Part shown: one piece after another, positions 1-64,000 of the stretch
Numbering within the stretch: the stretch's first letter is position 1
Layout: every line of letters begins with the position of its first letter
Assembly (NCBI GenBank): GCA_963712745.1
Contig: CAVQJC010000004.1
Coordinates: 128,001-192,000 of the forward strand
Direction of reading: 5' to 3'
Source of the DNA: an uncultured Chloroflexia bacterium
GTDB lineage: Bacteria > Chloroflexota > Limnocylindria > Limnocylindrales > CSP1-4
DNA length: 64,000 nt
Notes under the pieces: generated by a model
Databases searched by the model: none
What the model was told of the DNA's origin: nothing
What the model saw: the letters and a program-made list of their open reading frames with translations, nothing else
Program-made: the position numbers and the translations under genes

Positions 1-1
1 C

Positions 2-2026
<2,025 letters not shown>

Positions 2027-2141
2027 ACAGCCGACCGGAGACCGCTACCCGGCGCGGGAGGATGGTACTGCCGCTGCCCCACCGGCGAGGCGCTACGATG
2101 GGACCGTTCTCCTCATCTTGCTGGTGACAAAGGACCTGCCT

Positions 2142-2894
2142 GTGACCTTCGATTTCCTCAAACGCAAGAAAGATGAGCCCAAGGGCCCACCACGTTCCCT
2201 CGGGCTGCCCGACCCGGGCATCCTGACCGAGGAGCCGCCGGCTGAAGACTATGAGCTGAAGCTGACGTACCGCGCCCGTAGCAGCAAGGGCGTGCGCTTC
2301 GGGCCGGGCGAAGGCTCGGTCGGTTCGCTGCCGCACATGCTCGAGCAATTCGCCAAGTCGCCCATCGAGCTGATCGAGCCGCTCGACCCGCAGTTCGCCG
2401 ATGCCAACCCCGCGGTCATGCGCACGATCGAGGCATCGCAGTGGCTGAACGCGCATCACCATCGCTCACCCGTCACGCGCTATGGCCTGATGGTGCTCGA
2501 GACGCTCGACGCCATCGACCCGGCCTTCGAATCCATCGCTCTGTGCCTGCTAGACGGCGACCTCGACTCGGCCGGCTACCCCGACTACACCGGCATCATC
2601 GGCGCGGTGGCCTCGTACTGGGACGAGGTCACCGGTGATCAGATGGTGCGCGGCATCGTCGGTTGGGGCGGCAAGGGCGTGCGAGGCGACACCGAACGCA
2701 ACGCGACTCGAATGCTCAGTGCCCTCCTCGTCGCCATCGTGGGCACGCGTGGTGCCGCCGAGCTCGTCGAGCTCGACCGTCCGTTGCCGCCCGATTCGGG
2801 CGCGGGACTGGTTTGCCCACACTGCCAGTTCGCGCAGGTCGGCAAGAGCGCGTTCTTCTGCCCCAAGTGCGGCATGCGCCTGCTGCGAGGCTAG
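2142..2894 (+). CDS. Hypothetical protein with C-terminal zinc ribbon (CPHC...CPKC)
   Basis: GTG at 2142 preceded by AAGGA; GC-rich codon usage; two CxxC pairs at C-terminus. Confidence 0.75.
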   Translation: MTFDFLKRKKDEPKGPPRSLGLPDPGILTEEPPAEDYELKLTYRARSSKGVRFGPGEGSVGSLPHMLEQFAKSPIELIEPLDPQFADANPAVMRTIEASQWLNAHHHRSPVTRYGLMVLETLDAIDPAFESIALCLLDGDLDSAGYPDYTGIIGAVASYWDEVTGDQMVRGIVGWGGKGVRGDTERNATRMLSALLVAIVGTRGAAELVELDRPLPPDSGAGLVCPHCQFAQVGKSAFFCPKCGMRLLRG

Positions 2895-2897
2895 GCC

Positions 2898-3248
2898 GTG
2901 CCGCTGTACGACTATCGCTGCACGCAGTGCGCTCGTGAGGTCGAGGTGATGCACGGCATCCACGAGACCGGCCCAGAGGTCTGCGAGTCGTGCGGCGGAG
3001 CCATGCGCAAGGCGCTCTCATCCCCGGCCATCCACTTCAAGGGCAGTGGTTGGGCCAAGAAGGACGCGGCCGCGAGCGCCAGGAAACCCAAGCCGGCGTC
3101 GAGCGATGCCAAGACGGATACCTCCGGCAAGACCGCCAAGGGCGAGACCAAGTCGGGCGACGCCAGCGACCGCTCCGCGAAGGGCAGCGCGGAAGGTGCT
3201 GGAAGCAGCGACAAGGCCGCTTCCTCCGGCGGCGCCAAGTCGGACTAG
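2898..3248 (+). CDS. FmdB-family zinc-ribbon regulatory protein
   Basis: MPLYDYRCTQC...H...CESCGG...FKGSGW signature, low-complexity K/S/A tail. Confidence 0.9.
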   Translation: MPLYDYRCTQCAREVEVMHGIHETGPEVCESCGGAMRKALSSPAIHFKGSGWAKKDAAASARKPKPASSDAKTDTSGKTAKGETKSGDASDRSAKGSAEGAGSSDKAASSGGAKSD

Positions 3249-3262
3249 GGGAGGCTCCGAGC

Positions 3263-3511
3263 ATGCCGCGTGTCGCATCCGACTGGATCAGCCTTACCGA
3301 GGCGGCCAGGATCTTCGCCGACGCCAACGTGCCCGTCAGCCGCTCGACGCTGGCGCGCTGGGCGCATTCGGGCAAGCTTCAGTCGATCCAGCCCGGCCGC
3401 AACATCTACGTCCGCCGAGCCCAGGTTCGGGCGATGCTGCGGCCAAAGAGACGGCGTGGGGTCAAGGCGACCGATGTCCAGCCTGGCTTGTTCGAGGACC
3501 TCGAGGGTTGA
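3263..3511 (+). CDS. Small helix-turn-helix DNA-binding protein (excisionase/HTH_17-like)
   Basis: GGAGG RBS; WISLTEAARIF...SRSTLARWAHSGKL...VRR pattern. Confidence 0.8.
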   Translation: MPRVASDWISLTEAARIFADANVPVSRSTLARWAHSGKLQSIQPGRNIYVRRAQVRAMLRPKRRRGVKATDVQPGLFEDLEG

Positions 3512-4497
3512 CCGCCGGAGACGCTGAGCCTCCTCACCGGGCTGGGCCCCCACCGCGCCAGCCACCGGTACTGGGCTGGCGAGCGCGCTTGGAGGGACTA
3601 CAGCGGTCGGCCCTGCGCTCACCTCCGATGCGAACGCTCCTGGAGGTCATGCGTGCCTACGACCGCGGCGGGGGCGGCATGCTTGCGGGCGCGCTGGCCT
3701 ACTTCGCCTTCTTCACCATCGTCCCGTCCTTGCTCCTGTTCGTGGGCCTGCTCGGCGTCATCGTCGAGGATGAGGGTCTCCGCCAGGAGCTGATCCAGGG
3801 CCTGGTCAACCAGATCGACCCCATCCGCGACCTGGCCGAGGAGCTGTTGGGCGGCCTGGCCGGGAGCGGTCGCACCAGCACCATCGTCGGCGTCCTCGGC
3901 CTGCTCTGGGGTGCCAGCGGGTTCTACGGAGCCCTGCAGGGCGCCATGCAACGCATGTTTCCCGGCACTCGTTCGCGAGACTTCCTGCGCACCCGGCTGC
4001 GCGGCATCGTCACGGTGGTGGCCGTGCTCGGCGTCCTGCTCATCGCCGTGATCGTCATCTTCGCTCTGCCGTATGTGAACCAGTGGCTCGATACGCAATG
4101 CCGTGACCTCGTTGCGCTCGACCTCATCGTCATCGAACGGCTCTGCGCCGTCGATTTCGCGCAGGTCACCGGCGCCGTCGCCGTCGTCGGCGCCATGGGC
4201 GTCGCCTTCCTGCTGGTGCTGATGGTCTACGTGGTAGTGCCACCGGATGGACCCAGCTTCCGCCAGGCCTTCTGGCCGGCCGTCGTCATCGGCCTCATCA
4301 TCGGCCTCTTCACCGCACTGTTCGGCTGGATCGCGCCGTTGCTCGTTCGCCACTGGCTGGCCCTGGGCATCGTGGGCAGCGTGTTCATCGCGCTGATCTG
4401 GCTGAACCTGGTGTTCCAGGCACTCATCTACGGGGCCGCGTTCGCCCGCCTTCGTCGCGATCGCGACCGGGTCAGAAGGGGCGCACCGCGCCTCTAG
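3508..4497 (+). CDS. YihY/virulence factor BrkB family membrane protein (start uncertain: TTG 3508 or ATG 3628)
   Basis: AGALAYFAFFTIVP, LLWGASG, LIWLNL...LIYGA motifs; multiple TM segments. Confidence 0.85.
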   Translation: MTAGDAEPPHRAGPPPRQPPVLGWRARLEGLQRSALRSPPMRTLLEVMRAYDRGGGGMLAGALAYFAFFTIVPSLLLFVGLLGVIVEDEGLRQELIQGLVNQIDPIRDLAEELLGGLAGSGRTSTIVGVLGLLWGASGFYGALQGAMQRMFPGTRSRDFLRTRLRGIVTVVAVLGVLLIAVIVIFALPYVNQWLDTQCRDLVALDLIVIERLCAVDFAQVTGAVAVVGAMGVAFLLVLMVYVVVPPDGPSFRQAFWPAVVIGLIIGLFTALFGWIAPLLVRHWLALGIVGSVFIALIWLNLVFQALIYGAAFARLRRDRDRVRRGAPRL

Positions 4498-4515
4498 TCG
4501 GCAGCACCCCGTGGC

Positions 4516-6525
4516 TCAGCCTTGCGGGGCACCACAGCGGCGGCAGAAGCGGGCCTTCGCCGAGAGCATCAAGCCGCAACTGGGACATGCGTGCGTGCCG
4601 GGCGCGGCCGGGAGCGGCGGCGTGGGCCGAGCCGGCTGGGCCGCTACTGGGGGAGCCACGTACGCTGGTGGGGCCACGGCAGGTGCTGGCGGCGGCACGG
4701 CGGGCGGCGGCGCCAGTGGAGGTGGCGGGACCCCGGGTGCACCCGGGGTGGGCGTCTCGGTCGGTAGCGCCGGGGTAGCGGTGAACGCAGCCGTCTCCGG
4801 TGCCGTGGGCGTAGGCAGCTGTTCCGGAGTGGGACGTGACTGGGTCGGCGCTTCGAAGGGTTGATTGAAGGGCCCTGGTCCGTAGGGTGTCGCCCAGATC
4901 TCGATGCTCGGCTGCGAAACGGGGGTCGGCGGATCGAGCGGCCGGAGCGGTGGGTGTGCCTCCGCTGGCGACGACGAAGGTGGATCCAGGCCGCCCACGG
5001 GGGGCGCCGGCTCTGGCTGCGGGGACGGCTCCGGCATTGCGGAGTCAAGCTCGGTGGCACGGACCCCTGCGTCAGCCGCGGACCCGTCGGCGGCCAGCGC
5101 GTTGGCAGCCAGCGCGGGTTCCGGTTCCAGGGCCGTCGGCTCTGGCTCTGATCCAGGGACGGCCGGTTCGGGGGCGGGCTCTGCGGTGAGATCCCGGTAT
5201 ACCTCATACGGGTCGGCGGCGGCAGGTTCCGGCACCGCCTCGACCACGGGTTCGGGTTCGGGCGTAGCCGCGACCTCGGGTTCGGGTTCGGCGGCGGCAG
5301 GTTCCGGCACCGCCTCGACCACGGGTTCGGGTTCGGGCGTAGCCGCGACCTCGGGTTCGGGTTCGGCGGCGGCAGGTTCCGGCACCGCCTCGACCACGGG
5401 TTCGGGTTCGGGCGTAGCCGCGACCTCGGGTTCGGGTTCGGCGGCGGCAGGTTCCGGCACCGCCTCGACCACGGGTTCGGGTTCGGGCGTAGCCGCGACC
5501 TCGGGTTCGGGTTCGGCGGCGGCAGGTTCCGGCACCGCCTCGACCACGGGTTCGGGTTCGGGCGTAGCCGCGACCTCGGGTTCGGGTTCGGCGGCGGCAG
5601 GTTCCGGCACCGCCTCGACCACGGGTTCGGGTTCGGGCGTAGCCGCGACCTCGGGTTCGGGTTCGGCGGCGGCAGGTTCCGGCACCGCCTCGACCACGGG
5701 TTCGGGTTCGGACGTAGCCGCGACCTCGGGTTCCGTCGGCGCCTTCGCCGTCGTGGACTCGGCTCCCTCGACCTGTTCGCCAGCCGCGGGCCAGGCCCCC
5801 GGTGCGGCCTCGACGGAGCGCTGCTGCGGCGGACGGTCGACGACGGGCCATGCTTCCGCTTCCGGTGGCACTCCACGGTCGGAGCCGAAGTCGATGGTGG
5901 GGGAGGGCGTCTGAGGCAGTGCGGGTCCCAGCGAGGCAGGAGGTGCGTTCGTGGCACCACCTTCAGCCCCCTCGTCGCTGGAGAAGACGACACCTCGCCA
6001 GGGATCGAGTTCGCCGTCGGCATCGGCAGAGGGAGGCGTGAAGACCAGGGGCGTATCCGGCCCGGGCGCCGGCTCCTCGGCCCGGGGACGGCCCCACTCG
6101 TCGAGCTGCGATGCGCCCTTGCCGCGCGAATGGCTGTAGTCGCCTCCAAAGAGCGGCTGCTCGCTGGTCGACCTGGCGCTGGGCGCGAACGGCCTCACCT
6201 TCGCTGGTGCTTGCGACGCCGGTTCTTCCGCAGCCTGCGGGGGTCGGCAACTGAGGCAGTATCCGGCTTCCGGATTCCAGCATCTGTTGCAGGCGTATTG
6301 CCGGCAATCCAGGCAGAAATGGAAGGTGCCTTCGAACTGTTCGCTCGAAGGGGAGGCGGTCGCCGGTCGCGACGGACCCTCTTGCTTGGGCGTCTCGGGC
6401 GCACGCCGGCCGAACCGACCCAGCACGCCGCGACTCGTTTCGGCAGCTGGTTCTGGTTCCGGTGCGGTGAACGTGTAGCGCGTCCCGCATCGCTCGCAGA
6501 AGGACTGGAGGACGTTGTCGGTCAT
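4516..6525 (-). CDS. Pro/Glu/Ala-rich protein with N-terminal Cys-rich zinc finger, 25-aa repeats and C-terminal zinc ribbon
   Basis: FCERCG...[14 protein letters not shown]...CLSC at N-terminus; CPSCG...FCRRCG at C-terminus; 669-aa ORF. Confidence 0.8.
5213..5733. repeat. Tandem repeat, 75-bp unit, ~7 copies, in-frame ([25 protein letters not shown])
   Basis: GGCAGGTTCC recurs at 5221, 5296, 5371, 5446, 5521, 5596, 5671; units identical except one base in the last. Confidence 0.95.
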
Positions 6526-6757
6526 GGCGCGGCGGCGCTTCTCCCTCGGGCAGGCTCGGAGTCGGATGAGGGTGGATGTGGGTGCAGAGTATCGGCAAGT
6601 AGCGGTTGCAGGCTACCAGCACGGGGGTACCGACGCCAACGTGCACCTATGGTCCCGGGGGCCACCCTGTTTGCCCAAAGCCGGGCGTGGGCTACCATTC
6701 GCGGACCACAGCGTCCCGCATCGTCCGGACCCAGCCCAACACGAGGACCTGCAGCCA

Positions 6758-7732
6758 GTGGCCAAGATCCAGGAATCTGGGGAACGCGTCGCCGCCAACG
6801 TCGAACGTGTCATCGTGGGCAAACACCGCGAGGTCAGGCTTGCACTCGCGGCTCTGCTCTGCCAGGGACACCTGCTCATCGAGGACGTCCCCGGCACCGG
6901 CAAGACCATGCTGGCCCGCGCGCTGGCCCGCAGTCTGGACTGCACGTTCAAACGCATCCAGTTCACACCGGACCTGCTGCCGACCGATGTCACCGGGCTC
7001 TCGATCTACAACCAGAAGAACCAGGAGTTCGAGTTCCGGCCGGGCCCGGTGGTGAGCCAGATCGTGCTCGCGGATGAGATCAACCGCGCTACGCCCAAGA
7101 CGCAGTCGGCTCTCCTTGAGGCCATGGAAGAGAGGCATATGACGGTCGACGGGGTGACGCGCCCCCTGCCCGAGCCGTTCATGGTCATCGCCACGCAGAA
7201 CCCCATCGAGTACGAGGGCACGTTCCCGCTGCCCGAGGCGCAGCTCGACCGCTTCCTGCTGCGATTGCGCATGGGCTATCCCGAGCCGATGGACGAGATG
7301 CTCATCCTCGACGAGCAGAAGCGTGCCCACCCTGTCGACAGCCTCACGCCCGTGGCCGATGGGCCGGCCGTGCTAGAGATGCAGCGCGCTGTGCGAGAGG
7401 TGTATGTCGATCCGGCCATCTCGGACTACATCGTCCGGCTGGTGAGCGCCACGCGCTCGCACCCCGACGCCTATCTCGGCGCCTCGCCGCGGGGGTCGCT
7501 GGCGCTGTACCGGGCCAGCCAGGCCCTCGCTGCCCTGACCGGCCGCGACTACGTCATCCCCGATGACGTCAAGGCGCTGGCGGAGGCGGCGCTGGCACAC
7601 CGCATCATCCTCAAGACCGCGGCCTCGATCCGCGGGGTGGAGCCGCGCAACATCGTGAGTGAGATGCTGATGTCGGTTCCGATCCAGGCTCCGCGGCCGA
7701 GTGCGGAGGCACGCGGGATGCGCCAGGCGTAG
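6758..7732 (+). CDS. MoxR-family AAA+ ATPase
   Basis: [60 protein letters not shown]; GTG 6758 after GAGGA. Confidence 0.95.
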
Positions 7733-7758
7733 GCGCGCCGGAGCGCAACGAGGCGGCC

Positions 7759-9030
7759 ATGCTGCGCAACCTGGGGTTCCTCGTCACCGTCGGGCTCGTC
7801 GTCACGGCCGCGGCCATCACCGGTTCCACGGAGGTCTACTTCTTCCTCTATCTGGGCTTGGTCGTGGTCGGCCTGGCCTACCTGCTGGCGCGACGCGGGC
7901 TGACCAACCTCGAAGCCGGCTCGTGGCTCGATCGCCAGCACGCCACGGTTGGCGACACGCTCACGGTCACCTATACCTTGCGCTCTTCAGCCCGCCTGCC
8001 CAAGCCGTGGCTGGAGACCCACAGTCCGTCCACGTTGCCCGTTGCCATCCCCGGCCGCGTCATCTCGCTGCGTCCGCGCACCTCCCGCACCTGGGCCTCA
8101 CGCGTGCACTTGACGCACCGTGGCCAGTACCGGGTCGATCCCATGGTGGTGCGCACGGGCGACCCCTTCGGCCTGTTCGAGTCTGTCGCTTCGGTCGGCC
8201 CCGGGTCGGCGCTGCTGGTGTACCCGCAGGTGCAGCCCCTGCCGGCCTGGACACTGCCGCCTTCCGCCATCGAGGGCGCCTCGGCACGCGCCGTGCACGG
8301 CCCACACCTCACGCCCCTGGTCACGACGGTTCGTCCCTACACGCCCGGCGACGCCTTCAACCGCATCCACTGGCGCTCGAGTGCCCGCCACCAGGAGCTG
8401 CAGGTCAAGGAGTTCGACATCGAGCCCTCGGCCGACCTGTGGGTCTTCCTTGACCTCGATCGCAGCGTGCACACGGGTGTCGGAGCCACATCCACCATCG
8501 AGACCGTCGTGGCTACGGCCGCTGCGCTGGCCTCGCATGCCCTGACCGATGACCGGGGCCTGGGCCTGGAAGCCATCGGCTTGCGGCGTGCCGTCATCGC
8601 GACCGACCGCGGAGCGCGTCAACAGCACAAGGTGATGAGTCTGCTGGCCGTGGCCCAGGCGGAAGGAGCGACACCGCTTGCTGAGGTCATCGTGGAGGGT
8701 TCGAGCCGCATGCGCCGGGGCACGGTGGCGCTTGCCATCACGCCTTCGCTCGATCGCTCGTGGGTCGCGCCGCTGGCCTCCATGCGTGGCGTCGGAGTGG
8801 CCCCCATCGTCTGCCTCGTCGATCCGCTGGCCCACGAGGCCGCCAGTCAGGCGGCCGCCGGCCAGCCCCCCGCGGAGCCCTCAGAACGCGAGCCACGCGA
8901 GCAGCAACTCCGGGCGCTCCTGCACCTGCTGGGTGAGCACGATGTGCGCGCCTACCTGATCAAGCCGGACATCGCACTGGGGGAGCAGCTGGTCACCACC
9001 CGCGAAGGTCTCCGGGCGGGCGTGTCATGA
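7759..9030 (+). CDS. DUF58 domain protein
   Basis: DPFGLF, VRPYTPGDAFNRIHWRSSAR...VKEF; typical position after MoxR. Confidence 0.9.
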   Translation: MLRNLGFLVTVGLVVTAAAITGSTEVYFFLYLGLVVVGLAYLLARRGLTNLEAGSWLDRQHATVGDTLTVTYTLRSSARLPKPWLETHSPSTLPVAIPGRVISLRPRTSRTWASRVHLTHRGQYRVDPMVVRTGDPFGLFESVASVGPGSALLVYPQVQPLPAWTLPPSAIEGASARAVHGPHLTPLVTTVRPYTPGDAFNRIHWRSSARHQELQVKEFDIEPSADLWVFLDLDRSVHTGVGATSTIETVVATAAALASHALTDDRGLGLEAIGLRRAVIATDRGARQQHKVMSLLAVAQAEGATPLAEVIVEGSSRMRRGTVALAITPSLDRSWVAPLASMRGVGVAPIVCLVDPLAHEAASQAAAGQPPAEPSEREPREQQLRALLHLLGEHDVRAYLIKPDIALGEQLVTTREGLRAGVS

Positions 9031-11414
9031 GCACGGGCCGCCGGCGTTGGCCGCGCCTCCTGGGGGCTCCTGAGCAGGGCTGGTCGAGCCTGCTGCTGAT
9101 GCTGGGCCTGCTCCTGCTGCTGGGACTCTCGATCGCGGATGGACGGCCGCTGGTGCTCGTGCCCGGCCAAACCCCGCCGACCGACGCATTGCCCGTGCTC
9201 ATGCTGGCGGGCGGGCTGATCGGCTACCTGCTGGCACGCAGCTCGCTGGGGGTGGTGCGCGCACATGTCCTGGGCGCGACGGCAGCGGCCATGCTGCTGC
9301 TGCTCGTGGCCGGAGGGTCGCTGCTCGGTGAGGCCGCCACCCCGCTGGCAAGCTGGGCTGCGGTGACCGAGCGCATCGAAGCCGTCTGGGGCCGGCTCGA
9401 CTCCGACGTCGCGGCCATCGTCGACTACCTCGCCGAGGACGAGCCAGGCGGCGGTCTGGCGCCGACGGTGGCCACGTTCCTCGTCTTCGGAGCGGTCTGC
9501 TGGACCACGGCGCAGTTCAGCGCCTTCAGCGTATTCCGCTACGACCGTGGTGGCCCCGCGGTCATGGCCATCGGAACGGTGCTCTTCCTCAACGTGGGCC
9601 TCGAGTCCCTCGTCGCCGACGCCGAACGACTGCCGGTCGTCCCCGTGCTGGCCATCTTCGCGGCGCTGGCCATGCTGCTGCTCATGCGCCTGCAGTTGAT
9701 GCAGCAGCGACTGCAGTGGGCCCGACGCCATATCTCCGACACGGGCGAGGTCAGCCGCCTCTTCCTGCGCACCGGCCTCGTCTTCGTGCTGCTGACCGTG
9801 CTAGGTGCAAGCTCGCTGACGACGTGGGCCACGGTCGACGCACAGGAGCTCGACGTCGGCGGCCTCGAGGATGCGCTTGACGACTTGGGGGAGGAGTTGG
9901 CGCGATGGTTGCCGGTGGTAGCCGGACCCGCGCCGCGTGAAGCCCGTACGACAAGAGACGATGACTGGACGGTCGAGGAACGATGGGACGAGGATCGCGC
10001 CACCGGCACCGCCTTCGAGGCCCGCCTGGAGGGTCAGTTGCGCGGCAACTACTGGTGGGGCTGGGCGGACGACCAGTTCGACGGCTTCCGCTGGTCGACC
10101 TCGCAGAAGAGCGGGCTGGACCTGCTGCCGAGCGAGCCACTACCGGTCGCGCCTGAGGCCAGCTCCGGCGGGCGCGACCCCGTACGTGCCACGATCACGC
10201 TCGGCGACACGGGTTACGTCGGCGGGATGGTCTTCCGCCCCGCGGAGGCGCGCGTCATCGACAGGGCCGTGACGGCGTACCGCATCGACGACGGCGGGGG
10301 CATCGGCGATGTGACATACAGCCAGCCGCTGCGGTCCGGAGACGAAGTGGTCGTCGACTCGTTGGTGCGCGACTACGGCAGCGGCGGCACCAGCCCGACG
10401 GCCAACGAGCTGCGAGCGGCCGGCGACTTCTACCCGCTGTGGACCGATCGCTACCTGCAGGGCGCCGGCGACGCAAGCATCAACGGGGATCGGGTTCGCG
10501 CCGAAGCCGCGCGCATCGCCGCTCGCAAGGACAACGCCTACGACGCGGCGGTCCTGCTTCAGGACCGGCTGCGAAGCTGGGAATATGAGACCGAGATGGG
10601 CTCGATCTGCGCTTCCTACCAGTCGATCCCCGAGTGCGTGCTCGATGTCAAGCAGGGGTTCTGCCAGCACTACGCGACCACCATGACGATGGTCTTGCGG
10701 GAGCTGGGGATCCCGGCACGCGTGGTCACCGGCTACCTGCCCGGTGAGCGAGCGAACGGCGTGGTCACCGTGCCCCAGCGGGCATTCCACAACTGGGTCG
10801 AAGCCTACTTCCCCGGTTACGGCTGGATCCGGTTCGACCCCACTCCCGGCGAGCGTGGGCTGGGCCAGGAGCGGACGGGCTTCGAGGACGGGCCGGAGAT
10901 CGGTCCGGGCGAGACGCTGCCACCGGATGTCGACTTCTCGCCCGAGCCCGATGGATCGTTCGAGCCGGACCCGACCGCATCCCCTATCCCGGGGGCGGGA
11001 CCGACTGGAGGCTCGGGTGATCTCGACACCGGCATCCTCGTCATCAGCATCTCCGGCCTGGTCGCGCTCGCGCTCGCGCTCGCGAGTGTCCTGTTGCTGT
11101 TCCGACTGCGGCGGATGCCGGGCGCGGACGGCGGGCTTGCCTACAGCGGCATCGTCAGCCTGGCCACGCGCCTGGGCTACGGGCCGCATCCCTCGCAGAC
11201 CGAGTACGAGTACGCGGAAGCGTTGTCGGAGGCCATCCCTTCGGTGCGCGACGACCTTCACCTGGTGGCCGACGCGCGAGTCGAGACCCGCTATGGGCGG
11301 CGCCATCTCGACCCGCAGCACATTGGCGCCCTGAGGCGCGCGTACGCCCGCATCCGAACGGCACTGTTGCGCCTCTCACTGCGGCTCACCCGCCGGCCGG
11401 AGCAGCGGGACTGA
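9027..11414 (+). CDS. Membrane-anchored transglutaminase-like protein (TgpA-type)
   Basis: Catalytic triad GFCQHYA / HNWVE / FDPT; N-terminal multi-TM region; C-terminal TM plus DUF4129-like tail. Confidence 0.9.
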   Translation: MSTGRRRWPRLLGAPEQGWSSLLLMLGLLLLLGLSIADGRPLVLVPGQTPPTDALPVLMLAGGLIGYLLARSSLGVVRAHVLGATAAAMLLLLVAGGSLLGEAATPLASWAAVTERIEAVWGRLDSDVAAIVDYLAEDEPGGGLAPTVATFLVFGAVCWTTAQFSAFSVFRYDRGGPAVMAIGTVLFLNVGLESLVADAERLPVVPVLAIFAALAMLLLMRLQLMQQRLQWARRHISDTGEVSRLFLRTGLVFVLLTVLGASSLTTWATVDAQELDVGGLEDALDDLGEELARWLPVVAGPAPREARTTRDDDWTVEERWDEDRATGTAFEARLEGQLRGNYWWGWADDQFDGFRWSTSQKSGLDLLPSEPLPVAPEASSGGRDPVRATITLGDTGYVGGMVFRPAEARVIDRAVTAYRIDDGGGIGDVTYSQPLRSGDEVVVDSLVRDYGSGGTSPTANELRAAGDFYPLWTDRYLQGAGDASINGDRVRAEAARIAARKDNAYDAAVLLQDRLRSWEYETEMGSICASYQSIPECVLDVKQGFCQHYATTMTMVLRELGIPARVVTGYLPGERANGVVTVPQRAFHNWVEAYFPGYGWIRFDPTPGERGLGQERTGFEDGPEIGPGETLPPDVDFSPEPDGSFEPDPTASPIPGAGPTGGSGDLDTGILVISISGLVALALALASVLLLFRLRRMPGADGGLAYSGIVSLATRLGYGPHPSQTEYEYAEALSEAIPSVRDDLHLVADARVETRYGRRHLDPQHIGALRRAYARIRTALLRLSLRLTRRPEQRD

Positions 11415-11430
11415 GGGCTGACGGGAACCG

Positions 11431-12186
11431 CTACACCGGCCGGGATAGCACCGCGATGTGCTCGTCCAGGTTATGAGCCCGCAGCTGCACGACACCGGCC
11501 GAAAGGTCGAGCACGCTGACCGAGGCCAGGGCCAGCGGGAACGACCAGAAGTGCTCGATGCCGATCCCGAGCAGATCGAGCATCAGCAGGCGCAGAACGC
11601 CGTCGTGGGCCACGACGATGACCCACTCCGGCTCATCACCGCCCGTAAACGTGCGCTCGTAGCCGAGGACGGGTTCGGCCGCAGCCTTGCCTGCACCCTC
11701 ATCGGCACTGGTCACGTCTCCCGCACCCAGGATCGTCTGGCGCGCCAGACGAGCCCGCAGCAGTGCGTCCTGCAGGGATTCGCCCCCGGGGGCGTGATTA
11801 TGCAGGGGGTCCGACCGCCAGGCCGCCAGCTCTGCCGGCCAGCGGGCGCGAACCGCATCGTGGCTCAGGCCTTCCCACTCGCCCTGGCCCAGCTCCATGA
11901 GCGAGTCAAGCGGGCGCAGCGGTGCATCGGCGGCCCGAGCGTCATGGATGGCCTCGGCGGTCTGGGCGGCCCGGAGCAGGGGAGAGTGCCAGATGGCCGC
12001 AGGCGCGCGGTCTGGCACCGGCACCGACGGCATCCGGGCTGGTACAGCGAGGCGCTCCGCGACCGCTGCAGCCTGTCGCTTGCCGGCGTCGGACAGCGGC
12101 GGATCCCCATGGCCCTGGAAGCGACCCTCGGCGATCCACTCCGACTCGCCGTGGCGGACGAGCGCGAGGATCGTCGGCCGGCTCAC
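11431..12186 (-). CDS. Histidine phosphatase family protein, probable phosphoserine phosphatase (PspA-like)
   Basis: RHGES...GRFQG, E.GQGEWEG, VAHDG; coupled to serA stop codon. Confidence 0.85.
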   Translation of the reverse strand: MSRPTILALVRHGESEWIAEGRFQGHGDPPLSDAGKRQAAAVAERLAVPARMPSVPVPDRAPAAIWHSPLLRAAQTAEAIHDARAADAPLRPLDSLMELGQGEWEGLSHDAVRARWPAELAAWRSDPLHNHAPGGESLQDALLRARLARQTILGAGDVTSADEGAGKAAAEPVLGYERTFTGGDEPEWVIVVAHDGVLRLLMLDLLGIGIEHFWSFPLALASVSVLDLSAGVVQLRAHNLDEHIAVLSRPV

Positions 12187-13754
12187 GCCGGGAGATCGAG
12201 GCTGATGAGCCAGACGTCGAGCATGCCGTCGTATGAGCGGACCTTGTCGGCCACCGCCTCGGGTACCGCTTCGTCGAGCGCGAGGACCATGAAGGCGATG
12301 GAACGCTTGTCCGAGCGGCCCAGGTGCATGTTGCTGATGTTGATATCGGCCTCACCCATGGCCCCGCCGACGAGGCCGATGGCGCCGGGCCGGTCCTGGT
12401 GGCGCGAGACGAGCATGTTGGCAGCCGGCGCAAGGTCGACCTCATAGCCGTCGAGTGCCACCAGCCGGGATTCGCCGCCGAATGACACGGTGCCGGACAC
12501 CGAGCGATCACCCGAGAGCGTCAGCAACGATGAATAGCGCCCGGCATCGGGCGTCTTGTGGACGGAGAGGTTGATACCCCGGGCCTTGGCCAGGGCGGGC
12601 GCGTTGATGACGTTGACCCGTTCTTCGGTGTGCTGCTCGAGGATGCCGCCAAGGGCGGCCGCGACCAGCGGCGCCGTGTCGAACCCGGCCAGCTGGCCGG
12701 CGACCTCGAGCGTGAGGCCGGCGAGGTCCTGCGAGAACTGCGCGTAGAACTGGCCCAGCGTGCGCGCCAACGGCAGGTAGGGCGCTAGCGCATCGGCCGT
12801 CTCCGGCGTGAGCAGGGGGGCGTTGACGGCGTAGCGAGCGGACCGTCCGGCCAGGACCTCGCGCACCTGTTCGGCAGCCTCGACCGCCACGCGCGTCTGC
12901 GCCTCTGCGGTGGAGGCGCCGAGGTGCGGGGTGAGGATGATGTTGGGCGCGCTCAGCAGTGGATCGTCCCCGGCCGGGGGCTCGGACGAGTAGACGTCCA
13001 CCGCGGCACCGGCGATGGTGCCGGCCGCCAGCGCGGCCGCCAGCGCGGCCTCGTCGACTACGCCACCGCGGGCCACGTTGATGATGTAAGCCTCGGGCTT
13101 CATCGACGCCAGCTCGTCGGTGGAGATGAGGTTGGCCGTGTCCTTGGTCTTGGGGACGTGGACGGTGATCGCGTCGGCGACCTTGAGGATCTCAGCCACC
13201 GACAGGGACTCGATGCCGTGCAGCCCGGCGGCCTCTGGCGTGACGTAGGGGTCATGGCCCACCACGTGCATGCCCAGGGCGCGGGCGCGGTCGGCCACGG
13301 CCATGCCGATCTTGCCCAGGCCGATGACGCCGAGCGTCTTGTCCACGAGCTCACGGCCCACGAAGGCCGAACGGTTCCACTGGCCCGCGTGCATCGAGGC
13401 ATCGGCCGCGGGTATCCGCCGGGCCAGGGCGAAGAGCAGCGCGAGCGTGTGCTCGGCGGCGGCGGTGGTGTTGCCCGTGGGCGCGTTGACCACGGTGATA
13501 CCGGCCGCGGTCGCGGCGGGGATGTCGATGTTGTCGACACCGACCCCGGCGCGGCCGATGACGATGAGCCTGGAGCCGGCGGCGATGGCCTCCGCGTCGG
13601 CCTTGACGCCGCTGCGTACCAGCAAGGCGTCGTACTCGGGCAGGGCCGCGAGGAAGTCGGACCGCTCCAGCCCCACGCGCACGTCGACGTCGTGTTCGGC
13701 CTGGAGGAGGGCCACGCCTTCGGGCGCCAGTTTCTCTGCAACCAACACGCGCAT
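12183..13754 (-). CDS. serA: D-3-phosphoglycerate dehydrogenase
   Basis: RAGVGVDNID, GLGKIG, NVARGG, TPHLGAST.EAQ, C-terminal ACT domain (HQDRPG). Confidence 0.95.
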   Translation of the reverse strand: MRVLVAEKLAPEGVALLQAEHDVDVRVGLERSDFLAALPEYDALLVRSGVKADAEAIAAGSRLIVIGRAGVGVDNIDIPAATAAGITVVNAPTGNTTAAAEHTLALLFALARRIPAADASMHAGQWNRSAFVGRELVDKTLGVIGLGKIGMAVADRARALGMHVVGHDPYVTPEAAGLHGIESLSVAEILKVADAITVHVPKTKDTANLISTDELASMKPEAYIINVARGGVVDEAALAAALAAGTIAGAAVDVYSSEPPAGDDPLLSAPNIILTPHLGASTAEAQTRVAVEAAEQVREVLAGRSARYAVNAPLLTPETADALAPYLPLARTLGQFYAQFSQDLAGLTLEVAGQLAGFDTAPLVAAALGGILEQHTEERVNVINAPALAKARGINLSVHKTPDAGRYSSLLTLSGDRSVSGTVSFGGESRLVALDGYEVDLAPAANMLVSRHQDRPGAIGLVGGAMGEADINISNMHLGRSDKRSIAFMVLALDEAVPEAVADKVRSYDGMLDVWLISLDLPA

Positions 13755-13756
13755 GG

Positions 13757-14942
13757 TCAGGCCGCCTCGCCGGCGCGGCGAGCTGCCGCCGGCCCCGCGC
13801 CCCGTTCGACCATCAGGCCGACCGCGACGGCACCCGTCTCGATGATCTCGATGGCCTTGACGATGTCATCGACGCTCACGTCACCGAGATGTCCGATACG
13901 GAAGAGCTTGCCCTTCATCATCCCCTGGCCACCGGCCAACTGCAGCCCACCGGCTCGCAACTCGTTGTTGAAGGCGGACCAGTCCGTGCCCTCGGGCACG
14001 AGCGCCGAGGTGACGGTGTCGGAGGCATGGGCAGCGTCGGCGAAGAGGTCGAAACCCATGGCCTCGAGCCCCGCACGCGCAGCTGCGCCGCAGGCAGCGT
14101 GGCGAGCGTAGATGGCCTCCGGGCCTTCGGCCTCCATGAGCTTGAGCGCGGCGTCCAGCTGGAAGAAGATGCCCACCGCCGGCGTCCACGGGGTCTGCCC
14201 TTTCGGTAACGCCTCGCGGTGCTTCAGCAGGTCGAAGTAGAACCGCGGCATGGTCGCCGACGCGGCCGCCGCCCAGGCCCGCTCGGAGGCTGCGGCCATG
14301 GCCAGGCCGGGCGGGATCGATCCAGGCCTTCTGAGCCCCGGTCACCACGACGTCGAGATCCCACGCGTCCATCTCCGTGGGGATGGCACCGACCGCGCTC
14401 ACGCCGTCGACGAGGATGAGCGTCTCGGGAGCCTCGGCGCGGATGGTCGCGGCCAGCTCTGGTAGCGGGTTCGTGACTCCCGTGGAGGTCTCATTGAACG
14501 TGACCAGCACGGCCTTGGGGCTGTGTCCTTGGGCAGCCATGGCGCGGAGGGCGTCGCGGATGGCATCGGGATCGGCTGCCTGGCCCCACTCGAACTCGAG
14601 CATGGTCACGTCAGCTCCATAGGCCGTGGCGATCTTGGCGAAGCGCTCGCCGAAGTTGCCGATACTCACCGAGAGCACCGGGTCGCCCGGCGAGAGGAAG
14701 CTGACGATGGCCGCCTCCAGTCCGCCCGTGCCCGAGGAGGTCAGGATCATGACATCGCTGGTGGTCTGGAAGAATGGGCGCATCCCTTCGCTGCAGCGGG
14801 TCACCAGTTCCATGAACTCGGGACCACGGTGGCCCACCATCTGGAGCGAACCGGCTTGGCGGACGGCGTCCGGCAGGGGAGTCGGGCCGGGGATGCGGAG
14901 GTACTGGGGCGGCACGGAAGTCTCCTCGCTGGGCCTGGGCAT
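13757..14942 (-). pseudogene. Class V PLP aminotransferase (SerC-like/serine-pyruvate AT), split by a +1 frameshift at ~14319
   Basis: LRIPGPT, SSGTGGLEAA, NETSTG, DGVS, QKAW in 5' ORF; PWTP and FRIGHLG in 3' ORF; deleting G14319 restores QKAWMIPPGLAM. Confidence 0.8.
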
Positions 14943-15017
14943 GATGGGTCGGCGTTGGTCTGGACTGGATGCCTAGATGGTAGCCGTCAGCGATGCGCGG
15001 CGCACTAGACTCGGCGG

Positions 15018-16403
15018 ATGACCCCCGCCCGATCCGACCCGCACTCTGCTGTGCGTCCCGAAGCCCTGTCACTGCCGGTCGAGACCGGGCACGTGCCGCT
15101 CGCCGCGCGCATGCGCCCGGTCACGCTCGAGGACGTGGTCGGCCAGGAGCCCCTGGTGGGGCGCAGCGGCGCCCTGCGCCGTATGGTCGAGCGCGGGCGA
15201 CTGGTTTCGATGGTGCTGTGGGGGCCGCCGGGCGTGGGCAAGACGACCCTGGCCAGGCTGGCCGCCAAGGCGGTCGATGCGCCGATGGAGACGCTGTCGG
15301 CCACATCGAGCGGCGTCAAGGACGTGCGCACGGTGGTGGCCCAGGCCCGCGACTGGGCCGGGCGCGGTGGCGGCTCCACCGTGCTCTTCATCGACGAGAT
15401 CCACCGTTTCAATAAGGCCCAGCAAGACGCGCTGCTGCCGCATGTCGAGGAGGGTGTGGTCACGCTCATCGGGGCTACCACCGAGAACCCCTACTTCGAG
15501 GTCAACTCGGCCCTGCTCTCGCGACTGCGCGTCTTCCGCCTCGAGCTCCTTTCCGACGAGGACCTCGGCGCCATCGTCGATCGGGCCCTGGCCAGCCAGC
15601 GAGGGCTCGGCGGGCGGGTCACGCTCGCGGCCGATGCTCGCGAGCACCTCATCGCCATCAGCGCGGGAGACGCGCGCGCAGTGCTCAACATCCTGGAGTC
15701 GGCAGCATCGATGGCGGGCGCCGACGACCCCCAGTCCCCGACCCCGGTCTCGCCCACCCTGGAGGACATCGAGACCGCCGCCCAGCAACGTGTGCTCGCC
15801 TACGACCGCGCCGGCGACGGGCACTACGGCACGGTCTCGGCCTTCATCAAGTCGGTGCGAGGGAACGACCCTGACGCGGCGCTCTACTGGCTGGCCACGA
15901 TGGTGGCAGCGGGGGAGGATCCCAAGTTCATCGCCCGGCGGCTCTTCATCTCGGCCAGCGAGGACGTGGGCAATGCTGACCCTCGGGCTCTACAGATCGC
16001 GATGGCCGCTGCGCAGGCGGTCGACTGGGTGGGGCTGCCGGAGTGCCAATACGCCTTGGCCCAAGCCGCCGTGTACATCGCCACAGCGCCCAAGTCGAAC
16101 CGCTCCGGACAGGCGTACTGGGCTGCGATGGAGGACGTGCGCAAGTATGGCTCTCTGCCGGTCCCGAAGCACCTACTGAATGCGCCGCACCGAGGGATGC
16201 GCAGCCACGGTATCGGCGTCGGCTACAAGCTGCCGCACGACTACGAGGGTGCCGATGTCGACCAGCAGTATCTGCCTGCCGAGTTGGTCGGCAGGCGCTA
16301 CTACGAGCCTTCGGACCAGGGCTGGGAGGCTCGCATCCGCGAGCGGATGGACGGGCTGATGGCAGCGAGAGAGAAGGGGAGTCGGAAACGGTCCACGCGG
16401 TAA
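15018..16403 (+). CDS. rarA: Replication-associated recombination protein A (RarA/MgsA)
   Basis: PLAARMRP, GPPGVGKTT, DEIHRFNKAQQD, GATTENP, SAFIKSVRG.DPDA, SEDVGNADP. Confidence 0.95.
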   Translation: MTPARSDPHSAVRPEALSLPVETGHVPLAARMRPVTLEDVVGQEPLVGRSGALRRMVERGRLVSMVLWGPPGVGKTTLARLAAKAVDAPMETLSATSSGVKDVRTVVAQARDWAGRGGGSTVLFIDEIHRFNKAQQDALLPHVEEGVVTLIGATTENPYFEVNSALLSRLRVFRLELLSDEDLGAIVDRALASQRGLGGRVTLAADAREHLIAISAGDARAVLNILESAASMAGADDPQSPTPVSPTLEDIETAAQQRVLAYDRAGDGHYGTVSAFIKSVRGNDPDAALYWLATMVAAGEDPKFIARRLFISASEDVGNADPRALQIAMAAAQAVDWVGLPECQYALAQAAVYIATAPKSNRSGQAYWAAMEDVRKYGSLPVPKHLLNAPHRGMRSHGIGVGYKLPHDYEGADVDQQYLPAELVGRRYYEPSDQGWEARIRERMDGLMAAREKGSRKRSTR

Positions 16404-16652
16404 GGCCGAGTACCCCGATCGGCTCGGGTGCTCGCATGGGTGCAGCGCAGGTAAGGCGTGTGCCAGCAGCGCGTCCCGCAGCACCGCCGCGTCGTCCTCG
16501 CTCGACAACGCCAGCTGCCGCGACACCTGCTCGCCCTGCGGTGTGAGCGTGTAGATCGGCTCGCCGTCCTCGCGCGTCGTGACGGTGATGAGGCCGGCGC
16601 GCTCGAGCTCGGCCACGATGGCGTTGGTCTCCTCGATGTGCTGGTCGGTCAT
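16173..16652 (-). CDS. Small hypothetical protein, winged-helix-like N-terminus; 3' end uncertain (overlaps rarA)
   Basis: LERAGLI...YTLTPQGEQV resembles a wHTH wing; -10-like TACCCT 6 nt before ATG. Confidence 0.5.
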   Translation of the reverse strand: MTDQHIEETNAIVAELERAGLITVTTREDGEPIYTLTPQGEQVSRQLALSSEDDAAVLRDALLAHALPALHPCEHPSRSGYSALPRGPFPTPLLSRCHQPVHPLADASLPALVRRLVVAPADQLGRQILLVDIGTLVVVRQLVADADTVAAHPSVRRIQ

Positions 16653-16880
16653 GGCGAGAGGGTAGCGGGGTCCACTCGTATCAGGCCCGCCCTGATTGCC
16701 AGCGACGGGAGAATCTCAGTACGTGGTCGCGCCGTGCGTGCCGAGTGGCCACCTCCGGTGCAGGAACGCGCGCTATCGTCGCTCGTGATCGTCCTCGGCG
16801 GCGGCCGACAGAAGTCGGCGGACTGCAGTCGGCGCAGGCCCTAGACTCTGGCCAAGCACCAGCACTAAGGAAGACACCGC

Positions 16881-17156
16881 ATGGGAACCATCTCGCTCCT
16901 CCTGGCCTTCACCGTCATCGCGCTCGTCGCAGGTTTCGTAGCCAACCTCCTGGTGGGCAAGAACAAGGGCTTCCAGAACTGGGAGCTGTTCGTGGCCGGC
17001 ATCATCGGCTCGTTCGTCGGCGGCGCCATCCTCAATCTGCTCATCAACGGCAACCTCGACTTCCAGATCAGTGGCCTGCTTGGCTCGATCCTCGGCGCCA
17101 TCGTGGTGCTGGCCATCTGGGGCTGGCTGCGTGTGAACGTCCTCAAGACGAAGTAG
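16881..17156 (+). CDS. GlsB/YeaQ/YmgE-family (transglycosylase-associated) membrane protein
   Basis: VAGFVANLL...GIIGSFVGG...SILGAIVVL; AAGGA RBS. Confidence 0.9.
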   Translation: MGTISLLLAFTVIALVAGFVANLLVGKNKGFQNWELFVAGIIGSFVGGAILNLLINGNLDFQISGLLGSILGAIVVLAIWGWLRVNVLKTK

Positions 17157-17186
17157 CAAGGCGGACACTGACGGGCCCCGGAATCT

Positions 17187-17216
17187 GAACGACCGGGTCA
17201 ACCGACCCGGTCGTTC
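17187..17216. terminator. Hairpin between convergent genes (probable bidirectional terminator)
   Basis: GAACGACCGGGTC-AACC-GACCCGGTCGTTC, perfect 13-bp stem. Confidence 0.7.
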
Positions 17217-17236
17217 TGTCATGCCTGAGCGGCGGG

Positions 17237-17665
17237 CTAGTAGAGGCTGAGGACGTCCAGCGCGACGAACACCACCCAGGCGAGCGCGAGGGCGATGATC
17301 AGGATCAGCGAGACCACGCCGATGCGGCGGATGTCCTCACGCACCCAGACGTCCTCGGCGGCCGCACGCGCGGCGAGGTCGGCCGGGCGCGACTTGGCCT
17401 GGCGCTGGGCTCGCCGGCGCCTCTTGCTCTCGACTGGCGCCGGCGCCGGTGCAGGAGCCGTGGTCGCGGCCACGGCTGAGGCGGCGATCTCGTCGACTTC
17501 GACCTCGCTGTAGCTGGCGTCGATGGGCTCGAGATCGAGAGTGGCCCCTTCCCGCGCAGCGTCTTCGGCCGGACTGGTCGACCCATCCGCCGTCTTCCTG
17601 CTGCGAGTGGGCCCCTTGCCACCGGGTAGGTGGGTGGAGCGGCTGCCGCGAACCCGCTTGGCCAC
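17237..17665 (-). CDS. Hypothetical protein with basic N-terminus and C-terminal TM helix
   Basis: GTG 17665 with GAGGAG RBS; VREDIRRIGVVSLILIIALALAWVVF. Confidence 0.7.
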   Translation of the reverse strand: MAKRVRGSRSTHLPGGKGPTRSRKTADGSTSPAEDAAREGATLDLEPIDASYSEVEVDEIAASAVAATTAPAPAPAPVESKRRRRAQRQAKSRPADLAARAAAEDVWVREDIRRIGVVSLILIIALALAWVVFVALDVLSLY

Positions 17666-17758
17666 GTGATCTCCTCGTCCTGTTGTTGTGAGAACCGGAG
17701 TCGAGGATAGCATCGGGTCCGGCCACAGCGCCGCCGCGACCGCTGCTACGATCGAGAC

Positions 17759-18247
17759 ATGGAGGCGATCGCGCTCATCCTGGCCCTGGCTGCCCTCGTC
17801 CTGGCGGGTGTGGCGGTGGTCCTGGTACTGCGTTTGCGGCGTGGTTCGGGCGAGCTCTCCCCGGGGGGTGGCCGGACACATGACCTCGAGCGGTACGCCA
17901 GCCAGCTCGGACAGCGGATCGGCACCGTGGAGGCGGAGATGGACGCCGTGCGGCGCGGGACCATGCCAGAGGCAGCCATGGTGGCCAGCCCCCTGCCCCG
18001 CGGCACAGCGGCGATCTCGCGTATCGGCCTCATCCGGTTCGATGCCTTCGAAGACGCGGGCGGCGCACAGTCGTTCGCACTCGCCCTCGTCGACGATGAC
18101 GGGGACGGCATCGTCCTGACCAGCCTGCACTCGCGGCCGACGACCCGGGTATACGTCAAGACCATCCGACGCGGTGTGGCCGACTCCCCGCTCTCAGGCG
18201 AGGAGGAACGGGCACTGCGGGATGCCGGGATCACACCGACCGTGTGA
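17759..18247 (+). CDS. DUF4446-family membrane-anchored protein
   Basis: GLIRFDAFEDAGGAQSFALALVD..GDGIVLTSLHSR...YVK...LS.EE. Confidence 0.85.
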   Translation: MEAIALILALAALVLAGVAVVLVLRLRRGSGELSPGGGRTHDLERYASQLGQRIGTVEAEMDAVRRGTMPEAAMVASPLPRGTAAISRIGLIRFDAFEDAGGAQSFALALVDDDGDGIVLTSLHSRPTTRVYVKTIRRGVADSPLSGEEERALRDAGITPTV

Positions 18248-18276
18248 CACGGTAGCTGTCACGAGCCGGCCCGACG

Positions 18277-21200
18277 ATGGGCCAGATGACAGCCATCCGC
18301 CCATCTCTGCCCTCGTCAAGCGAGGTTGCGCGACCAGGTTCCAGCCCCCTCGGGCCAGTCGTGATCGATGGCGTCCGACAGCTGCTTGCGGGACTCGATC
18401 GGCGGCAGCGACAGGCCGTGACGCACGGTGAAGGGCCCCTCCTGGTCGTGGCCGGCCCCGGCACGGGCAAGACCGAGGTCATCACCAGGCGGATAGCCTG
18501 GCTCATCGCGAGCAAGCGAGCGCGCCCTTCGGAGATCCTGGCTCTCACCTTCACCGAGAGAGCGGCGGACGAGATGCAGGCCCGGGTCGATGTGCTCGTG
18601 CCCTACGGGCAGGCGGACACGGCCATCTCCACGTTCCATGCCTTCGGTGATTGGCTCCTGCGCGAGCATGGTCACCAGATCGGGCGTCCGGACGACCCGC
18701 GTGTCATCGGACGTTCGCATGCCCTGGTGCTGCTGCGCGACAACGTGTTCGACCTCGGCCTGGAGCGTTTCCTGCCACTGGGTGACCCGACCAGGTTCCT
18801 GGGGGCTCTCGTCGACCTCTTTGGTCGAGCCAAGGAGGAAGGCGTCTCGCCGGACGAGCTCGACGCGTACGCCGTCGAACTCGAGGCCGGGGCGCAAGCG
18901 GCGCTGGCCGGCGCGGAGCGCGGCCAGGCCCGTGAGGCTCTCGAGGCACTGCTTGACGAAGCTGCCGTCCAGGCGGAGCTGGCTCGAGCCTACCGTGCCT
19001 ACCAGCAACTGCTCATCGAGCATTCCCTCGTCGACCATGGGGACCAGGTGGCAGAAGCCGTACGCCTGCTCGACGAGCGTGCCGTGGTGCGGCTGACCCT
19101 ACGCCGCCGGTTCCGCTACGTCGTGGTGGACGAGGCCCAGGACGCCAATCCCCAGCAACTGCGCCTGGTAAGGCAGTTGGTGGGCAGCGCCGGCAACGTC
19201 ACCTTCGTCGGCGACGACGACCAGGCCATCTACTCGTTCCGCGGAGCGGTAGGGCAGGGGCTGGCCGCGCTGGACGGGAGCTACGACTCGGTCAGGGAGG
19301 TCGTGCTGCGACGCAACTACCGCTCCCGAAAGCCCATCCTCGAGGCTGCCCGACGCCTCATCCGCCACAACGATCCTGAGCGTCTCGAGGTGCAGCGCGG
19401 GTTGGACAAGACGCTGACCGCGGTGCGCCGCTCCCGTCGGCCGGCGATGGTGACGCACCGTGTCTACCGCACCCCGGCCGACGAGGCTGATGCGGTGGCC
19501 GCTGACATCAGGCAACGCCTGGATGGGGGGAAGCCGCCGGACTCGATAGCTGTTCTGGTGCGTACCAATGCCGACGCGGGCCCGGTCCTGGCCAGCCTCG
19601 ACGTCCTGGGCATCCCGCGCCGTTTCTCTGGTGCATCGGGCCTGCTTGGGCATCGCGAGGTCCGCGACGTGGTGAGCCTGCTGCGAGCAATCGCGGCACC
19701 GGATTCATCGGAGGACCTGTACGCGCTCCTGACATCAGCGCCATACGGACTCGGCGGAGAGGACCTCACGCTCATCTGCGACACCGCCAATCGCCGTCAC
19801 CGAAGCCTCTGGGCGGTGGTCAGCGAACTCGTCGAGCAGCCTGGTCTCATGCGCCTCTCGGCTGACACCCGGAAGTGTTTGCAGCGGGCCGTTTCGGACC
19901 TGCGCCACTCGATGTCACTGGCCCACGAGCGCCCGGCGCCCATCGTCATGTACGAGCACCTGGGCCGCAGCGGCTGGCTCAAACAGCTCGTCGCCCAGGC
20001 TGAGCGGGGTGACGACGGCCCGCTCCGCCGGGTGGCCCGTCTGTTCGAGATCGTCAAGGAGCAGGCAGACATCATGCGTGACCCCCGGGTTGCATCGGTG
20101 GTGCCAGCCCTGCGCGCATTGCTCGATGCCGGCCACGACCCGGTCACGCCTGACGCCCACGAGCTCGGCGCCTCGGTCTCGGTGCTGACCGTGCATCAGG
20201 CCAAGGGGCTCGAGTTCGAGGTCGTCTACGTCGTGGGCGTGGCAGAAGGCCGCTTCCCGCTGCGTGCCCGACGAGACACGCTCTCCCTGCCCGCCGCCCT
20301 GTGCGAGCTCAGCGGCTCTGACGACCCCGACACTCACCGTCGCGAGGAGCGGCGCCTGTTCTACGTGGCCATGACCCGCGCTCGCGACGAGCTGCAGCTC
20401 AGCCACGCCTCGGCAGGACGCGACAACGGGCGCCGCCGGAGACCTTCGCAGTTTCTCGCCGAGGCCCTGGGCTACGAGGTCGAGGCCAGGCCGGAAGCTG
20501 CGGCACTGACGATGCTGGAGCCGCCCACCGAGCCGGCTCGGAGCGCCGGCGCGGAGACGGCCCGGGGAGCCGACGACGCGCTCACGCTCAGCTTCACGCA
20601 GGTCGACGACTACCTTTCCTGCCCGCTCAAGTACCGCCTCCGTCACGTGCTGCACGTCCCGACCCCGCCTCACCATGCTCTGGTCTTCGGCAATGCCATC
20701 CACCAGGCAGTGGCGGTCGCCAACAAGGCCCGCCAGCGGGGCGAGATCGTCCGCCTGGAGGTGCTGGAGGAGACCCTGGGACTGCACTGGCGGGGCGAGG
20801 GCTTCCTGTCAGCGGAGCACGAGGCCGCTCGCCTCGAAGCCGGCCAGGCGGCGTTGGCCCGGTTCAGGGAGCGCCTCGCCGGCGCGGTCGACGAGGTCGT
20901 GGCGGTCGAGCAGCCGTTCTCGGTGCGTATCGGCAGGGACCGGGTCCGCGGCCGATACGACCTGGTCAGGCGCACCGACTCGGGCATCGTCGTCACCGAC
21001 TACAAGTCCGGCGACATACGCGACCCGGACCGCGCCCGGCAGCGTGCCCGCAATTCACTGCAATTGCGGATCTACGCGCTCGCCTGGGAGGCAGAGCACG
21101 GGGAGCTACCGGACGCGGTCGAGCTGCATTTCCTGGAGGGCGGCGTGGTCGGTCGTGTCAGCCCAACGGCCCGGCAGCTCGAGGCCGCCCGGCAGAAGGT

Positions 21201-21306
21201 GGAGACTGCTGCCACCGGCATCCGTGCCGCTGGGTTCGAGGCCAGCCCCGGCTACCCGGCCTGCGATTGGTGTCCGTACCGGCGGATCTGCCCGGCCGCG
21301 CCCTGA
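18277..21306 (+). CDS. UvrD/PcrA-type SF1 helicase fused to PD-(D/E)XK nuclease with Fe-S cysteines (start uncertain, may be 18361)
   Basis: AGPGTGKT, VDEAQD, VGDDDQAIYSFRGA, NYRS, TVHQAKGLEF, EERRLFYVAMTRA; nuclease GRYD...DYKSG, QL.IY; CPLKY and CDWCPYRRIC. Confidence 0.92.
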   Translation: MGQMTAIRPSLPSSSEVARPGSSPLGPVVIDGVRQLLAGLDRRQRQAVTHGEGPLLVVAGPGTGKTEVITRRIAWLIASKRARPSEILALTFTERAADEMQARVDVLVPYGQADTAISTFHAFGDWLLREHGHQIGRPDDPRVIGRSHALVLLRDNVFDLGLERFLPLGDPTRFLGALVDLFGRAKEEGVSPDELDAYAVELEAGAQAALAGAERGQAREALEALLDEAAVQAELARAYRAYQQLLIEHSLVDHGDQVAEAVRLLDERAVVRLTLRRRFRYVVVDEAQDANPQQLRLVRQLVGSAGNVTFVGDDDQAIYSFRGAVGQGLAALDGSYDSVREVVLRRNYRSRKPILEAARRLIRHNDPERLEVQRGLDKTLTAVRRSRRPAMVTHRVYRTPADEADAVAADIRQRLDGGKPPDSIAVLVRTNADAGPVLASLDVLGIPRRFSGASGLLGHREVRDVVSLLRAIAAPDSSEDLYALLTSAPYGLGGEDLTLICDTANRRHRSLWAVVSELVEQPGLMRLSADTRKCLQRAVSDLRHSMSLAHERPAPIVMYEHLGRSGWLKQLVAQAERGDDGPLRRVARLFEIVKEQADIMRDPRVASVVPALRALLDAGHDPVTPDAHELGASVSVLTVHQAKGLEFEVVYVVGVAEGRFPLRARRDTLSLPAALCELSGSDDPDTHRREERRLFYVAMTRARDELQLSHASAGRDNGRRRRPSQFLAEALGYEVEARPEAAALTMLEPPTEPARSAGAETARGADDALTLSFTQVDDYLSCPLKYRLRHVLHVPTPPHHALVFGNAIHQAVAVANKARQRGEIVRLEVLEETLGLHWRGEGFLSAEHEAARLEAGQAALARFRERLAGAVDEVVAVEQPFSVRIGRDRVRGRYDLVRRTDSGIVVTDYKSGDIRDPDRARQRARNSLQLRIYALAWEAEHGELPDAVELHFLEGGVVGRVSPTARQLEAARQKVETAATGIRAAGFEASPGYPACDWCPYRRICPAAP

Positions 21307-21329
21307 GGCAGCGGGCTACACTCCGGCCG

Positions 21330-21686
21330 GTGTCTGCCCGAGATCGCACGGTCACGCTCATCCTCGTCGGTGCTGCCATCGCGGCCTGGTTCGTGGTCGC
21401 CATCGTGTTCACGATGATCTCGCCCGAGGATGACGCGGGGGCCCAGCTGCTCGGCGCTCTCGCGCTGGGCTCGGCCGTCGGCCTGACCCTTTGGCCACTG
21501 CTCTGGTCAGCCAGCCGGCAGGTCCCGGGAGGCATCACCACCTCTGCCCGCCGTAGCGCACTCGCGGGATTGGTCGTTTCCGTCCTGGTGGTGCTGCGGG
21601 CCATCGATGTGGTGGCGCTACCGCTGCTCATCTTCATCGTGGTGGCAGCGGTGCTGGTGGAGGTCGCCTTCATGCTCCGGCGCTAG
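21330..21686 (+). CDS. Small 4-TM membrane protein
   Basis: Hydrophobic ORF; TACACT 7 nt upstream of GTG. Confidence 0.7.
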   Translation: MSARDRTVTLILVGAAIAAWFVVAIVFTMISPEDDAGAQLLGALALGSAVGLTLWPLLWSASRQVPGGITTSARRSALAGLVVSVLVVLRAIDVVALPLLIFIVVAAVLVEVAFMLRR

Positions 21687-21691
21687 GACGA

Positions 21692-21709
21692 GGCCCCATG
21701 AGTGGGGCC
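21692..21709. terminator. Hairpin between convergent genes
   Basis: GGCCCCA-TGAG-TGGGGCC. Confidence 0.45.
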
Positions 21710-21781
21710 CTCACCGCGCGCCAAGACACCCCGGACGCGGGGACCTGCGCCCGCGAGGAATGGAAGCCGCGAGGCCCTCGG

Positions 21782-24169
<2,388 letters not shown>

Positions 24170-24375
24170 GGTGTCTCCGTCTGTGGGGCGCGATCGCCTT
24201 CGTCGGGCAGGGCCCGTCCTCGCGGTCTCCGTCCGCCTCTCCCGGCTCGACCGGACCAGCTACGAGAAGTATGTCTGGTTCTGCTGCGTCGGCACGCTCG
24301 CCGCAGCACCGGACTGGGCAGCCGCCGCGCGCGACCGGGAGCGAGCGCACAATGGAAAGACCATGGACCTGACCG

Positions 24376-25422
24376 ATGCCTGAGGCCCGACCCGACTTCG
24401 CCGCCATCAACGGTTGGGACGCCCGATTCCCCCGCTTCAGCGAGGACGACCGGCCCACCTACCTGGGCTCGACGACCTTCGGGAAGCGACCGCTCATCGA
24501 GACCGCCGAGGGGCTGCGTGCGCGCGGGCCGGACGTCGCCGTCGTGGGCGCTCCATTCGACGACGCGGTCAGCCATCGCCCGGGTGCTCGCTTCGGGCCC
24601 CGCGCCATCCGGGCGGGGACCTACCAGGCTGGCGCCCAGTCGCTGCAACTGGACGTCGACGTCTGGGAGCGATTGGACGTGGTGGACGCCGGTGACGCCG
24701 ATATCGTGCCGGCCTGGCTCGACCGCGGGCACGCCGTGATCTTCGAGAAGGTCCTCGAGGTCGCCGCCAGTGGAGCGGTGCCCATCATCCTCGGTGGCGA
24801 CCACTCCATCACCTGGCCCGCTGCCAGCGCCGTGGCCCAGGTCCAGGCGCCACGCTCGATCGGCATCGTCCATTTCGACGCCCACGCCGACACGGCCGAA
24901 AGCTCGTGGGGTGTGCTGGCCGGGCACGGGACGCCCATGCGCCGGCTCATCGAGTCCGGGGCGGTGGCCGGGCACAACTTCGTCCAGGTCGGCCTGCGGG
25001 GCTACTGGCCGCCACGGGACGTCCTCGACTGGATGGCCGAGCAGGGCATGCGCTGGCACCTCATGCGGGAGATCGAGGAACGCGGCGCGGAGGCGGTCAT
25101 CGACGACGCCATCGCCGAGGCGCTCGACGGACCGGGACTCATCTACCTCTCGATCGACATAGATGTGCTCGACCCGGCCATGGCCCCCGGGACCGGCACG
25201 CCCGAGCCCGGTGGCCTGCTCACGCGCGAACTACTGCGCGCCGTTCGGCGCATCGTCGGCTCGGTGAGACTCGCGGGCATGGACATCGTGGAAGTGGCAC
25301 CCCCCTTCGACCACGCCGAGGTCACGGCCATGGCTGCCCATCGTGTGGCCATGGAGGCGCTGAGCGCGCTGGCCGTCCGGAAGCGGGCGGGACAGCCGGT
25401 GCGGTTCGGGCCCGCCGCATGA
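24376..25422 (+). CDS. Agmatinase/guanidinobutyrase (ureohydrolase family)
   Basis: GARFGP, GGDHSIT, HFDAHAD, HGTP, SIDIDVLDP..APGTGTPEPGG. Confidence 0.92.
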   Translation: MPEARPDFAAINGWDARFPRFSEDDRPTYLGSTTFGKRPLIETAEGLRARGPDVAVVGAPFDDAVSHRPGARFGPRAIRAGTYQAGAQSLQLDVDVWERLDVVDAGDADIVPAWLDRGHAVIFEKVLEVAASGAVPIILGGDHSITWPAASAVAQVQAPRSIGIVHFDAHADTAESSWGVLAGHGTPMRRLIESGAVAGHNFVQVGLRGYWPPRDVLDWMAEQGMRWHLMREIEERGAEAVIDDAIAEALDGPGLIYLSIDIDVLDPAMAPGTGTPEPGGLLTRELLRAVRRIVGSVRLAGMDIVEVAPPFDHAEVTAMAAHRVAMEALSALAVRKRAGQPVRFGPAA

Positions 25423-26213
25423 GCGCGGCCATCGGCGCGGCCGAGCGGGCAGAACGCCTGGCCCGCTACTACGACCTTGACTTCCTCGACATCTCCTACG
25501 ATGCCGAGCTCTACCAGCAGCTGACCCAGGAGGCCGGTGGACCGGTGCTCGAGCTAGGCACTGGCAGTGGGCGGTTGGCCATCCCGCTGGCGCTGGCAGG
25601 TCATGAGGTCGTGGGGGTCGATCTCGACCCAGCCATGCTCGCACGGGCCCGGGCGGCCTGGGCCGAGGCTCGCGGCCGTCTGGACCCCACCCGCTTCACC
25701 GCCGTCGAAGGCGACTTCATCAACCTTCGCACCGAGCCTCGTTTCGGGCTCACGCTCATCGCGGTCAACACCTTCCTGCTGGCCGAGGACGACGCGGCCC
25801 GCCTGGCCATCCTGACCACGATGCGCGAGTCGTTGCGGCCGGGAGGCCTGGCCGCCATCGAGGTCGGCACTCCAGACCAGGCTGAGCTGGCGCGCTATGA
25901 CCGCCGCCTCCAGCAGGAGTGGCTGCGCACCGACCCGGTCACCGGTGACGAGGTCACCAAGTCCATCAGCGCACGTCACGACCCGGAGGCAGGCACCATG
26001 GAGCTGACCCAGATCTACGAGTGGACACCGGCCCACGGCGGTCCGCTGTCGCGCGTGGTCAAGACCGATTTGCTCCATCTCATCAGCGCGGAACACCTCG
26101 CTGAGCTGGTCCAGGAGGCGGGCTTCGGGCAGGTCGACCTGTGGGGGGACCATCTGCTTACCCCCTATGGTGCCGGAAGTCACCGGGCCATCTGTGTCGC
26201 GCGATTGGTATAG
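25419..26213 (+). CDS. Class I SAM-dependent methyltransferase
   Basis: VLELGTGSGR, GVDLDPAML, LRPGG; ATGA overlap with upstream gene. Confidence 0.88.
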   Translation: MSAAIGAAERAERLARYYDLDFLDISYDAELYQQLTQEAGGPVLELGTGSGRLAIPLALAGHEVVGVDLDPAMLARARAAWAEARGRLDPTRFTAVEGDFINLRTEPRFGLTLIAVNTFLLAEDDAARLAILTTMRESLRPGGLAAIEVGTPDQAELARYDRRLQQEWLRTDPVTGDEVTKSISARHDPEAGTMELTQIYEWTPAHGGPLSRVVKTDLLHLISAEHLAELVQEAGFGQVDLWGDHLLTPYGAGSHRAICVARLV

Positions 26214-26220
26214 TCCCGCC

Positions 26221-27396
26221 GTGGCTACCGACGAACAGATCCGCCTGCTCCTCGTCGAAGACGTCCCGCAGGTGTCGCAATACGTACGCAACCTACTCCA
26301 GCACCAGAAGCAGGTTCGCCTGCTCGACACCGTCACCGACGGACGTCAGGTTATGGACCAGATCCGGGAACTCCGGCCGGACGCCCTGATGGTCGACGCC
26401 CTGCTGCAGGGCAAGGTCAACGGCCTCGAGGTGGCCGAGCAGGTACGCCAGGCGGGCATCCGCATCCCCATCATCATCGTCACCGTTCCCCAGAAGCCGG
26501 TGAAGGCCGGCGAAGGCATGGGCATCACCGAGGTGCTCTCGATGCCCTTCTCGGGCTACGAGCTGATGAACGCTCTCAGCCACTCGAGCGCACGCTACCG
26601 CGCGACCGCACCCAGCGCGATGTCCCGCTCGTATGTCGTCTACTCCGGCAAGGGCGGCGTCGGTCGTACCACCATCGCCTACAACCTGGCGGTCTCGTTC
26701 GGCCAGATGGCCGGCGTTCGCGTGGTGCTCATCGACGGCGATCTCCAATTCGGCGATCTGCGCGGTCTGTTGCGCGTGCCCGACACAGCACCCTCGATCC
26801 TGCAGCTGCCCACGGACCGCATCGCCGAGAGCGACCTCGCCTCGGTGCTCTGGCGCGATCCATCGGGCATCGACCTGCTGCTGGCACCCCCGCGCGTCGA
26901 ACAGGCGGAGATGATCACCGCACGCGACGTCGAGAAGGTCATCTCGCTGCTGCGTCGCATCTACAACGTCGTGGTCATCGACTCGCCACCGGCCATCACC
27001 GACACCACGCTGGCCTACCTCGACGATGCCGACAGCATCATCAGCGTCATCACGCCCGACCGCCAGTCCGTGCGCGCCGCGCGCCTGGCGGGCCAGTCGT
27101 TCATCGCCGCCGGCATGCCGCCGAACAAGATGATGCTGGTCATGAACCGAGCCGGCAGCCCGGGCATCAAGCCCGAACAGATGGGCGCCGAGCTCGGCCG
27201 GCTACCCGATGTCGCGATCCCCGACGACCAGCAGCTCATCAAGGCCACCACCGCGGAAGGTGTCCCATTCGTCCTGGCCCAGCCGAAGGCCAGGGCCAGC
27301 CAGGAGATCGTGGGCATGGTCCAGCGACTCACCGCACAGCCCGACCCGGCCGCCGTCGCCGCCGCGGCCGCTCCGTTGACCAAGTCACCCGGCTGA
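26221..27396 (+). CDS. Receiver domain + MinD/ParA ATPase (CpaE/TadZ-like)
   Basis: IRLLLVED...MVD receiver; SGKGGVGRTT, DGDLQFGD, VVIDSPP, MNR. Confidence 0.85.
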   Translation: MATDEQIRLLLVEDVPQVSQYVRNLLQHQKQVRLLDTVTDGRQVMDQIRELRPDALMVDALLQGKVNGLEVAEQVRQAGIRIPIIIVTVPQKPVKAGEGMGITEVLSMPFSGYELMNALSHSSARYRATAPSAMSRSYVVYSGKGGVGRTTIAYNLAVSFGQMAGVRVVLIDGDLQFGDLRGLLRVPDTAPSILQLPTDRIAESDLASVLWRDPSGIDLLLAPPRVEQAEMITARDVEKVISLLRRIYNVVVIDSPPAITDTTLAYLDDADSIISVITPDRQSVRAARLAGQSFIAAGMPPNKMMLVMNRAGSPGIKPEQMGAELGRLPDVAIPDDQQLIKATTAEGVPFVLAQPKARASQEIVGMVQRLTAQPDPAAVAAAAAPLTKSPG

Positions 27397-27401
27397 CCTC
27401 G

Positions 27402-28307
27402 ATGGGCGACCCTCGACCCATCGGCTTCTTCGATTCGGGGGTAGGCGGATTGACCGTCCTGCGTGAGGTCATCCGGCGCCTGCCCTCCGAGGACACGGTC
27501 TATCTCGGCGACAACGAGCGGACGCCCTACGGTCCGCGGCCCGACGACGAGGTGGTGCGCTTCAGCATCGAGTGCCTCGACGAGCTCGCCGAGCGCGACG
27601 TCAAGGCCATCATCGTCGCCTGCAACACTTCTTCGGCCGTGGCGCTTCCGGTGCTGCGGCGCCGCTATGCGCTGCCCATCCTGGGGGTGGTGCGACCCGG
27701 AGCCACGGCCGCGGCCCTGGCCACGCGGACACGCGCGGTCGGTGTCATCGCCACCCCAGCCACCGTCCGCTCTCATGCCTACTTCGAAGCTATCAAGGAG
27801 GAGGACCCATTCGTCGAGGTCTTCGAGCACTCGACACCGGAACTGGTGCCACTCGTCGAGAGCGGTCGGCTCGATGACGCGGTCGTGGAGGCCGCCATCC
27901 GCCGGTCGCTGGCGCCATTGCTGGGAGCAGAAGTCGGCGGCGATGACGCGCCGGACGCATCCCGAGAGGCTTCGTTCGTCTTCCCCAAGGCACCAGGTGC
28001 CCGCATCGACACGCTGCTGCTGGGCTGTACCCACTATCCGCTGCTGCGGCCGGCCATCCGCGAGATCGTGGGCGATGCCATCGCGGTCATCGACTCGGCC
28101 TCCGCCACGGCCAGTGCCCTGGCCAGCCTCATCGAGGTCCATGCCCTGGGCACGCCCGAGGTTTCGCCGGGTCGCCACCTGATGCTTACCACGGGCGATG
28201 TCGGGGCCTTCGAGGCGACCGCCACCAGGCTCTTCAGAGAAGCGCTCGGGCCGGTTGATGCCATCGTCCTTCGCGGCGCCCGTGACACGGTCGGAGGACC
28301 GGTGTGA
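27402..28307 (+). CDS. murI: Glutamate racemase
   Basis: FDSGVGGLTV, PYG, ACNTSS, LGCTHYP. Confidence 0.96.
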   Translation: MGDPRPIGFFDSGVGGLTVLREVIRRLPSEDTVYLGDNERTPYGPRPDDEVVRFSIECLDELAERDVKAIIVACNTSSAVALPVLRRRYALPILGVVRPGATAAALATRTRAVGVIATPATVRSHAYFEAIKEEDPFVEVFEHSTPELVPLVESGRLDDAVVEAAIRRSLAPLLGAEVGGDDAPDASREASFVFPKAPGARIDTLLLGCTHYPLLRPAIREIVGDAIAVIDSASATASALASLIEVHALGTPEVSPGRHLMLTTGDVGAFEATATRLFREALGPVDAIVLRGARDTVGGPV

Positions 28308-29509
28308 CCCTGGCCACTACCGCCAACCGTCTCCGCTCGAGCCGGGCCCTGCGGGTCGGTGTGGCCATCGGCCTGGGCGTGACCGCTCGTGCCATCGCGG
28401 GCCGTGCCGTGGCCGATCAGCCGCCCGGCCTCGTCGACTGGGCCAAGGCCGAGCGCATCGCACGCCGTCGACTCGACGCGGCGCCCGGGCGTCTTACCGC
28501 CGCCCAGCTGCGCGCGAGCGAGAGCGCCTATGCCCGTCACATGGACCGGGTCGTGCCCTTGCTCGAGCAACGGTTGGGCGCCGAGCTGCCGGGAGTCGTG
28601 GAACGCCACGCGGTCGTGAGCCGGGCGGGATGGGCGAGTGCCAACATGAAGACGTTCAAGGCGCTGGTCAGCCATCTGGAGCCAGTTCTCGCGCCGCGCC
28701 TGCCCGAAGGCAGTGTGCGCGCGGGCTTGGCGGCAGCCACGAACCGGCTGCTCACCACCGGCCAGGTCGGCTTCCTGCTGGGCTACCTCGGGTCCCGTGT
28801 CCTGGGCCAGTACGACGTAGCCCTGCTGTCGGCGGAGCAGGACCCGGGGCGTCTGCTGTACGTGGAGGAGAACATCCGGGCCACCGCGCGCCTGGTGGAC
28901 GTGCCGGTCGACGACTTCCGCCTGTGGGTGGCGCTGCACGAGACCACGCATGCCTTCGAGCTGGAGGCACACCCCTGGCTTCGGCCCTACCTGCGCGGAC
29001 GGTTGGAGCGGCAGGTCGCGCTCTTCGCTCAGGAAACCAGACGATTGCAGAACCATGGGCTCGCGCACCTGGCACGGCGCTGGCGCAGGGCGGCCCGACA
29101 GGGCTCGTGGCGCGGCCTGCTGGGACCGGAGCAGTTGAAGCTGGCCAAGGAGACGCAGCTGGTGATGAGCCTGATGGAGGGGTTCAGCGACTGGGTCATG
29201 GACGAGGTCGGCGCGGAGGTACTCCCCGACGTCACCGCCATCCGCCGCCGTTTCGAAGCCCGGCGCGGGCAACGACGGCGCACCCTGGACCGCATCATGG
29301 CCCGGCTCACCGGGATGGACATGAAGCTCGAGCAGTATCGTCGGGGCGAACGCTTCGTCGCGGGCGTCTATGGTGTCGGTGGGACTGCTGCCATCGATCA
29401 CCTGTGGGACGGACCTGAGACACTGCCGACCGAGCAGGAGATGGACGATCCGGCCCTCTGGGTGCGGCGCGTCCTGCCCGGCGCACTCGAACCAGGGGGA
29501 GGTACATGA
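28304..29509 (+). CDS. Zincin-like metalloprotease (F420-biosynthesis-associated hydrolase family)
   Basis: VLGQYD, LHETTH (HExxH), MSLMEG, K..QY..G. Confidence 0.85.
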   Translation: MTLATTANRLRSSRALRVGVAIGLGVTARAIAGRAVADQPPGLVDWAKAERIARRRLDAAPGRLTAAQLRASESAYARHMDRVVPLLEQRLGAELPGVVERHAVVSRAGWASANMKTFKALVSHLEPVLAPRLPEGSVRAGLAAATNRLLTTGQVGFLLGYLGSRVLGQYDVALLSAEQDPGRLLYVEENIRATARLVDVPVDDFRLWVALHETTHAFELEAHPWLRPYLRGRLERQVALFAQETRRLQNHGLAHLARRWRRAARQGSWRGLLGPEQLKLAKETQLVMSLMEGFSDWVMDEVGAEVLPDVTAIRRRFEARRGQRRRTLDRIMARLTGMDMKLEQYRRGERFVAGVYGVGGTAAIDHLWDGPETLPTEQEMDDPALWVRRVLPGALEPGGGT

Positions 29510-30525
29510 CCGAAGCCACTCGTCGCGGACGCGAGCCGGCTGCCATCGCACTCACGCCCATCCTCTCGGCGCGTTACCGCGAACAGGATCTCGCCCGCAT
29601 CAGGGCTGCTGCCCCCGGGGCTCGGCTGGTCGATGTCTCGCTCGAGGGCCTATCCGACAGCTCTCTCGACGATGTCGAGGTACTCCTGCGCGGGCCCATG
29701 CCCACGGCCACCTTCGACCGGCTCCTCGCACGTTGCCCGCAGCTGCGTTGGGTGCACTCGGCCACGGCCGGGGTCGAGCGCGTGCTGACGCCCGACGCGG
29801 CCGCTCGCGGGCTCATCATCACCAACGCCAGGGGCGTCTTCAGCGAGCCCATCGCTGAGTACACGATGATGATGATCCTGTCGGTGCTGCGCCGGTTGCC
29901 GGAGCTCATCGAGCTGCAGCAGGAGCGCACCTGGCAGCCCCTGCCGGCCCGAGAGATGCGGCAGGTCACGGTGGGCATCGTGGGCCTGGGATCGATCGGC
30001 CGCAACGTCGCCCGACTGGCCCTTGGCTTCGGGGCACGCGTCATCGGCACGCGCAAGGAGCCCGACCTGCGCAAGGACTTCACCGAGCCGATCCCCGACG
30101 GCCTCGACCGCATCCTCGACCATGAGCAGCTGCCCGAGCTCCTGGCCGAGTCCGACTTCGTTGTCCTGGCCGTGCCGCTCACCAGCGAGACCGACAAGCT
30201 CATGAACGGCCCGCGGCTGGGCATGATGAAGCCGGGCTCCTGGCTCATCAACATCGCCCGTGGCCAGCTCGTCGACCAGCGCGCGCTGCTGCGGGCGCTC
30301 CGTAGCGGACCCCTCGAAGGCGCCATCCTGGACACGATCTGGGAAGAGCCGCTGCCGCCGAGCTCGCCGCTCTGGGATGCCCCCGGCCTCATCATCACGC
30401 CGCACACCTCGTGGTCCAGCGGGCGCGTGCTCGACCGCAGCATCGAGCTCTTCTGTGACAACCTCGCGCGCTTCCGTGATGGGCGTGAGATGCTCAATCT
30501 CGTCGACCCCGAAGCAGGGTACTAG
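29506..30525 (+). CDS. D-2-hydroxyacid dehydrogenase family protein
   Basis: GLGSIG, PLT.ET, NIARG, EPLP..SPLW, TPH. Confidence 0.9.
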   Translation: MTEATRRGREPAAIALTPILSARYREQDLARIRAAAPGARLVDVSLEGLSDSSLDDVEVLLRGPMPTATFDRLLARCPQLRWVHSATAGVERVLTPDAAARGLIITNARGVFSEPIAEYTMMMILSVLRRLPELIELQQERTWQPLPAREMRQVTVGIVGLGSIGRNVARLALGFGARVIGTRKEPDLRKDFTEPIPDGLDRILDHEQLPELLAESDFVVLAVPLTSETDKLMNGPRLGMMKPGSWLINIARGQLVDQRALLRALRSGPLEGAILDTIWEEPLPPSSPLWDAPGLIITPHTSWSSGRVLDRSIELFCDNLARFRDGREMLNLVDPEAGY

Positions 30526-30527
30526 GC

Positions 30528-31628
30528 ATGCAGATCGCCATCGTCGGGCTGGCTCGGTCGGGCAAGACGACCGTCTTCAACTCACTCACCAGGGGCGATG
30601 CCGCGACCGGCGGCTTTGGCGGGCTCACCGTCAATACCGGCGTGGTCAAGGTGCCCGACGAGCGGCTGACCCGTCTGACCGAGCTCTTCAAGCCCAAGCG
30701 GGAGGTCCCCGCGGACGTCACCTACGTCGACCTGCCGGCATCGGCCACCAGCGCCGAGGGCGAGCCGCACGCTGACATCCCGGCCGATCAGCTGGCCCGC
30801 CTGCGCAACGCCGACGCCCTGCTGCACGTGGTGCGCGTCTTCGAGAGCGACGCCGTACCGCATCCACTGCTTTCCATCGACCCCGCTCGCGACGTGGAGC
30901 AGCTAGAGCTGGAGTTCACGCTCGCTGACCTCGGCGTCGTCGAGAAGCGACTCGAGAAGCTGCGGCAATCGGGCCGGCATGGCACAGCCGCTGAGCGCGA
31001 AGCCAACGAGCGTGAGCAGGTCGTGCTCGAGCGCATCCATCCGGCCCTGGCCGAAGGGCGCCCCATCCGGGACGTGGGCTTGACTGAGGACGAGGCCCTG
31101 CGCATCCGCGGTTTCCGCTTCCTGACCGAGAAGCCGGTGCTGGTGTTGCTCAACGTGGGCGAGGGCGACCTTGGACGGGCCGGGGCCCTGGCCGAGGAGT
31201 TGTCCGCATCGATCGAGCACGAGCAGACCGAGGTCGCTCACATGTCGGCCCAGATCGAGATGGAGATCGGGCAACTCGACGAGGAGGAGGCACAGGTCTT
31301 TCGCGACGACCTGGGGCTGGAAGACTCGAGCATGGAGCGCGTCATCCGCGCCAGCTATCACCTGCTCGGGCTCATCAGCTTCTTCACCGCCGGCGAGGAC
31401 GAGACCCGCGCCTGGACGGTCCGACGGGGAGCGACGGCGGTCGATGCAGCCGGGACCATCCACAGCGACCTCGCACGGGGCTTCATCCGGGCCGAGGTCA
31501 TCGGCTGGGAGCAACTGCTGGAGCTGGGGTCCATGAGCGAAGCCAAGCGCCAGGGCAAGCTGCGCTCGGAGGGCAAGACCTACGCGGTCCAGGATGGCGA
31601 CGTCATCGAGGTGCTCTTCAACGTCTAG
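30528..31628 (+). CDS. ychF: Redox-regulated ATPase YchF
   Basis: GKTT.FN.LT, VKVPDERL, FFTAG..E.RAW, IHSD..RGFIRAE, EGK.Y.V.DGD. Confidence 0.93.
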   Translation: MQIAIVGLARSGKTTVFNSLTRGDAATGGFGGLTVNTGVVKVPDERLTRLTELFKPKREVPADVTYVDLPASATSAEGEPHADIPADQLARLRNADALLHVVRVFESDAVPHPLLSIDPARDVEQLELEFTLADLGVVEKRLEKLRQSGRHGTAAEREANEREQVVLERIHPALAEGRPIRDVGLTEDEALRIRGFRFLTEKPVLVLLNVGEGDLGRAGALAEELSASIEHEQTEVAHMSAQIEMEIGQLDEEEAQVFRDDLGLEDSSMERVIRASYHLLGLISFFTAGEDETRAWTVRRGATAVDAAGTIHSDLARGFIRAEVIGWEQLLELGSMSEAKRQGKLRSEGKTYAVQDGDVIEVLFNV

Positions 31629-31790
31629 GCGCAGCGCTCGTGCGTGGACGTCCGCTCAAGCACGATGGGGCCTGTATGCGGGTCCTGAGGACGGTGGCAC
31701 AAGGTGCCAGGTAGAGTGCCAGCCGGCCTGGCAGGGTACGACGTAGCGGGTAGCGGCTCCTGCCCAAGAAGCGAGCGGGGCCGCTCCAAA

Positions 31791-31824
31791 GGGCCCGTCC
31801 CGCGAGGGGCGGGCCCCTTCTCTT
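31791..31824 (+). terminator. Rho-independent terminator-like hairpin
   Basis: GGGCCCGTCCC-GCGA-GGGGCGGGCCC followed by CTTCTCTT. Confidence 0.65.
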
Positions 31825-31945
31825 GGGCTTGGCTAGACAACGCATACCACCACGCTGTACATTTACCTCTCACGGTCGCGCCCTGCGGTGGTCGCCGCAG
31901 CCCATCGGTGACGACCATCTGGGGGCAGAGGAACAGGCTTTGGTA

Positions 31946-32188
31946 ATGACGGCTCAGGATGCACTGAACACCCAGGATGGGCGTGACGGCCACGCGATGA
32001 TTCGACTCCGCGAGGCGGTGCCCACCGGCTGGACCATCGACGCACAGGGCCCCATCACCTATCGGTATGGCGTGGTCGACTGGGAGGTGGAGGTGTGCGA
32101 CCCAAGCCATGCTCACTGTGATCGTGCCAGCGGGTCCTCGTTGGCCGACGCCGCGAATCGGTGCCGGGAGGCCCTGGGCACGCGCTGA
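31946..32188 (+). CDS. Small hypothetical protein (80 aa)
   Basis: Upstream TAGACA-18-TACATT promoter-like element and GAGGA; protein-like composition. Confidence 0.55.
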   Translation: MTAQDALNTQDGRDGHAMIRLREAVPTGWTIDAQGPITYRYGVVDWEVEVCDPSHAHCDRASGSSLADAANRCREALGTR

Positions 32189-32476
32189 TCGCCGCTGATG
32201 GCGCCTAGTTTGGCCGACGGGATGGCCCCCGAGAAGCATGGACCAAGCTAGCCGCGGGCCCTCGAGATCCCGACCCCAGCTCGACCGCGGTACCGATGCG
32301 GTCCCCTGCGGGCTGTCGGCCGGGCATCCGGCGGCGCATGCTCTGCGTCGTTATGGCCCGGTGGCCTGGCCGGGGCGCCCTCCGAGATCCGGGTAGCCAG
32401 CGAGTAGATAGACGCCCGAGGTCATCCTCTTGGACGCGCAGCACCTCGACCGGACCCCCTAGGCACAGCTCCGTTC

Positions 32477-32905
32477 CTAGTCGTCGAGCCGGTCGTCCTT
32501 CACGCGGGTGCCGTCGGGCACGCCCCAGACCGCATCATCGGGCTCGACGTCGACGACCATCGTGCGGAAATCGTCGCGTCGGCCACCGAGACGACCGGCC
32601 TCTTCGACATCGGACACGAACGTGCCGTCCTCATCCGCGGAGACGTTCACCGCCACCCGCAGCTGGGAATCGTCGATGATGAGGAACCCGGCCTTCTCGG
32701 CGAGATCGGCCGCCACGGCTTCGATGAGCGAATCCTCGCGGAAGTCGTCGATGATCCGTTTGCGGGTGTCGAGCACGAGCTCGAGGAACTCGGTCTCGTC
32801 GAACTCGGTCCGATGGGCCAGCAGGACGTCGGCGAACAGGTCGGTGTCGCTCTCGTGGAGCTCGTAGAAGTAGTAGGGGGGTGCATCCCCGTCGCGCGCA
32901 GTCAC
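32477..32905 (-). CDS. Acidic hypothetical protein (142 aa)
   Basis: TATACT 7 nt upstream of GTG; strong GC3 bias; YYFYELHE...LLAH..EF. Confidence 0.75.
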   Translation of the reverse strand: MTARDGDAPPYYFYELHESDTDLFADVLLAHRTEFDETEFLELVLDTRKRIIDDFREDSLIEAVAADLAEKAGFLIIDDSQLRVAVNVSADEDGTFVSDVEEAGRLGGRRDDFRTMVVDVEPDDAVWGVPDGTRVKDDRLDD

Positions 32906-32979
32906 GAGTCCGAGTATAGGCTTCTCTCTCACGTGCCCGGCCGAAGGGACCGGTCGGAGCGGAGCGGGAGTGAGGCTGC

Positions 32980-33873
32980 ATGCAGGCACCTGACGTGGTC
33001 ATCGTGGGCGCGGCCACGCGCGACATCGTTGATGCCGATCCGCGAGGCTGGATGCTCGGCGGGGGCGTGACCTTCGGGGCGCTGGCGCTCGCACGGCTGG
33101 GGCTGCGCACCGGCGTCGTACTGGGACTTGACAAGGAGGCGGCCACGGCCCCGGAACTCGAGCTCATTCGAGGTGCGGGAGCGGAGGTCGTGCAGGTGCC
33201 ACTTGCGAGTGGGCCGATCTTCACCAACATCGAGACGCTCGCCGGACGTATCCAACTCTACGACTCCCACTGCGACCCGATCCCCGTGGCCAACCTCCCC
33301 GACGAGTGGCGCGACGCCAAGGCCTGGGTCTTCGCCCCCATCGCCTCCGAGCTGCCCGAAGCCTGGGCCGCGGTCCCCCCGCTCGACAGCTGCGTCGCGT
33401 TCGCCTGGCAGGGCATCCTGCGCAAGCTCGTGCCTGGCGAGCAGGTGCGCCCCAAGATGCCCGGCCCGTCGCCGTTCCTCGCACGCGCCGACATCGTCGC
33501 CTTCAGCCGCCACGATGTCCCGAGCGATCTGCCCATCCGAGATATCGGCGCCTGGGTCGGCGACGATTGCGACGTGCTTCTCACCGCTGGTCTCCTCGGG
33601 GGCATACTCATGCGCTTCCGGGATGGCCGCATCATCGCGGCCCGGGCCTATCCCAGCGTGCCCTCGGAGCGCGAGATCGACCCGACCGGAGCTGGCGACA
33701 CGATGCTCGCCGGCCTGGTGGCCGCCCGCCTCGTAGCCGGCGACGAGGCTCGGCTCCTGGGCCGGGACATCTACGTCGGAGCCACCGCCTCCAGCCTGCT
33801 CGTGGAGGGCCCGGGCATGAACTCGGTACCCACGTTCGGGCAGTTGTTCGCCCGTATCAGCGGCCGGCCGTGA
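32980..33873 (+). CDS. PfkB-family carbohydrate kinase
   Basis: N-terminal GGG...ARLG, C-terminal DPTGAGD signature. Confidence 0.85.
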
Positions 33874-34000
33874 ACCCGCAACGCCGTGGGCCGGCATGCC
33901 ATGGGCACGGTATTTGAACGGGTTCCACCGATGCGTATCATGGGCACGATCGCCGGTCGGAGGCGGTCGGCACCGGCAGCACCACCGGGAGGCAACACTC

Positions 34001-34810
34001 ATGACCGAAGACTCGTCCACGAACCCGAGGCCAGAGGGTACGACCCCGCTCGTGGAGATGCGGGACATCAAGGTCGCCTTTGGCGGCGTGCACGCGGTGG
34101 ATGGCGTCAGCATCGACCTCTACCCAGGAGAGGTCGTCGGTCTGGTCGGCGGCAATGGTGCCGGCAAGTCGACGCTGATGCGCGTACTGTCCGGCGCGCA
34201 CCCGGCTGACTCCGGCCAGATCTTCGTGGACGGCAAGCTCGCGCACATCCACGCGCCTCTCGATGCCCAACGGCTCGGCATCGAGACGATCTACCAGACG
34301 CTGGCGCTGGCCGACAACCAGAACGCACCGGCCAACATGTTCCTCGGCCGGGAGATGACGAGCCGCACGGGTGCGCTCGATGACAAGGCGATGGAGAACG
34401 CTAGCCGGGACGTCATGGGTCGGCTGAACCCGAACTTCACCAACTTCAAGCAGCCGGTGAAGTCCCTCTCCGGTGGACAGCGACAGGCCGTGGCCATCGC
34501 CCGAGCCGTCCACTTCCAGGCCCGGGCGCTCATCATGGACGAGCCCACGGCCGCGCTGGGTCCGGCCGAGACGACGCAGGTGCGTGATCTCGTGAAGCAG
34601 CTCAAGAACGAAGGAATCGGCATCTTTCTCATCAGCCATGACATCCATGACGTCTTCGACCTCTCCGATCGCATCAGCGTCATGTATCACGGCGAGATCG
34701 TGGGCACGGTCAGGCACGATGCGGTCACCCCTGATGACGTCTTGGGCATGATCATCCTGGGCAAGCAACCGGAGTCGGTGACAAGTGAGGAGCGCGCGGC
34801 CCTCTACTAG
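34001..34810 (+). CDS. Sugar ABC transporter ATP-binding protein (single domain)
   Basis: [28 protein letters not shown]; GGAGG RBS. Confidence 0.93.
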
Positions 34811-34886
34811 GGAGATGTCCGTGGCTTCGTCGTGCGACGTCACTACACGAGGGCCGGGATCGCCCACCGAGGCGCTGCGGAATCCA

Positions 34887-34916
34887 TTGACTCCTCGACC
34901 AGACTTCAGCTAGCGT
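34887..34916 (+). promoter_or_regulatory. Putative sigma70 promoter for SBP gene
   Basis: TTGACT-18 bp-TAGCGT. Confidence 0.45.
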
Positions 34917-35004
34917 AATGCGTGCGCGCCAGACTCATGGACTGATCTTGCGCCAGAAGGTAGGCGCAGGTCCACGGGGCGTTGCGAAGCAGGAGGAGCA
35001 CCAG

Positions 35005-35964
35005 ATGCGACAACGCCCGTTCGGCCGCTTGATCGGATCATTCGCGGCCACGGCACTACTAGTCGGGTCCCTGGGCGGAGGAGTAGCAGCCCAAGACGAC
35101 GGGATCGAGATCGGCGTCACGTTCCCGATCCTCGACCAGTTCCTCCAGACGGTCGCGACCGGCATGGAGAACAAGGCGGAGGAGATCGGCGGCGTCAGCC
35201 TCAACATCGTCGAGGCCCAGGAAGACGTCACCACGCAGCTGGGCCAGGTCGAGAACTTCATCACCAACGAGGTTGATGCCATCCTCGTCATCCCGGTCGA
35301 CACCGATGCTGCGGCTCCGATGACGGAGGCGGCAATGGCGGCTGGGATTCCGCTGGTATATGTCAACCGGCGGCCGTCCGACCTGCCCACCGACGGGTCC
35401 GTCCCGTATGTCGGGTCCGATTCGCTCTACGCGGGCACGGTGGAGATGGAGATGCTCGCGGAGCTCGCCGGGAACGAGGGCAACGTGGTCATCCTCATCG
35501 GCGACCCGGCCAACGAGGCTGCGGTCCTGCGCACCCAGGGCTGCAAGGATGTGGTCGACCAGCACGAGGGGCTGGTCGTCACCAAGGAGCAGGCCGGCAA
35601 CTGGTATCGCGAAGAAGGCCTGAACATCATGGAGAACTGGATCCAGTCGGGAGACCAGATCGACATCGTCTGCGCCAACAACGATGAGATGGCGCTGGGC
35701 GCGATCGAGGCGCTGCGCAACGCGAACCTTCTCGACGATGTCATCGTCGGTGGCGTCGACGCTACCGCCGATGCGCTCGCGGCGATGGAGGCCGGCGATC
35801 TCGAGGTCACCGTCTTCCAGAACGCCGACGGCCAGGGCGGTGGCGGCGTCGAGGCCGCGGTGGCTCTGATCAACGGCGAGCCCGTCCCCAACATGGACGA
35901 GATGGGCATCGTGGATGTCCCCTACGAGCCCGTCAGCCCGGAGAACATGGCCGACTACCAGTAG
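35005..35964 (+). CDS. Sugar (inositol) ABC transporter substrate-binding protein, RbsB-like
   Basis: Signal peptide; PLVYVNRRP, YVGSD, ANNDEMALGA, GVDAT, TVFQ; AGGAGG RBS. Confidence 0.9.
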   Translation: MRQRPFGRLIGSFAATALLVGSLGGGVAAQDDGIEIGVTFPILDQFLQTVATGMENKAEEIGGVSLNIVEAQEDVTTQLGQVENFITNEVDAILVIPVDTDAAAPMTEAAMAAGIPLVYVNRRPSDLPTDGSVPYVGSDSLYAGTVEMEMLAELAGNEGNVVILIGDPANEAAVLRTQGCKDVVDQHEGLVVTKEQAGNWYREEGLNIMENWIQSGDQIDIVCANNDEMALGAIEALRNANLLDDVIVGGVDATADALAAMEAGDLEVTVFQNADGQGGGGVEAAVALINGEPVPNMDEMGIVDVPYEPVSPENMADYQ

Positions 35965-36183
35965 TAGAAACCGTCGCTGCAGGGAGCCGAAGGTCGGTCC
36001 CTGCGGCCATAGCTACGTCAGCGATCGGAGGCCCGCGTGTGCGGGCCTCCGAGTCACATGAAGACCCAGAAACAGACCCGGCGCTTGATCTTCGGATTCG
36101 AGATCGGAGTGCGTTATCGGGCACCAGCCGGGTCATGCTGACGACAGCGAGGGAGGCAGTGTCAGCACGAGGGAGGCAGGGGA

Positions 36184-37185
36184 GTGACCACACCGGGCGT
36201 GACTGATACGTTGAGCTTCAGGGCCGGCGAGTTCTTCCGCAAGTACCTCATCGTCTTCATCCTCATCGGCTTGGTAGCGTTGCTCTCCGTCTTGACCGAT
36301 GGGACGTTCCTGAAGCCACAGAACCTCATCAACGTGACCCGGCAGGTCTCGGTCATCGCCATCCTCGGCATCGGCCTGACCGTGGTCATCATCTCCACCG
36401 GCATCGACCTGTCGGTCGGTTCGGTCGTGGCCCTTTCGGCGGTGGTCGCGACGAGCCTCGCGCAGCTGCCCGAGGCAACGAACCTCATGTATCCGGGCTT
36501 GGATGTGCCCGTGTTCGTGGCGGTCGGCGCAGGCCTGTTGGTGGGTGTCGGAGTCGGAGCCATCAACGGCACGCTCGTCGCGTACTTCCGCCTGGCTCCC
36601 TTCATCGCCACGCTGGGCATGATGACGGCGGCGCGCGGCGTTGCGCTCATCTACAGCAACGGACGTCCGGTCAGCCGGCTCGATCCTGACTACAACTGGT
36701 TCGGACAGGGTGAACCCTTCGGCATCCCGGTCCCCATCATCCTGCTCGTCATCGTGGCCATAGCCGTTCAGTACCTGCTGACACGCCGCAAGTTCGGTCG
36801 CTACGTCTACTCCATCGGCAGCAACGAGGAAGCTGTCCAGCTCGCCGGCATCAAGATCAAGCGGGTGAAGATGTGGATCTACATCCTCTCGGGCCTGCTG
36901 GCCGGGCTAGGCGGCATCATCCTGTCGGGGCGCATCGGTTCCGGCAACCCGACGCTCGCCACCGGCATCGAGCTTCAAGCCATCGCGGCAGCCGTCATCG
37001 GAGGGGCCAGCCTGGCCGGCGGCATCGGCACTGTCTGGGGAGCCATCATCGGCGCCATGATCATCGGCTCGCTGAGTACTGGCCTGGACCTGCTCAACGT
37101 CTCGCCATTCTCCCAGATGGTCGTGCAGGGCCTGATCATCATTGCCGCCATCATCATCGACGAGCGCAAGAACCGAGGGAAATGA
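36184..37185 (+). CDS. Sugar ABC transporter permease (RbsC-like)
   Basis: GIDLSVGS, PFIATLG, G.NEEA..LAGI, ELQAIAAAVIGG.SL.GG.G. Confidence 0.93.
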   Translation: MTTPGVTDTLSFRAGEFFRKYLIVFILIGLVALLSVLTDGTFLKPQNLINVTRQVSVIAILGIGLTVVIISTGIDLSVGSVVALSAVVATSLAQLPEATNLMYPGLDVPVFVAVGAGLLVGVGVGAINGTLVAYFRLAPFIATLGMMTAARGVALIYSNGRPVSRLDPDYNWFGQGEPFGIPVPIILLVIVAIAVQYLLTRRKFGRYVYSIGSNEEAVQLAGIKIKRVKMWIYILSGLLAGLGGIILSGRIGSGNPTLATGIELQAIAAAVIGGASLAGGIGTVWGAIIGAMIIGSLSTGLDLLNVSPFSQMVVQGLIIIAAIIIDERKNRGK

Positions 37186-37355
37186 ACGCTACTGGTCGGC
37201 CGCCCGCGGTCCGGGACGGCTCCCCGACGTCCCGAGACAAGCAACCATTCGGCCCCTGACGACCGGCTCGCAATCGAACACCATCGGTCTGAGGCGTCAC
37301 AGGGGCCTGCCCGACCCCATCGACGGTACGTCACAGCACGCAAGGAGCCAGCGCC

Positions 37356-38282
37356 GTGAACCAGCACGTTGACTATCCACAACTCCGCCTCGGCACGGCC
37401 CCCGACTCGTGGGGCGTCTGGTTCCCTGATGACCCGAAGCAGACGCCCTGGTCCCGCTATCTCGACGAAGTGCGCGACGCCGGCTACAAGTGGACCGAGC
37501 TCGGCCCCTTCGGCTATCTGCCGACGGACCCCGTGCGGCTACGGGACGAGCTTGACGCCCGTGGGCTTAGCCTCACCGGCGGCACCGTGTTCGTGGCGCT
37601 GCACAAGGGAAAGGACGCGCTTGAGCAGGCGAAGGCGGACTGTGACGCCGAGATGGCAACCATCCGGCCGCTTGGAGCGCGACACCTAGTCATCTTGCCG
37701 GAGGGCTACACCGACCTCGACGGCAGGGTCACTGCCTCGCCCACGCTGACCGCGGGCGAGTGGGACTCGCTGCTCACGGGTATGAGCGAGTTGGGGGTGT
37801 ACGTGGCTGACAAGCACGGCGCCGTGCTCACCTTCCATACCCACGCGGACAGCCATGTCGGCACGCAGGAGGAGATCGAACGCTTCCTCGATGGCACCGA
37901 TCCCCAGACCGTGCAACTTTGCCTCGATACCGGCCACGTCACCTACTGCGGTGCCGACAACCTCAAGCTCATCCGCGACTACCCCGAGCGCATCGCCTAC
38001 GTGCACCTGAAGCAGGTGGACGTGGCCGTGCGCGCGCGGGTGCGGGAGGAGAACCTCGGTTTCGCACCTGCCGTGCGCCTTGGCGTCATGGTAGAACCGC
38101 CACTCGGCGAACCCGACATGCCCGAGCTTCTGGCCGCGCTCGGCGCACTCGATCGCGAGCTCTACTGCATCGTCGAGCAGGACCTGTACCCCTGCGCACC
38201 CGACGTCCCGCTCCCGATCGCGGTGCGTACAGAGGAGTACTTCAAGACCTGTGGCCTGGGGGCCGGGCGCCCGCGCGACTGA
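37356..38282 (+). CDS. Sugar phosphate isomerase/epimerase TIM barrel, IolE/MocC-like inosose dehydratase
   Basis: GTAPDSWGVWF, ELGPFGYLP, FHTHADSHV, CLDTGH, HLK, VEQD. Confidence 0.8.
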   Translation: MNQHVDYPQLRLGTAPDSWGVWFPDDPKQTPWSRYLDEVRDAGYKWTELGPFGYLPTDPVRLRDELDARGLSLTGGTVFVALHKGKDALEQAKADCDAEMATIRPLGARHLVILPEGYTDLDGRVTASPTLTAGEWDSLLTGMSELGVYVADKHGAVLTFHTHADSHVGTQEEIERFLDGTDPQTVQLCLDTGHVTYCGADNLKLIRDYPERIAYVHLKQVDVAVRARVREENLGFAPAVRLGVMVEPPLGEPDMPELLAALGALDRELYCIVEQDLYPCAPDVPLPIAVRTEEYFKTCGLGAGRPRD

Positions 38283-38325
38283 CCGAGCGGATCGCGACAT
38301 CTCATCACAGCAGAGGGGTTCCACC

Positions 38326-39333
38326 ATGACCATCCGGGTAGGCATCATCGGGACAGGCCTCATCGGCGAGGACCACGGCCGGAGGCTGGCTGGCGTCATC
38401 CGCGGCTCGAGCGTGAGCGCAGTCACGGACATCAGGCGAGAGCGGGCGGAAGAAGTCGCCGAGACGCTCGGCGGAGCGCGCGTGTTCGACACGGGCTTCG
38501 ACCTGATCGCGAGCGACGAGGTCGACGCCGTGCTCGTCGCCTCCATCGGGGAGACCCATGCCGACTACGTGCTCGCCTGCATCGGCGCGGGCAAACCGGT
38601 CATGTGCGAGAAGCCGCTCGCACCGACGGTGCCCGAGTGCGAGCGGATCATCGAAGCGGAGGTCGCATTCGGGCAGCGGCTCGTCATCGTCGGCTACATG
38701 CGTCGCTATGACGCCGGCTATCGGCAGGTCAAAGCCTCGCTTGAGGAAGGCACGATCGGTGACCCGCTGATCCTGCATAACATCCACCGCAACTCGGTCG
38801 TCCCCGAGACCTACACCAGCTTCATGACCATGACCGACTCGATGATCCACGAGGTAGACGTGAGCCGCTGGCTCCTCGATGAGGAGATCACGGCGGTCCA
38901 GGTCATCCCGCCAAAGCGGACGCCCAAGGCCTTCCCGCATCTCCAGGACCCTCAGTTCGCCGTGTTCACGACCGAGACCGGAATCCTCTCGACCGTGGAG
39001 TTCTTTGCCAACTGCCAGTACGGCTATGACGTCCGCTGCGAAGTGGTCGGTTCGATGGGGACGGCTTCGCTCGTGAACCCGGCGCTGGCCTCCGAGATTG
39101 CCGCCGGGCACGCGACGGAAGTCATCCCCGCAGACTGGCGCGGGCGGTTCGGCGCCGCCTATACCGCCGAGATCCAGGCGTGGATCTCCGGTCTCGAGCG
39201 AGGCGCGTGCGTCGGTCCCAGCGCCTGGGAGGGTTATGCCGCCACCAAGGTCGTCGAGGTCGGCGTCGAGGCGGTCAAGAGTGGCGAGCGCGTGACCATC
39301 GAATACATGGACAAGCCGGCACTCTATCGGTAG
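38326..39333 (+). CDS. iolG: myo-Inositol 2-dehydrogenase (Gfo/Idh/MocA)
   Basis: GIIGTGLIG, CEKP, GYMRRYD, HRN, IHEVD, YGYDVRCE, GPSAW.GY. Confidence 0.88.
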   Translation: MTIRVGIIGTGLIGEDHGRRLAGVIRGSSVSAVTDIRRERAEEVAETLGGARVFDTGFDLIASDEVDAVLVASIGETHADYVLACIGAGKPVMCEKPLAPTVPECERIIEAEVAFGQRLVIVGYMRRYDAGYRQVKASLEEGTIGDPLILHNIHRNSVVPETYTSFMTMTDSMIHEVDVSRWLLDEEITAVQVIPPKRTPKAFPHLQDPQFAVFTTETGILSTVEFFANCQYGYDVRCEVVGSMGTASLVNPALASEIAAGHATEVIPADWRGRFGAAYTAEIQAWISGLERGACVGPSAWEGYAATKVVEVGVEAVKSGERVTIEYMDKPALYR

Positions 39334-39373
39334 GCGGCACCGTCGGGCCCCACCGGCGGCCGGAGGAGACGAC

Positions 39374-40240
39374 GTGAAAGTCACACTCGACCCTTACATG
39401 TTCCGCGAGGTACCCCTGACCAAGCTGCCTCGGCTGGTGGCTGACCTTGGCTATCGCCATATCGAGCTCTCTCCGCGTGAGGACTTCATCCCGTTCTACC
39501 GCCATCCACGGGTGGACACCGCCACCATCAAGGCCTTCCGACGGGCGCTCGAGGAAGCCTCGGTCGAAGTCGTCTCGCTGCTGCCGCTCTTTCGCTGGTC
39601 GGGCCCTGACGAGGACGAGCGGCAGGCAGCGGTCCGCTACTGGAAGCGCTCGATCGAGATCGCAGCCGAGCTGGGTGTGGACGTCATGAACTCCGAGTTC
39701 AACGGCCGACCGGAGAACCCGTCTATCTCGGAGGCGCAGTTCTGGAAGTCGATGGAGGAGTTGCTCCCCATCTTCGAGCGGGAAGGTATCCACCTGGCCC
39801 TGGAGCCGCATCCCGACGATTTCATCGAGGACGGTCTGGCGGCGGTCGACATGATTCGTGGCATCGACTCCCCGAGTGTCAGCTTCCTGTATTGCGCGCC
39901 GCACACGTTCCACCAGGGTGGGAATGTGGCTGAGATCATGCGTTCGGCTGGGGACCTGCTCACGCAGGTGCACGTCGCCGACTGCTGGGATCACCGGGCC
40001 TCATCGGGGTTGCGCTACATCACGAACCCGCCAGGCAACGCGGTGCGGGTGCACCAGCACCTTGACATCGGCCAGGGCGAGGTTCCGTGGGACACCTTCT
40101 TCGGCACGCTCGAAGAACTGCGTTTCGACGGCATCATGACCGTGTGCGTCTTCGCCTGGGAGGAACGGGCCGCGGAGTCGAGTCGGCACAACCTCGCGGA
40201 GATCGAGCGGCGAATCGCTGGCTGGCAGCATCTCGCCTAG
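39374..40240 (+). CDS. iolH: IolH-like sugar phosphate isomerase/epimerase
   Basis: LDPYM, IELSPREDF.PF..HPR, EPHPDDF, YCAPHTF, RYI.NPPG...RVHQHLDIGQG. Confidence 0.82.
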   Translation: MKVTLDPYMFREVPLTKLPRLVADLGYRHIELSPREDFIPFYRHPRVDTATIKAFRRALEEASVEVVSLLPLFRWSGPDEDERQAAVRYWKRSIEIAAELGVDVMNSEFNGRPENPSISEAQFWKSMEELLPIFEREGIHLALEPHPDDFIEDGLAAVDMIRGIDSPSVSFLYCAPHTFHQGGNVAEIMRSAGDLLTQVHVADCWDHRASSGLRYITNPPGNAVRVHQHLDIGQGEVPWDTFFGTLEELRFDGIMTVCVFAWEERAAESSRHNLAEIERRIAGWQHLA

Positions 40241-40339
40241 CCTGAACAGCCGCCGGTCGGTCGCCTCCCCGAGTCGCCAAACGACGACATCATGGTCGAA
40301 CAAGGCCGCAGCCAAGGTCGCACCTCGTCCATCGGCCTG

Positions 40340-41656
40340 CTACTGGCGCACCATACGGTCAGCGATCTCCGCCCATTCCCAAAGACGCCGGGGGTCGCGA
40401 CGGCAGGTGCTGATGTCCTTGAGCGTGAACTCCACCGGACATCCGTTTGCTTTCGTCACCTCGAGCACTTCGCGGAAGTCCTTCTCCGCGAGCTCGGGAA
40501 CCCACTCGTCCATCGCGACAAGGGCCGGGTTCGGCTTGCGACTGAAGACGAAGTCGGAGCCGATCGACTCGGCCCCCTTGGCGATGTCGGCCCATGGGCT
40601 CATCGAGATCTTGCGGATATTCGGGATCTCGCGGATGCGGTCGACCCTCTTGCCGAGTGGCTCACAGCAGCCGTAGTACCCGAGACCGAAGCGGCCGTAG
40701 TAGCGGATCGCGCCGGGGATCTCCATCTCGGCCCACATCTCATCTGAAACCGAGACGAACAGCTGGGCCATGCCGTAGACCCAGTTGTCGACCGCCCGTG
40801 GCTTGGCGATGTCGAAATCCGTCTGCGGCAGCTCATCAGTGTGTGCGCCACAGCAGTGGATCCGGTCCAGACCCCAGCCCAGCAGTCCCTTCTCTTCGAG
40901 GAGGTCGAGCTCGGCGAGGCGGACGTCAGTCATGCGCTCGGCGATCCTGAGCAGGAAGTCCGGGCGGTCGATGAGGTCGTAGAGGATCCTCTCGGTGCCG
41001 CGCAGCTGCTCGATGTCATCCCACATCGAGAACCACGGTGAGAGGCCCTGCATGCGGACGTCGAGGATGCCGTCGAGCAGCTCGTGTGCGCGAACCTCGA
41101 CCTTCTCGGTCGCCTCGGCCTCCAGCTCGATCTCGGGCACGGTGAGCTTCGCGAGCGCTTCGTCATCCGGGATCTGGTCGCTGAAGTGATGTGAACTGAT
41201 GGCCTCGCCCTCACCCTGGCTGATGGTGTCCTCGACGACCGAGACCCCGAAGCCCGAGTGGTAGATGACCTTGCTGATGTCGACGTACGGTTCGACCACC
41301 ATGTCGCAGCGCATGTGCTCCCACTGGTAGAGCGTCTGGCGCAGCGTCGTCTCGAGGCTCCGTGCGAAGAGGTCGGTACATCGGTTCTGCAGTGCCGGGT
41401 CGTCCCTCAACTCGTGCCAGGGGACCTCGTCGATCTGGACCATGGGCCGCTGTGGGCGCAGCGCATTGAGGTCCTTCCAGGCCTGGATCGTGTCTTGCTG
41501 GACAGGCAGTGCGGCGATTTCAGCGACCCTGGCGGCCAGCTCGCGAACGACCGCGACGTCCTCAGCCGGGGGCGGCGAGTCGAGGTCGTCGTAACGTATC
41601 CATGGGGTACCGCTGGCGTAGGTTGGAGGCATGACCCAGGGTGTCTTCTCTGTCAT
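40340..41656 (-). CDS. Uncharacterised UROD/MtaA-like TIM-barrel protein, putative corrinoid-dependent methyltransferase
   Basis: RG.E..LYDL.DRPD, YYGCCEPL, ISMSPW, KPNP; Cys clusters; directly downstream of corrinoid gene; GAGGAGG RBS. Confidence 0.6.
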   Translation of the reverse strand: MTEKTPWVMPPTYASGTPWIRYDDLDSPPPAEDVAVVRELAARVAEIAALPVQQDTIQAWKDLNALRPQRPMVQIDEVPWHELRDDPALQNRCTDLFARSLETTLRQTLYQWEHMRCDMVVEPYVDISKVIYHSGFGVSVVEDTISQGEGEAISSHHFSDQIPDDEALAKLTVPEIELEAEATEKVEVRAHELLDGILDVRMQGLSPWFSMWDDIEQLRGTERILYDLIDRPDFLLRIAERMTDVRLAELDLLEEKGLLGWGLDRIHCCGAHTDELPQTDFDIAKPRAVDNWVYGMAQLFVSVSDEMWAEMEIPGAIRYYGRFGLGYYGCCEPLGKRVDRIREIPNIRKISMSPWADIAKGAESIGSDFVFSRKPNPALVAMDEWVPELAEKDFREVLEVTKANGCPVEFTLKDISTCRRDPRRLWEWAEIADRMVRQ

Positions 41657-41726
41657 CGGATCCTCCTCGCTCGGCGTGTTGCGGTTGGTGTGCCCCGGCG
41701 CCTGTGGCGATCCAGGTCAGGCCCCG

Positions 41727-42353
41727 CTAGGAAGCCAACAGCTCGCGGGCCAGGTCGACAGCGGCACCAGCGTCCGGGGCGAAGCCGTCGGCACCGATCT
41801 GCTCGGCGAGCTCCGGGGTAACGGGCGCCCCGCCGACGACGACACTGGTCGGGAGGTCGGCCGCGCGGACGGCCTCGACCACACCACGCATGTTGGGCAT
41901 CGTCGTGGTCAGCAGGGCGCTGACCCCGATGAGGTGGGCGTCGTGCTCACGCGCGGCGTCGACGAACCTAGCAGCCGGGACGTTGACGCCGAGGTCGATG
42001 ACCTCGAAGCCGCCGCCCTTCCACATCATGCCGACAAGATTCTTGCCTATGTCGTGGAGGTCACCTTCGACCGTACCCACGACCGCACGATACTCGGGCT
42101 TCACCCCGCTCTCAGCCAGGATCGGCTCGAGGATCTCGGTGCCGGCCTTCATGGCACGCGCGGCGACCATCATCTCTGGAACGAAGCACTCGCCCGTCTG
42201 GAACTTCCTGCCAACGACGTCCATAGCGGCGACCATCGCGTCGAGTACGCTCTTGGCATCAACGCCCCCGTCGAGCGCCGCACGTGTCGCGTTCGCGGCT
42301 CCCGTACGGTCACCTGACTCGACAGCGGCGGCGAGGATGGCAAGGTCGGTCAT
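41727..42353 (-). CDS. Corrinoid (cobalamin-binding) protein, MtaC/MttC-like
   Basis: Cap domain (FVPEMM.AA.AM), GDLHDIGKN (DxHxxG), SALLTTTM, VGGAPVT; AAGGAGG RBS. Confidence 0.93.
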   Translation of the reverse strand: MTDLAILAAAVESGDRTGAANATRAALDGGVDAKSVLDAMVAAMDVVGRKFQTGECFVPEMMVAARAMKAGTEILEPILAESGVKPEYRAVVGTVEGDLHDIGKNLVGMMWKGGGFEVIDLGVNVPAARFVDAAREHDAHLIGVSALLTTTMPNMRGVVEAVRAADLPTSVVVGGAPVTPELAEQIGADGFAPDAGAAVDLARELLAS

Positions 42354-42507
42354 GGTGTGATCCTCCTTTGAGGGACTTGGGTCGTGATGGTGCCTGCTGA
42401 CCGCATCTGCCGCGTCGTTGCGATCGTAGCGATGTTCGGCTTGGGAGGACCGGCGACAAAGGGCCCGTGGTCACCAAGAAGCGAGACAGACTGCTCCCTC
42501 CCGGACG

Positions 42508-43512
42508 TCATCGACCGGGCACCTCGGAGAGATCGACGACCCGTCCCTCGCGCGCTGAGAGCGCCAGTGCCGACGCGAGTCGCAGCGCCTCGACCCCGTC
42601 GCGAGCTGTGCACGGGCTGACCCGCTCTCCGCGAGCGACGTCGACGAAGGCGATCAGTTCGTCTTGGTAGCCCTGTGCCCAGCGGTCAAGGAAGTCACGC
42701 CACGGCGGTCCGCCCGATGGCGACGCGGCCGTCTCCAGCGAGCGCAACGGTGTGCGGGGGCCAAGACCGACGGCCACGCTGTCACGCGACCCGAAGATCT
42801 CGGTGCGTACGTCGTGGCCCAGCGGGTCGTGGCGTGCCCAGGTTGCCGTCACTGGCGTGCCGTCAGCGAGCTTGATCACGGCCACGGCGTTGGCGTAGTC
42901 CTGGTACGTCTCGTACAGCGGAAAGCCTCGAGCGTTGCCGAGGCAGTAGACCTCCTCAGCCTCCAGCGCAGTGAGAAAACGCAGGGCGTCGAGGTCGTGG
43001 GTGGATTGATCGCGGAACATCCCCCCGGACGAGGCGACGTACGCCTCGGATGCGGGCGCTGGATCGTGGCAGCGCATCGAGATCGAATGGATGTCGCCGA
43101 TCTCGCCGCTCTCCACGAGCCTGCGCGCCTCCACATGCGCCGGGTCGAAGCGACGTTGGAACCCCAGGTGGAAGGGAACGGCGCTCGCCTCGACATCGAG
43201 CATGACCGCGATCGACTCCTCCAGCGAGGCCGCTAGTGGCTTCTCGCAGAACGTCGGGAGCTTGCGCTCGATCGCCGCCCGGATAAGCGCCGCATGGTCG
43301 GTGGTGGAAGCGGCGATGACCACCGCGTCGGCCTGCTCCATGGCCGCATCCACGGCCCCGACGTGCTCGAGCCCGAGCTCGGCTGCGACGTCAGCCGCGC
43401 GCTGGGGCACGAGGTCGGTGATGCTGACGCTCTCGATGGCTGCCGAGGAGAGCAGCGTGCGCGCATGCAGTGGACCGATCCTGCCGGCACCGAAGATCGC
43501 CACTCGCATCAC
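42508..43512 (-). CDS. Gfo/Idh/MocA oxidoreductase, second inositol-type dehydrogenase
   Basis: GAGRIG, CEKP, GFQRRFDP, SGGMFRD..THDLD. Confidence 0.88.
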   Translation of the reverse strand: MMRVAIFGAGRIGPLHARTLLSSAAIESVSITDLVPQRAADVAAELGLEHVGAVDAAMEQADAVVIAASTTDHAALIRAAIERKLPTFCEKPLAASLEESIAVMLDVEASAVPFHLGFQRRFDPAHVEARRLVESGEIGDIHSISMRCHDPAPASEAYVASSGGMFRDQSTHDLDALRFLTALEAEEVYCLGNARGFPLYETYQDYANAVAVIKLADGTPVTATWARHDPLGHDVRTEIFGSRDSVAVGLGPRTPLRSLETAASPSGGPPWRDFLDRWAQGYQDELIAFVDVARGERVSPCTARDGVEALRLASALALSAREGRVVDLSEVPGR

Positions 43513-43583
43513 GACTCCTCCTTCGCGGTCGCTCGCCCGGCGGCGAATGGTACAGCGCGCAAGGCCACACCTGCCCTACGTGA

Positions 43584-44645
43584 TCACGACCGGCGGTCCG
43601 CCCGAGGCGGTGCGGTCGACTCCCGGGCGACGAGCTCGACGGGCAGCCGACGGGTCTCGCCCGACGCCCGGTCCGCGGTGCTGGCCGCTGGCTCCCGCCC
43701 GGCCGCGATCCGCTCGTACAGGCTCTCCACGGCCCAGCGGCCCATCTCCGTCGTGGCTTGGCGGATGGTTGTCAGGGCCGGATACATATAGGCCGCGATC
43801 TCTATGTCGTCGAAGCCCATGACGCTGACGTCGTGGGGCACCTCCCGGCCCTCTGCACGGAGGCCGCGGATGGCGCCGACGGCGGTGAGGTCGTTGTAGC
43901 AGAGCAGCGCGGTCGTCCCCGGGTGCAGCTCCATCGCCCGATGGGCCGCACCAGAGCCGCCTTCCGCGCCAGCCTCTGCCGCGATGACCGCAAGCGGTCG
44001 TTGCACACCCAGCCGGCGCAACCCGGCTACGGCACCCTCAAGACGCTCCGCAGCGGCACGGTTGTCCTCGCTCGGAGCGGTGATGTAGACCAGGTGCTCA
44101 TGCCCAAGAGCGAGGAGATGTCCGACGGCGATGCGCCCGCCTTCCACGTTGTCTGAGACGACTGCTGGGACGGCAGCCAAGGTCGACTCACTGTTGACGA
44201 TGACGACGGGGCAGGGGAGTTCGCGGATGCGTTCGCGGTGGCGAGCGCTGAGCTCTGAACTGGCGATGATGAGCCCATCGACTTCCCGCTCGGCGAGCAG
44301 ATCCAATGACTCGAGTTCGCGCTCCGGATCGCGGCGCCCATCGGCCAGCAGCACGGAGTGCCCACGCTCGCGAGCCGCGTCCTCGATGGCCCTGACGATC
44401 TGAGGGAAGTAGGGGTTCTCGATGTCCGTGACGATGAGACCGATGGTGCGGGTGCTGCGCAGCTTCAGCGAACGGGCCACGCCCGACGGCCGATAGCGCA
44501 GGGCGTTCGCTGCCTCTTCCACTCGCGCCCGGGTTGCCGGGTCGACGTTGGCGCTGCGGCGCAGGGTGCGACTGACCGTGGCGGTCGAAACGTCCGCGAG
44601 CGCAGCCACCTCACGGATCGTGGCAGCCTTTCCCTCTCGTACCAT
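43584..44645 (-). CDS. LacI-family transcriptional regulator
   Basis: TIREVA..ADVS.ATVSR, ARSL, NPYF, NDL.A.G, GFDDI, LTTI, RES. Confidence 0.95.
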   Translation of the reverse strand: MVREGKAATIREVAALADVSTATVSRTLRRSANVDPATRARVEEAANALRYRPSGVARSLKLRSTRTIGLIVTDIENPYFPQIVRAIEDAARERGHSVLLADGRRDPERELESLDLLAEREVDGLIIASSELSARHRERIRELPCPVVIVNSESTLAAVPAVVSDNVEGGRIAVGHLLALGHEHLVYITAPSEDNRAAAERLEGAVAGLRRLGVQRPLAVIAAEAGAEGGSGAAHRAMELHPGTTALLCYNDLTAVGAIRGLRAEGREVPHDVSVMGFDDIEIAAYMYPALTTIRQATTEMGRWAVESLYERIAAGREPAASTADRASGETRRLPVELVARESTAPPRADRRS

Positions 44646-44678
44646 CGTGTCCCCCGAGGCGTCGAGGTGGCGGATGCC

Positions 44679-44692
44679 TGTAATCGTTTACC
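44679..44692. promoter_or_regulatory. Putative LacI-type operator between divergent lacI and iolB
   Basis: TGTAATCGTTTACC, near-palindrome with central CG matching TGNAANCGNTTNCA. Confidence 0.65.
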
Positions 44693-44794
44693 TCGTTCGA
44701 CGTATGATGACCCTACGGCGCTCGTGTTGTCACGTGCACCGTGCCGATATGCGCTCTTTGGCGATCACACGGCAGGACAGAGCGGAGTGGGTCG

Positions 44795-45616
44795 TTGAGC
44801 GAACGCCTTCACCTCAAAGCAGGGGACCCAGCGAACGGGCCGGTGCATGCCATCACGCCCGAGGTCGCCGGCTGGCAGTTCGTCAGCTTCTTCGATCACC
44901 GGCTCGGCGCAGGTGGGACGGTCCATCGCCCCGCGGCGGACGTGGAGCGAGCGGTCGTCGTCCTCGAGGGGAGCGCCACGGTGCGCGCTGGCAGCGACCG
45001 TTGGAGCTCGCTCGGGAGCCGTCAGAGCGTCTTCGACGGCCCGGCGCCGCCGGTCCTACTGCTGGAACCGGGCCTCGACCTGGCCGTCGAGGCTGAGCAG
45101 CCAACGAGCCTCATCGTGGCCGAGGCGCCCGCCGCCGAGGTCCGGCGCACACGGCTCTTCGAACCGGCGGACATCTTCGTGGAGACCCGCGGCTCGGGTA
45201 TCACCGAGCGGACGATCCACCATCTGCTGCCGCCGTCGGTAGAGGCTGGCCGGCTCATCCTCTTCGAGGTCTTCACCCCCGGCGGCAACTGGTCGAGCTA
45301 TCCGCCGCACAAGCATGACACCGAGGACCCGCCGCGCGAGGCCTATCTCGAGGAGCTCTACTACTACCGCTTCAAGCGCCCCGAGGGCTGGGGCTTCGCT
45401 CGCGTCTACACCCCGGACCGATCGCTCGACGTCTCGTTCGCGCCCACCGACAGCGACGTCGTACTGGTGCCGCGCGGCTACCATCCCTTCGGCGCTCCCG
45501 CAGGCTATGACGCGTACTACCTCAACGTGATGGCCGGCCATCACCGTGCCTGGCACTTCACGGTCGACCCCGACCACGCCTGGTTGATGGACTGGGACCC
45601 GAACCTGCCCAGATGA
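44795..45616 (+). CDS. iolB: 5-deoxy-glucuronate isomerase
   Basis: GRQSVF-like SRQSVFDG, EVFTPGGNWSSYPPHKHD, LEE.YY, GYHP, YYLNVMAG. Confidence 0.93.
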   Translation: MSERLHLKAGDPANGPVHAITPEVAGWQFVSFFDHRLGAGGTVHRPAADVERAVVVLEGSATVRAGSDRWSSLGSRQSVFDGPAPPVLLLEPGLDLAVEAEQPTSLIVAEAPAAEVRRTRLFEPADIFVETRGSGITERTIHHLLPPSVEAGRLILFEVFTPGGNWSSYPPHKHDTEDPPREAYLEELYYYRFKRPEGWGFARVYTPDRSLDVSFAPTDSDVVLVPRGYHPFGAPAGYDAYYLNVMAGHHRAWHFTVDPDHAWLMDWDPNLPR

Positions 45617-45635
45617 CACCCCAAGGAGAGCACCC

Positions 45636-46718
45636 ATGACGACGCCCACCCCGCTGCAGCGCACCGCGAGCGAGTTCCCGACCGATTACTGGAACGACTC
45701 GTGCAACGAGAGCGAGCTCCGCTACGCCATGGAGAACGGCGCAGTGGGCGCGACCACCAACCCCACCATCGTGGGCACGGTGATGCAGCAGGAGTACGAC
45801 ATCTGGGCTCCCCGAGTAAGGGAGATCGCCGCGCAGAACCCGACCTGGACCGACCAGCAGGTCACCTGGCAGGTCATCGAGGAGATGGCCATCCGCGGCT
45901 GGAAGATGCTCGAGCCGATCTGGAAAGCCAATCACGGCCAGAAGGGGCGTCTCTCCATCCAGATCGACCCGACGCTCAACCGCTCCGTCGACAAGATGGT
46001 CGAGCAGGCGCGCCACTTCGACACCCTCGCGCCCAACGTGCAGATCAAGTTCCCGGCCGTCAAGGCGGGCATCGAGGCCATGGAGCTCGTGACCGAAGAA
46101 GGCCTCAACATCAACGCCACGGTCTCGTTCACCGTGGCCCAGGCACTGGCAGTCGGCGAGGCCATGGAGCGAGCCCTGGCCAAGCGCGAGGCGGCAGGCC
46201 ACGACACATCGTGGATGGCACCGGTGTGCACCATCATGATCGGCCGCACCGACGACTGGGTGAAGGTCTACAACAAGCGCGAGGGCATCACGGTCGACCC
46301 GGCCGCTCCGGACTGGGCCGGCATCGCCGTGTTCAAGCGGGCGGCAGCCATCTTCCGCGAGCGCGGCTATCGCACGCGACTGCTGGCGGCCGCCTACCGG
46401 CATCACCTGCACTGGTCGGAACTCATCGGCGGCGATGTCTCGATGACCATCCCCTACGGCTGGCAGCGTCTGTTCAACGACTCTGCGGTGGAGGTCACTG
46501 ACCGCTGGGAGGACCCCGTGCCCGAAGCCTACGTGCGGGAGCTCAGCGAGCGCTGCCCGGAGTTCGTCAAGGCCTATGAACCCGAGGGGCTGGCTGTCGA
46601 CGAGTTCGCAGCCTACGGCGCGACAGCGCGCACGCTGCGTTCGTTCGTGTCGTCCTACTGGGAGCTGGTGGGAACCATCGACGACCTCCTCATCCCCGAC
46701 CCGGACGTCAAGTCCTAG
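45636..46718 (+). CDS. Divergent transaldolase-family protein
   Basis: WNDS, ATTNP, GRLSIQID, QIKFP (Schiff-base Lys), NINATVSF, MIGR.DD, AAAYR. Confidence 0.85.
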   Translation: MTTPTPLQRTASEFPTDYWNDSCNESELRYAMENGAVGATTNPTIVGTVMQQEYDIWAPRVREIAAQNPTWTDQQVTWQVIEEMAIRGWKMLEPIWKANHGQKGRLSIQIDPTLNRSVDKMVEQARHFDTLAPNVQIKFPAVKAGIEAMELVTEEGLNINATVSFTVAQALAVGEAMERALAKREAAGHDTSWMAPVCTIMIGRTDDWVKVYNKREGITVDPAAPDWAGIAVFKRAAAIFRERGYRTRLLAAAYRHHLHWSELIGGDVSMTIPYGWQRLFNDSAVEVTDRWEDPVPEAYVRELSERCPEFVKAYEPEGLAVDEFAAYGATARTLRSFVSSYWELVGTIDDLLIPDPDVKS

Positions 46719-46769
46719 CCACCCCCATCAGACACGCGGCGGACAAGGAACAAGCGAGGAGGTAGCGAC

Positions 46770-48641
46770 ATGCCACGAGCGACCGTTGCCCAGGCCATCG
46801 TGACCTGGCTGGCCAACCAGTACGTCGAGCGCGACGGCGAGCGAGGGCGTTTCTTCGAGGGTGTCTTCGGCATCTTCGGTCACGGCATCGTGGCTGGCCT
46901 GGGCGAAGCCCTCGAGGCAGCCCAGGACGACGTGCGCTACTACCAGGCCCGCAACGAGCAGGCCATGGTGCACACCGCCGCCGCCTACGCCAAGCAGTCG
47001 AAGCGACTGCGCACGTTCGCCTGCACCACCTCGATCGGACCGGGCGCGACCAACCTCGCCACCGGGGCGGCCAACGCCACGGTCAACCGTTTGCCGGTGC
47101 TGCTGCTGCCCGGCGACCGCTTCGCCACGCGCCGGGTCAAGCCGGTGCTGCAACAGCTCGAACGCCCTGAGGTGGGCGACGTCAGCGCCAATGACGTGCT
47201 CCGCCCGGTCTCGCGCTATTTCGATCGCATCGAGCGCCCCGAGATGCTCATCGATGCCCTGCCCCAGGCCATGCGGGTGCTGACCTCGCCGGCCGAGACC
47301 GGTGCCGTCACCCTGGCCTTGCCGCAGGATGTGCAGGCCGAGGCCTGGGACTGGCCCGAACGGCTGCTGGAGCCGCGTGTCTGGGCCATCCCGCGGCCCC
47401 GACCCGACGCCGATCTCGTGGCTGCCGCGGCCGACCTCATCGCCACTGCCGAGCGGCCGATGATCGTGGTCGGGGGCGGGGTCGTCTACAGCGACGCGGC
47501 CGACGCCCTCGATGGCCTCGCGAGCCGTTTCGACATCCCGTTCACCGAGACCCAGGCAGGTAAGGGCGCGCTGCGCTGGGATCACCCCATGAACCTGGGC
47601 CCCATCGGCTCCACGGGCGGCAGCGCCGGCAACGCGGTCGCCCACGACGCCGACGTGGTCATCGCCATCGGCACTCGACTGTCCGACTTCCCGACCATGA
47701 GCTGGTCGGCCTGGCAGGACCCGGGCGTCCGCTTCGTGGCCATCAACGTGGCCGAGTTCGACGCGCACAAGGCCGCGGCGCTTCCGCTCGTGGGCGACGC
47801 CAGAGCTGCCATCCTCGAACTCCACGCCGCTCTCGACGCCCGCGGCTGGTTGGGAGCCGCTCCCGAGCGCCGTGAGCGTCTCGATCGGCTCCGCCGTGAG
47901 TGGCACGACGAGGTCGACCGCGTGCGCCATCTCGCGGCGGACATACACGTCTCCCAGCCGGAGGCCATCCGGCTCGTGAACGAGGCCCTCGGCGACGACG
48001 GCATCGTGGTCTGTGCGGCCGGCGGCCTGCCCGGCGACATGTACAAGCTGTGGCGTCCGGAGACCCCCGGCAGCTACCACATGGAGTACGGCAACTCGAC
48101 CATGGGCTATGAGATCGCCGGTGGCCTCGGCGTGGCCATGGCCGAGCCCGCCCGGCGAGTGCACGTGATGGTCGGCGATGGCTCATACCTGATGCTCTCG
48201 AGCGAGATCCTCACCGCGCGCCAGGAAGGTGTGGCGCTCACCATCGTGCTGCTCGACAACCACGGCTATCGCTGCATCCGCAACCTGTCGGGCGCCTGCG
48301 GTGGCGAGAACCCCTTCAACGACTTCCGCGCCCGTGACCCGCAGACCGGCACCTTCACCGGCGAAGTGCTGCCCATCGACTTCGCGGCCAACGCGGCCAG
48401 CCTGGGAGCGGTGGTCTTCAGCGCGGCCACCCCCGCAGAGCTGGAGGCGGCCCTGCGCGCGGCCCGGGCGGTCACCGACGGACCGGCGGTCATCGTCGTC
48501 GAGACGAACCCTGAGCCGGGGGTGCCGGCCTACGACAGCTGGTGGGACGTGCCCGTGGCGGAGGTCTCGACGTCCAAGCGTGTGCGCAAGGCGCGCACGG
48601 AGTACGAAGCCAACCTGGCCAGAGAGCGCACGTTCGTATAG
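46770..48641 (+). CDS. iolD: 3D-(3,5/4)-trihydroxycyclohexane-1,2-dione acylhydrolase
   Basis: TVAQA, GIFGHG, RNEQAM, SIGPGATN, AAGGLPGD, YHMEYG.S.MGYEI.G, GDGSYLM, WWDVPV. Confidence 0.95.
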   Translation: MPRATVAQAIVTWLANQYVERDGERGRFFEGVFGIFGHGIVAGLGEALEAAQDDVRYYQARNEQAMVHTAAAYAKQSKRLRTFACTTSIGPGATNLATGAANATVNRLPVLLLPGDRFATRRVKPVLQQLERPEVGDVSANDVLRPVSRYFDRIERPEMLIDALPQAMRVLTSPAETGAVTLALPQDVQAEAWDWPERLLEPRVWAIPRPRPDADLVAAAADLIATAERPMIVVGGGVVYSDAADALDGLASRFDIPFTETQAGKGALRWDHPMNLGPIGSTGGSAGNAVAHDADVVIAIGTRLSDFPTMSWSAWQDPGVRFVAINVAEFDAHKAAALPLVGDARAAILELHAALDARGWLGAAPERRERLDRLRREWHDEVDRVRHLAADIHVSQPEAIRLVNEALGDDGIVVCAAGGLPGDMYKLWRPETPGSYHMEYGNSTMGYEIAGGLGVAMAEPARRVHVMVGDGSYLMLSSEILTARQEGVALTIVLLDNHGYRCIRNLSGACGGENPFNDFRARDPQTGTFTGEVLPIDFAANAASLGAVVFSAATPAELEAALRAARAVTDGPAVIVVETNPEPGVPAYDSWWDVPVAEVSTSKRVRKARTEYEANLARERTFV

Positions 48642-48654
48642 GAAGGGCGAGCCG

Positions 48655-49614
48655 GTGATAGGGAGGGGGAGCCGATCGATCTCGAACGACAAAGGGGCCA
48701 TCAAGGTCGCCGCTGCCCCGGTGTCCTGGGGCGTCTTCGAGCAGACCGAAGGTGACCCGCTGCAGTTGGAGCCGGAGCAGATGCTCGACCAGATGGCCGC
48801 GGCCGGCTATGCCGGGACCGAGCTGGGCCCGCCCGGCTACTTCGGCGACGCGGCGGAGCTCAAGGAGCGACTCGGCACGCGCGCACTCTCGCTGGTGGGC
48901 GCGTTCATGCCGCAACGGTTCAGCCGTGCGGAACACGCCCCGGCGGACCGCGACGCGATGATCGGCATCCTCGAGCTCATGGCCGAGGGACGCCCCGATG
49001 GCGTCATGCCCAAGGCCATCCTGGCGGACGCCTCGCTCGAGCCCGAGCGCATGCGCTGGGCGGGGACGATCCCCGAGCATCCCGAGGCGGCGCTGACGCC
49101 TCAGCGTTTCAGGCTGCTCATCGACAATCTCCATCGGGCTGGCGAGGCGTGCCGAGAGCGCGGCTTCGACCCCGTCCTCCATTTCCACGCGGCCAGCTAC
49201 ATCGAGTCGACCGCAGAGATCCACCAGGTCTTCGATGCGCTCGACACATCGCTCGTGGGCATGTGCCTCGACACCGGGCACGCCCTCTTCGGCGGTGCCG
49301 ACCCACTCGCCTTGCTGAACGACTACTTCGACATCGTCCGGCACGTCCACATCAAGGACTGTGATCTGGCCGTCCTCAACGAGGTGAGTCAGTCCGGCGG
49401 CGGCATGATGGAGGCTTGGGACCGCGGGGTCTTCTGCGAACTGGGGCTGGGCACGGCGGGTCTGGACGGGTTCCTCGATGCGCTGAAGGAACGTCGCTGG
49501 GAAGGCTGGATGGTCGTCGAGCAGGACCGCTTCCTCAAGCCCGATGACACGCCTGAGGCGCTGCTTGAGCTGCACACGCGCAACCGGGAGTGGCTGGCCG
49601 AGCGCGGTCTCTAG
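48655..49614 (+). CDS. iolE: IolE-like inosose dehydratase (start uncertain)
   Basis: APVSWGV, GTELGPPG, HFHAASYIE, CLDTGH, HVHIKD, FCELG.G, W.VVEQD; follows iolD. Confidence 0.75.
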   Translation: MIGRGSRSISNDKGAIKVAAAPVSWGVFEQTEGDPLQLEPEQMLDQMAAAGYAGTELGPPGYFGDAAELKERLGTRALSLVGAFMPQRFSRAEHAPADRDAMIGILELMAEGRPDGVMPKAILADASLEPERMRWAGTIPEHPEAALTPQRFRLLIDNLHRAGEACRERGFDPVLHFHAASYIESTAEIHQVFDALDTSLVGMCLDTGHALFGGADPLALLNDYFDIVRHVHIKDCDLAVLNEVSQSGGGMMEAWDRGVFCELGLGTAGLDGFLDALKERRWEGWMVVEQDRFLKPDDTPEALLELHTRNREWLAERGL

Positions 49615-49622
49615 CGCCATAC

Positions 49623-49655
49623 GAAGCGGCCCCGGGTCAGGCCCGAGGCCGCTTC
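49623..49655. terminator. Hairpin between convergent operons
   Basis: GAAGCGGCC...GGCCGCTTC inverted repeat. Confidence 0.6.
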
Positions 49656-49674
49656 CTGGTCCGGTGAGAGGGAC

Positions 49675-50640
49675 TTATTCGGCGAGGCTCGCGAGGAACT
49701 CGCTGGCTACGACGTCGATGTCCTCCTTGTCCACGGAGATGCGCACGCCGAGCTGGGTGAGCACCTCGGTCGTTAGCGCCTCGGAGACGGGGTCGAGGAT
49801 GGCTGCCACCGCGTCGGCACCGCCGTCGACCAGCTCGAGCACGTCGTTCCTGACGATGGGTACGATGTTGCCGCGAGGCTGGGTCTCGAGGTCGTCCGCG
49901 AGCACGACCCAGCCGTTCAGGGCGATGACCGGTTGCGTGGAGCACAGCCAGGCGACGTCGACGGCGCCGCCCTCGAGCGCGCCGGCCATGACGGGGCCAC
50001 AAGGCGCGATCAGATCGAGCTGGGCCGGCGGCCAGGCGATACCGTAGGCCTCCTCCAGCGCGATGCGACAGGCGGGGTTCGTCTCACAGTCCGGCGGCAG
50101 GCCGAAGCGCAGGCTCTGCTGGGCTGCGGCCAGGTCGCTCATGGCCGAGAGGTCGTACTCGTCGGCCGTCTCGGCGCGCACCACGGCGGCATTGGTGTCT
50201 TCGCCCGCCGTGGGCGCCAGGATGGTGGCACCCACGCCTCGCAGGTCGTAGACCTGCTGCAGGCTCGTGGCGTCAGTCTCGGTATTGCCACTCGACTCGA
50301 TGGCCGCGATGGCCTCGGCAGCGTCGGGAGCGCCGGTGTAGTACTCCAGGCCGAAGCCGACGTACTCGGGCATGAGGTTGATCTGGCCCGAGTCGAAGGC
50401 CGCTTCTCGGACCGGGCGGTCGCCCATGGCCAATCCGGCACGGTCGACGCTGAAGCCTCCGGCCTCGAGTGCCTGCGCATACAGTTCGCCCATCAGCTCC
50501 GCCTCAGCGAAGCCCTGGGTTCCGACGATGAAGACCGGGTCCTCCTGAGCGCTCACGATCGCGCCCCCACCCGCCGTTCCAGCGATCGCGAGCGATGCCA
50601 GGAGCGACGCCCCGAGGGCGAGTCTGCGGGTACTCCGCAT
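49675..50640 (-). CDS. Osmoprotectant (OpuC/ProX-type) ABC transporter substrate-binding protein
   Basis: Signal peptide; VG.QGF.E..LMGELYAQALE, PEY.G, L.DD, N.VP..R. Confidence 0.85.
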   Translation of the reverse strand: MRSTRRLALGASLLASLAIAGTAGGGAIVSAQEDPVFIVGTQGFAEAELMGELYAQALEAGGFSVDRAGLAMGDRPVREAAFDSGQINLMPEYVGFGLEYYTGAPDAAEAIAAIESSGNTETDATSLQQVYDLRGVGATILAPTAGEDTNAAVVRAETADEYDLSAMSDLAAAQQSLRFGLPPDCETNPACRIALEEAYGIAWPPAQLDLIAPCGPVMAGALEGGAVDVAWLCSTQPVIALNGWVVLADDLETQPRGNIVPIVRNDVLELVDGGADAVAAILDPVSEALTTEVLTQLGVRISVDKEDIDVVASEFLASLAE

Positions 50641-50753
50641 GGGTACCTCCCTTGTGCTTTTGGGCGACCGGGCGCCGTGCGGCGACTGCGATCACGCCAA
50701 ACCCTAGCGTAGCCCGTGCTCGATGGGTGTGATGAGCCTCACGAACGGGGGCC

Positions 50754-51503
50754 TCAGGCGGACTCGAGCTCCGAAATGGCCGCGCCCGCGCCGGAACCGA
50801 CCTGGCCGGTCGCGACGCGCACGCCTCGAGGGGTGAGGCGACGTTGCAGCCATGAGAGCAGCGCGTCGATACCGATGGCCAGCCCCGCGACGAGGAACAC
50901 ACCCCCGTATAACATGCCGTCGTCCCGGCGCGCGATGCCGTCGATGAGGTAGCGGCCCAGCCCGCCACCGGCCAGGAAAGCGCCGATGGTGGCCGTGGCG
51001 ATTACCTGCAGCAGGGCTACCCGGAAACCGCCGACCAGCACGGGCAGGGCCAGGGGTAGCTCCACAGCGGTGAGGAGCTGACGTTCGGTCAGGCCCATCC
51101 CGCGTGAGGACTCCTTCAGATCGGTGTCGACCTCCTGCAATCCGGCGTAGGCTGCCACGAGGATGGGTGGGATGGCCAGCAGCACCATGGCCAGGAAGAT
51201 GGGGAAGAAGCGCAGGCCGAGACGCGGGTCGTAGCCGAGCACCGGCGCCAGTCCGAGCATCACCGGCAACAGCATCACCATCACAGCGTACGAAGGGATG
51301 GCCCGCCCGATGTTGGCGATGTTGATGCCGAGCAGCTGCAGCCGGCCGGTGTGGCCGATGTACAAGCCCAGCGGGAGGGCGATAGCGGTAGCCGTCAATA
51401 CGGCCAGCAAGGAGATGGTGAGGTGCTCGACCAGCCGATTGGGGATGCCGGCCTCGCCCTGCCAGTTGGCCCCGTCGGCGAGGAAGGCCACGAGCTGCTC
51501 CAC
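50754..51503 (-). CDS. Osmoprotectant ABC transporter permease
   Basis: RAIPS, ES.RGMG, VELPLALP, GGGLG. Confidence 0.9.
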   Translation of the reverse strand: MEQLVAFLADGANWQGEAGIPNRLVEHLTISLLAVLTATAIALPLGLYIGHTGRLQLLGINIANIGRAIPSYAVMVMLLPVMLGLAPVLGYDPRLGLRFFPIFLAMVLLAIPPILVAAYAGLQEVDTDLKESSRGMGLTERQLLTAVELPLALPVLVGGFRVALLQVIATATIGAFLAGGGLGRYLIDGIARRDDGMLYGGVFLVAGLAIGIDALLSWLQRRLTPRGVRVATGQVGSGAGAAISELESA

Positions 51504-51507
51504 GGCC

Positions 51508-52170
51508 CTACGGGCCCTCCGAGCGCGCGCGTGACCACGGCGTCAGAACTCGTTCGAGCCCGACGAGGAGGCCGTCAACCGCGAAGGCCAGGATGACCGA
51601 GCCGATGGCCCCGAGGTAGATCTTGGTATCGAAGTCATCGCGCAGCCCCTCGGTGATGAACTGGCCCAAGCCACCGAAGTTCCGTCCCCCGACGATGGCT
51701 GAGATGGTCACGAGGCCGATGGTCGTGACCGCGGCCACCCGCACTCCGGCCATGATCAGCGGGATGGCCAGGGGCAACTGCACGCGGAGCAGGCGCGATG
51801 TGTGGGTGTAGCCCATGGCGTCGGCGGCTTCGTTGACCTCTGGTGGGACCGAGCGCAGGCCGGCCACGGTGTTGACGTAGAGGATCAGCAGCGTGTAGGT
51901 CGCGAGCGGGATGATGGCCGTCATCAATGAGAGCCCCGTGATGGGGATGAGGATGGCGAAGGCGGCCAGGCTGGGGATGGTGTAGAGGAGGCCGGTCACC
52001 GCCGTGACCGGTCCCACCGTGCCCGGACGGCGCATGGCCAGCACGGCCAGGGCGAAGGCGATGACGAAACCGGCCACCATGGGGATGACCAGGAGCTGCA
52101 CGTGCTGCCACGTCTTGTCGGCGACGTCGTCGAGATGATCCGCGATCCAGTCCCAGCGGATCTCGATCAT
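51508..52170 (-). CDS. Osmoprotectant ABC transporter permease
   Basis: YTIPSLA, EAA.AMG, LPLA.P.I.AGVR, GGLG. Confidence 0.9.
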   Translation of the reverse strand: MIEIRWDWIADHLDDVADKTWQHVQLLVIPMVAGFVIAFALAVLAMRRPGTVGPVTAVTGLLYTIPSLAAFAILIPITGLSLMTAIIPLATYTLLILYVNTVAGLRSVPPEVNEAADAMGYTHTSRLLRVQLPLAIPLIMAGVRVAAVTTIGLVTISAIVGGRNFGGLGQFITEGLRDDFDTKIYLGAIGSVILAFAVDGLLVGLERVLTPWSRARSEGP

Positions 52171-52173
52171 GAC

Positions 52174-53406
52174 CTAGGCCGACGTTCCCGACGCGGGCGA
52201 ACCTTCCACGACCGTTTCGGCCACGGCCGCGGCGATGTCGTCGGGCACGTCCAGTGAACGGTCGTCGGCCAGCCAGTCGATGACCGTACGCAAGGTGAGC
52301 AGCCCCAGCACACGACCGTCATGATCCACCACCACCCCGTTGCGGACTTCTTCGTCGAGCAGTCGCGAGGTCGCATCCTTCAGTGTCGTCCGCCTGTCGA
52401 GCAGGGGAGACATAGGGTCGGCATGGGCTTCTGCGACGCGCCCGTCAGGAGGAAGGTCGGCCAGCTCCACCCAGCCGATGGGTCGATCCGATCCGTCGAT
52501 CAGCAGCACGAAGTCGAGATCCACGGCCCGCGCACGCTGACGCAGGGCCTGGGTGGTCTCACCCGCGCGCGCCACCGGCGCGTCGGCGAGGGCCACGTCG
52601 CCGACCCGGTAGAGCGAGAGCCGCTTCAGTCCGCGGTCGGCACCCACGAAACGGGCCACGTAGTCGGAGGCGGGGTCCGCCAGCAGTTCTGCCGGCGCTC
52701 CCGCCTGGGCGATCTTCCCGCCCTGCTGCATGACCACCACGAGGTCGCCCATCTTGATGGCCTCGTCGATATCGTGGGTCACGAACAGGATGGTCTTGGC
52801 CAGGTTCTCCTGCAGACGCAGGAACTCGTTCTGCAAGCGCTCACGCACGATCGGGTCGACGGCCCCGAACGGTTCGTCCATGAGCATCACCGGCGGGTCG
52901 GCGGCCAGCGCACGCGCTACGCCCACGCGCTGTCTCTCGCCGCCCGAGAGCTGGCTGGGATAGCGGTCGCGGTACTTGCCTGGCTCAAGCCCCATGAGGG
53001 CCAGCAGCTCGTCGGAGCGGCCCGCCTGCCGCGACTTCTTCCAGCCCAGCAGACGGGGCACCGTGGCCACGTTCTGGGCGATGGTCTGGTGCGGGAAGAG
53101 TCCGACCTGCTGGATGACATAGCCGATGCCGCGGCGGAGCTCGGTGGCGTCTGTCCCGGCGATGTCGGCACCGTCGATGAGGATGCGACCACCGCTCGGC
53201 TCGATGAGCCGGTTGACCATCTTGAGCGTGGTCGTCTTGCCACAGCCGGAGGGGCCCACCAGCACACAGATGCGCCCCGCCGGCACGATCAGTGAGAGAT
53301 CCTCCACGGCACCGGGAGCACCGCTCCTGAGCGTGGCGGCGTCATAGTGCTTGCTGACGTGATCGAACTCGATCGTGGCCGCGCCCGCACCCGTGGCGTC
53401 ATCCAT
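52174..53406 (-). CDS. Osmoprotectant ABC transporter ATP-binding protein with CBS domains (start 53406 or 53418)
   Basis: GPSGCGKTT, LRRGIGYVIQ, LSGGERQR, MDEPFGAVDP, VTHDIDEA. Confidence 0.93.
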   Translation of the reverse strand: MDDATGAGAATIEFDHVSKHYDAATLRSGAPGAVEDLSLIVPAGRICVLVGPSGCGKTTTLKMVNRLIEPSGGRILIDGADIAGTDATELRRGIGYVIQQVGLFPHQTIAQNVATVPRLLGWKKSRQAGRSDELLALMGLEPGKYRDRYPSQLSGGERQRVGVARALAADPPVMLMDEPFGAVDPIVRERLQNEFLRLQENLAKTILFVTHDIDEAIKMGDLVVVMQQGGKIAQAGAPAELLADPASDYVARFVGADRGLKRLSLYRVGDVALADAPVARAGETTQALRQRARAVDLDFVLLIDGSDRPIGWVELADLPPDGRVAEAHADPMSPLLDRRTTLKDATSRLLDEEVRNGVVVDHDGRVLGLLTLRTVIDWLADDRSLDVPDDIAAAVAETVVEGSPASGTSA

Positions 53407-53472
53407 GTCGGGCGACACTAGCGCAAGTGGCGGCGAGTGTGCGTGAGCGCCGGGGCCAGTGCCGGGCCGCCC

Positions 53473-54765
53473 TCAGGCTGCTGCAGCCGCCAGTCGTCGA
53501 CGCAGGCGCGGCACGCGCCGGGCGAGGTCGCGTTCGACATGTCGATCCCGCTGCCCGTAGAGACGACTGCGCTCAGCCAGGGCTCGCGCCCGCTCGGTCG
53601 CCTGCAAGGCGGCGCGGAAGTCACGCGCGTCGTGCTCTCGGTGCTTGGCCACATGCAGCCAGGCCCAGGCCGCGTGCCTGCCACCCTCGAGGGCGATGGC
53701 GTGCCAGGCGCCCTCCGCCTCGCGTCGCTGCCCCATGCGCGTCAGGGTGCGCGCGCGATCCATGGCGATGGACTCGTAGCGCTGTGTCTCCCATGGTTCC
53801 AGCAGCCGCTCCAGCGCCGAGTCGAAGCAGGCCAGCGCCTCCTCGTGTCGGCGTTTGCGGAGATAGGCCCGACCGAGTCCGCCGAGATCGCCCGGATGCA
53901 CCGCTCCGGACGGGCGGCCCGCTCGCGCCACGGGTGCCAGGTCCAGGGCCAGCACTCGCAGCAGCAGTGCCATCGAGACCACATCCTGGCGGTTGTGCTC
54001 GAGCACCTCGCGGAGCAGGCCACCGTGTCCCGAGCGGAGGTAGTCGAGGTAGCGACTCGGCACCAGACCTCCGGGCAGATCGTGCTCTCGCCGGACGCCG
54101 CAGACCGCGCTCTCGACCGAGGCCAGGCGGGCGTCAGGCAGGCGATGCTTCCAGAGTGCGCGTGCCAGCGGCAGCAGGTCCAGGTGCTCTCCGAAGGCCG
54201 GTGGCCGACGGCCGTGGAGCCGGTAGCGCGTGACCAGCAGAGGCCAGTCGAAGGCGCGACCGTTGTACGACACCAGGCAGGCATCCTCGGGAATGAGCGC
54301 CTCGAGGGCGTCGAGGTAGCCGGCCTCGTCGGACTGTTCGGGCAGGAGCAGCTGGCGAGTGACGAACTCGTCGCCCGACCACGTGCCCACTCCGACCAGG
54401 AAGGGCACCGTGCCCGTCCCGCTGCCCAGACCCGTCGTCTCGGTGTCGAAGAGCACGAACGGGCGTGCCGGGTCGACAGGCACCGGCAGCCAGGCCAGCC
54501 CGTCGAGGTCGCGCGCGATGGGCTGGCGTGACTCGACCACCACGATGGGCCGGTCCGAGGTCTCCTCGACACGTCCGCCGACATCGGCCGCCAGAGCCCG
54601 GGCGCGGTCCGGCCGCGGTGCGGGGATATCCGCCCGTCGCATCTCCGTGGCTTCGCGCACCCGGGCGTCACGAAGGCGTTCGAGGCGCGTGCGGCGGAGT
54701 CGTCCGACACCCAGGGGATCCATGGCCGTCATCCTTTCGACGGGCCCTGCCAGCTCGCTCGTCAC
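53473..54765 (-). CDS. YprB/MrfB-like RNase H-fold exonuclease with TPR-like C-terminus
   Basis: FDTETTGL, SYNG.AFD.P, HLDLL, HN.QD; coupled to DUF1998 helicase. Confidence 0.85.
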   Translation of the reverse strand: MTSELAGPVERMTAMDPLGVGRLRRTRLERLRDARVREATEMRRADIPAPRPDRARALAADVGGRVEETSDRPIVVVESRQPIARDLDGLAWLPVPVDPARPFVLFDTETTGLGSGTGTVPFLVGVGTWSGDEFVTRQLLLPEQSDEAGYLDALEALIPEDACLVSYNGRAFDWPLLVTRYRLHGRRPPAFGEHLDLLPLARALWKHRLPDARLASVESAVCGVRREHDLPGGLVPSRYLDYLRSGHGGLLREVLEHNRQDVVSMALLLRVLALDLAPVARAGRPSGAVHPGDLGGLGRAYLRKRRHEEALACFDSALERLLEPWETQRYESIAMDRARTLTRMGQRREAEGAWHAIALEGGRHAAWAWLHVAKHREHDARDFRAALQATERARALAERSRLYGQRDRHVERDLARRVPRLRRRLAAAAA

Positions 54766-57086
54766 GCCGCGGCCTCGGCCACGATGCCCGTCGCGACCGC
54801 TTCGACCCCGGTGAGGAGCCGCAGCAGGCGGGTGCTGAGAGCGCGACCATCGAGACGACTCTCGCCGCGGGGGCCCACACAGGCTGGGCAGCCGATCTCA
54901 CAGTCACACCCGGTGACGAGGTCAAGCGCGCCCTCGAGAAGTTCCTCGGTGCGATCGAACAGGCGTGGCGACATGCCCACGCCGCCCGGTGCTGCTTCCC
55001 ACAGGTAGATGACCGGCCGCTCGGCGTGAGGCGACTGTACTTGCGCGACCATGCCCAGATCGCGCGGGTCCGCCATCAGGAGCACGCTGGCCACGGTCTG
55101 CAAGGCGCGACCGGCGCCGACCAGCGCAGCATCGAGCTCGTCCCGCTTCCAGCCGGCAGCAGCGGTGGGGTCAAGGGCCACCCACCAGGCGGTGGTATGC
55201 AGCTCCATCTCCGGCAGATGGATATGGCCCCAGCCGACGTTCTCGTGCGTGTCGAGCTTGAGCTTCTTGAAGATGGTGGCGATGGAGCTGATCATGACCT
55301 CGCCGTGCTGGCGGCTGCCCGCTGTCCGTGGCGCCTCGTCGAAGACCTCCAGCGGCTTCAGCGTCACCGCCAGCTCTGCCTGCGTGTAGTAGTCGCTGTC
55401 GACAGGGCGCACGAGGGCCTTGCGCTCCTCCCAGTCGAGCTCGTCCACGTGATACTGCTGCGAATCGTGCAGGTAGATGGCCTTCTCGTGGACCAGCACA
55501 CGGGCCGCGAAGAGGTCCACCTCGCCCAGCACCCGTGGCCGCTCGGGACCGGTGTCGATGATGAGTACGTTCTCCGGCGCGCCCAGGCGCAGGTTGATCT
55601 CCGAGGCCGGGAAGTTCTCGCTGGCCCAGTACCAGCGCCCGTCGGCTGCCTGGCGGACATGGGCCTCCTCCGCGAGGAAGGCCAGCATGTCGTCGGCCGG
55701 GGCGGAACCGAAGACCTCGCCCGGCGCGAAGGGCAGCTCGAATGCGGCCGCGCGCAGGTGGGCCAGCAGCACGTGCAGGTTCTCCGGGTCCAGGCGGGCT
55801 TCCTCCGGGGTCGCCTCGAAGAGGTACTGGGGGTGCGTGGCCACGTAGCGGTCGAGCGCGCCTGCGCCGGCCACGAGGATGGACACGCTCGTCTCCGCAC
55901 GTCGACCCGAGCGACCCATCTGCTGCCAGGTGGCAGCGATGGTGCCGGGGTAGCCCGCGAGGATGGAGGCATCGAGCGCCCCGATGTCGATGCCCAGCTC
56001 GAGAGCGCTCGTCGAGACCACGCCCAGGACCTCGCCGCTGCGCAGACCCGACTCGATGGCACGCCGTTCGCTGGGCAGGTATCCCGAGCGGTATCCCCGG
56101 ATGCGATCGATCGGCCCGCGGCCTTCACGCATGGCCTCGCGCAGCGAGCTCAGCAGCAGCTCCACGGCCACGCGCGCCCGCCCGAAGACGATCGTCTGCC
56201 GGCCCGCCCGCAGGAAGCAGAGCGCCGCGCGGTAGGACAGGCCGTGCGGCCCGGGGCGTACGCCGGTGCGCCGGTCGAGGGGAGGCGGGTCCAGCACGAC
56301 CACGTGCCGTTCGCCCTGCGGTGCACCACTCCTGTCGATGACCCGGAATGGCCGGCCGGTGAGCGTCTCCGCCAGCTCCCCTGGATTGCCCACCGTGGCC
56401 GATGAGCAGACGATGCGTGGATGGCTGCCGTAGTGAGCGCAGATGCGCAACAGCCGGCGCAGCACGTTGGCCACGTGACTGCCGAAGATGCCGCGGTAGG
56501 TATGGGCCTCGTCGATGACGATGTAGCGCAGCTGCTCGAAGAGCTGGAACCACTTGGTGTGATGTGGCAGTACCGCGGTGCTGAGCATGTCCGGGTTGGT
56601 GACGACGACCTGGCCGGCCTCGCGGACCACGGCCCGGATGGGCGCCGGCGTGTCCCCGTCGTAGACCGCGGCCGAGAGGTCCAGTTCCGCCAGCTCGGAG
56701 AGGTCACGGAACTCGGCCAGCTGGTCCTGGCTCAGCGCTTTGGTGGGAAACAGGTAGAGCGCGCGGGCGGCGGGATCGGCGCAGATCTCCTGCAGCACCG
56801 GCAGGTTGTAGCAGAGCGACTTGCCCGAGGCAGTGGGCGTGACGATGACCACGTCTTGCCCGGCGTGGAGCGCGTCGAGCGCCTCGCGTTGGTGGCTGTA
56901 GAGCGCGCTGATGCCCCGGCGCTCCACCGCCCGGACCAGCCGCGGGTCGAGCCATCGGGGCAGGGGAGCGTACGTCGCTTCCTGCGCCGGCAGCACGGTC
57001 CGAGCCGCGACGGCCTCCGCCACCCCCGGCTCGGCGAGGAAACGTTCGAGCGCATCGAGCGCCGACATCGGTTGATGGAGTCTCAT
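54762..57086 (-). CDS. DEAH-box helicase with DUF1998 (MrfA/YprA/Hrq1 family); start uncertain
   Basis: TPTASGKS, PTKAL.QDQ, DEAH.YRG.FG, SAT, ALELGIDIG, GRSGR, C.C..GCP.C. Confidence 0.93.
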   Translation of the reverse strand: MRLHQPMSALDALERFLAEPGVAEAVAARTVLPAQEATYAPLPRWLDPRLVRAVERRGISALYSHQREALDALHAGQDVVIVTPTASGKSLCYNLPVLQEICADPAARALYLFPTKALSQDQLAEFRDLSELAELDLSAAVYDGDTPAPIRAVVREAGQVVVTNPDMLSTAVLPHHTKWFQLFEQLRYIVIDEAHTYRGIFGSHVANVLRRLLRICAHYGSHPRIVCSSATVGNPGELAETLTGRPFRVIDRSGAPQGERHVVVLDPPPLDRRTGVRPGPHGLSYRAALCFLRAGRQTIVFGRARVAVELLLSSLREAMREGRGPIDRIRGYRSGYLPSERRAIESGLRSGEVLGVVSTSALELGIDIGALDASILAGYPGTIAATWQQMGRSGRRAETSVSILVAGAGALDRYVATHPQYLFEATPEEARLDPENLHVLLAHLRAAAFELPFAPGEVFGSAPADDMLAFLAEEAHVRQAADGRWYWASENFPASEINLRLGAPENVLIIDTGPERPRVLGEVDLFAARVLVHEKAIYLHDSQQYHVDELDWEERKALVRPVDSDYYTQAELAVTLKPLEVFDEAPRTAGSRQHGEVMISSIATIFKKLKLDTHENVGWGHIHLPEMELHTTAWWVALDPTAAAGWKRDELDAALVGAGRALQTVASVLLMADPRDLGMVAQVQSPHAERPVIYLWEAAPGGVGMSPRLFDRTEELLEGALDLVTGCDCEIGCPACVGPRGESRLDGRALSTRLLRLLTGVEAVATGIVAEAAA

Positions 57087-57106
57087 CGCGACGACCTCGA
57101 GTAAAA

Positions 57107-57120
57107 CGACCATCCGTTCG
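57107..57120. promoter_or_regulatory. Candidate LexA (SOS) box
   Basis: CGACC-ATCC-GTTCG, one mismatch to CGAAC-N4-GTTCG, just upstream of the repair helicase. Confidence 0.5.
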
Positions 57121-57193
57121 GTTTGCGCAGTGAGTCTATCAGGCCCCGTCCACGTTTGACACCTCATCGGTCCGCTCTCTAGGCTCGTCCCAG

Positions 57194-57586
57194 ATGTCGT
57201 CTCTACGTCAGACCTCGCTCCAGGGCCGACGGGCCCTCGGCCTGTTCGTGGGGCTCGCGCTGGTGGTCTTGCTGCTCGCCGTATTCACCGGGGCACTTAC
57301 GCGCTCGACGGACATCGAGTCCCGGGCCGAGCAGGCCAGGGCCGAGATCCGCCTGCTGCAGGACCGGGTGGCCGCTGGCGATGCGGAAGTGGCATTCATC
57401 CAGAGCGACGACTTCGTCCAGCAGCAGGCACGTGCCGTCGGTTTCGGCGAGAAGGGCGAGAAGGTCTTCGCACTGCCTCCGAACGCACCCGTGCCTGACC
57501 CCATCGTGCCCATCGGCCCGGTCGACGCCGAGGGTCCCGCCAAGGCCCCATTCGACGCCTGGATGGAGCTGCTCTTCGGCGCCTAG
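57194..57586 (+). CDS. Septum formation initiator (FtsB/DivIC-like) family protein
   Basis: Single TM, coiled coil, FVQQQAR..G...GE..F. Confidence 0.75.
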   Translation: MSSLRQTSLQGRRALGLFVGLALVVLLLAVFTGALTRSTDIESRAEQARAEIRLLQDRVAAGDAEVAFIQSDDFVQQQARAVGFGEKGEKVFALPPNAPVPDPIVPIGPVDAEGPAKAPFDAWMELLFGA

Positions 57587-57592
57587 CCCGTG

Positions 57593-58585
57593 CTAGCGGT
57601 CCCTGTCCTCGTCGACCAGGTCCGGCGCGGCCGCGTCGCGACGGGCACGCAGGTCGAAGTAGAGCACCGCGGTGAGCACCGGCGCGAGCGGCGCCAACAG
57701 GAGTGTGCCCAGCGCCAGGGCCACGCTCTCCGCCACCAGTTCGTCGAGTCCCAGCGTCGGCGCAAGCACGCCGACCAGCAGTAGTGCCAAGAGCTGCGAT
57801 AGCACGGCCGCCCCGACCGCCGTGATCAAAGCCGCCAAGACGGCGATGACGAAGATGCGCCAGACGTTGTCCCCGCTGAGGTACCAGCTGCGCGACATCG
57901 CCCCGCGCCAGCCGAGGTCCTCGTTGACCATGGCCGGGAAGGCCGGCGCCCAACGCATCGTGAGGTAGGCGACTCCGACCACCAGGGCGACCCCGATGAC
58001 CAGGGCGATGAAGACCCCGGGTCCACCAGAGCCGATGGAAGCGGTGGGCAGGATGGTCGTGGCCAGCGACATGCCCAGGAGCCCGAGGACGGCCACGCCC
58101 ACGATGAGCAACGAGGTGAGCAGGATGAACACGAGCGCGCTGGGCACGCGCCGCAGGCTCGTACGCAGGACCGGTCCCAGCTCGGCTGGGCGAGCGTGGT
58201 AGTCGTCGGCCACCACCAGGCTGAAGGCGAGAGCACCGAGACTGGCCAAGACTCCGGCTACGAGCGAGGCCAGGACGTAGGGCGCGAGCGCATCGAGGAG
58301 CCGATCCAGCTCAGGGCCGCCGATGGTCAGCTCAGGGTCGATGACCCCGTCGCTGATGCCGGGGAAGATGTCCAGCGCGACCTCGTTGAAGCGGATGCCC
58401 GTGGCCGCTGTGAGCAGGGCGCCGGGACCCGCGAAGAGCAGCGCCAGCACCAGCATCACCGACCAGTGCCGGCGGAGGATGCGCACACCCACGTCGAGGA
58501 TCATGCCCAGGCGCATCGGCTGTGGACGTGCCCCGGACGGGGCTGGGGGTGGGGTGCTCGGTTCCCAGTCGGGACCGCCTGACAT
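57593..58585 (-). CDS. Multi-pass membrane protein (GDPD membrane-domain-like)
   Basis: PMRLG.ILD....LR, A..RSW.L.....WR, LYFDLR.R. Confidence 0.75.
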   Translation of the reverse strand: MSGGPDWEPSTPPPAPSGARPQPMRLGMILDVGVRILRRHWSVMLVLALLFAGPGALLTAATGIRFNEVALDIFPGISDGVIDPELTIGGPELDRLLDALAPYVLASLVAGVLASLGALAFSLVVADDYHARPAELGPVLRTSLRRVPSALVFILLTSLLIVGVAVLGLLGMSLATTILPTASIGSGGPGVFIALVIGVALVVGVAYLTMRWAPAFPAMVNEDLGWRGAMSRSWYLSGDNVWRIFVIAVLAALITAVGAAVLSQLLALLLVGVLAPTLGLDELVAESVALALGTLLLAPLAPVLTAVLYFDLRARRDAAAPDLVDEDRDR

Positions 58586-58605
58586 GGACACGAGCGTCGT
58601 CCGTG

Positions 58606-58797
58606 CTAGTCGGACGTATTCGAGCGTCGGCCCAGGCGGCCCAGCACCTGGTAGCCCACGGCCAGCCCTACGGCCAGGACCGCGATACCCAGGGTGACGA
58701 CCTGATCGTAGGTCGCCCGGAAGCGGATGCGCATCATGGTGCCGTCGGCGGCCAGGGCATCGCTGACCAGGGCGAGGATCGTACGAATGGCGCTCAT
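58606..58797 (-). CDS. Possible small membrane protein (63 aa)
   Basis: One hydrophobic segment; no clear RBS. Confidence 0.35.
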   Translation of the reverse strand: MSAIRTILALVSDALAADGTMMRIRFRATYDQVVTLGIAVLAVGLAVGYQVLGRLGRRSNTSD

Positions 58798-58900
58798 CAA
58801 CCCCGAGTGTGCCACGGCCGGGGCTTGCTCGTGGCCGCCCGCCGCTGGAAGCACCGGCGGACGCGCGCCAGGCCACACCGGGAAGGTGGGAATTCGGAAG

Positions 58901-58975
58901 TGGTGGCTGGGGGCAGATTCGAACTGCCGACCTAACGATTATGAGCCGTTTGCTCTGCCGCTGAGCTACCCAGCC
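58901..58975 (-). tRNA. tRNA with CAU anticodon (elongator Met, possibly Ile2); encoded CCA
   Basis: GGCTGGG-TAGCTCAG...CTCATAA loop...GTTCGAATC...CCCAGCC-ACCA; G1-C72 paired so not initiator. Confidence 0.93.
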
Positions 58976-59157
58976 ACAGGGTTCGCGCAGGTCATGGTAG
59001 CCCAAAGCGGAGATCCGCAGCGACCTCCGCGGGCCGCGCGCGGTGCCTGGTGGCCCCGCATGTCACCGTCTCGAGATAAGCCTTTCCGCGCTCCCGCCTA
59101 TAATCACGACTCCGGCCCGCTCATCAGGGCGCCTCACTCTCGAAGGCAGGTCTTTCC

Positions 59158-61152
59158 TTGAATAGTCGCTTCATGCGCAATGGGCTTCTGACCCTCGTAC
59201 TCGTCGTCGGTACGGCCGCGCTGCTCTACCTCTTCCTCTTCAATGACCAGGAACCGGAGACCATCCCGTACAGCGGCTCCGCGACCTCCTTCCTCGACCG
59301 CGTGGCCGCGGGCGAGGTCGAGTCGGTCCTGACTCGCGGGGAAGCCCTGGAAGTGACGCTGAAAGCCAAGGACGACGACGGCCAGAGCATGGTCCTCGAG
59401 TCGTGGATCCCGGCCCAGTTCACCACGACCGTGCAGGAGGACATCCGCGCCACGTGCGACGCCAGCAGCGAGTGTGACCGCGTGGAGTTCAACGGTCAGC
59501 AGGCCGATGACGGCAACGCCTTCTTCGGGCTCCTGCTGTCGATGCTCTTCCCCATCCTCCTCATCGGCGTGTTCCTGTGGTTCATGTTCCGCCAGGCCCA
59601 AGGCAGCAACAACCAGGCCATGAGCTTCGGACGCAGCCGCGCCCGCATGTTCGTGGGCAACAAGACGGTCGTCACCTTCAGCGATGTGGCCGGCGTGGAC
59701 GAGGCCAAGACGGAGCTGCAGGAGGTCGTCGAATTCCTCAAGTACCCCGAGAAGTTCAACTCGCTTGGCGCGCGTATCCCCCGCGGCGTGCTGCTGGTGG
59801 GCCCGCCAGGCACGGGCAAGACGCTGCTCGCGCGGGCCGTCGCCGGTGAGGCCGGCGTGCCCTTCTTCAGCATCTCCGGCTCCGAGTTCGTGGAGATGTT
59901 CGTGGGCGTGGGTGCCAGCCGCGTGCGCGACCTCTTCGACCAGGCCAAGCGCAACAGCCCCTGCATCGTCTTCGTCGACGAGATCGACGCGGTCGGCCGC
60001 CAGCGCGGTGCCGGCCTGGGTGGGTCACACGATGAGCGAGAGCAGACGCTGAACCAGATCCTCGTGGAGATGGACGGCTTCGACACCAACACCAACGTCA
60101 TCGTGGTGGCGGCGACCAACCGTCCCGACGTGCTCGACCCGGCACTGCTGCGCCCCGGCCGTTTCGACCGCCAGGTCATCCTCGACCGACCGGACATGAA
60201 GGGCCGCCTGGAGATCCTCAACGTCCACGTCAAGGGCAAGCCGCTCGACAAGGACATCGACCTGCCCAGCGTGGCCAAGCAGTCGCCTGGCTTCTCCGGG
60301 GCCGACCTCGCCAACCTCGTGAACGAGGCGGCCATCCTGGCTGCTCGGCGCAACCGCAAGACCATCAGCACGCCCGAGTTCAACGAAGCGCTGGAGCGCG
60401 TGGTGGCCGGTCCCGAGCGCAAGAGCCGCATCATCAGCGACGAGGAGAAGGCCATCATCGCCTACCACGAGGGTGGTCACGCCATGGTCCAGCGCGTGCT
60501 GCCCAAGTGCGACCCCGTGGTCAAGGTCAGCATCATCAGCCGCGGTATGGCTCTGGGCTACACCATGGGCCTGCCCATGGAGGATCGCTACCTGCAGTCG
60601 AAGACCGAGTTCGAGGACAAGATCGCGGGCATGCTCGGCGGTACCGTCTCCGAGCGCCTGATGTTCGGCGACATCACCACCGGCGCCGCCAACGACATCG
60701 AGAAGGCCACCGACCTGGCTCGGCGCATGGTCACCGAGTTCGGCATGAGCGAGAAGCTCGGTCCGATGTCGTGGGGCAAGCACGAGGAGATGGTCTTTCT
60801 CGGTCGTTCGATGGGGGAGCAGCGCAACTACTCCGACGACGTGGCCAAGATGATCGACGACGAGGTCCGGGCCATCATGGACCGGGCCTACGAGCGCGCC
60901 ACCGAGGTGCTCACCAGGTACCAGGATCGTCTCACCGAGCTGGCCGAAGCGCTGGTGGCGAAGGAGACCATCGAAGCAGCCGAGTTCGAGGCCATGTTCG
61001 CCGACATCCCCGATCCGCGGAAGGAGCCGGGCGGCTCGCCGACGCCCAAGCTGGCCACGCCGCTGGTGGGTCTCTCCGGGCCCAAGGACCAGCCTGACAA
61101 GGAGCCGCCCGCGGCCCCCGAGTCGCCCACGCCGACACCGCAGCCGGCCTAG
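59158..61152 (+). CDS. ftsH: ATP-dependent zinc metalloprotease FtsH
   Basis: Two TMs, [15 protein letters not shown] (RPGRFDR), HEGGH; TATAAT at 59099-59104. Confidence 0.97.
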
Positions 61153-61204
61153 GACCGGGCGCAGTCCCGGCACGACCGCACCGTAGAGCCGGGGGAGGGG
61201 TCCC

Positions 61205-62584
61205 GTGAGCAAGCCCATCGAGGCCGTCGAGGCCTACCTGGCGACGACGACCGAGGAGCGTCTGGAGGAGTTCAAGGAGTTCGTGCGTATCCCCACCATC
61301 GGGGTGATGTCCGAGCACGAGCCCGACGTCCTGGCCGGCGCCGAGTGGCTCGCCGCGCGCATGCGCGATATCGGACTCGAGCACGTGGAGGTCTCGCCTA
61401 CCGCGGGACATCCGGTGGTCTACGCCGACTGGCTGCATGCAGAAGGCGCACCGACCGTGGTCGTCTACGCCCATTACGACGTCCAGCCGGTCGATCCGCT
61501 CGACCTGTGGGTACGCCCGCCGTTCGAGCCGCGGGTCGAAGATGGCCGCATCTATGGCCGCGGTGTGGCAGATGACAAGGGCCAGGTCCATCTGCACCTG
61601 TGGGCGGCGAGGGCCTGGCTTCGGACCCAGGGACGCTTGCCCCTCAACGTCCGCTACGTCATCGAAGGCGAAGAGGAGGCCGGCTCGCCCCACTTCGAGG
61701 CCTGGCTCGCCGCCAACGCCGGCCGACTGTCGGGTGACCTCGTGGTCGTCTCCGATACCGGCTTCTACGAAGGCAACCACCCGGCGCTGACCGTGTCGCT
61801 GCGGGGGAACACCTACATCCAGCTCGACGTCTACGGTCCTTCGCAGGACCTTCATTCGGGTGGTTTCGGCGGCGTAGTCCAGAACCCGGCCAACGCTCTG
61901 GTACGGATCCTGGCCTCGCTCCGGGACGGCGAGGGTCGCATCACCGTGCCCGGCTTCTACGACGAGGCTCCGGTGCTGGATGACGCCGCACGAGCGGAAT
62001 TCGCACGACTGCCGTTCGACGAGGCCGCCTTTGCCGAGGGCATCGGCGTTTCGCAGCTCTTCGGCGAGCCCGGCTACAGCCCGCTCGAGCGGAAGGGCAT
62101 GCGCCCGACCCTCGACGTCTGCGGCATCTGGTCGGGTTTCACCGGGGAAGGCAGCAAGACCATCATCCCGGCGCATGCTCACGCCAAGTTCTCCTGCCGC
62201 CTGGCGCCCGGCATGGACCCGAAGGCGACCTACGAGCGGGTCCGCCAGGCTATCCTCGCGGTCGATGTCCCCGGCGTCGAGGTCGAGATCCGCCAACTGG
62301 ACGAGATGTGGCCGTTCGTGGTCAGCCCGGAGCACCCGGCCGCCCGTACCGCAGCAGCCTGCCTGCGTGAGGTCTTCGGGCAGGATCCGTACCTCATCTG
62401 CGAGGGGGGATCGATCGGTGCCGTGGCCAGCTTCGACAAGGTCCTGCGACGGCCGATCGTGATTCTCGGCTTCACCAATCCCGACGACAACGCCCATTCG
62501 CCGAACGAATCGCTGGTCCTGGCCAACTACGAAGGTGGAGCTCGGACCATCGCCCGCTACTGGGAAGCGCTCGCGGCAGACTAG
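61205..62584 (+). CDS. M20-family dipeptidase
   Basis: HYDVQP, RG.ADDKG, EGEEE.GS, DLHSG, GGSI, HSPNE. Confidence 0.92.
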   Translation: MSKPIEAVEAYLATTTEERLEEFKEFVRIPTIGVMSEHEPDVLAGAEWLAARMRDIGLEHVEVSPTAGHPVVYADWLHAEGAPTVVVYAHYDVQPVDPLDLWVRPPFEPRVEDGRIYGRGVADDKGQVHLHLWAARAWLRTQGRLPLNVRYVIEGEEEAGSPHFEAWLAANAGRLSGDLVVVSDTGFYEGNHPALTVSLRGNTYIQLDVYGPSQDLHSGGFGGVVQNPANALVRILASLRDGEGRITVPGFYDEAPVLDDAARAEFARLPFDEAAFAEGIGVSQLFGEPGYSPLERKGMRPTLDVCGIWSGFTGEGSKTIIPAHAHAKFSCRLAPGMDPKATYERVRQAILAVDVPGVEVEIRQLDEMWPFVVSPEHPAARTAAACLREVFGQDPYLICEGGSIGAVASFDKVLRRPIVILGFTNPDDNAHSPNESLVLANYEGGARTIARYWEALAAD

Positions 62585-62707
62585 TACCGCTGGGTCCCGT
62601 GCACTAGGAGGGTTGGGTCGCCCTTGACAGCACCACTACGTTGCTAGAGTCCGTTCCGTGGAAGCCTGTCGCATGGAGAACGTGAGGCCTCGGCCTCGCC
62701 TGCCGCT

Positions 62708-64000
62708 ATGACCGTTCCCGAAGCCCCCAACACCGGTACCGAGCAACCCAACGCCGAGGATGCCCCTGCCTGGGAGAGCCCGGGTGCAGTCGCGCCCGCC
62801 GCGCCCGAGGCAGCCCCGACTCCGCAGCCGCCCCCCCAGCCACCGCTGGCCCCGCTCGTGGCACCGGTCCCACCCCCCCCGCAACCGACGGCCCCGCGCG
62901 CCCCGGTCGGCCCAGTCCCCACCTCGCAGCAGATCGGGCTCGATCCCGGACTGATGCAGCAGACACTGGCGCCGCAGCAGCCCAGCGCCATCACGCCCAC
63001 CGACGAATCCATCGGCGGCAAGATGTGGAAGTACGACTCAGGTCTGGGCGACATCGAGCCGCGCAGCGCCACCCAGGTGCTGAGCACGCTGGCGGGCAAG
63101 GTGGCCGAGGGCGACGTCACCCAGTACCAGCCGGTCCCACTCGGCTTCACGCCCCTGGACAAGTCCATCGGCGGCGGCCTTCGCGCCGGAGAGATGCTGC
63201 TCATCGGCGGCGCACAGGGCACGGGCAAGACCACCATGGCCGTCCAGATGGCTCGCAACATCGTCATGAGCGGTCTGGCCAGCGTCCTCTACATCTGCTT
63301 CGAGCACGACGAGGAGTACCTGCTCAATCGCATCATCGCCCAGGAGTCGGTGCTGCCCAGCCTGCCCAGCCGCAGCGGCGGAGTGAAGCTCACCGACGTA
63401 CGCCAGGAGATCCTGGGCACATGGATGGCCACCGGCGGCCGGAACGCCGATCTTGGCGCCAACCCACGCCTGCGCCCGGCACTCGAGCGCGTCAATCGCT
63501 ATGGGCCCAACCTCTACCTGTTGCGCGGTTCGCAGACGACCAGCACGGTCGAGAATATGGCTGCGCTGGTGGAGAAGTACAAGGAGCTCGCCGGCAACCA
63601 GCGTCTCGTGGTCATGGTCGACTACCTGCAGAAGGTGCCGGTCCACCCCGAACCCCCGAACGAGGTCGAGAAGGTCACCTCGGTGGTTCAGGGCCTGAAG
63701 GACCTCGCCCTCAACTACGAGGTGCCGCTCATCTCCATCGTGGCGGCCGACAAGGAGGGCCTGAAGGCTGCCCGCCTGCGCAACCACCACCTTCGCGGTT
63801 CGTCAGCCATCAACTACGAGGCTGACATCATCGTCATCCTCAACGAGAAGTACCAGATCGTGGCCAAGGTCAACATCGAGTTCAACCCATACCAGGCGCA
63901 GCGCTTCCGCGACTGGGTCGTGCTCACCGTCGAGAAGAACCGTGGTGGCACGACCGCGGTCGATCTCGAATACCAGAAGTACTTCGAGTACTCCTGCTTC
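62708..64000 (+). CDS. DnaB-like (SF4) helicase C-terminal-domain ATPase with Pro/Gln-rich N-terminus, 3'-partial
   Basis: Open frame from ATG 62708 to window end (absent from ORF track, no stop); GAQGTGKT, VMVDYLQ, LRGSSAINYEAD, EKNRGG. Confidence 0.85.
   Translation, partial: MTVPEAPNTGTEQPNAEDAPAWESPGAVAPAAPEAAPTPQPPPQPPLAPLVAPVPPPPQPTAPRAPVGPVPTSQQIGLDPGLMQQTLAPQQPSAITPTDESIGGKMWKYDSGLGDIEPRSATQVLSTLAGKVAEGDVTQYQPVPLGFTPLDKSIGGGLRAGEMLLIGGAQGTGKTTMAVQMARNIVMSGLASVLYICFEHDEEYLLNRIIAQESVLPSLPSRSGGVKLTDVRQEILGTWMATGGRNADLGANPRLRPALERVNRYGPNLYLLRGSQTTSTVENMAALVEKYKELAGNQRLVVMVDYLQKVPVHPEPPNEVEKVTSVVQGLKDLALNYEVPLISIVAADKEGLKAARLRNHHLRGSSAINYEADIIVILNEKYQIVAKVNIEFNPYQAQRFRDWVVLTVEKNRGGTTAVDLEYQKYFEYSCF

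Follow-up and report, generated by a model that had tools for sequence, protein, structure and literature searches.

Results

Gene content of the inositol locus

The window, which is the whole 64-kb stretch analysed here, belongs to a soil Chloroflexota genome and contains, from 44795 to 49614, a tight operon of iolB, a gene of the TAL_FSA (transaldolase/FSA) family, iolD and an iolE-like gene, all on the plus strand (Table 1). The intergenic gaps are 19 bp between iolB and the transaldolase-like gene (TAL), 51 bp between TAL and iolD and 13 bp between iolD and the iolE-like gene. The open frame of iolB spans 44741-45616, with a TTG start at 44795 and a GGAG motif 8 nt upstream, and the likely start of the iolE-like gene is the GTG at 48655, preceded by AGGAAGG. 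An earlier note on this DNA had read the operon as iolB-transaldolase-iolD-iolE, and the profile matches bear this out, the last member being only iolE-like.

The same note had reported that iolC, an iolJ-type aldolase and iolA are missing from the locus, and this extends to the whole window: family searches of the genome and tblastn with the genome's own copies found no iolC, no DeoC/DUF2090-type or class II aldolase, no MMSDH/iolA and no DhaK in the 64 kb. No kinase gene was detected at the locus by profile search or tblastn. The canonical IolB-IolC-IolD-IolE core is incomplete in the window, with iolB and iolD above cut-off, iolE represented only by an iolE-like gene and iolC absent. The order iolB-TAL-iolD is not a matter of chance, as 17 of 25 related genome loci show it, with no iolC, DeoC-type aldolase or iolA found within up to 10 kb.

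Table 1. Features of the inositol locus and its surroundings in the window
Position	Strand	Feature	Evidence
33896..37185	+	Sugar-type ABC transporter (ATPase 33896-34810, binding protein 34918-35964, permease 36184-37185)	Pfam ABC_tran, Peripla_BP_4, BPD_transp_2
37356..38282	+	IolE-like xylose-isomerase-type TIM barrel, paralogue	TIGR04379 152 bits, below cut-off 290; PF01261
38251..39333	+	IolG-like inositol dehydrogenase	NF052679 371 bits, below cut-off 540; GFO_IDH_MocA domains
39374..40240	+	Xylose-isomerase-like TIM barrel (IolI/IolH/IolO-like)	PF01261 168 bits
40340..41656	-	URO-D-like protein, candidate corrinoid methyltransferase	Last gene of the minus-strand lacI-iolG unit
41727..42353	-	Corrinoid (B12-binding) protein	PF02310, PF02607; MtgC-like 176 bits, below cut-off
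42508..43512	-	IolG-like inositol 2-dehydrogenase	TIGR04380 280 bits, below cut-off 355
43584..44645	-	LacI-family regulator, divergent from the operon	PF00356, Peripla_BP_1/3
44679..44692	.	Putative LacI-type operator-like half-palindrome, lacI/iolB intergenic	One mismatch to TGTAANCGNTTACA
44795..45616	+	iolB, 5-deoxy-glucuronate isomerase (makes DKG)	TIGR04378 288 bits, cut-off 205
45636..46718	+	Divergent TAL_FSA-family protein P0001, 360 aa; proposed DKG (trans)aldolase	PF00923 132.5 bits
46770..48641	+	iolD, ring-opening TPP hydrolase	TIGR04377 867 bits, cut-off 715
48655..49614	+	IolE-like inosose dehydratase, TIM barrel	TIGR04379 142 bits, below cut-off 290; PF01261

The divergent LacI regulator gene is conserved at related loci, as is the place of the adjoining iolG-like gene beside it. 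The operator-like site between lacI and iolB is the only one of its kind in the window; nine sites with up to two mismatches to TGTAANCGNTTACA occur genome-wide, none of them upstream of iolA or of the other iol loci, a distribution that tells neither for nor against co-regulation. The URO-D-like protein has no Pfam or NCBIfam match, and its assignment comes from an Atlas feature search that led to URO-D-domain clusters at 0.98, which is a lead only.

Family, fold and active site of the transaldolase-like protein

The match of P0001 to PF00923 covers residues 19-282 and is above the cut-off of 27 bits, and the protein falls below every NCBIfam transaldolase or FSA cut-off: the best score was 105 against 367 (PRK03343), with 86 against 234 for TIGR00876 and 57 against 246 for TIGR00875 (FSA). 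An AF2 model (pLDDT 96.1) has the TIM-barrel transaldolase fold and, in a Foldseek comparison, gave TM scores of 0.82 to PDB 3r5e of Corynebacterium glutamicum and 0.80-0.81 to the Neisseria gonorrhoeae transaldolase (3clm). The likeness to these two enzymes and to Escherichia coli TalB extends over the full-length fold (TM 0.80-0.82), at 22% identity.

The Schiff-base lysine (TalB K132) corresponds to K138 and the catalytic glutamate that acts as acid/base (TalB E96) is replaced by Q109, both without exception in the 48 clade sequences. The window protein also keeps D21, T162, R204 and R255, and among the 48 sequences the lysine, the aspartate, the threonine and both anion-binding arginines are invariant or nearly so. 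With the classical transaldolases the clade shares the lysine and the equivalents of D17, N35, T156, R181 and R228, whereas E96 has become Gln, F178 mostly Met and S226 mostly Ala. W19, N20, W57 and W78 are invariant residues specific to the clade. Two representatives, P0022 (TAL and IolB domains) and P0008 (TIM barrel and TAL), are fused or run-on products.

Like the clade, E. coli FsaA has Gln at the TalB Glu position (Q59, equivalent to Q109) and keeps the Lys, the Asp, the Thr and the first Arg. The catalytic Tyr131 of FsaA is replaced by Met in the window protein and most other clade members, and FsaA has 220 aa as against 360 aa for the window protein. Long transaldolases of actinobacterial and Neisseria type are closer to the clade than FsaA is. 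The active site thus lacks both the acid/base Glu of TalB and the Tyr of FSA, which counts against a function in DKG (2-deoxy-5-keto-D-gluconate) cleavage. Of the anion site (TalB R181, S226 and R228), R204 and R255 are present and the serine position is mostly Ala; such a site could take a phosphate or a carboxylate. R181 is described as having a role in phosphate binding (PMC3962226).

A canonical short transaldolase with the residues D/N/E/K/T/F/R/S/R is encoded elsewhere in the genome (C20:376659). Since this gene is present and the NCBIfam scores of P0001 lie below the cut-offs, the transaldolase-like protein, judged by its sequence, is not the housekeeping transaldolase.

Genomic neighbourhoods of the clade

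For 42 of 80 copies of the gene in the class, iolB is found at most 500 bp away in the same orientation, 32 times in the order TAL-iolB and 10 times in the order iolB-TAL. MMSDH/IolA adjoins 14 of the 80 copies, with the gene placed between iolB and iolA in six of these 14 (adjacency counts read by hand from the gene coordinates). A further context was found for the 34 copies whose contig either lacks iolB or carries none within 20 kb of the gene: they sit with genes for split transketolase, cupin, UPF0261/PEP-hydrolase-like and PEP-utiliser proteins and Mo-dehydrogenases. No iolB at all was found in 21 of the 71 clade-bearing class genomes, and an IolA-type or acylating aldehyde dehydrogenase adjoins the gene in non-iol contexts as well. 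DhaK, considered as a means of telling release of dihydroxyacetone from its transfer, is present in 25 of the 41 genomes with adjacent TAL and iolB, never at that locus.

Full iolG-E-D-B-TAL-iolA clusters were found on metagenome contigs with G+C contents from 0.42 to 0.75. The orders include iolB-iolD-TAL-MMSDH-iolE-iolG (L113), iolB-TAL-iolD-MMSDH-iolE-iolG (L114) and TAL-iolB-iolD-MMSDH (L138), and their MMSDH genes score above cut-off (544-576 bits). Two further metagenome loci contain a kinase gene: L102 has the order iolB-iolA-TAL-iolC, with an iolC of 378 bits followed by 2.8 kb in which no IolJ could be recognised, and L115 has an IolC-DUF2090 fusion about 5 kb from the TAL gene.

Next to the spirochaete homologues, which show 52-58% identity, lies either an MMSDH (508 bits) or an acylating aldehyde dehydrogenase of SauS-like type, the latter accompanied by an mmdA-like carboxyltransferase, a biotin carrier and an OAD beta subunit. 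These clusters also hold IolO-like and IolM-like genes, and iolB and iolD are missing in three of the four spirochaete genomes checked. The neighbours fit malonate semialdehyde as the probable product. Because many class copies lack iolB, and spirochaete carriers lack iolB and iolD, the clade evidently also serves substrates other than DKG.

Co-occurrence with iolC and iolB

The class was sampled with 200 genomes plus G000, and iolC was counted at E <= 1e-80; gene calls in high-G+C loci were made by tblastn against this genome's proteins, with spot checks by Pfam and NCBIfam. Most of the genomes are metagenome-assembled, so that the absence of a gene from one of them is not proof. The TAL-like clade occurs in 71 of the 200 sampled genomes (45 of 60 in group f1, 26 of 66 in f4, 0 of 66 in f3) and iolC in 51 (50 of 66 in f3, the single f5 genome, 0 of 60 in f1, 0 of 66 in f4), and none of the 200 has both. 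Clade-bearing and iolC-bearing groups alike contain iolB (35 genomes in f1, 20 in f4, 52 in f3), and 50 sampled genomes have iolB and the TAL-like gene, with no iolC found in any. Since the sampled genomes are kin, this exclusivity reflects a few family-level events and not 122 independent ones. In a sample of the order Polyangiales, 4 of 101 genomes carry the clade; iolC was found in none of the four, and in two of them iolB lies 2-7 kb from the TAL-like gene. All genomes also have less similar kinases of the PfkB family.

The anti-correlation of the clade with iolC that the earlier note had proposed to test for is seen across the class sample. The two genes do occur together elsewhere: 3 of the 24 genomes with close homologues have iolC, as do the metagenome loci L102 and L115. 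Family searches of the source genome itself also gave two iolC copies above cut-off, one of them in a complete canonical cluster on contig C1 (iolE, iolD, iolC, iolB and a DeoC/DUF2090-like aldolase). The iolC contigs gave no hint of an origin in another organism by G+C content (0.674-0.691 for all contigs) or tetranucleotide correlation to C4 (at least 0.959; C1 0.987, C11 0.997). Because a genuine iolC and a canonical cluster are present, the TAL route in this genome would run parallel to the canonical route and would not be the sole one.

Discussion

Proposed function

In known TAL/FSA enzymes the C1 hydroxyl of the donor is free and the anion is bound at the opposite end. The protein encoded at 45636-46718 probably represents a new specificity in the transaldolase/FSA fold, that of a DKG transaldolase or aldolase, which would cleave unphosphorylated DKG to malonate semialdehyde and a dihydroxyacetone unit; we infer this substrate and these products from the sequences and the gene neighbourhoods. 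In the proposed pathway, inositol would be imported by the ABC transporter of the locus and converted to DKG by oxidation (IolG-like), dehydration (IolE-like), ring opening (IolD) and isomerisation (IolB). K138 would then condense with the C5 keto group of DKG to a Schiff base, the carboxylate being placed, presumably by R204 and R255, at the position of the TalB sugar phosphate, and a retro-aldol break of the C3-C4 bond would release malonate semialdehyde. The stereochemistry appears to allow this, as C4 and C3 of DKG should match C3 and C4 of fructose. The dihydroxyacetone unit left on the enzyme would either be transferred to glyceraldehyde 3-phosphate to yield fructose 6-phosphate or leave as free dihydroxyacetone. 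Malonate semialdehyde would go to acetyl-CoA by IolA, whose gene lies away from the locus here but next to the TAL gene in many other genomes, and IolC and IolJ would be bypassed.

Cleavage of DKG without IolC and IolJ, as the earlier note had put forward, has gained strong comparative support from the 200 class genomes, in which clade and iolC never overlap, from the copies beside iolB (42 of 80) and IolA (14 of 80) and from full clusters in distant taxa; the iolC of the source genome speaks against it. The note's saving of the kinase ATP is doubtful, as by stoichiometry it would be lost if fructose 6-phosphate were split again via ATP-dependent phosphofructokinase.

The predicted enzyme would stand at the same step as canonical IolC and IolJ (or a DKGP aldolase of DUF2090/DeoC type, as in the Bacillus subtilis and Caulobacter systems), after IolB and before IolA, and would give the same carbon products, a C3 ketose unit and malonate semialdehyde. 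It would differ in being a single Schiff-base enzyme of transaldolase fold in place of a PfkB kinase and an aldolase, with an unphosphorylated substrate. The analogy with the sulfo-TAL pathway made in the earlier note is one of logic: sulfofructose transaldolase (BmSF-TAL, PDB 8bc3), the transaldolase of that pathway, acts on a fructose-like ketose with a non-phosphate anion at the far end, a sulfonate there and, as predicted, a carboxylate here, moving a dihydroxyacetone unit and freeing a C3 acid aldehyde for oxidation by a dedicated dehydrogenase. It does not extend to the protein itself, since SF-TAL is short (~220 aa) and belongs to another subfamily, with 32.6 bits over 70 residues to the window protein.

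Alternative explanations

The main alternative is an auxiliary enzyme that cleaves another ketose or keto acid (from other inositol isomers, methyl-inositols or acids of 5-keto-gluconate type), with the main flux passing through a canonical or unrecognised kinase and aldolase. The complete canonical cluster elsewhere in this genome would suit it, as would the 34 class copies with other gene partners and the spirochaete carriers without iolB and iolD. We nevertheless regard it as rather unlikely, in view of the 71 clade-bearing class genomes in which no iolC was found, 50 of them with iolB, the position of the gene directly beside iolB on the same strand in two orders, its insertion between iolB and iolA in six genomes and several metagenome contigs, and the aldehyde dehydrogenase that accompanies it even outside iol contexts. 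In the spirochaete clusters the product might instead be tartronate semialdehyde, from acids of fructuronate or tagaturonate type; this is less likely than malonate semialdehyde, to which the MMSDH and mmdA-type partners point.

It is improbable that the enzyme replaces IolJ only, cleaving DKGP made by IolC or an unrecognised kinase and releasing DHAP. The gene order of L102, where iolC directly follows TAL and IolJ is not recognisable, would be explained in this way, and both the iolC of this genome and the ubiquitous PfkB-family kinases could supply the substrate, but no clade-bearing class genome (0 of 71) has iolC at the threshold used, the window locus is without a kinase, and the end at which known TAL/FSA enzymes bind the anion, opposite the free C1 hydroxyl of the donor, is the carboxylate end of DKG. 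Least probable is an ordinary pentose-phosphate transaldolase that simply lies in the operon. The Pfam match and the fold are what such an enzyme would have, yet the low equivalog scores, the Gln in place of the catalytic Glu throughout the clade, the canonical transaldolase elsewhere in the genome and the linkage to iolB and iolA across phyla all disagree with it. It was rejected on its residues and its genomic context, which for the clade is inositol catabolism and for classical transaldolases the pentose-phosphate pathway.

Significance

DKG cleavage by the window protein may be part of a wider picture, for and against which we see about equal chances. In it, the Gln-type clade would act on unphosphorylated 2-deoxy-5-keto-hexonates in general, as a (trans)aldolase that forms malonate semialdehyde, providing a kinase-free lower inositol branch (iolG-E-D-B-TAL-iolA) in many soil Chloroflexota, some Myxococcota and other uncultured bacteria. 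In spirochaetes malonate semialdehyde would pass via malonyl-CoA to a sodium-pumping biotin decarboxylase, and in Limnocylindria the clade would also serve a second pathway with split transketolase and PEP-utiliser-type proteins.

Breakdown of myo-inositol is a textbook pathway, and finding this layout again in many other bacteria suggests that it has a shortcut not described until now; a literature search found no description of such an enzyme or shortcut. If the proposal is true, the enzyme would be the second natural case, after sulfofructose transaldolase, of a transaldolase fold that accepts a non-phosphate anion, and biocatalysis would gain a means of moving dihydroxyacetone to or from acid aldehydes that bear no phosphate. 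Genome surveys score the inositol pathway by an IolB, IolC, IolD and IolE core (PMC9430895), and by this criterion bacteria with the TAL variant would be scored as incomplete. Since 50 class genomes have iolB and the TAL-like gene with no iolC found, inositol use in these abundant soil lineages may be underestimated.

An inositol operon with a transaldolase-like gene

The iolB-transaldolase-iolD-iolE operon lacking iolC, iolJ and iolA that the earlier note had described was found as claimed, and searches of the whole 64-kb window for iolC, a DUF2090/DeoC or class II aldolase, MMSDH/iolA and DhaK detected none of them. With the iolB and iolE starts listed in the table, the genes are separated by 19, 51 and 13 bp. 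A divergent LacI regulator gene lies 5' of the operon, together with an operator-like candidate site, and further upstream are a sugar ABC transporter, a second iolE-like gene, two iolG-like dehydrogenase genes and a further TIM barrel. The G+C content of the window is ~0.65-0.72; its contig, C4, belongs to a genome (G000) of 4.2 Mb in 20 contigs, 84.6% complete and 5% contaminated, whose closest relatives in public databases are MAGs under the labels Chloroflexia, Limnocylindrales or Anaerolineae.

Features of the window and, where a contig (C) or locus (L) is named, of the rest of G000
Feature	Position	Strand	Match or content
Four-gene operon	44795-49614	+	iolB, TAL_FSA-family gene, iolD, iolE-like gene
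iolB	start TTG 44795	+	TIGR04378, 288 bits (cut-off 205)
TAL_FSA-family gene	between iolB and iolD	+	PF00923, 132.5 bits
iolD	3' of TAL_FSA-family gene	+	TIGR04377, 867 bits (cut-off 715)
iolE-like TIM barrel	start GTG 48655	+	TIGR04379, 142 bits, below cut-off (290)
Operator-like candidate site	44679		
lacI, iolG-like, corrinoid (B12-binding) and 438-aa proteins	40340-44645	-	one unit
Betaine-type ABC transporter	49675-53418		
RNase_H_2/TPR protein adjoining DEAD-box helicase	53473-57167	-	helicase with MrfA Zn-binding domain; no connection with the operon finding
iolC	C1:414341		above curated cut-off
iolC	C11:208184		above curated cut-off
iolB	C11:209224-209960		split over three frames
iolC-like gene	C20:74471-75387		split over two frames
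IolA (MMSDH)	C20:579531		682 bits
Canonical short TAL	C20:376659		classical residue set
Divergent TAL_FSA protein	C11:200300-201127 (L009:2139-3653)	-	
Divergent TAL_FSA protein	C20:393072-393878		
URO-D protein near C11 iolC	L009:899-2089		

The 438-aa protein has no Pfam match; among Atlas clusters it comes closest to those of URO-D-domain proteins (0.98). As a putative corrinoid methyltransferase pair in one transcription unit with an inositol dehydrogenase, it and the corrinoid protein might remove methyl groups from O-methyl-inositols, for example pinitol; alternatively, the pair may serve the betaine-type transporter.

Genuine iolC/iolJ, which the earlier note had named as evidence against its reading, are present in part, as two iolC copies of G000 pass the curated cut-off, both outside the window. 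The C1 copy lies in a complete canonical cluster (binding protein, iolE-like gene, GFO oxidoreductase, HpaI-type aldolase, iolD, SDR, iolC, iolB and a DeoC/LacD aldolase with a weak DUF2090 signal), whereas the C11 copy is followed by the split iolB and DeoC fragments. This iolB and the split iolC-like gene on C20, the third of its kind in G000, are pseudogenes or assembly errors. The IolA gene is unlinked to the operon. Since nothing in the composition of the iolC and IolA contigs points to another organism, the window operon is a parallel route in G000 and not the sole one. The two further TAL_FSA proteins, which are longer (~450-516 aa) and very divergent, carry the residues N/N/Q/K/T without Arg at the R181 position; for the C11 copy, DhaK/DhaL are ~2 kb and the iolC locus ~7 kb away.

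Distribution of the TAL clade

With one genome taken per species, a pattern scan yielded 25 loci in close relatives, labelled by tblastn with the G000 proteins (E <= 1e-10, >=40% of the query). The iolB-TAL-iolD order is retained in 17, with iolE next in all 16 not interrupted by a contig end, an iolG-like gene upstream in 17/17 and a LacI-like match in 16/17; no iolC, DeoC-type aldolase or iolA was found within up to 10 kb of these 17 loci. iolC above the cut-off is present in 3 of the 24 genomes carrying the close-relative loci.

At the level of the class, 200 genomes and G000, mostly MAGs (>=90% completeness in 126/201), were searched as one set for each gene.

Genomes of the class sample carrying each gene, by family (f1-f5)
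Gene	Genomes	f1	f2	f3	f4	f5
TAL clade (E <= 1e-50)	71	45/60	0/7	0/66	26/66	0/1
iolC (E <= 1e-80)	51	0/60	0/7	50/66	0/66	1/1
iolB	108	35/60	0/7	52/66	20/66	1/1

The curated iolC cut-off is passed in 40 of the 51 iolC-bearing genomes. These tallies include genomes flagged unpublished (clade carriers G111 and G147, iolC carriers G130, G091 and G175, and others), whose removal shifts each count by <=6 and leaves the pattern unchanged. MMSDH occurs in 1/66 genomes of the iolC-bearing f3, versus 52/60 in f1 and 64/66 in f4. Among clade-bearing genomes, iolB is present in 50/71 and missing from 21/71. Of 80 clade copies, 42 lie <=500 bp from iolB on the same strand (32 TAL>iolB, 10 iolB>TAL) and for 34 iolB is either missing from the contig or more than 20 kb away. 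Fourteen copies adjoin MMSDH, as matched by hand from the coordinates of both genes; the clade copy lies between iolB and iolA in six (G203, G086, G026, G122, G074, G116), the others being in G188, G131, G110, G062, G029, G218, G104 and G146. In G134 the distance to MMSDH is 1.4 kb.

Outside the class, the best 80 of at least 578 matches from a profile scan of metagenome contigs included 40 loci with >=5 kb total flank; iolB or iolD was found in 16, an IolA-type gene in 15, iolC in 2 and none of the iol genes in 16, and no DeoC-type aldolase or DhaK was detected in these 40. Compact clusters occur on contigs of G+C 0.42 to 0.75, namely iolB-iolD-TAL-MMSDH-iolE-iolG-lacI (L113), iolB-TAL-iolD-MMSDH-iolE-iolG (L114), TAL-iolB-iolD-MMSDH (L138) and iolD-iolB-TAL-iolA (L128), and three of their genes checked pass the MMSDH cut-off (544-576 bits). 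Of 101 genomes sampled from the order Polyangiales, four carry the clade, none of them with iolC; iolB lies 2-7 kb from the clade copy in two, with iolD beside it in G024.

The anti-correlation with iolC raised in the earlier note thus held within the class sample, where no genome of the 200 carries both and G000 is the sole case, but not throughout. Because the sampled genomes are kin, this exclusivity amounts to a few family-level events. The two solutions can coexist, as in G000, in the 3/24 relatives and at two metagenome loci: L102 (iolG-iolE-iolD-iolB-iolA-TAL-iolC) has an iolC of 378 bits with no recognisable IolJ in the following 2.8 kb, and L115 encodes an IolC-DUF2090 fusion (NF047869, 700 bits) ~5 kb from the TAL gene. 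These same cases keep alive the alternative that the TAL-like enzyme stands in for the aldolase only, which we consider very improbable.

Residues and fold of the TAL-like protein

The TAL-like protein falls far short of the cut-off of every NCBIfam transaldolase and FSA model (best 105 vs 367). Among solved structures, the transaldolases of C. glutamicum and N. gonorrhoeae come closest (~70-76 bits), and on these an AlphaFold model (30 homologues, pLDDT 96.1) superposes over its full length (TM 0.80-0.82, 22% identity). Glu96 of TalB and Tyr131 of FSA are the respective acid/base catalysts. When the protein and its clade were aligned with E. coli TalB and FsaA, TalB D17, N35, K132, T156, R181 and R228 were retained in it and in nearly all full-length members; Q109, K138, T162 and R204 are invariant in 48/48 sequences, D21 and R255 in 47/48. 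The clade has Gln at E96, mostly Ala at S226 and mostly Met at F178, where FSA has Tyr, and so has neither of the known acid/base residues. In TalB the phosphate site is formed by R181, R228 and S226, and the F178Y exchange makes the enzyme a dihydroxyacetone-dependent aldolase (PMC3962226); E96Q and E96Q/F178Y variants exist, according to PDB titles. Two database proteins join a TAL-like domain to a xylose-isomerase-like TIM barrel (P0008, 655 aa) or an IolB/KduI domain (P0022, 566 aa), and represent either genuine fusions or genes run together in calling.

Contexts outside inositol clusters

Spirochaete homologues (52-58% identity) occur in contexts other than iol clusters, and iolB and iolD are absent from 3/4 spirochaete genomes checked, where the keto-acid must have another source. 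In two Marispirochaeta MAGs an aldehyde dehydrogenase gene directly adjoins the TAL-like gene, that of L032 being MMSDH above cut-off (508 bits) and that of L033 a tblastn match only (37% identity). Four more loci (L027, L029, L030 and L091, from spirochaete MAGs and a metagenome contig) have an acylating aldehyde dehydrogenase nearest to SauS, the sulfoacetaldehyde dehydrogenase, which at L027, L029 and L030 accompanies an mmdA-like carboxyltransferase; the SauS scores of 534 (L027) and 542 (L030) fall short of the 600 cut-off. L027 additionally has a GH31 hydrolase and a split transketolase, L030 a biotin carrier and OAD beta subunit. Sulfoacetaldehyde and malonate semialdehyde differ solely in the acid group. 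A path from malonate semialdehyde by way of malonyl-CoA to acetyl-CoA would draw on precisely this set of spirochaete genes, and the L030 set suggests that it is coupled to sodium pumping. These neighbours offer a separate hint that malonate semialdehyde is the product of the TAL-like enzyme.

Limnocylindria copies unlinked to iolB, which are interleaved with iol-linked ones in a FastTree phylogeny (61 sequences, topology alone), lie near MMSDH, small cupin, split transketolase, UPF0261 and PEP-hydrolase-like genes, PEP-utiliser-domain proteins, Mo-dehydrogenases and GntR regulators. The split transketolase recurs at L040, L042-L047, L052 and L053 (genomes G188, G110, G039, G224, G086, G062, G146, G077, G203), with MMSDH in 5/9; Pfam scans of L040, L044 and L045 found UPF0261, PEP-utiliser or PEP-hydrolase-like genes and GntR/FCD regulators, with a small cupin in two. 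From their gene content, these loci look like a second pathway ending in the same aldehyde.

Proposed reaction and its consequences

Viewed from its keto end, DKG (HOCH2-CO-CHOH-CHOH-CH2-COO-) is a ketose resembling fructose, with CH2-COO- in place of the C5-C6 part, and by Fischer-projection derivation its two hydroxyls have the fructose 3S,4R arrangement. FSA and TalB F178Y are reported to show this selectivity (PMC3962226). Lys138 would form a Schiff base with DKG, and C3-C4 cleavage would then give malonate semialdehyde and enzyme-bound dihydroxyacetone. For this C3 unit we slightly prefer transfer to release. The FSA-like Gln at the Glu position points to release. Lack of the Tyr speaks against simple FSA chemistry. 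DhaK is missing from 16/41 genomes with adjacent TAL-iolB and is at the locus in none; transketolase is a frequent neighbour in non-iol contexts.

Transfer would convert DKG and G3P to F6P and malonate semialdehyde, and F6P would yield G3P and DHAP through ATP-dependent phosphofructokinase and aldolase. The ATP saving over the kinase route proposed earlier would thereby be lost, the net result after phosphofructokinase equalling the canonical one; ATP would be saved only where F6P itself is consumed or the cell has a PPi-dependent enzyme.

A full-text literature search, covering journals other than subscription ones, retrieved no paper tying a transaldolase to inositol catabolism or DKG, and no NCBIfam model (June 2026) names the clade. 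The excerpted text of a genome survey of inositol clusters gives IolBCDE as the core and leaves transaldolase unmentioned (PMC9430895). The pathway and the fold are known, and what would be new is the predicted specificity and the predicted pathway branch.
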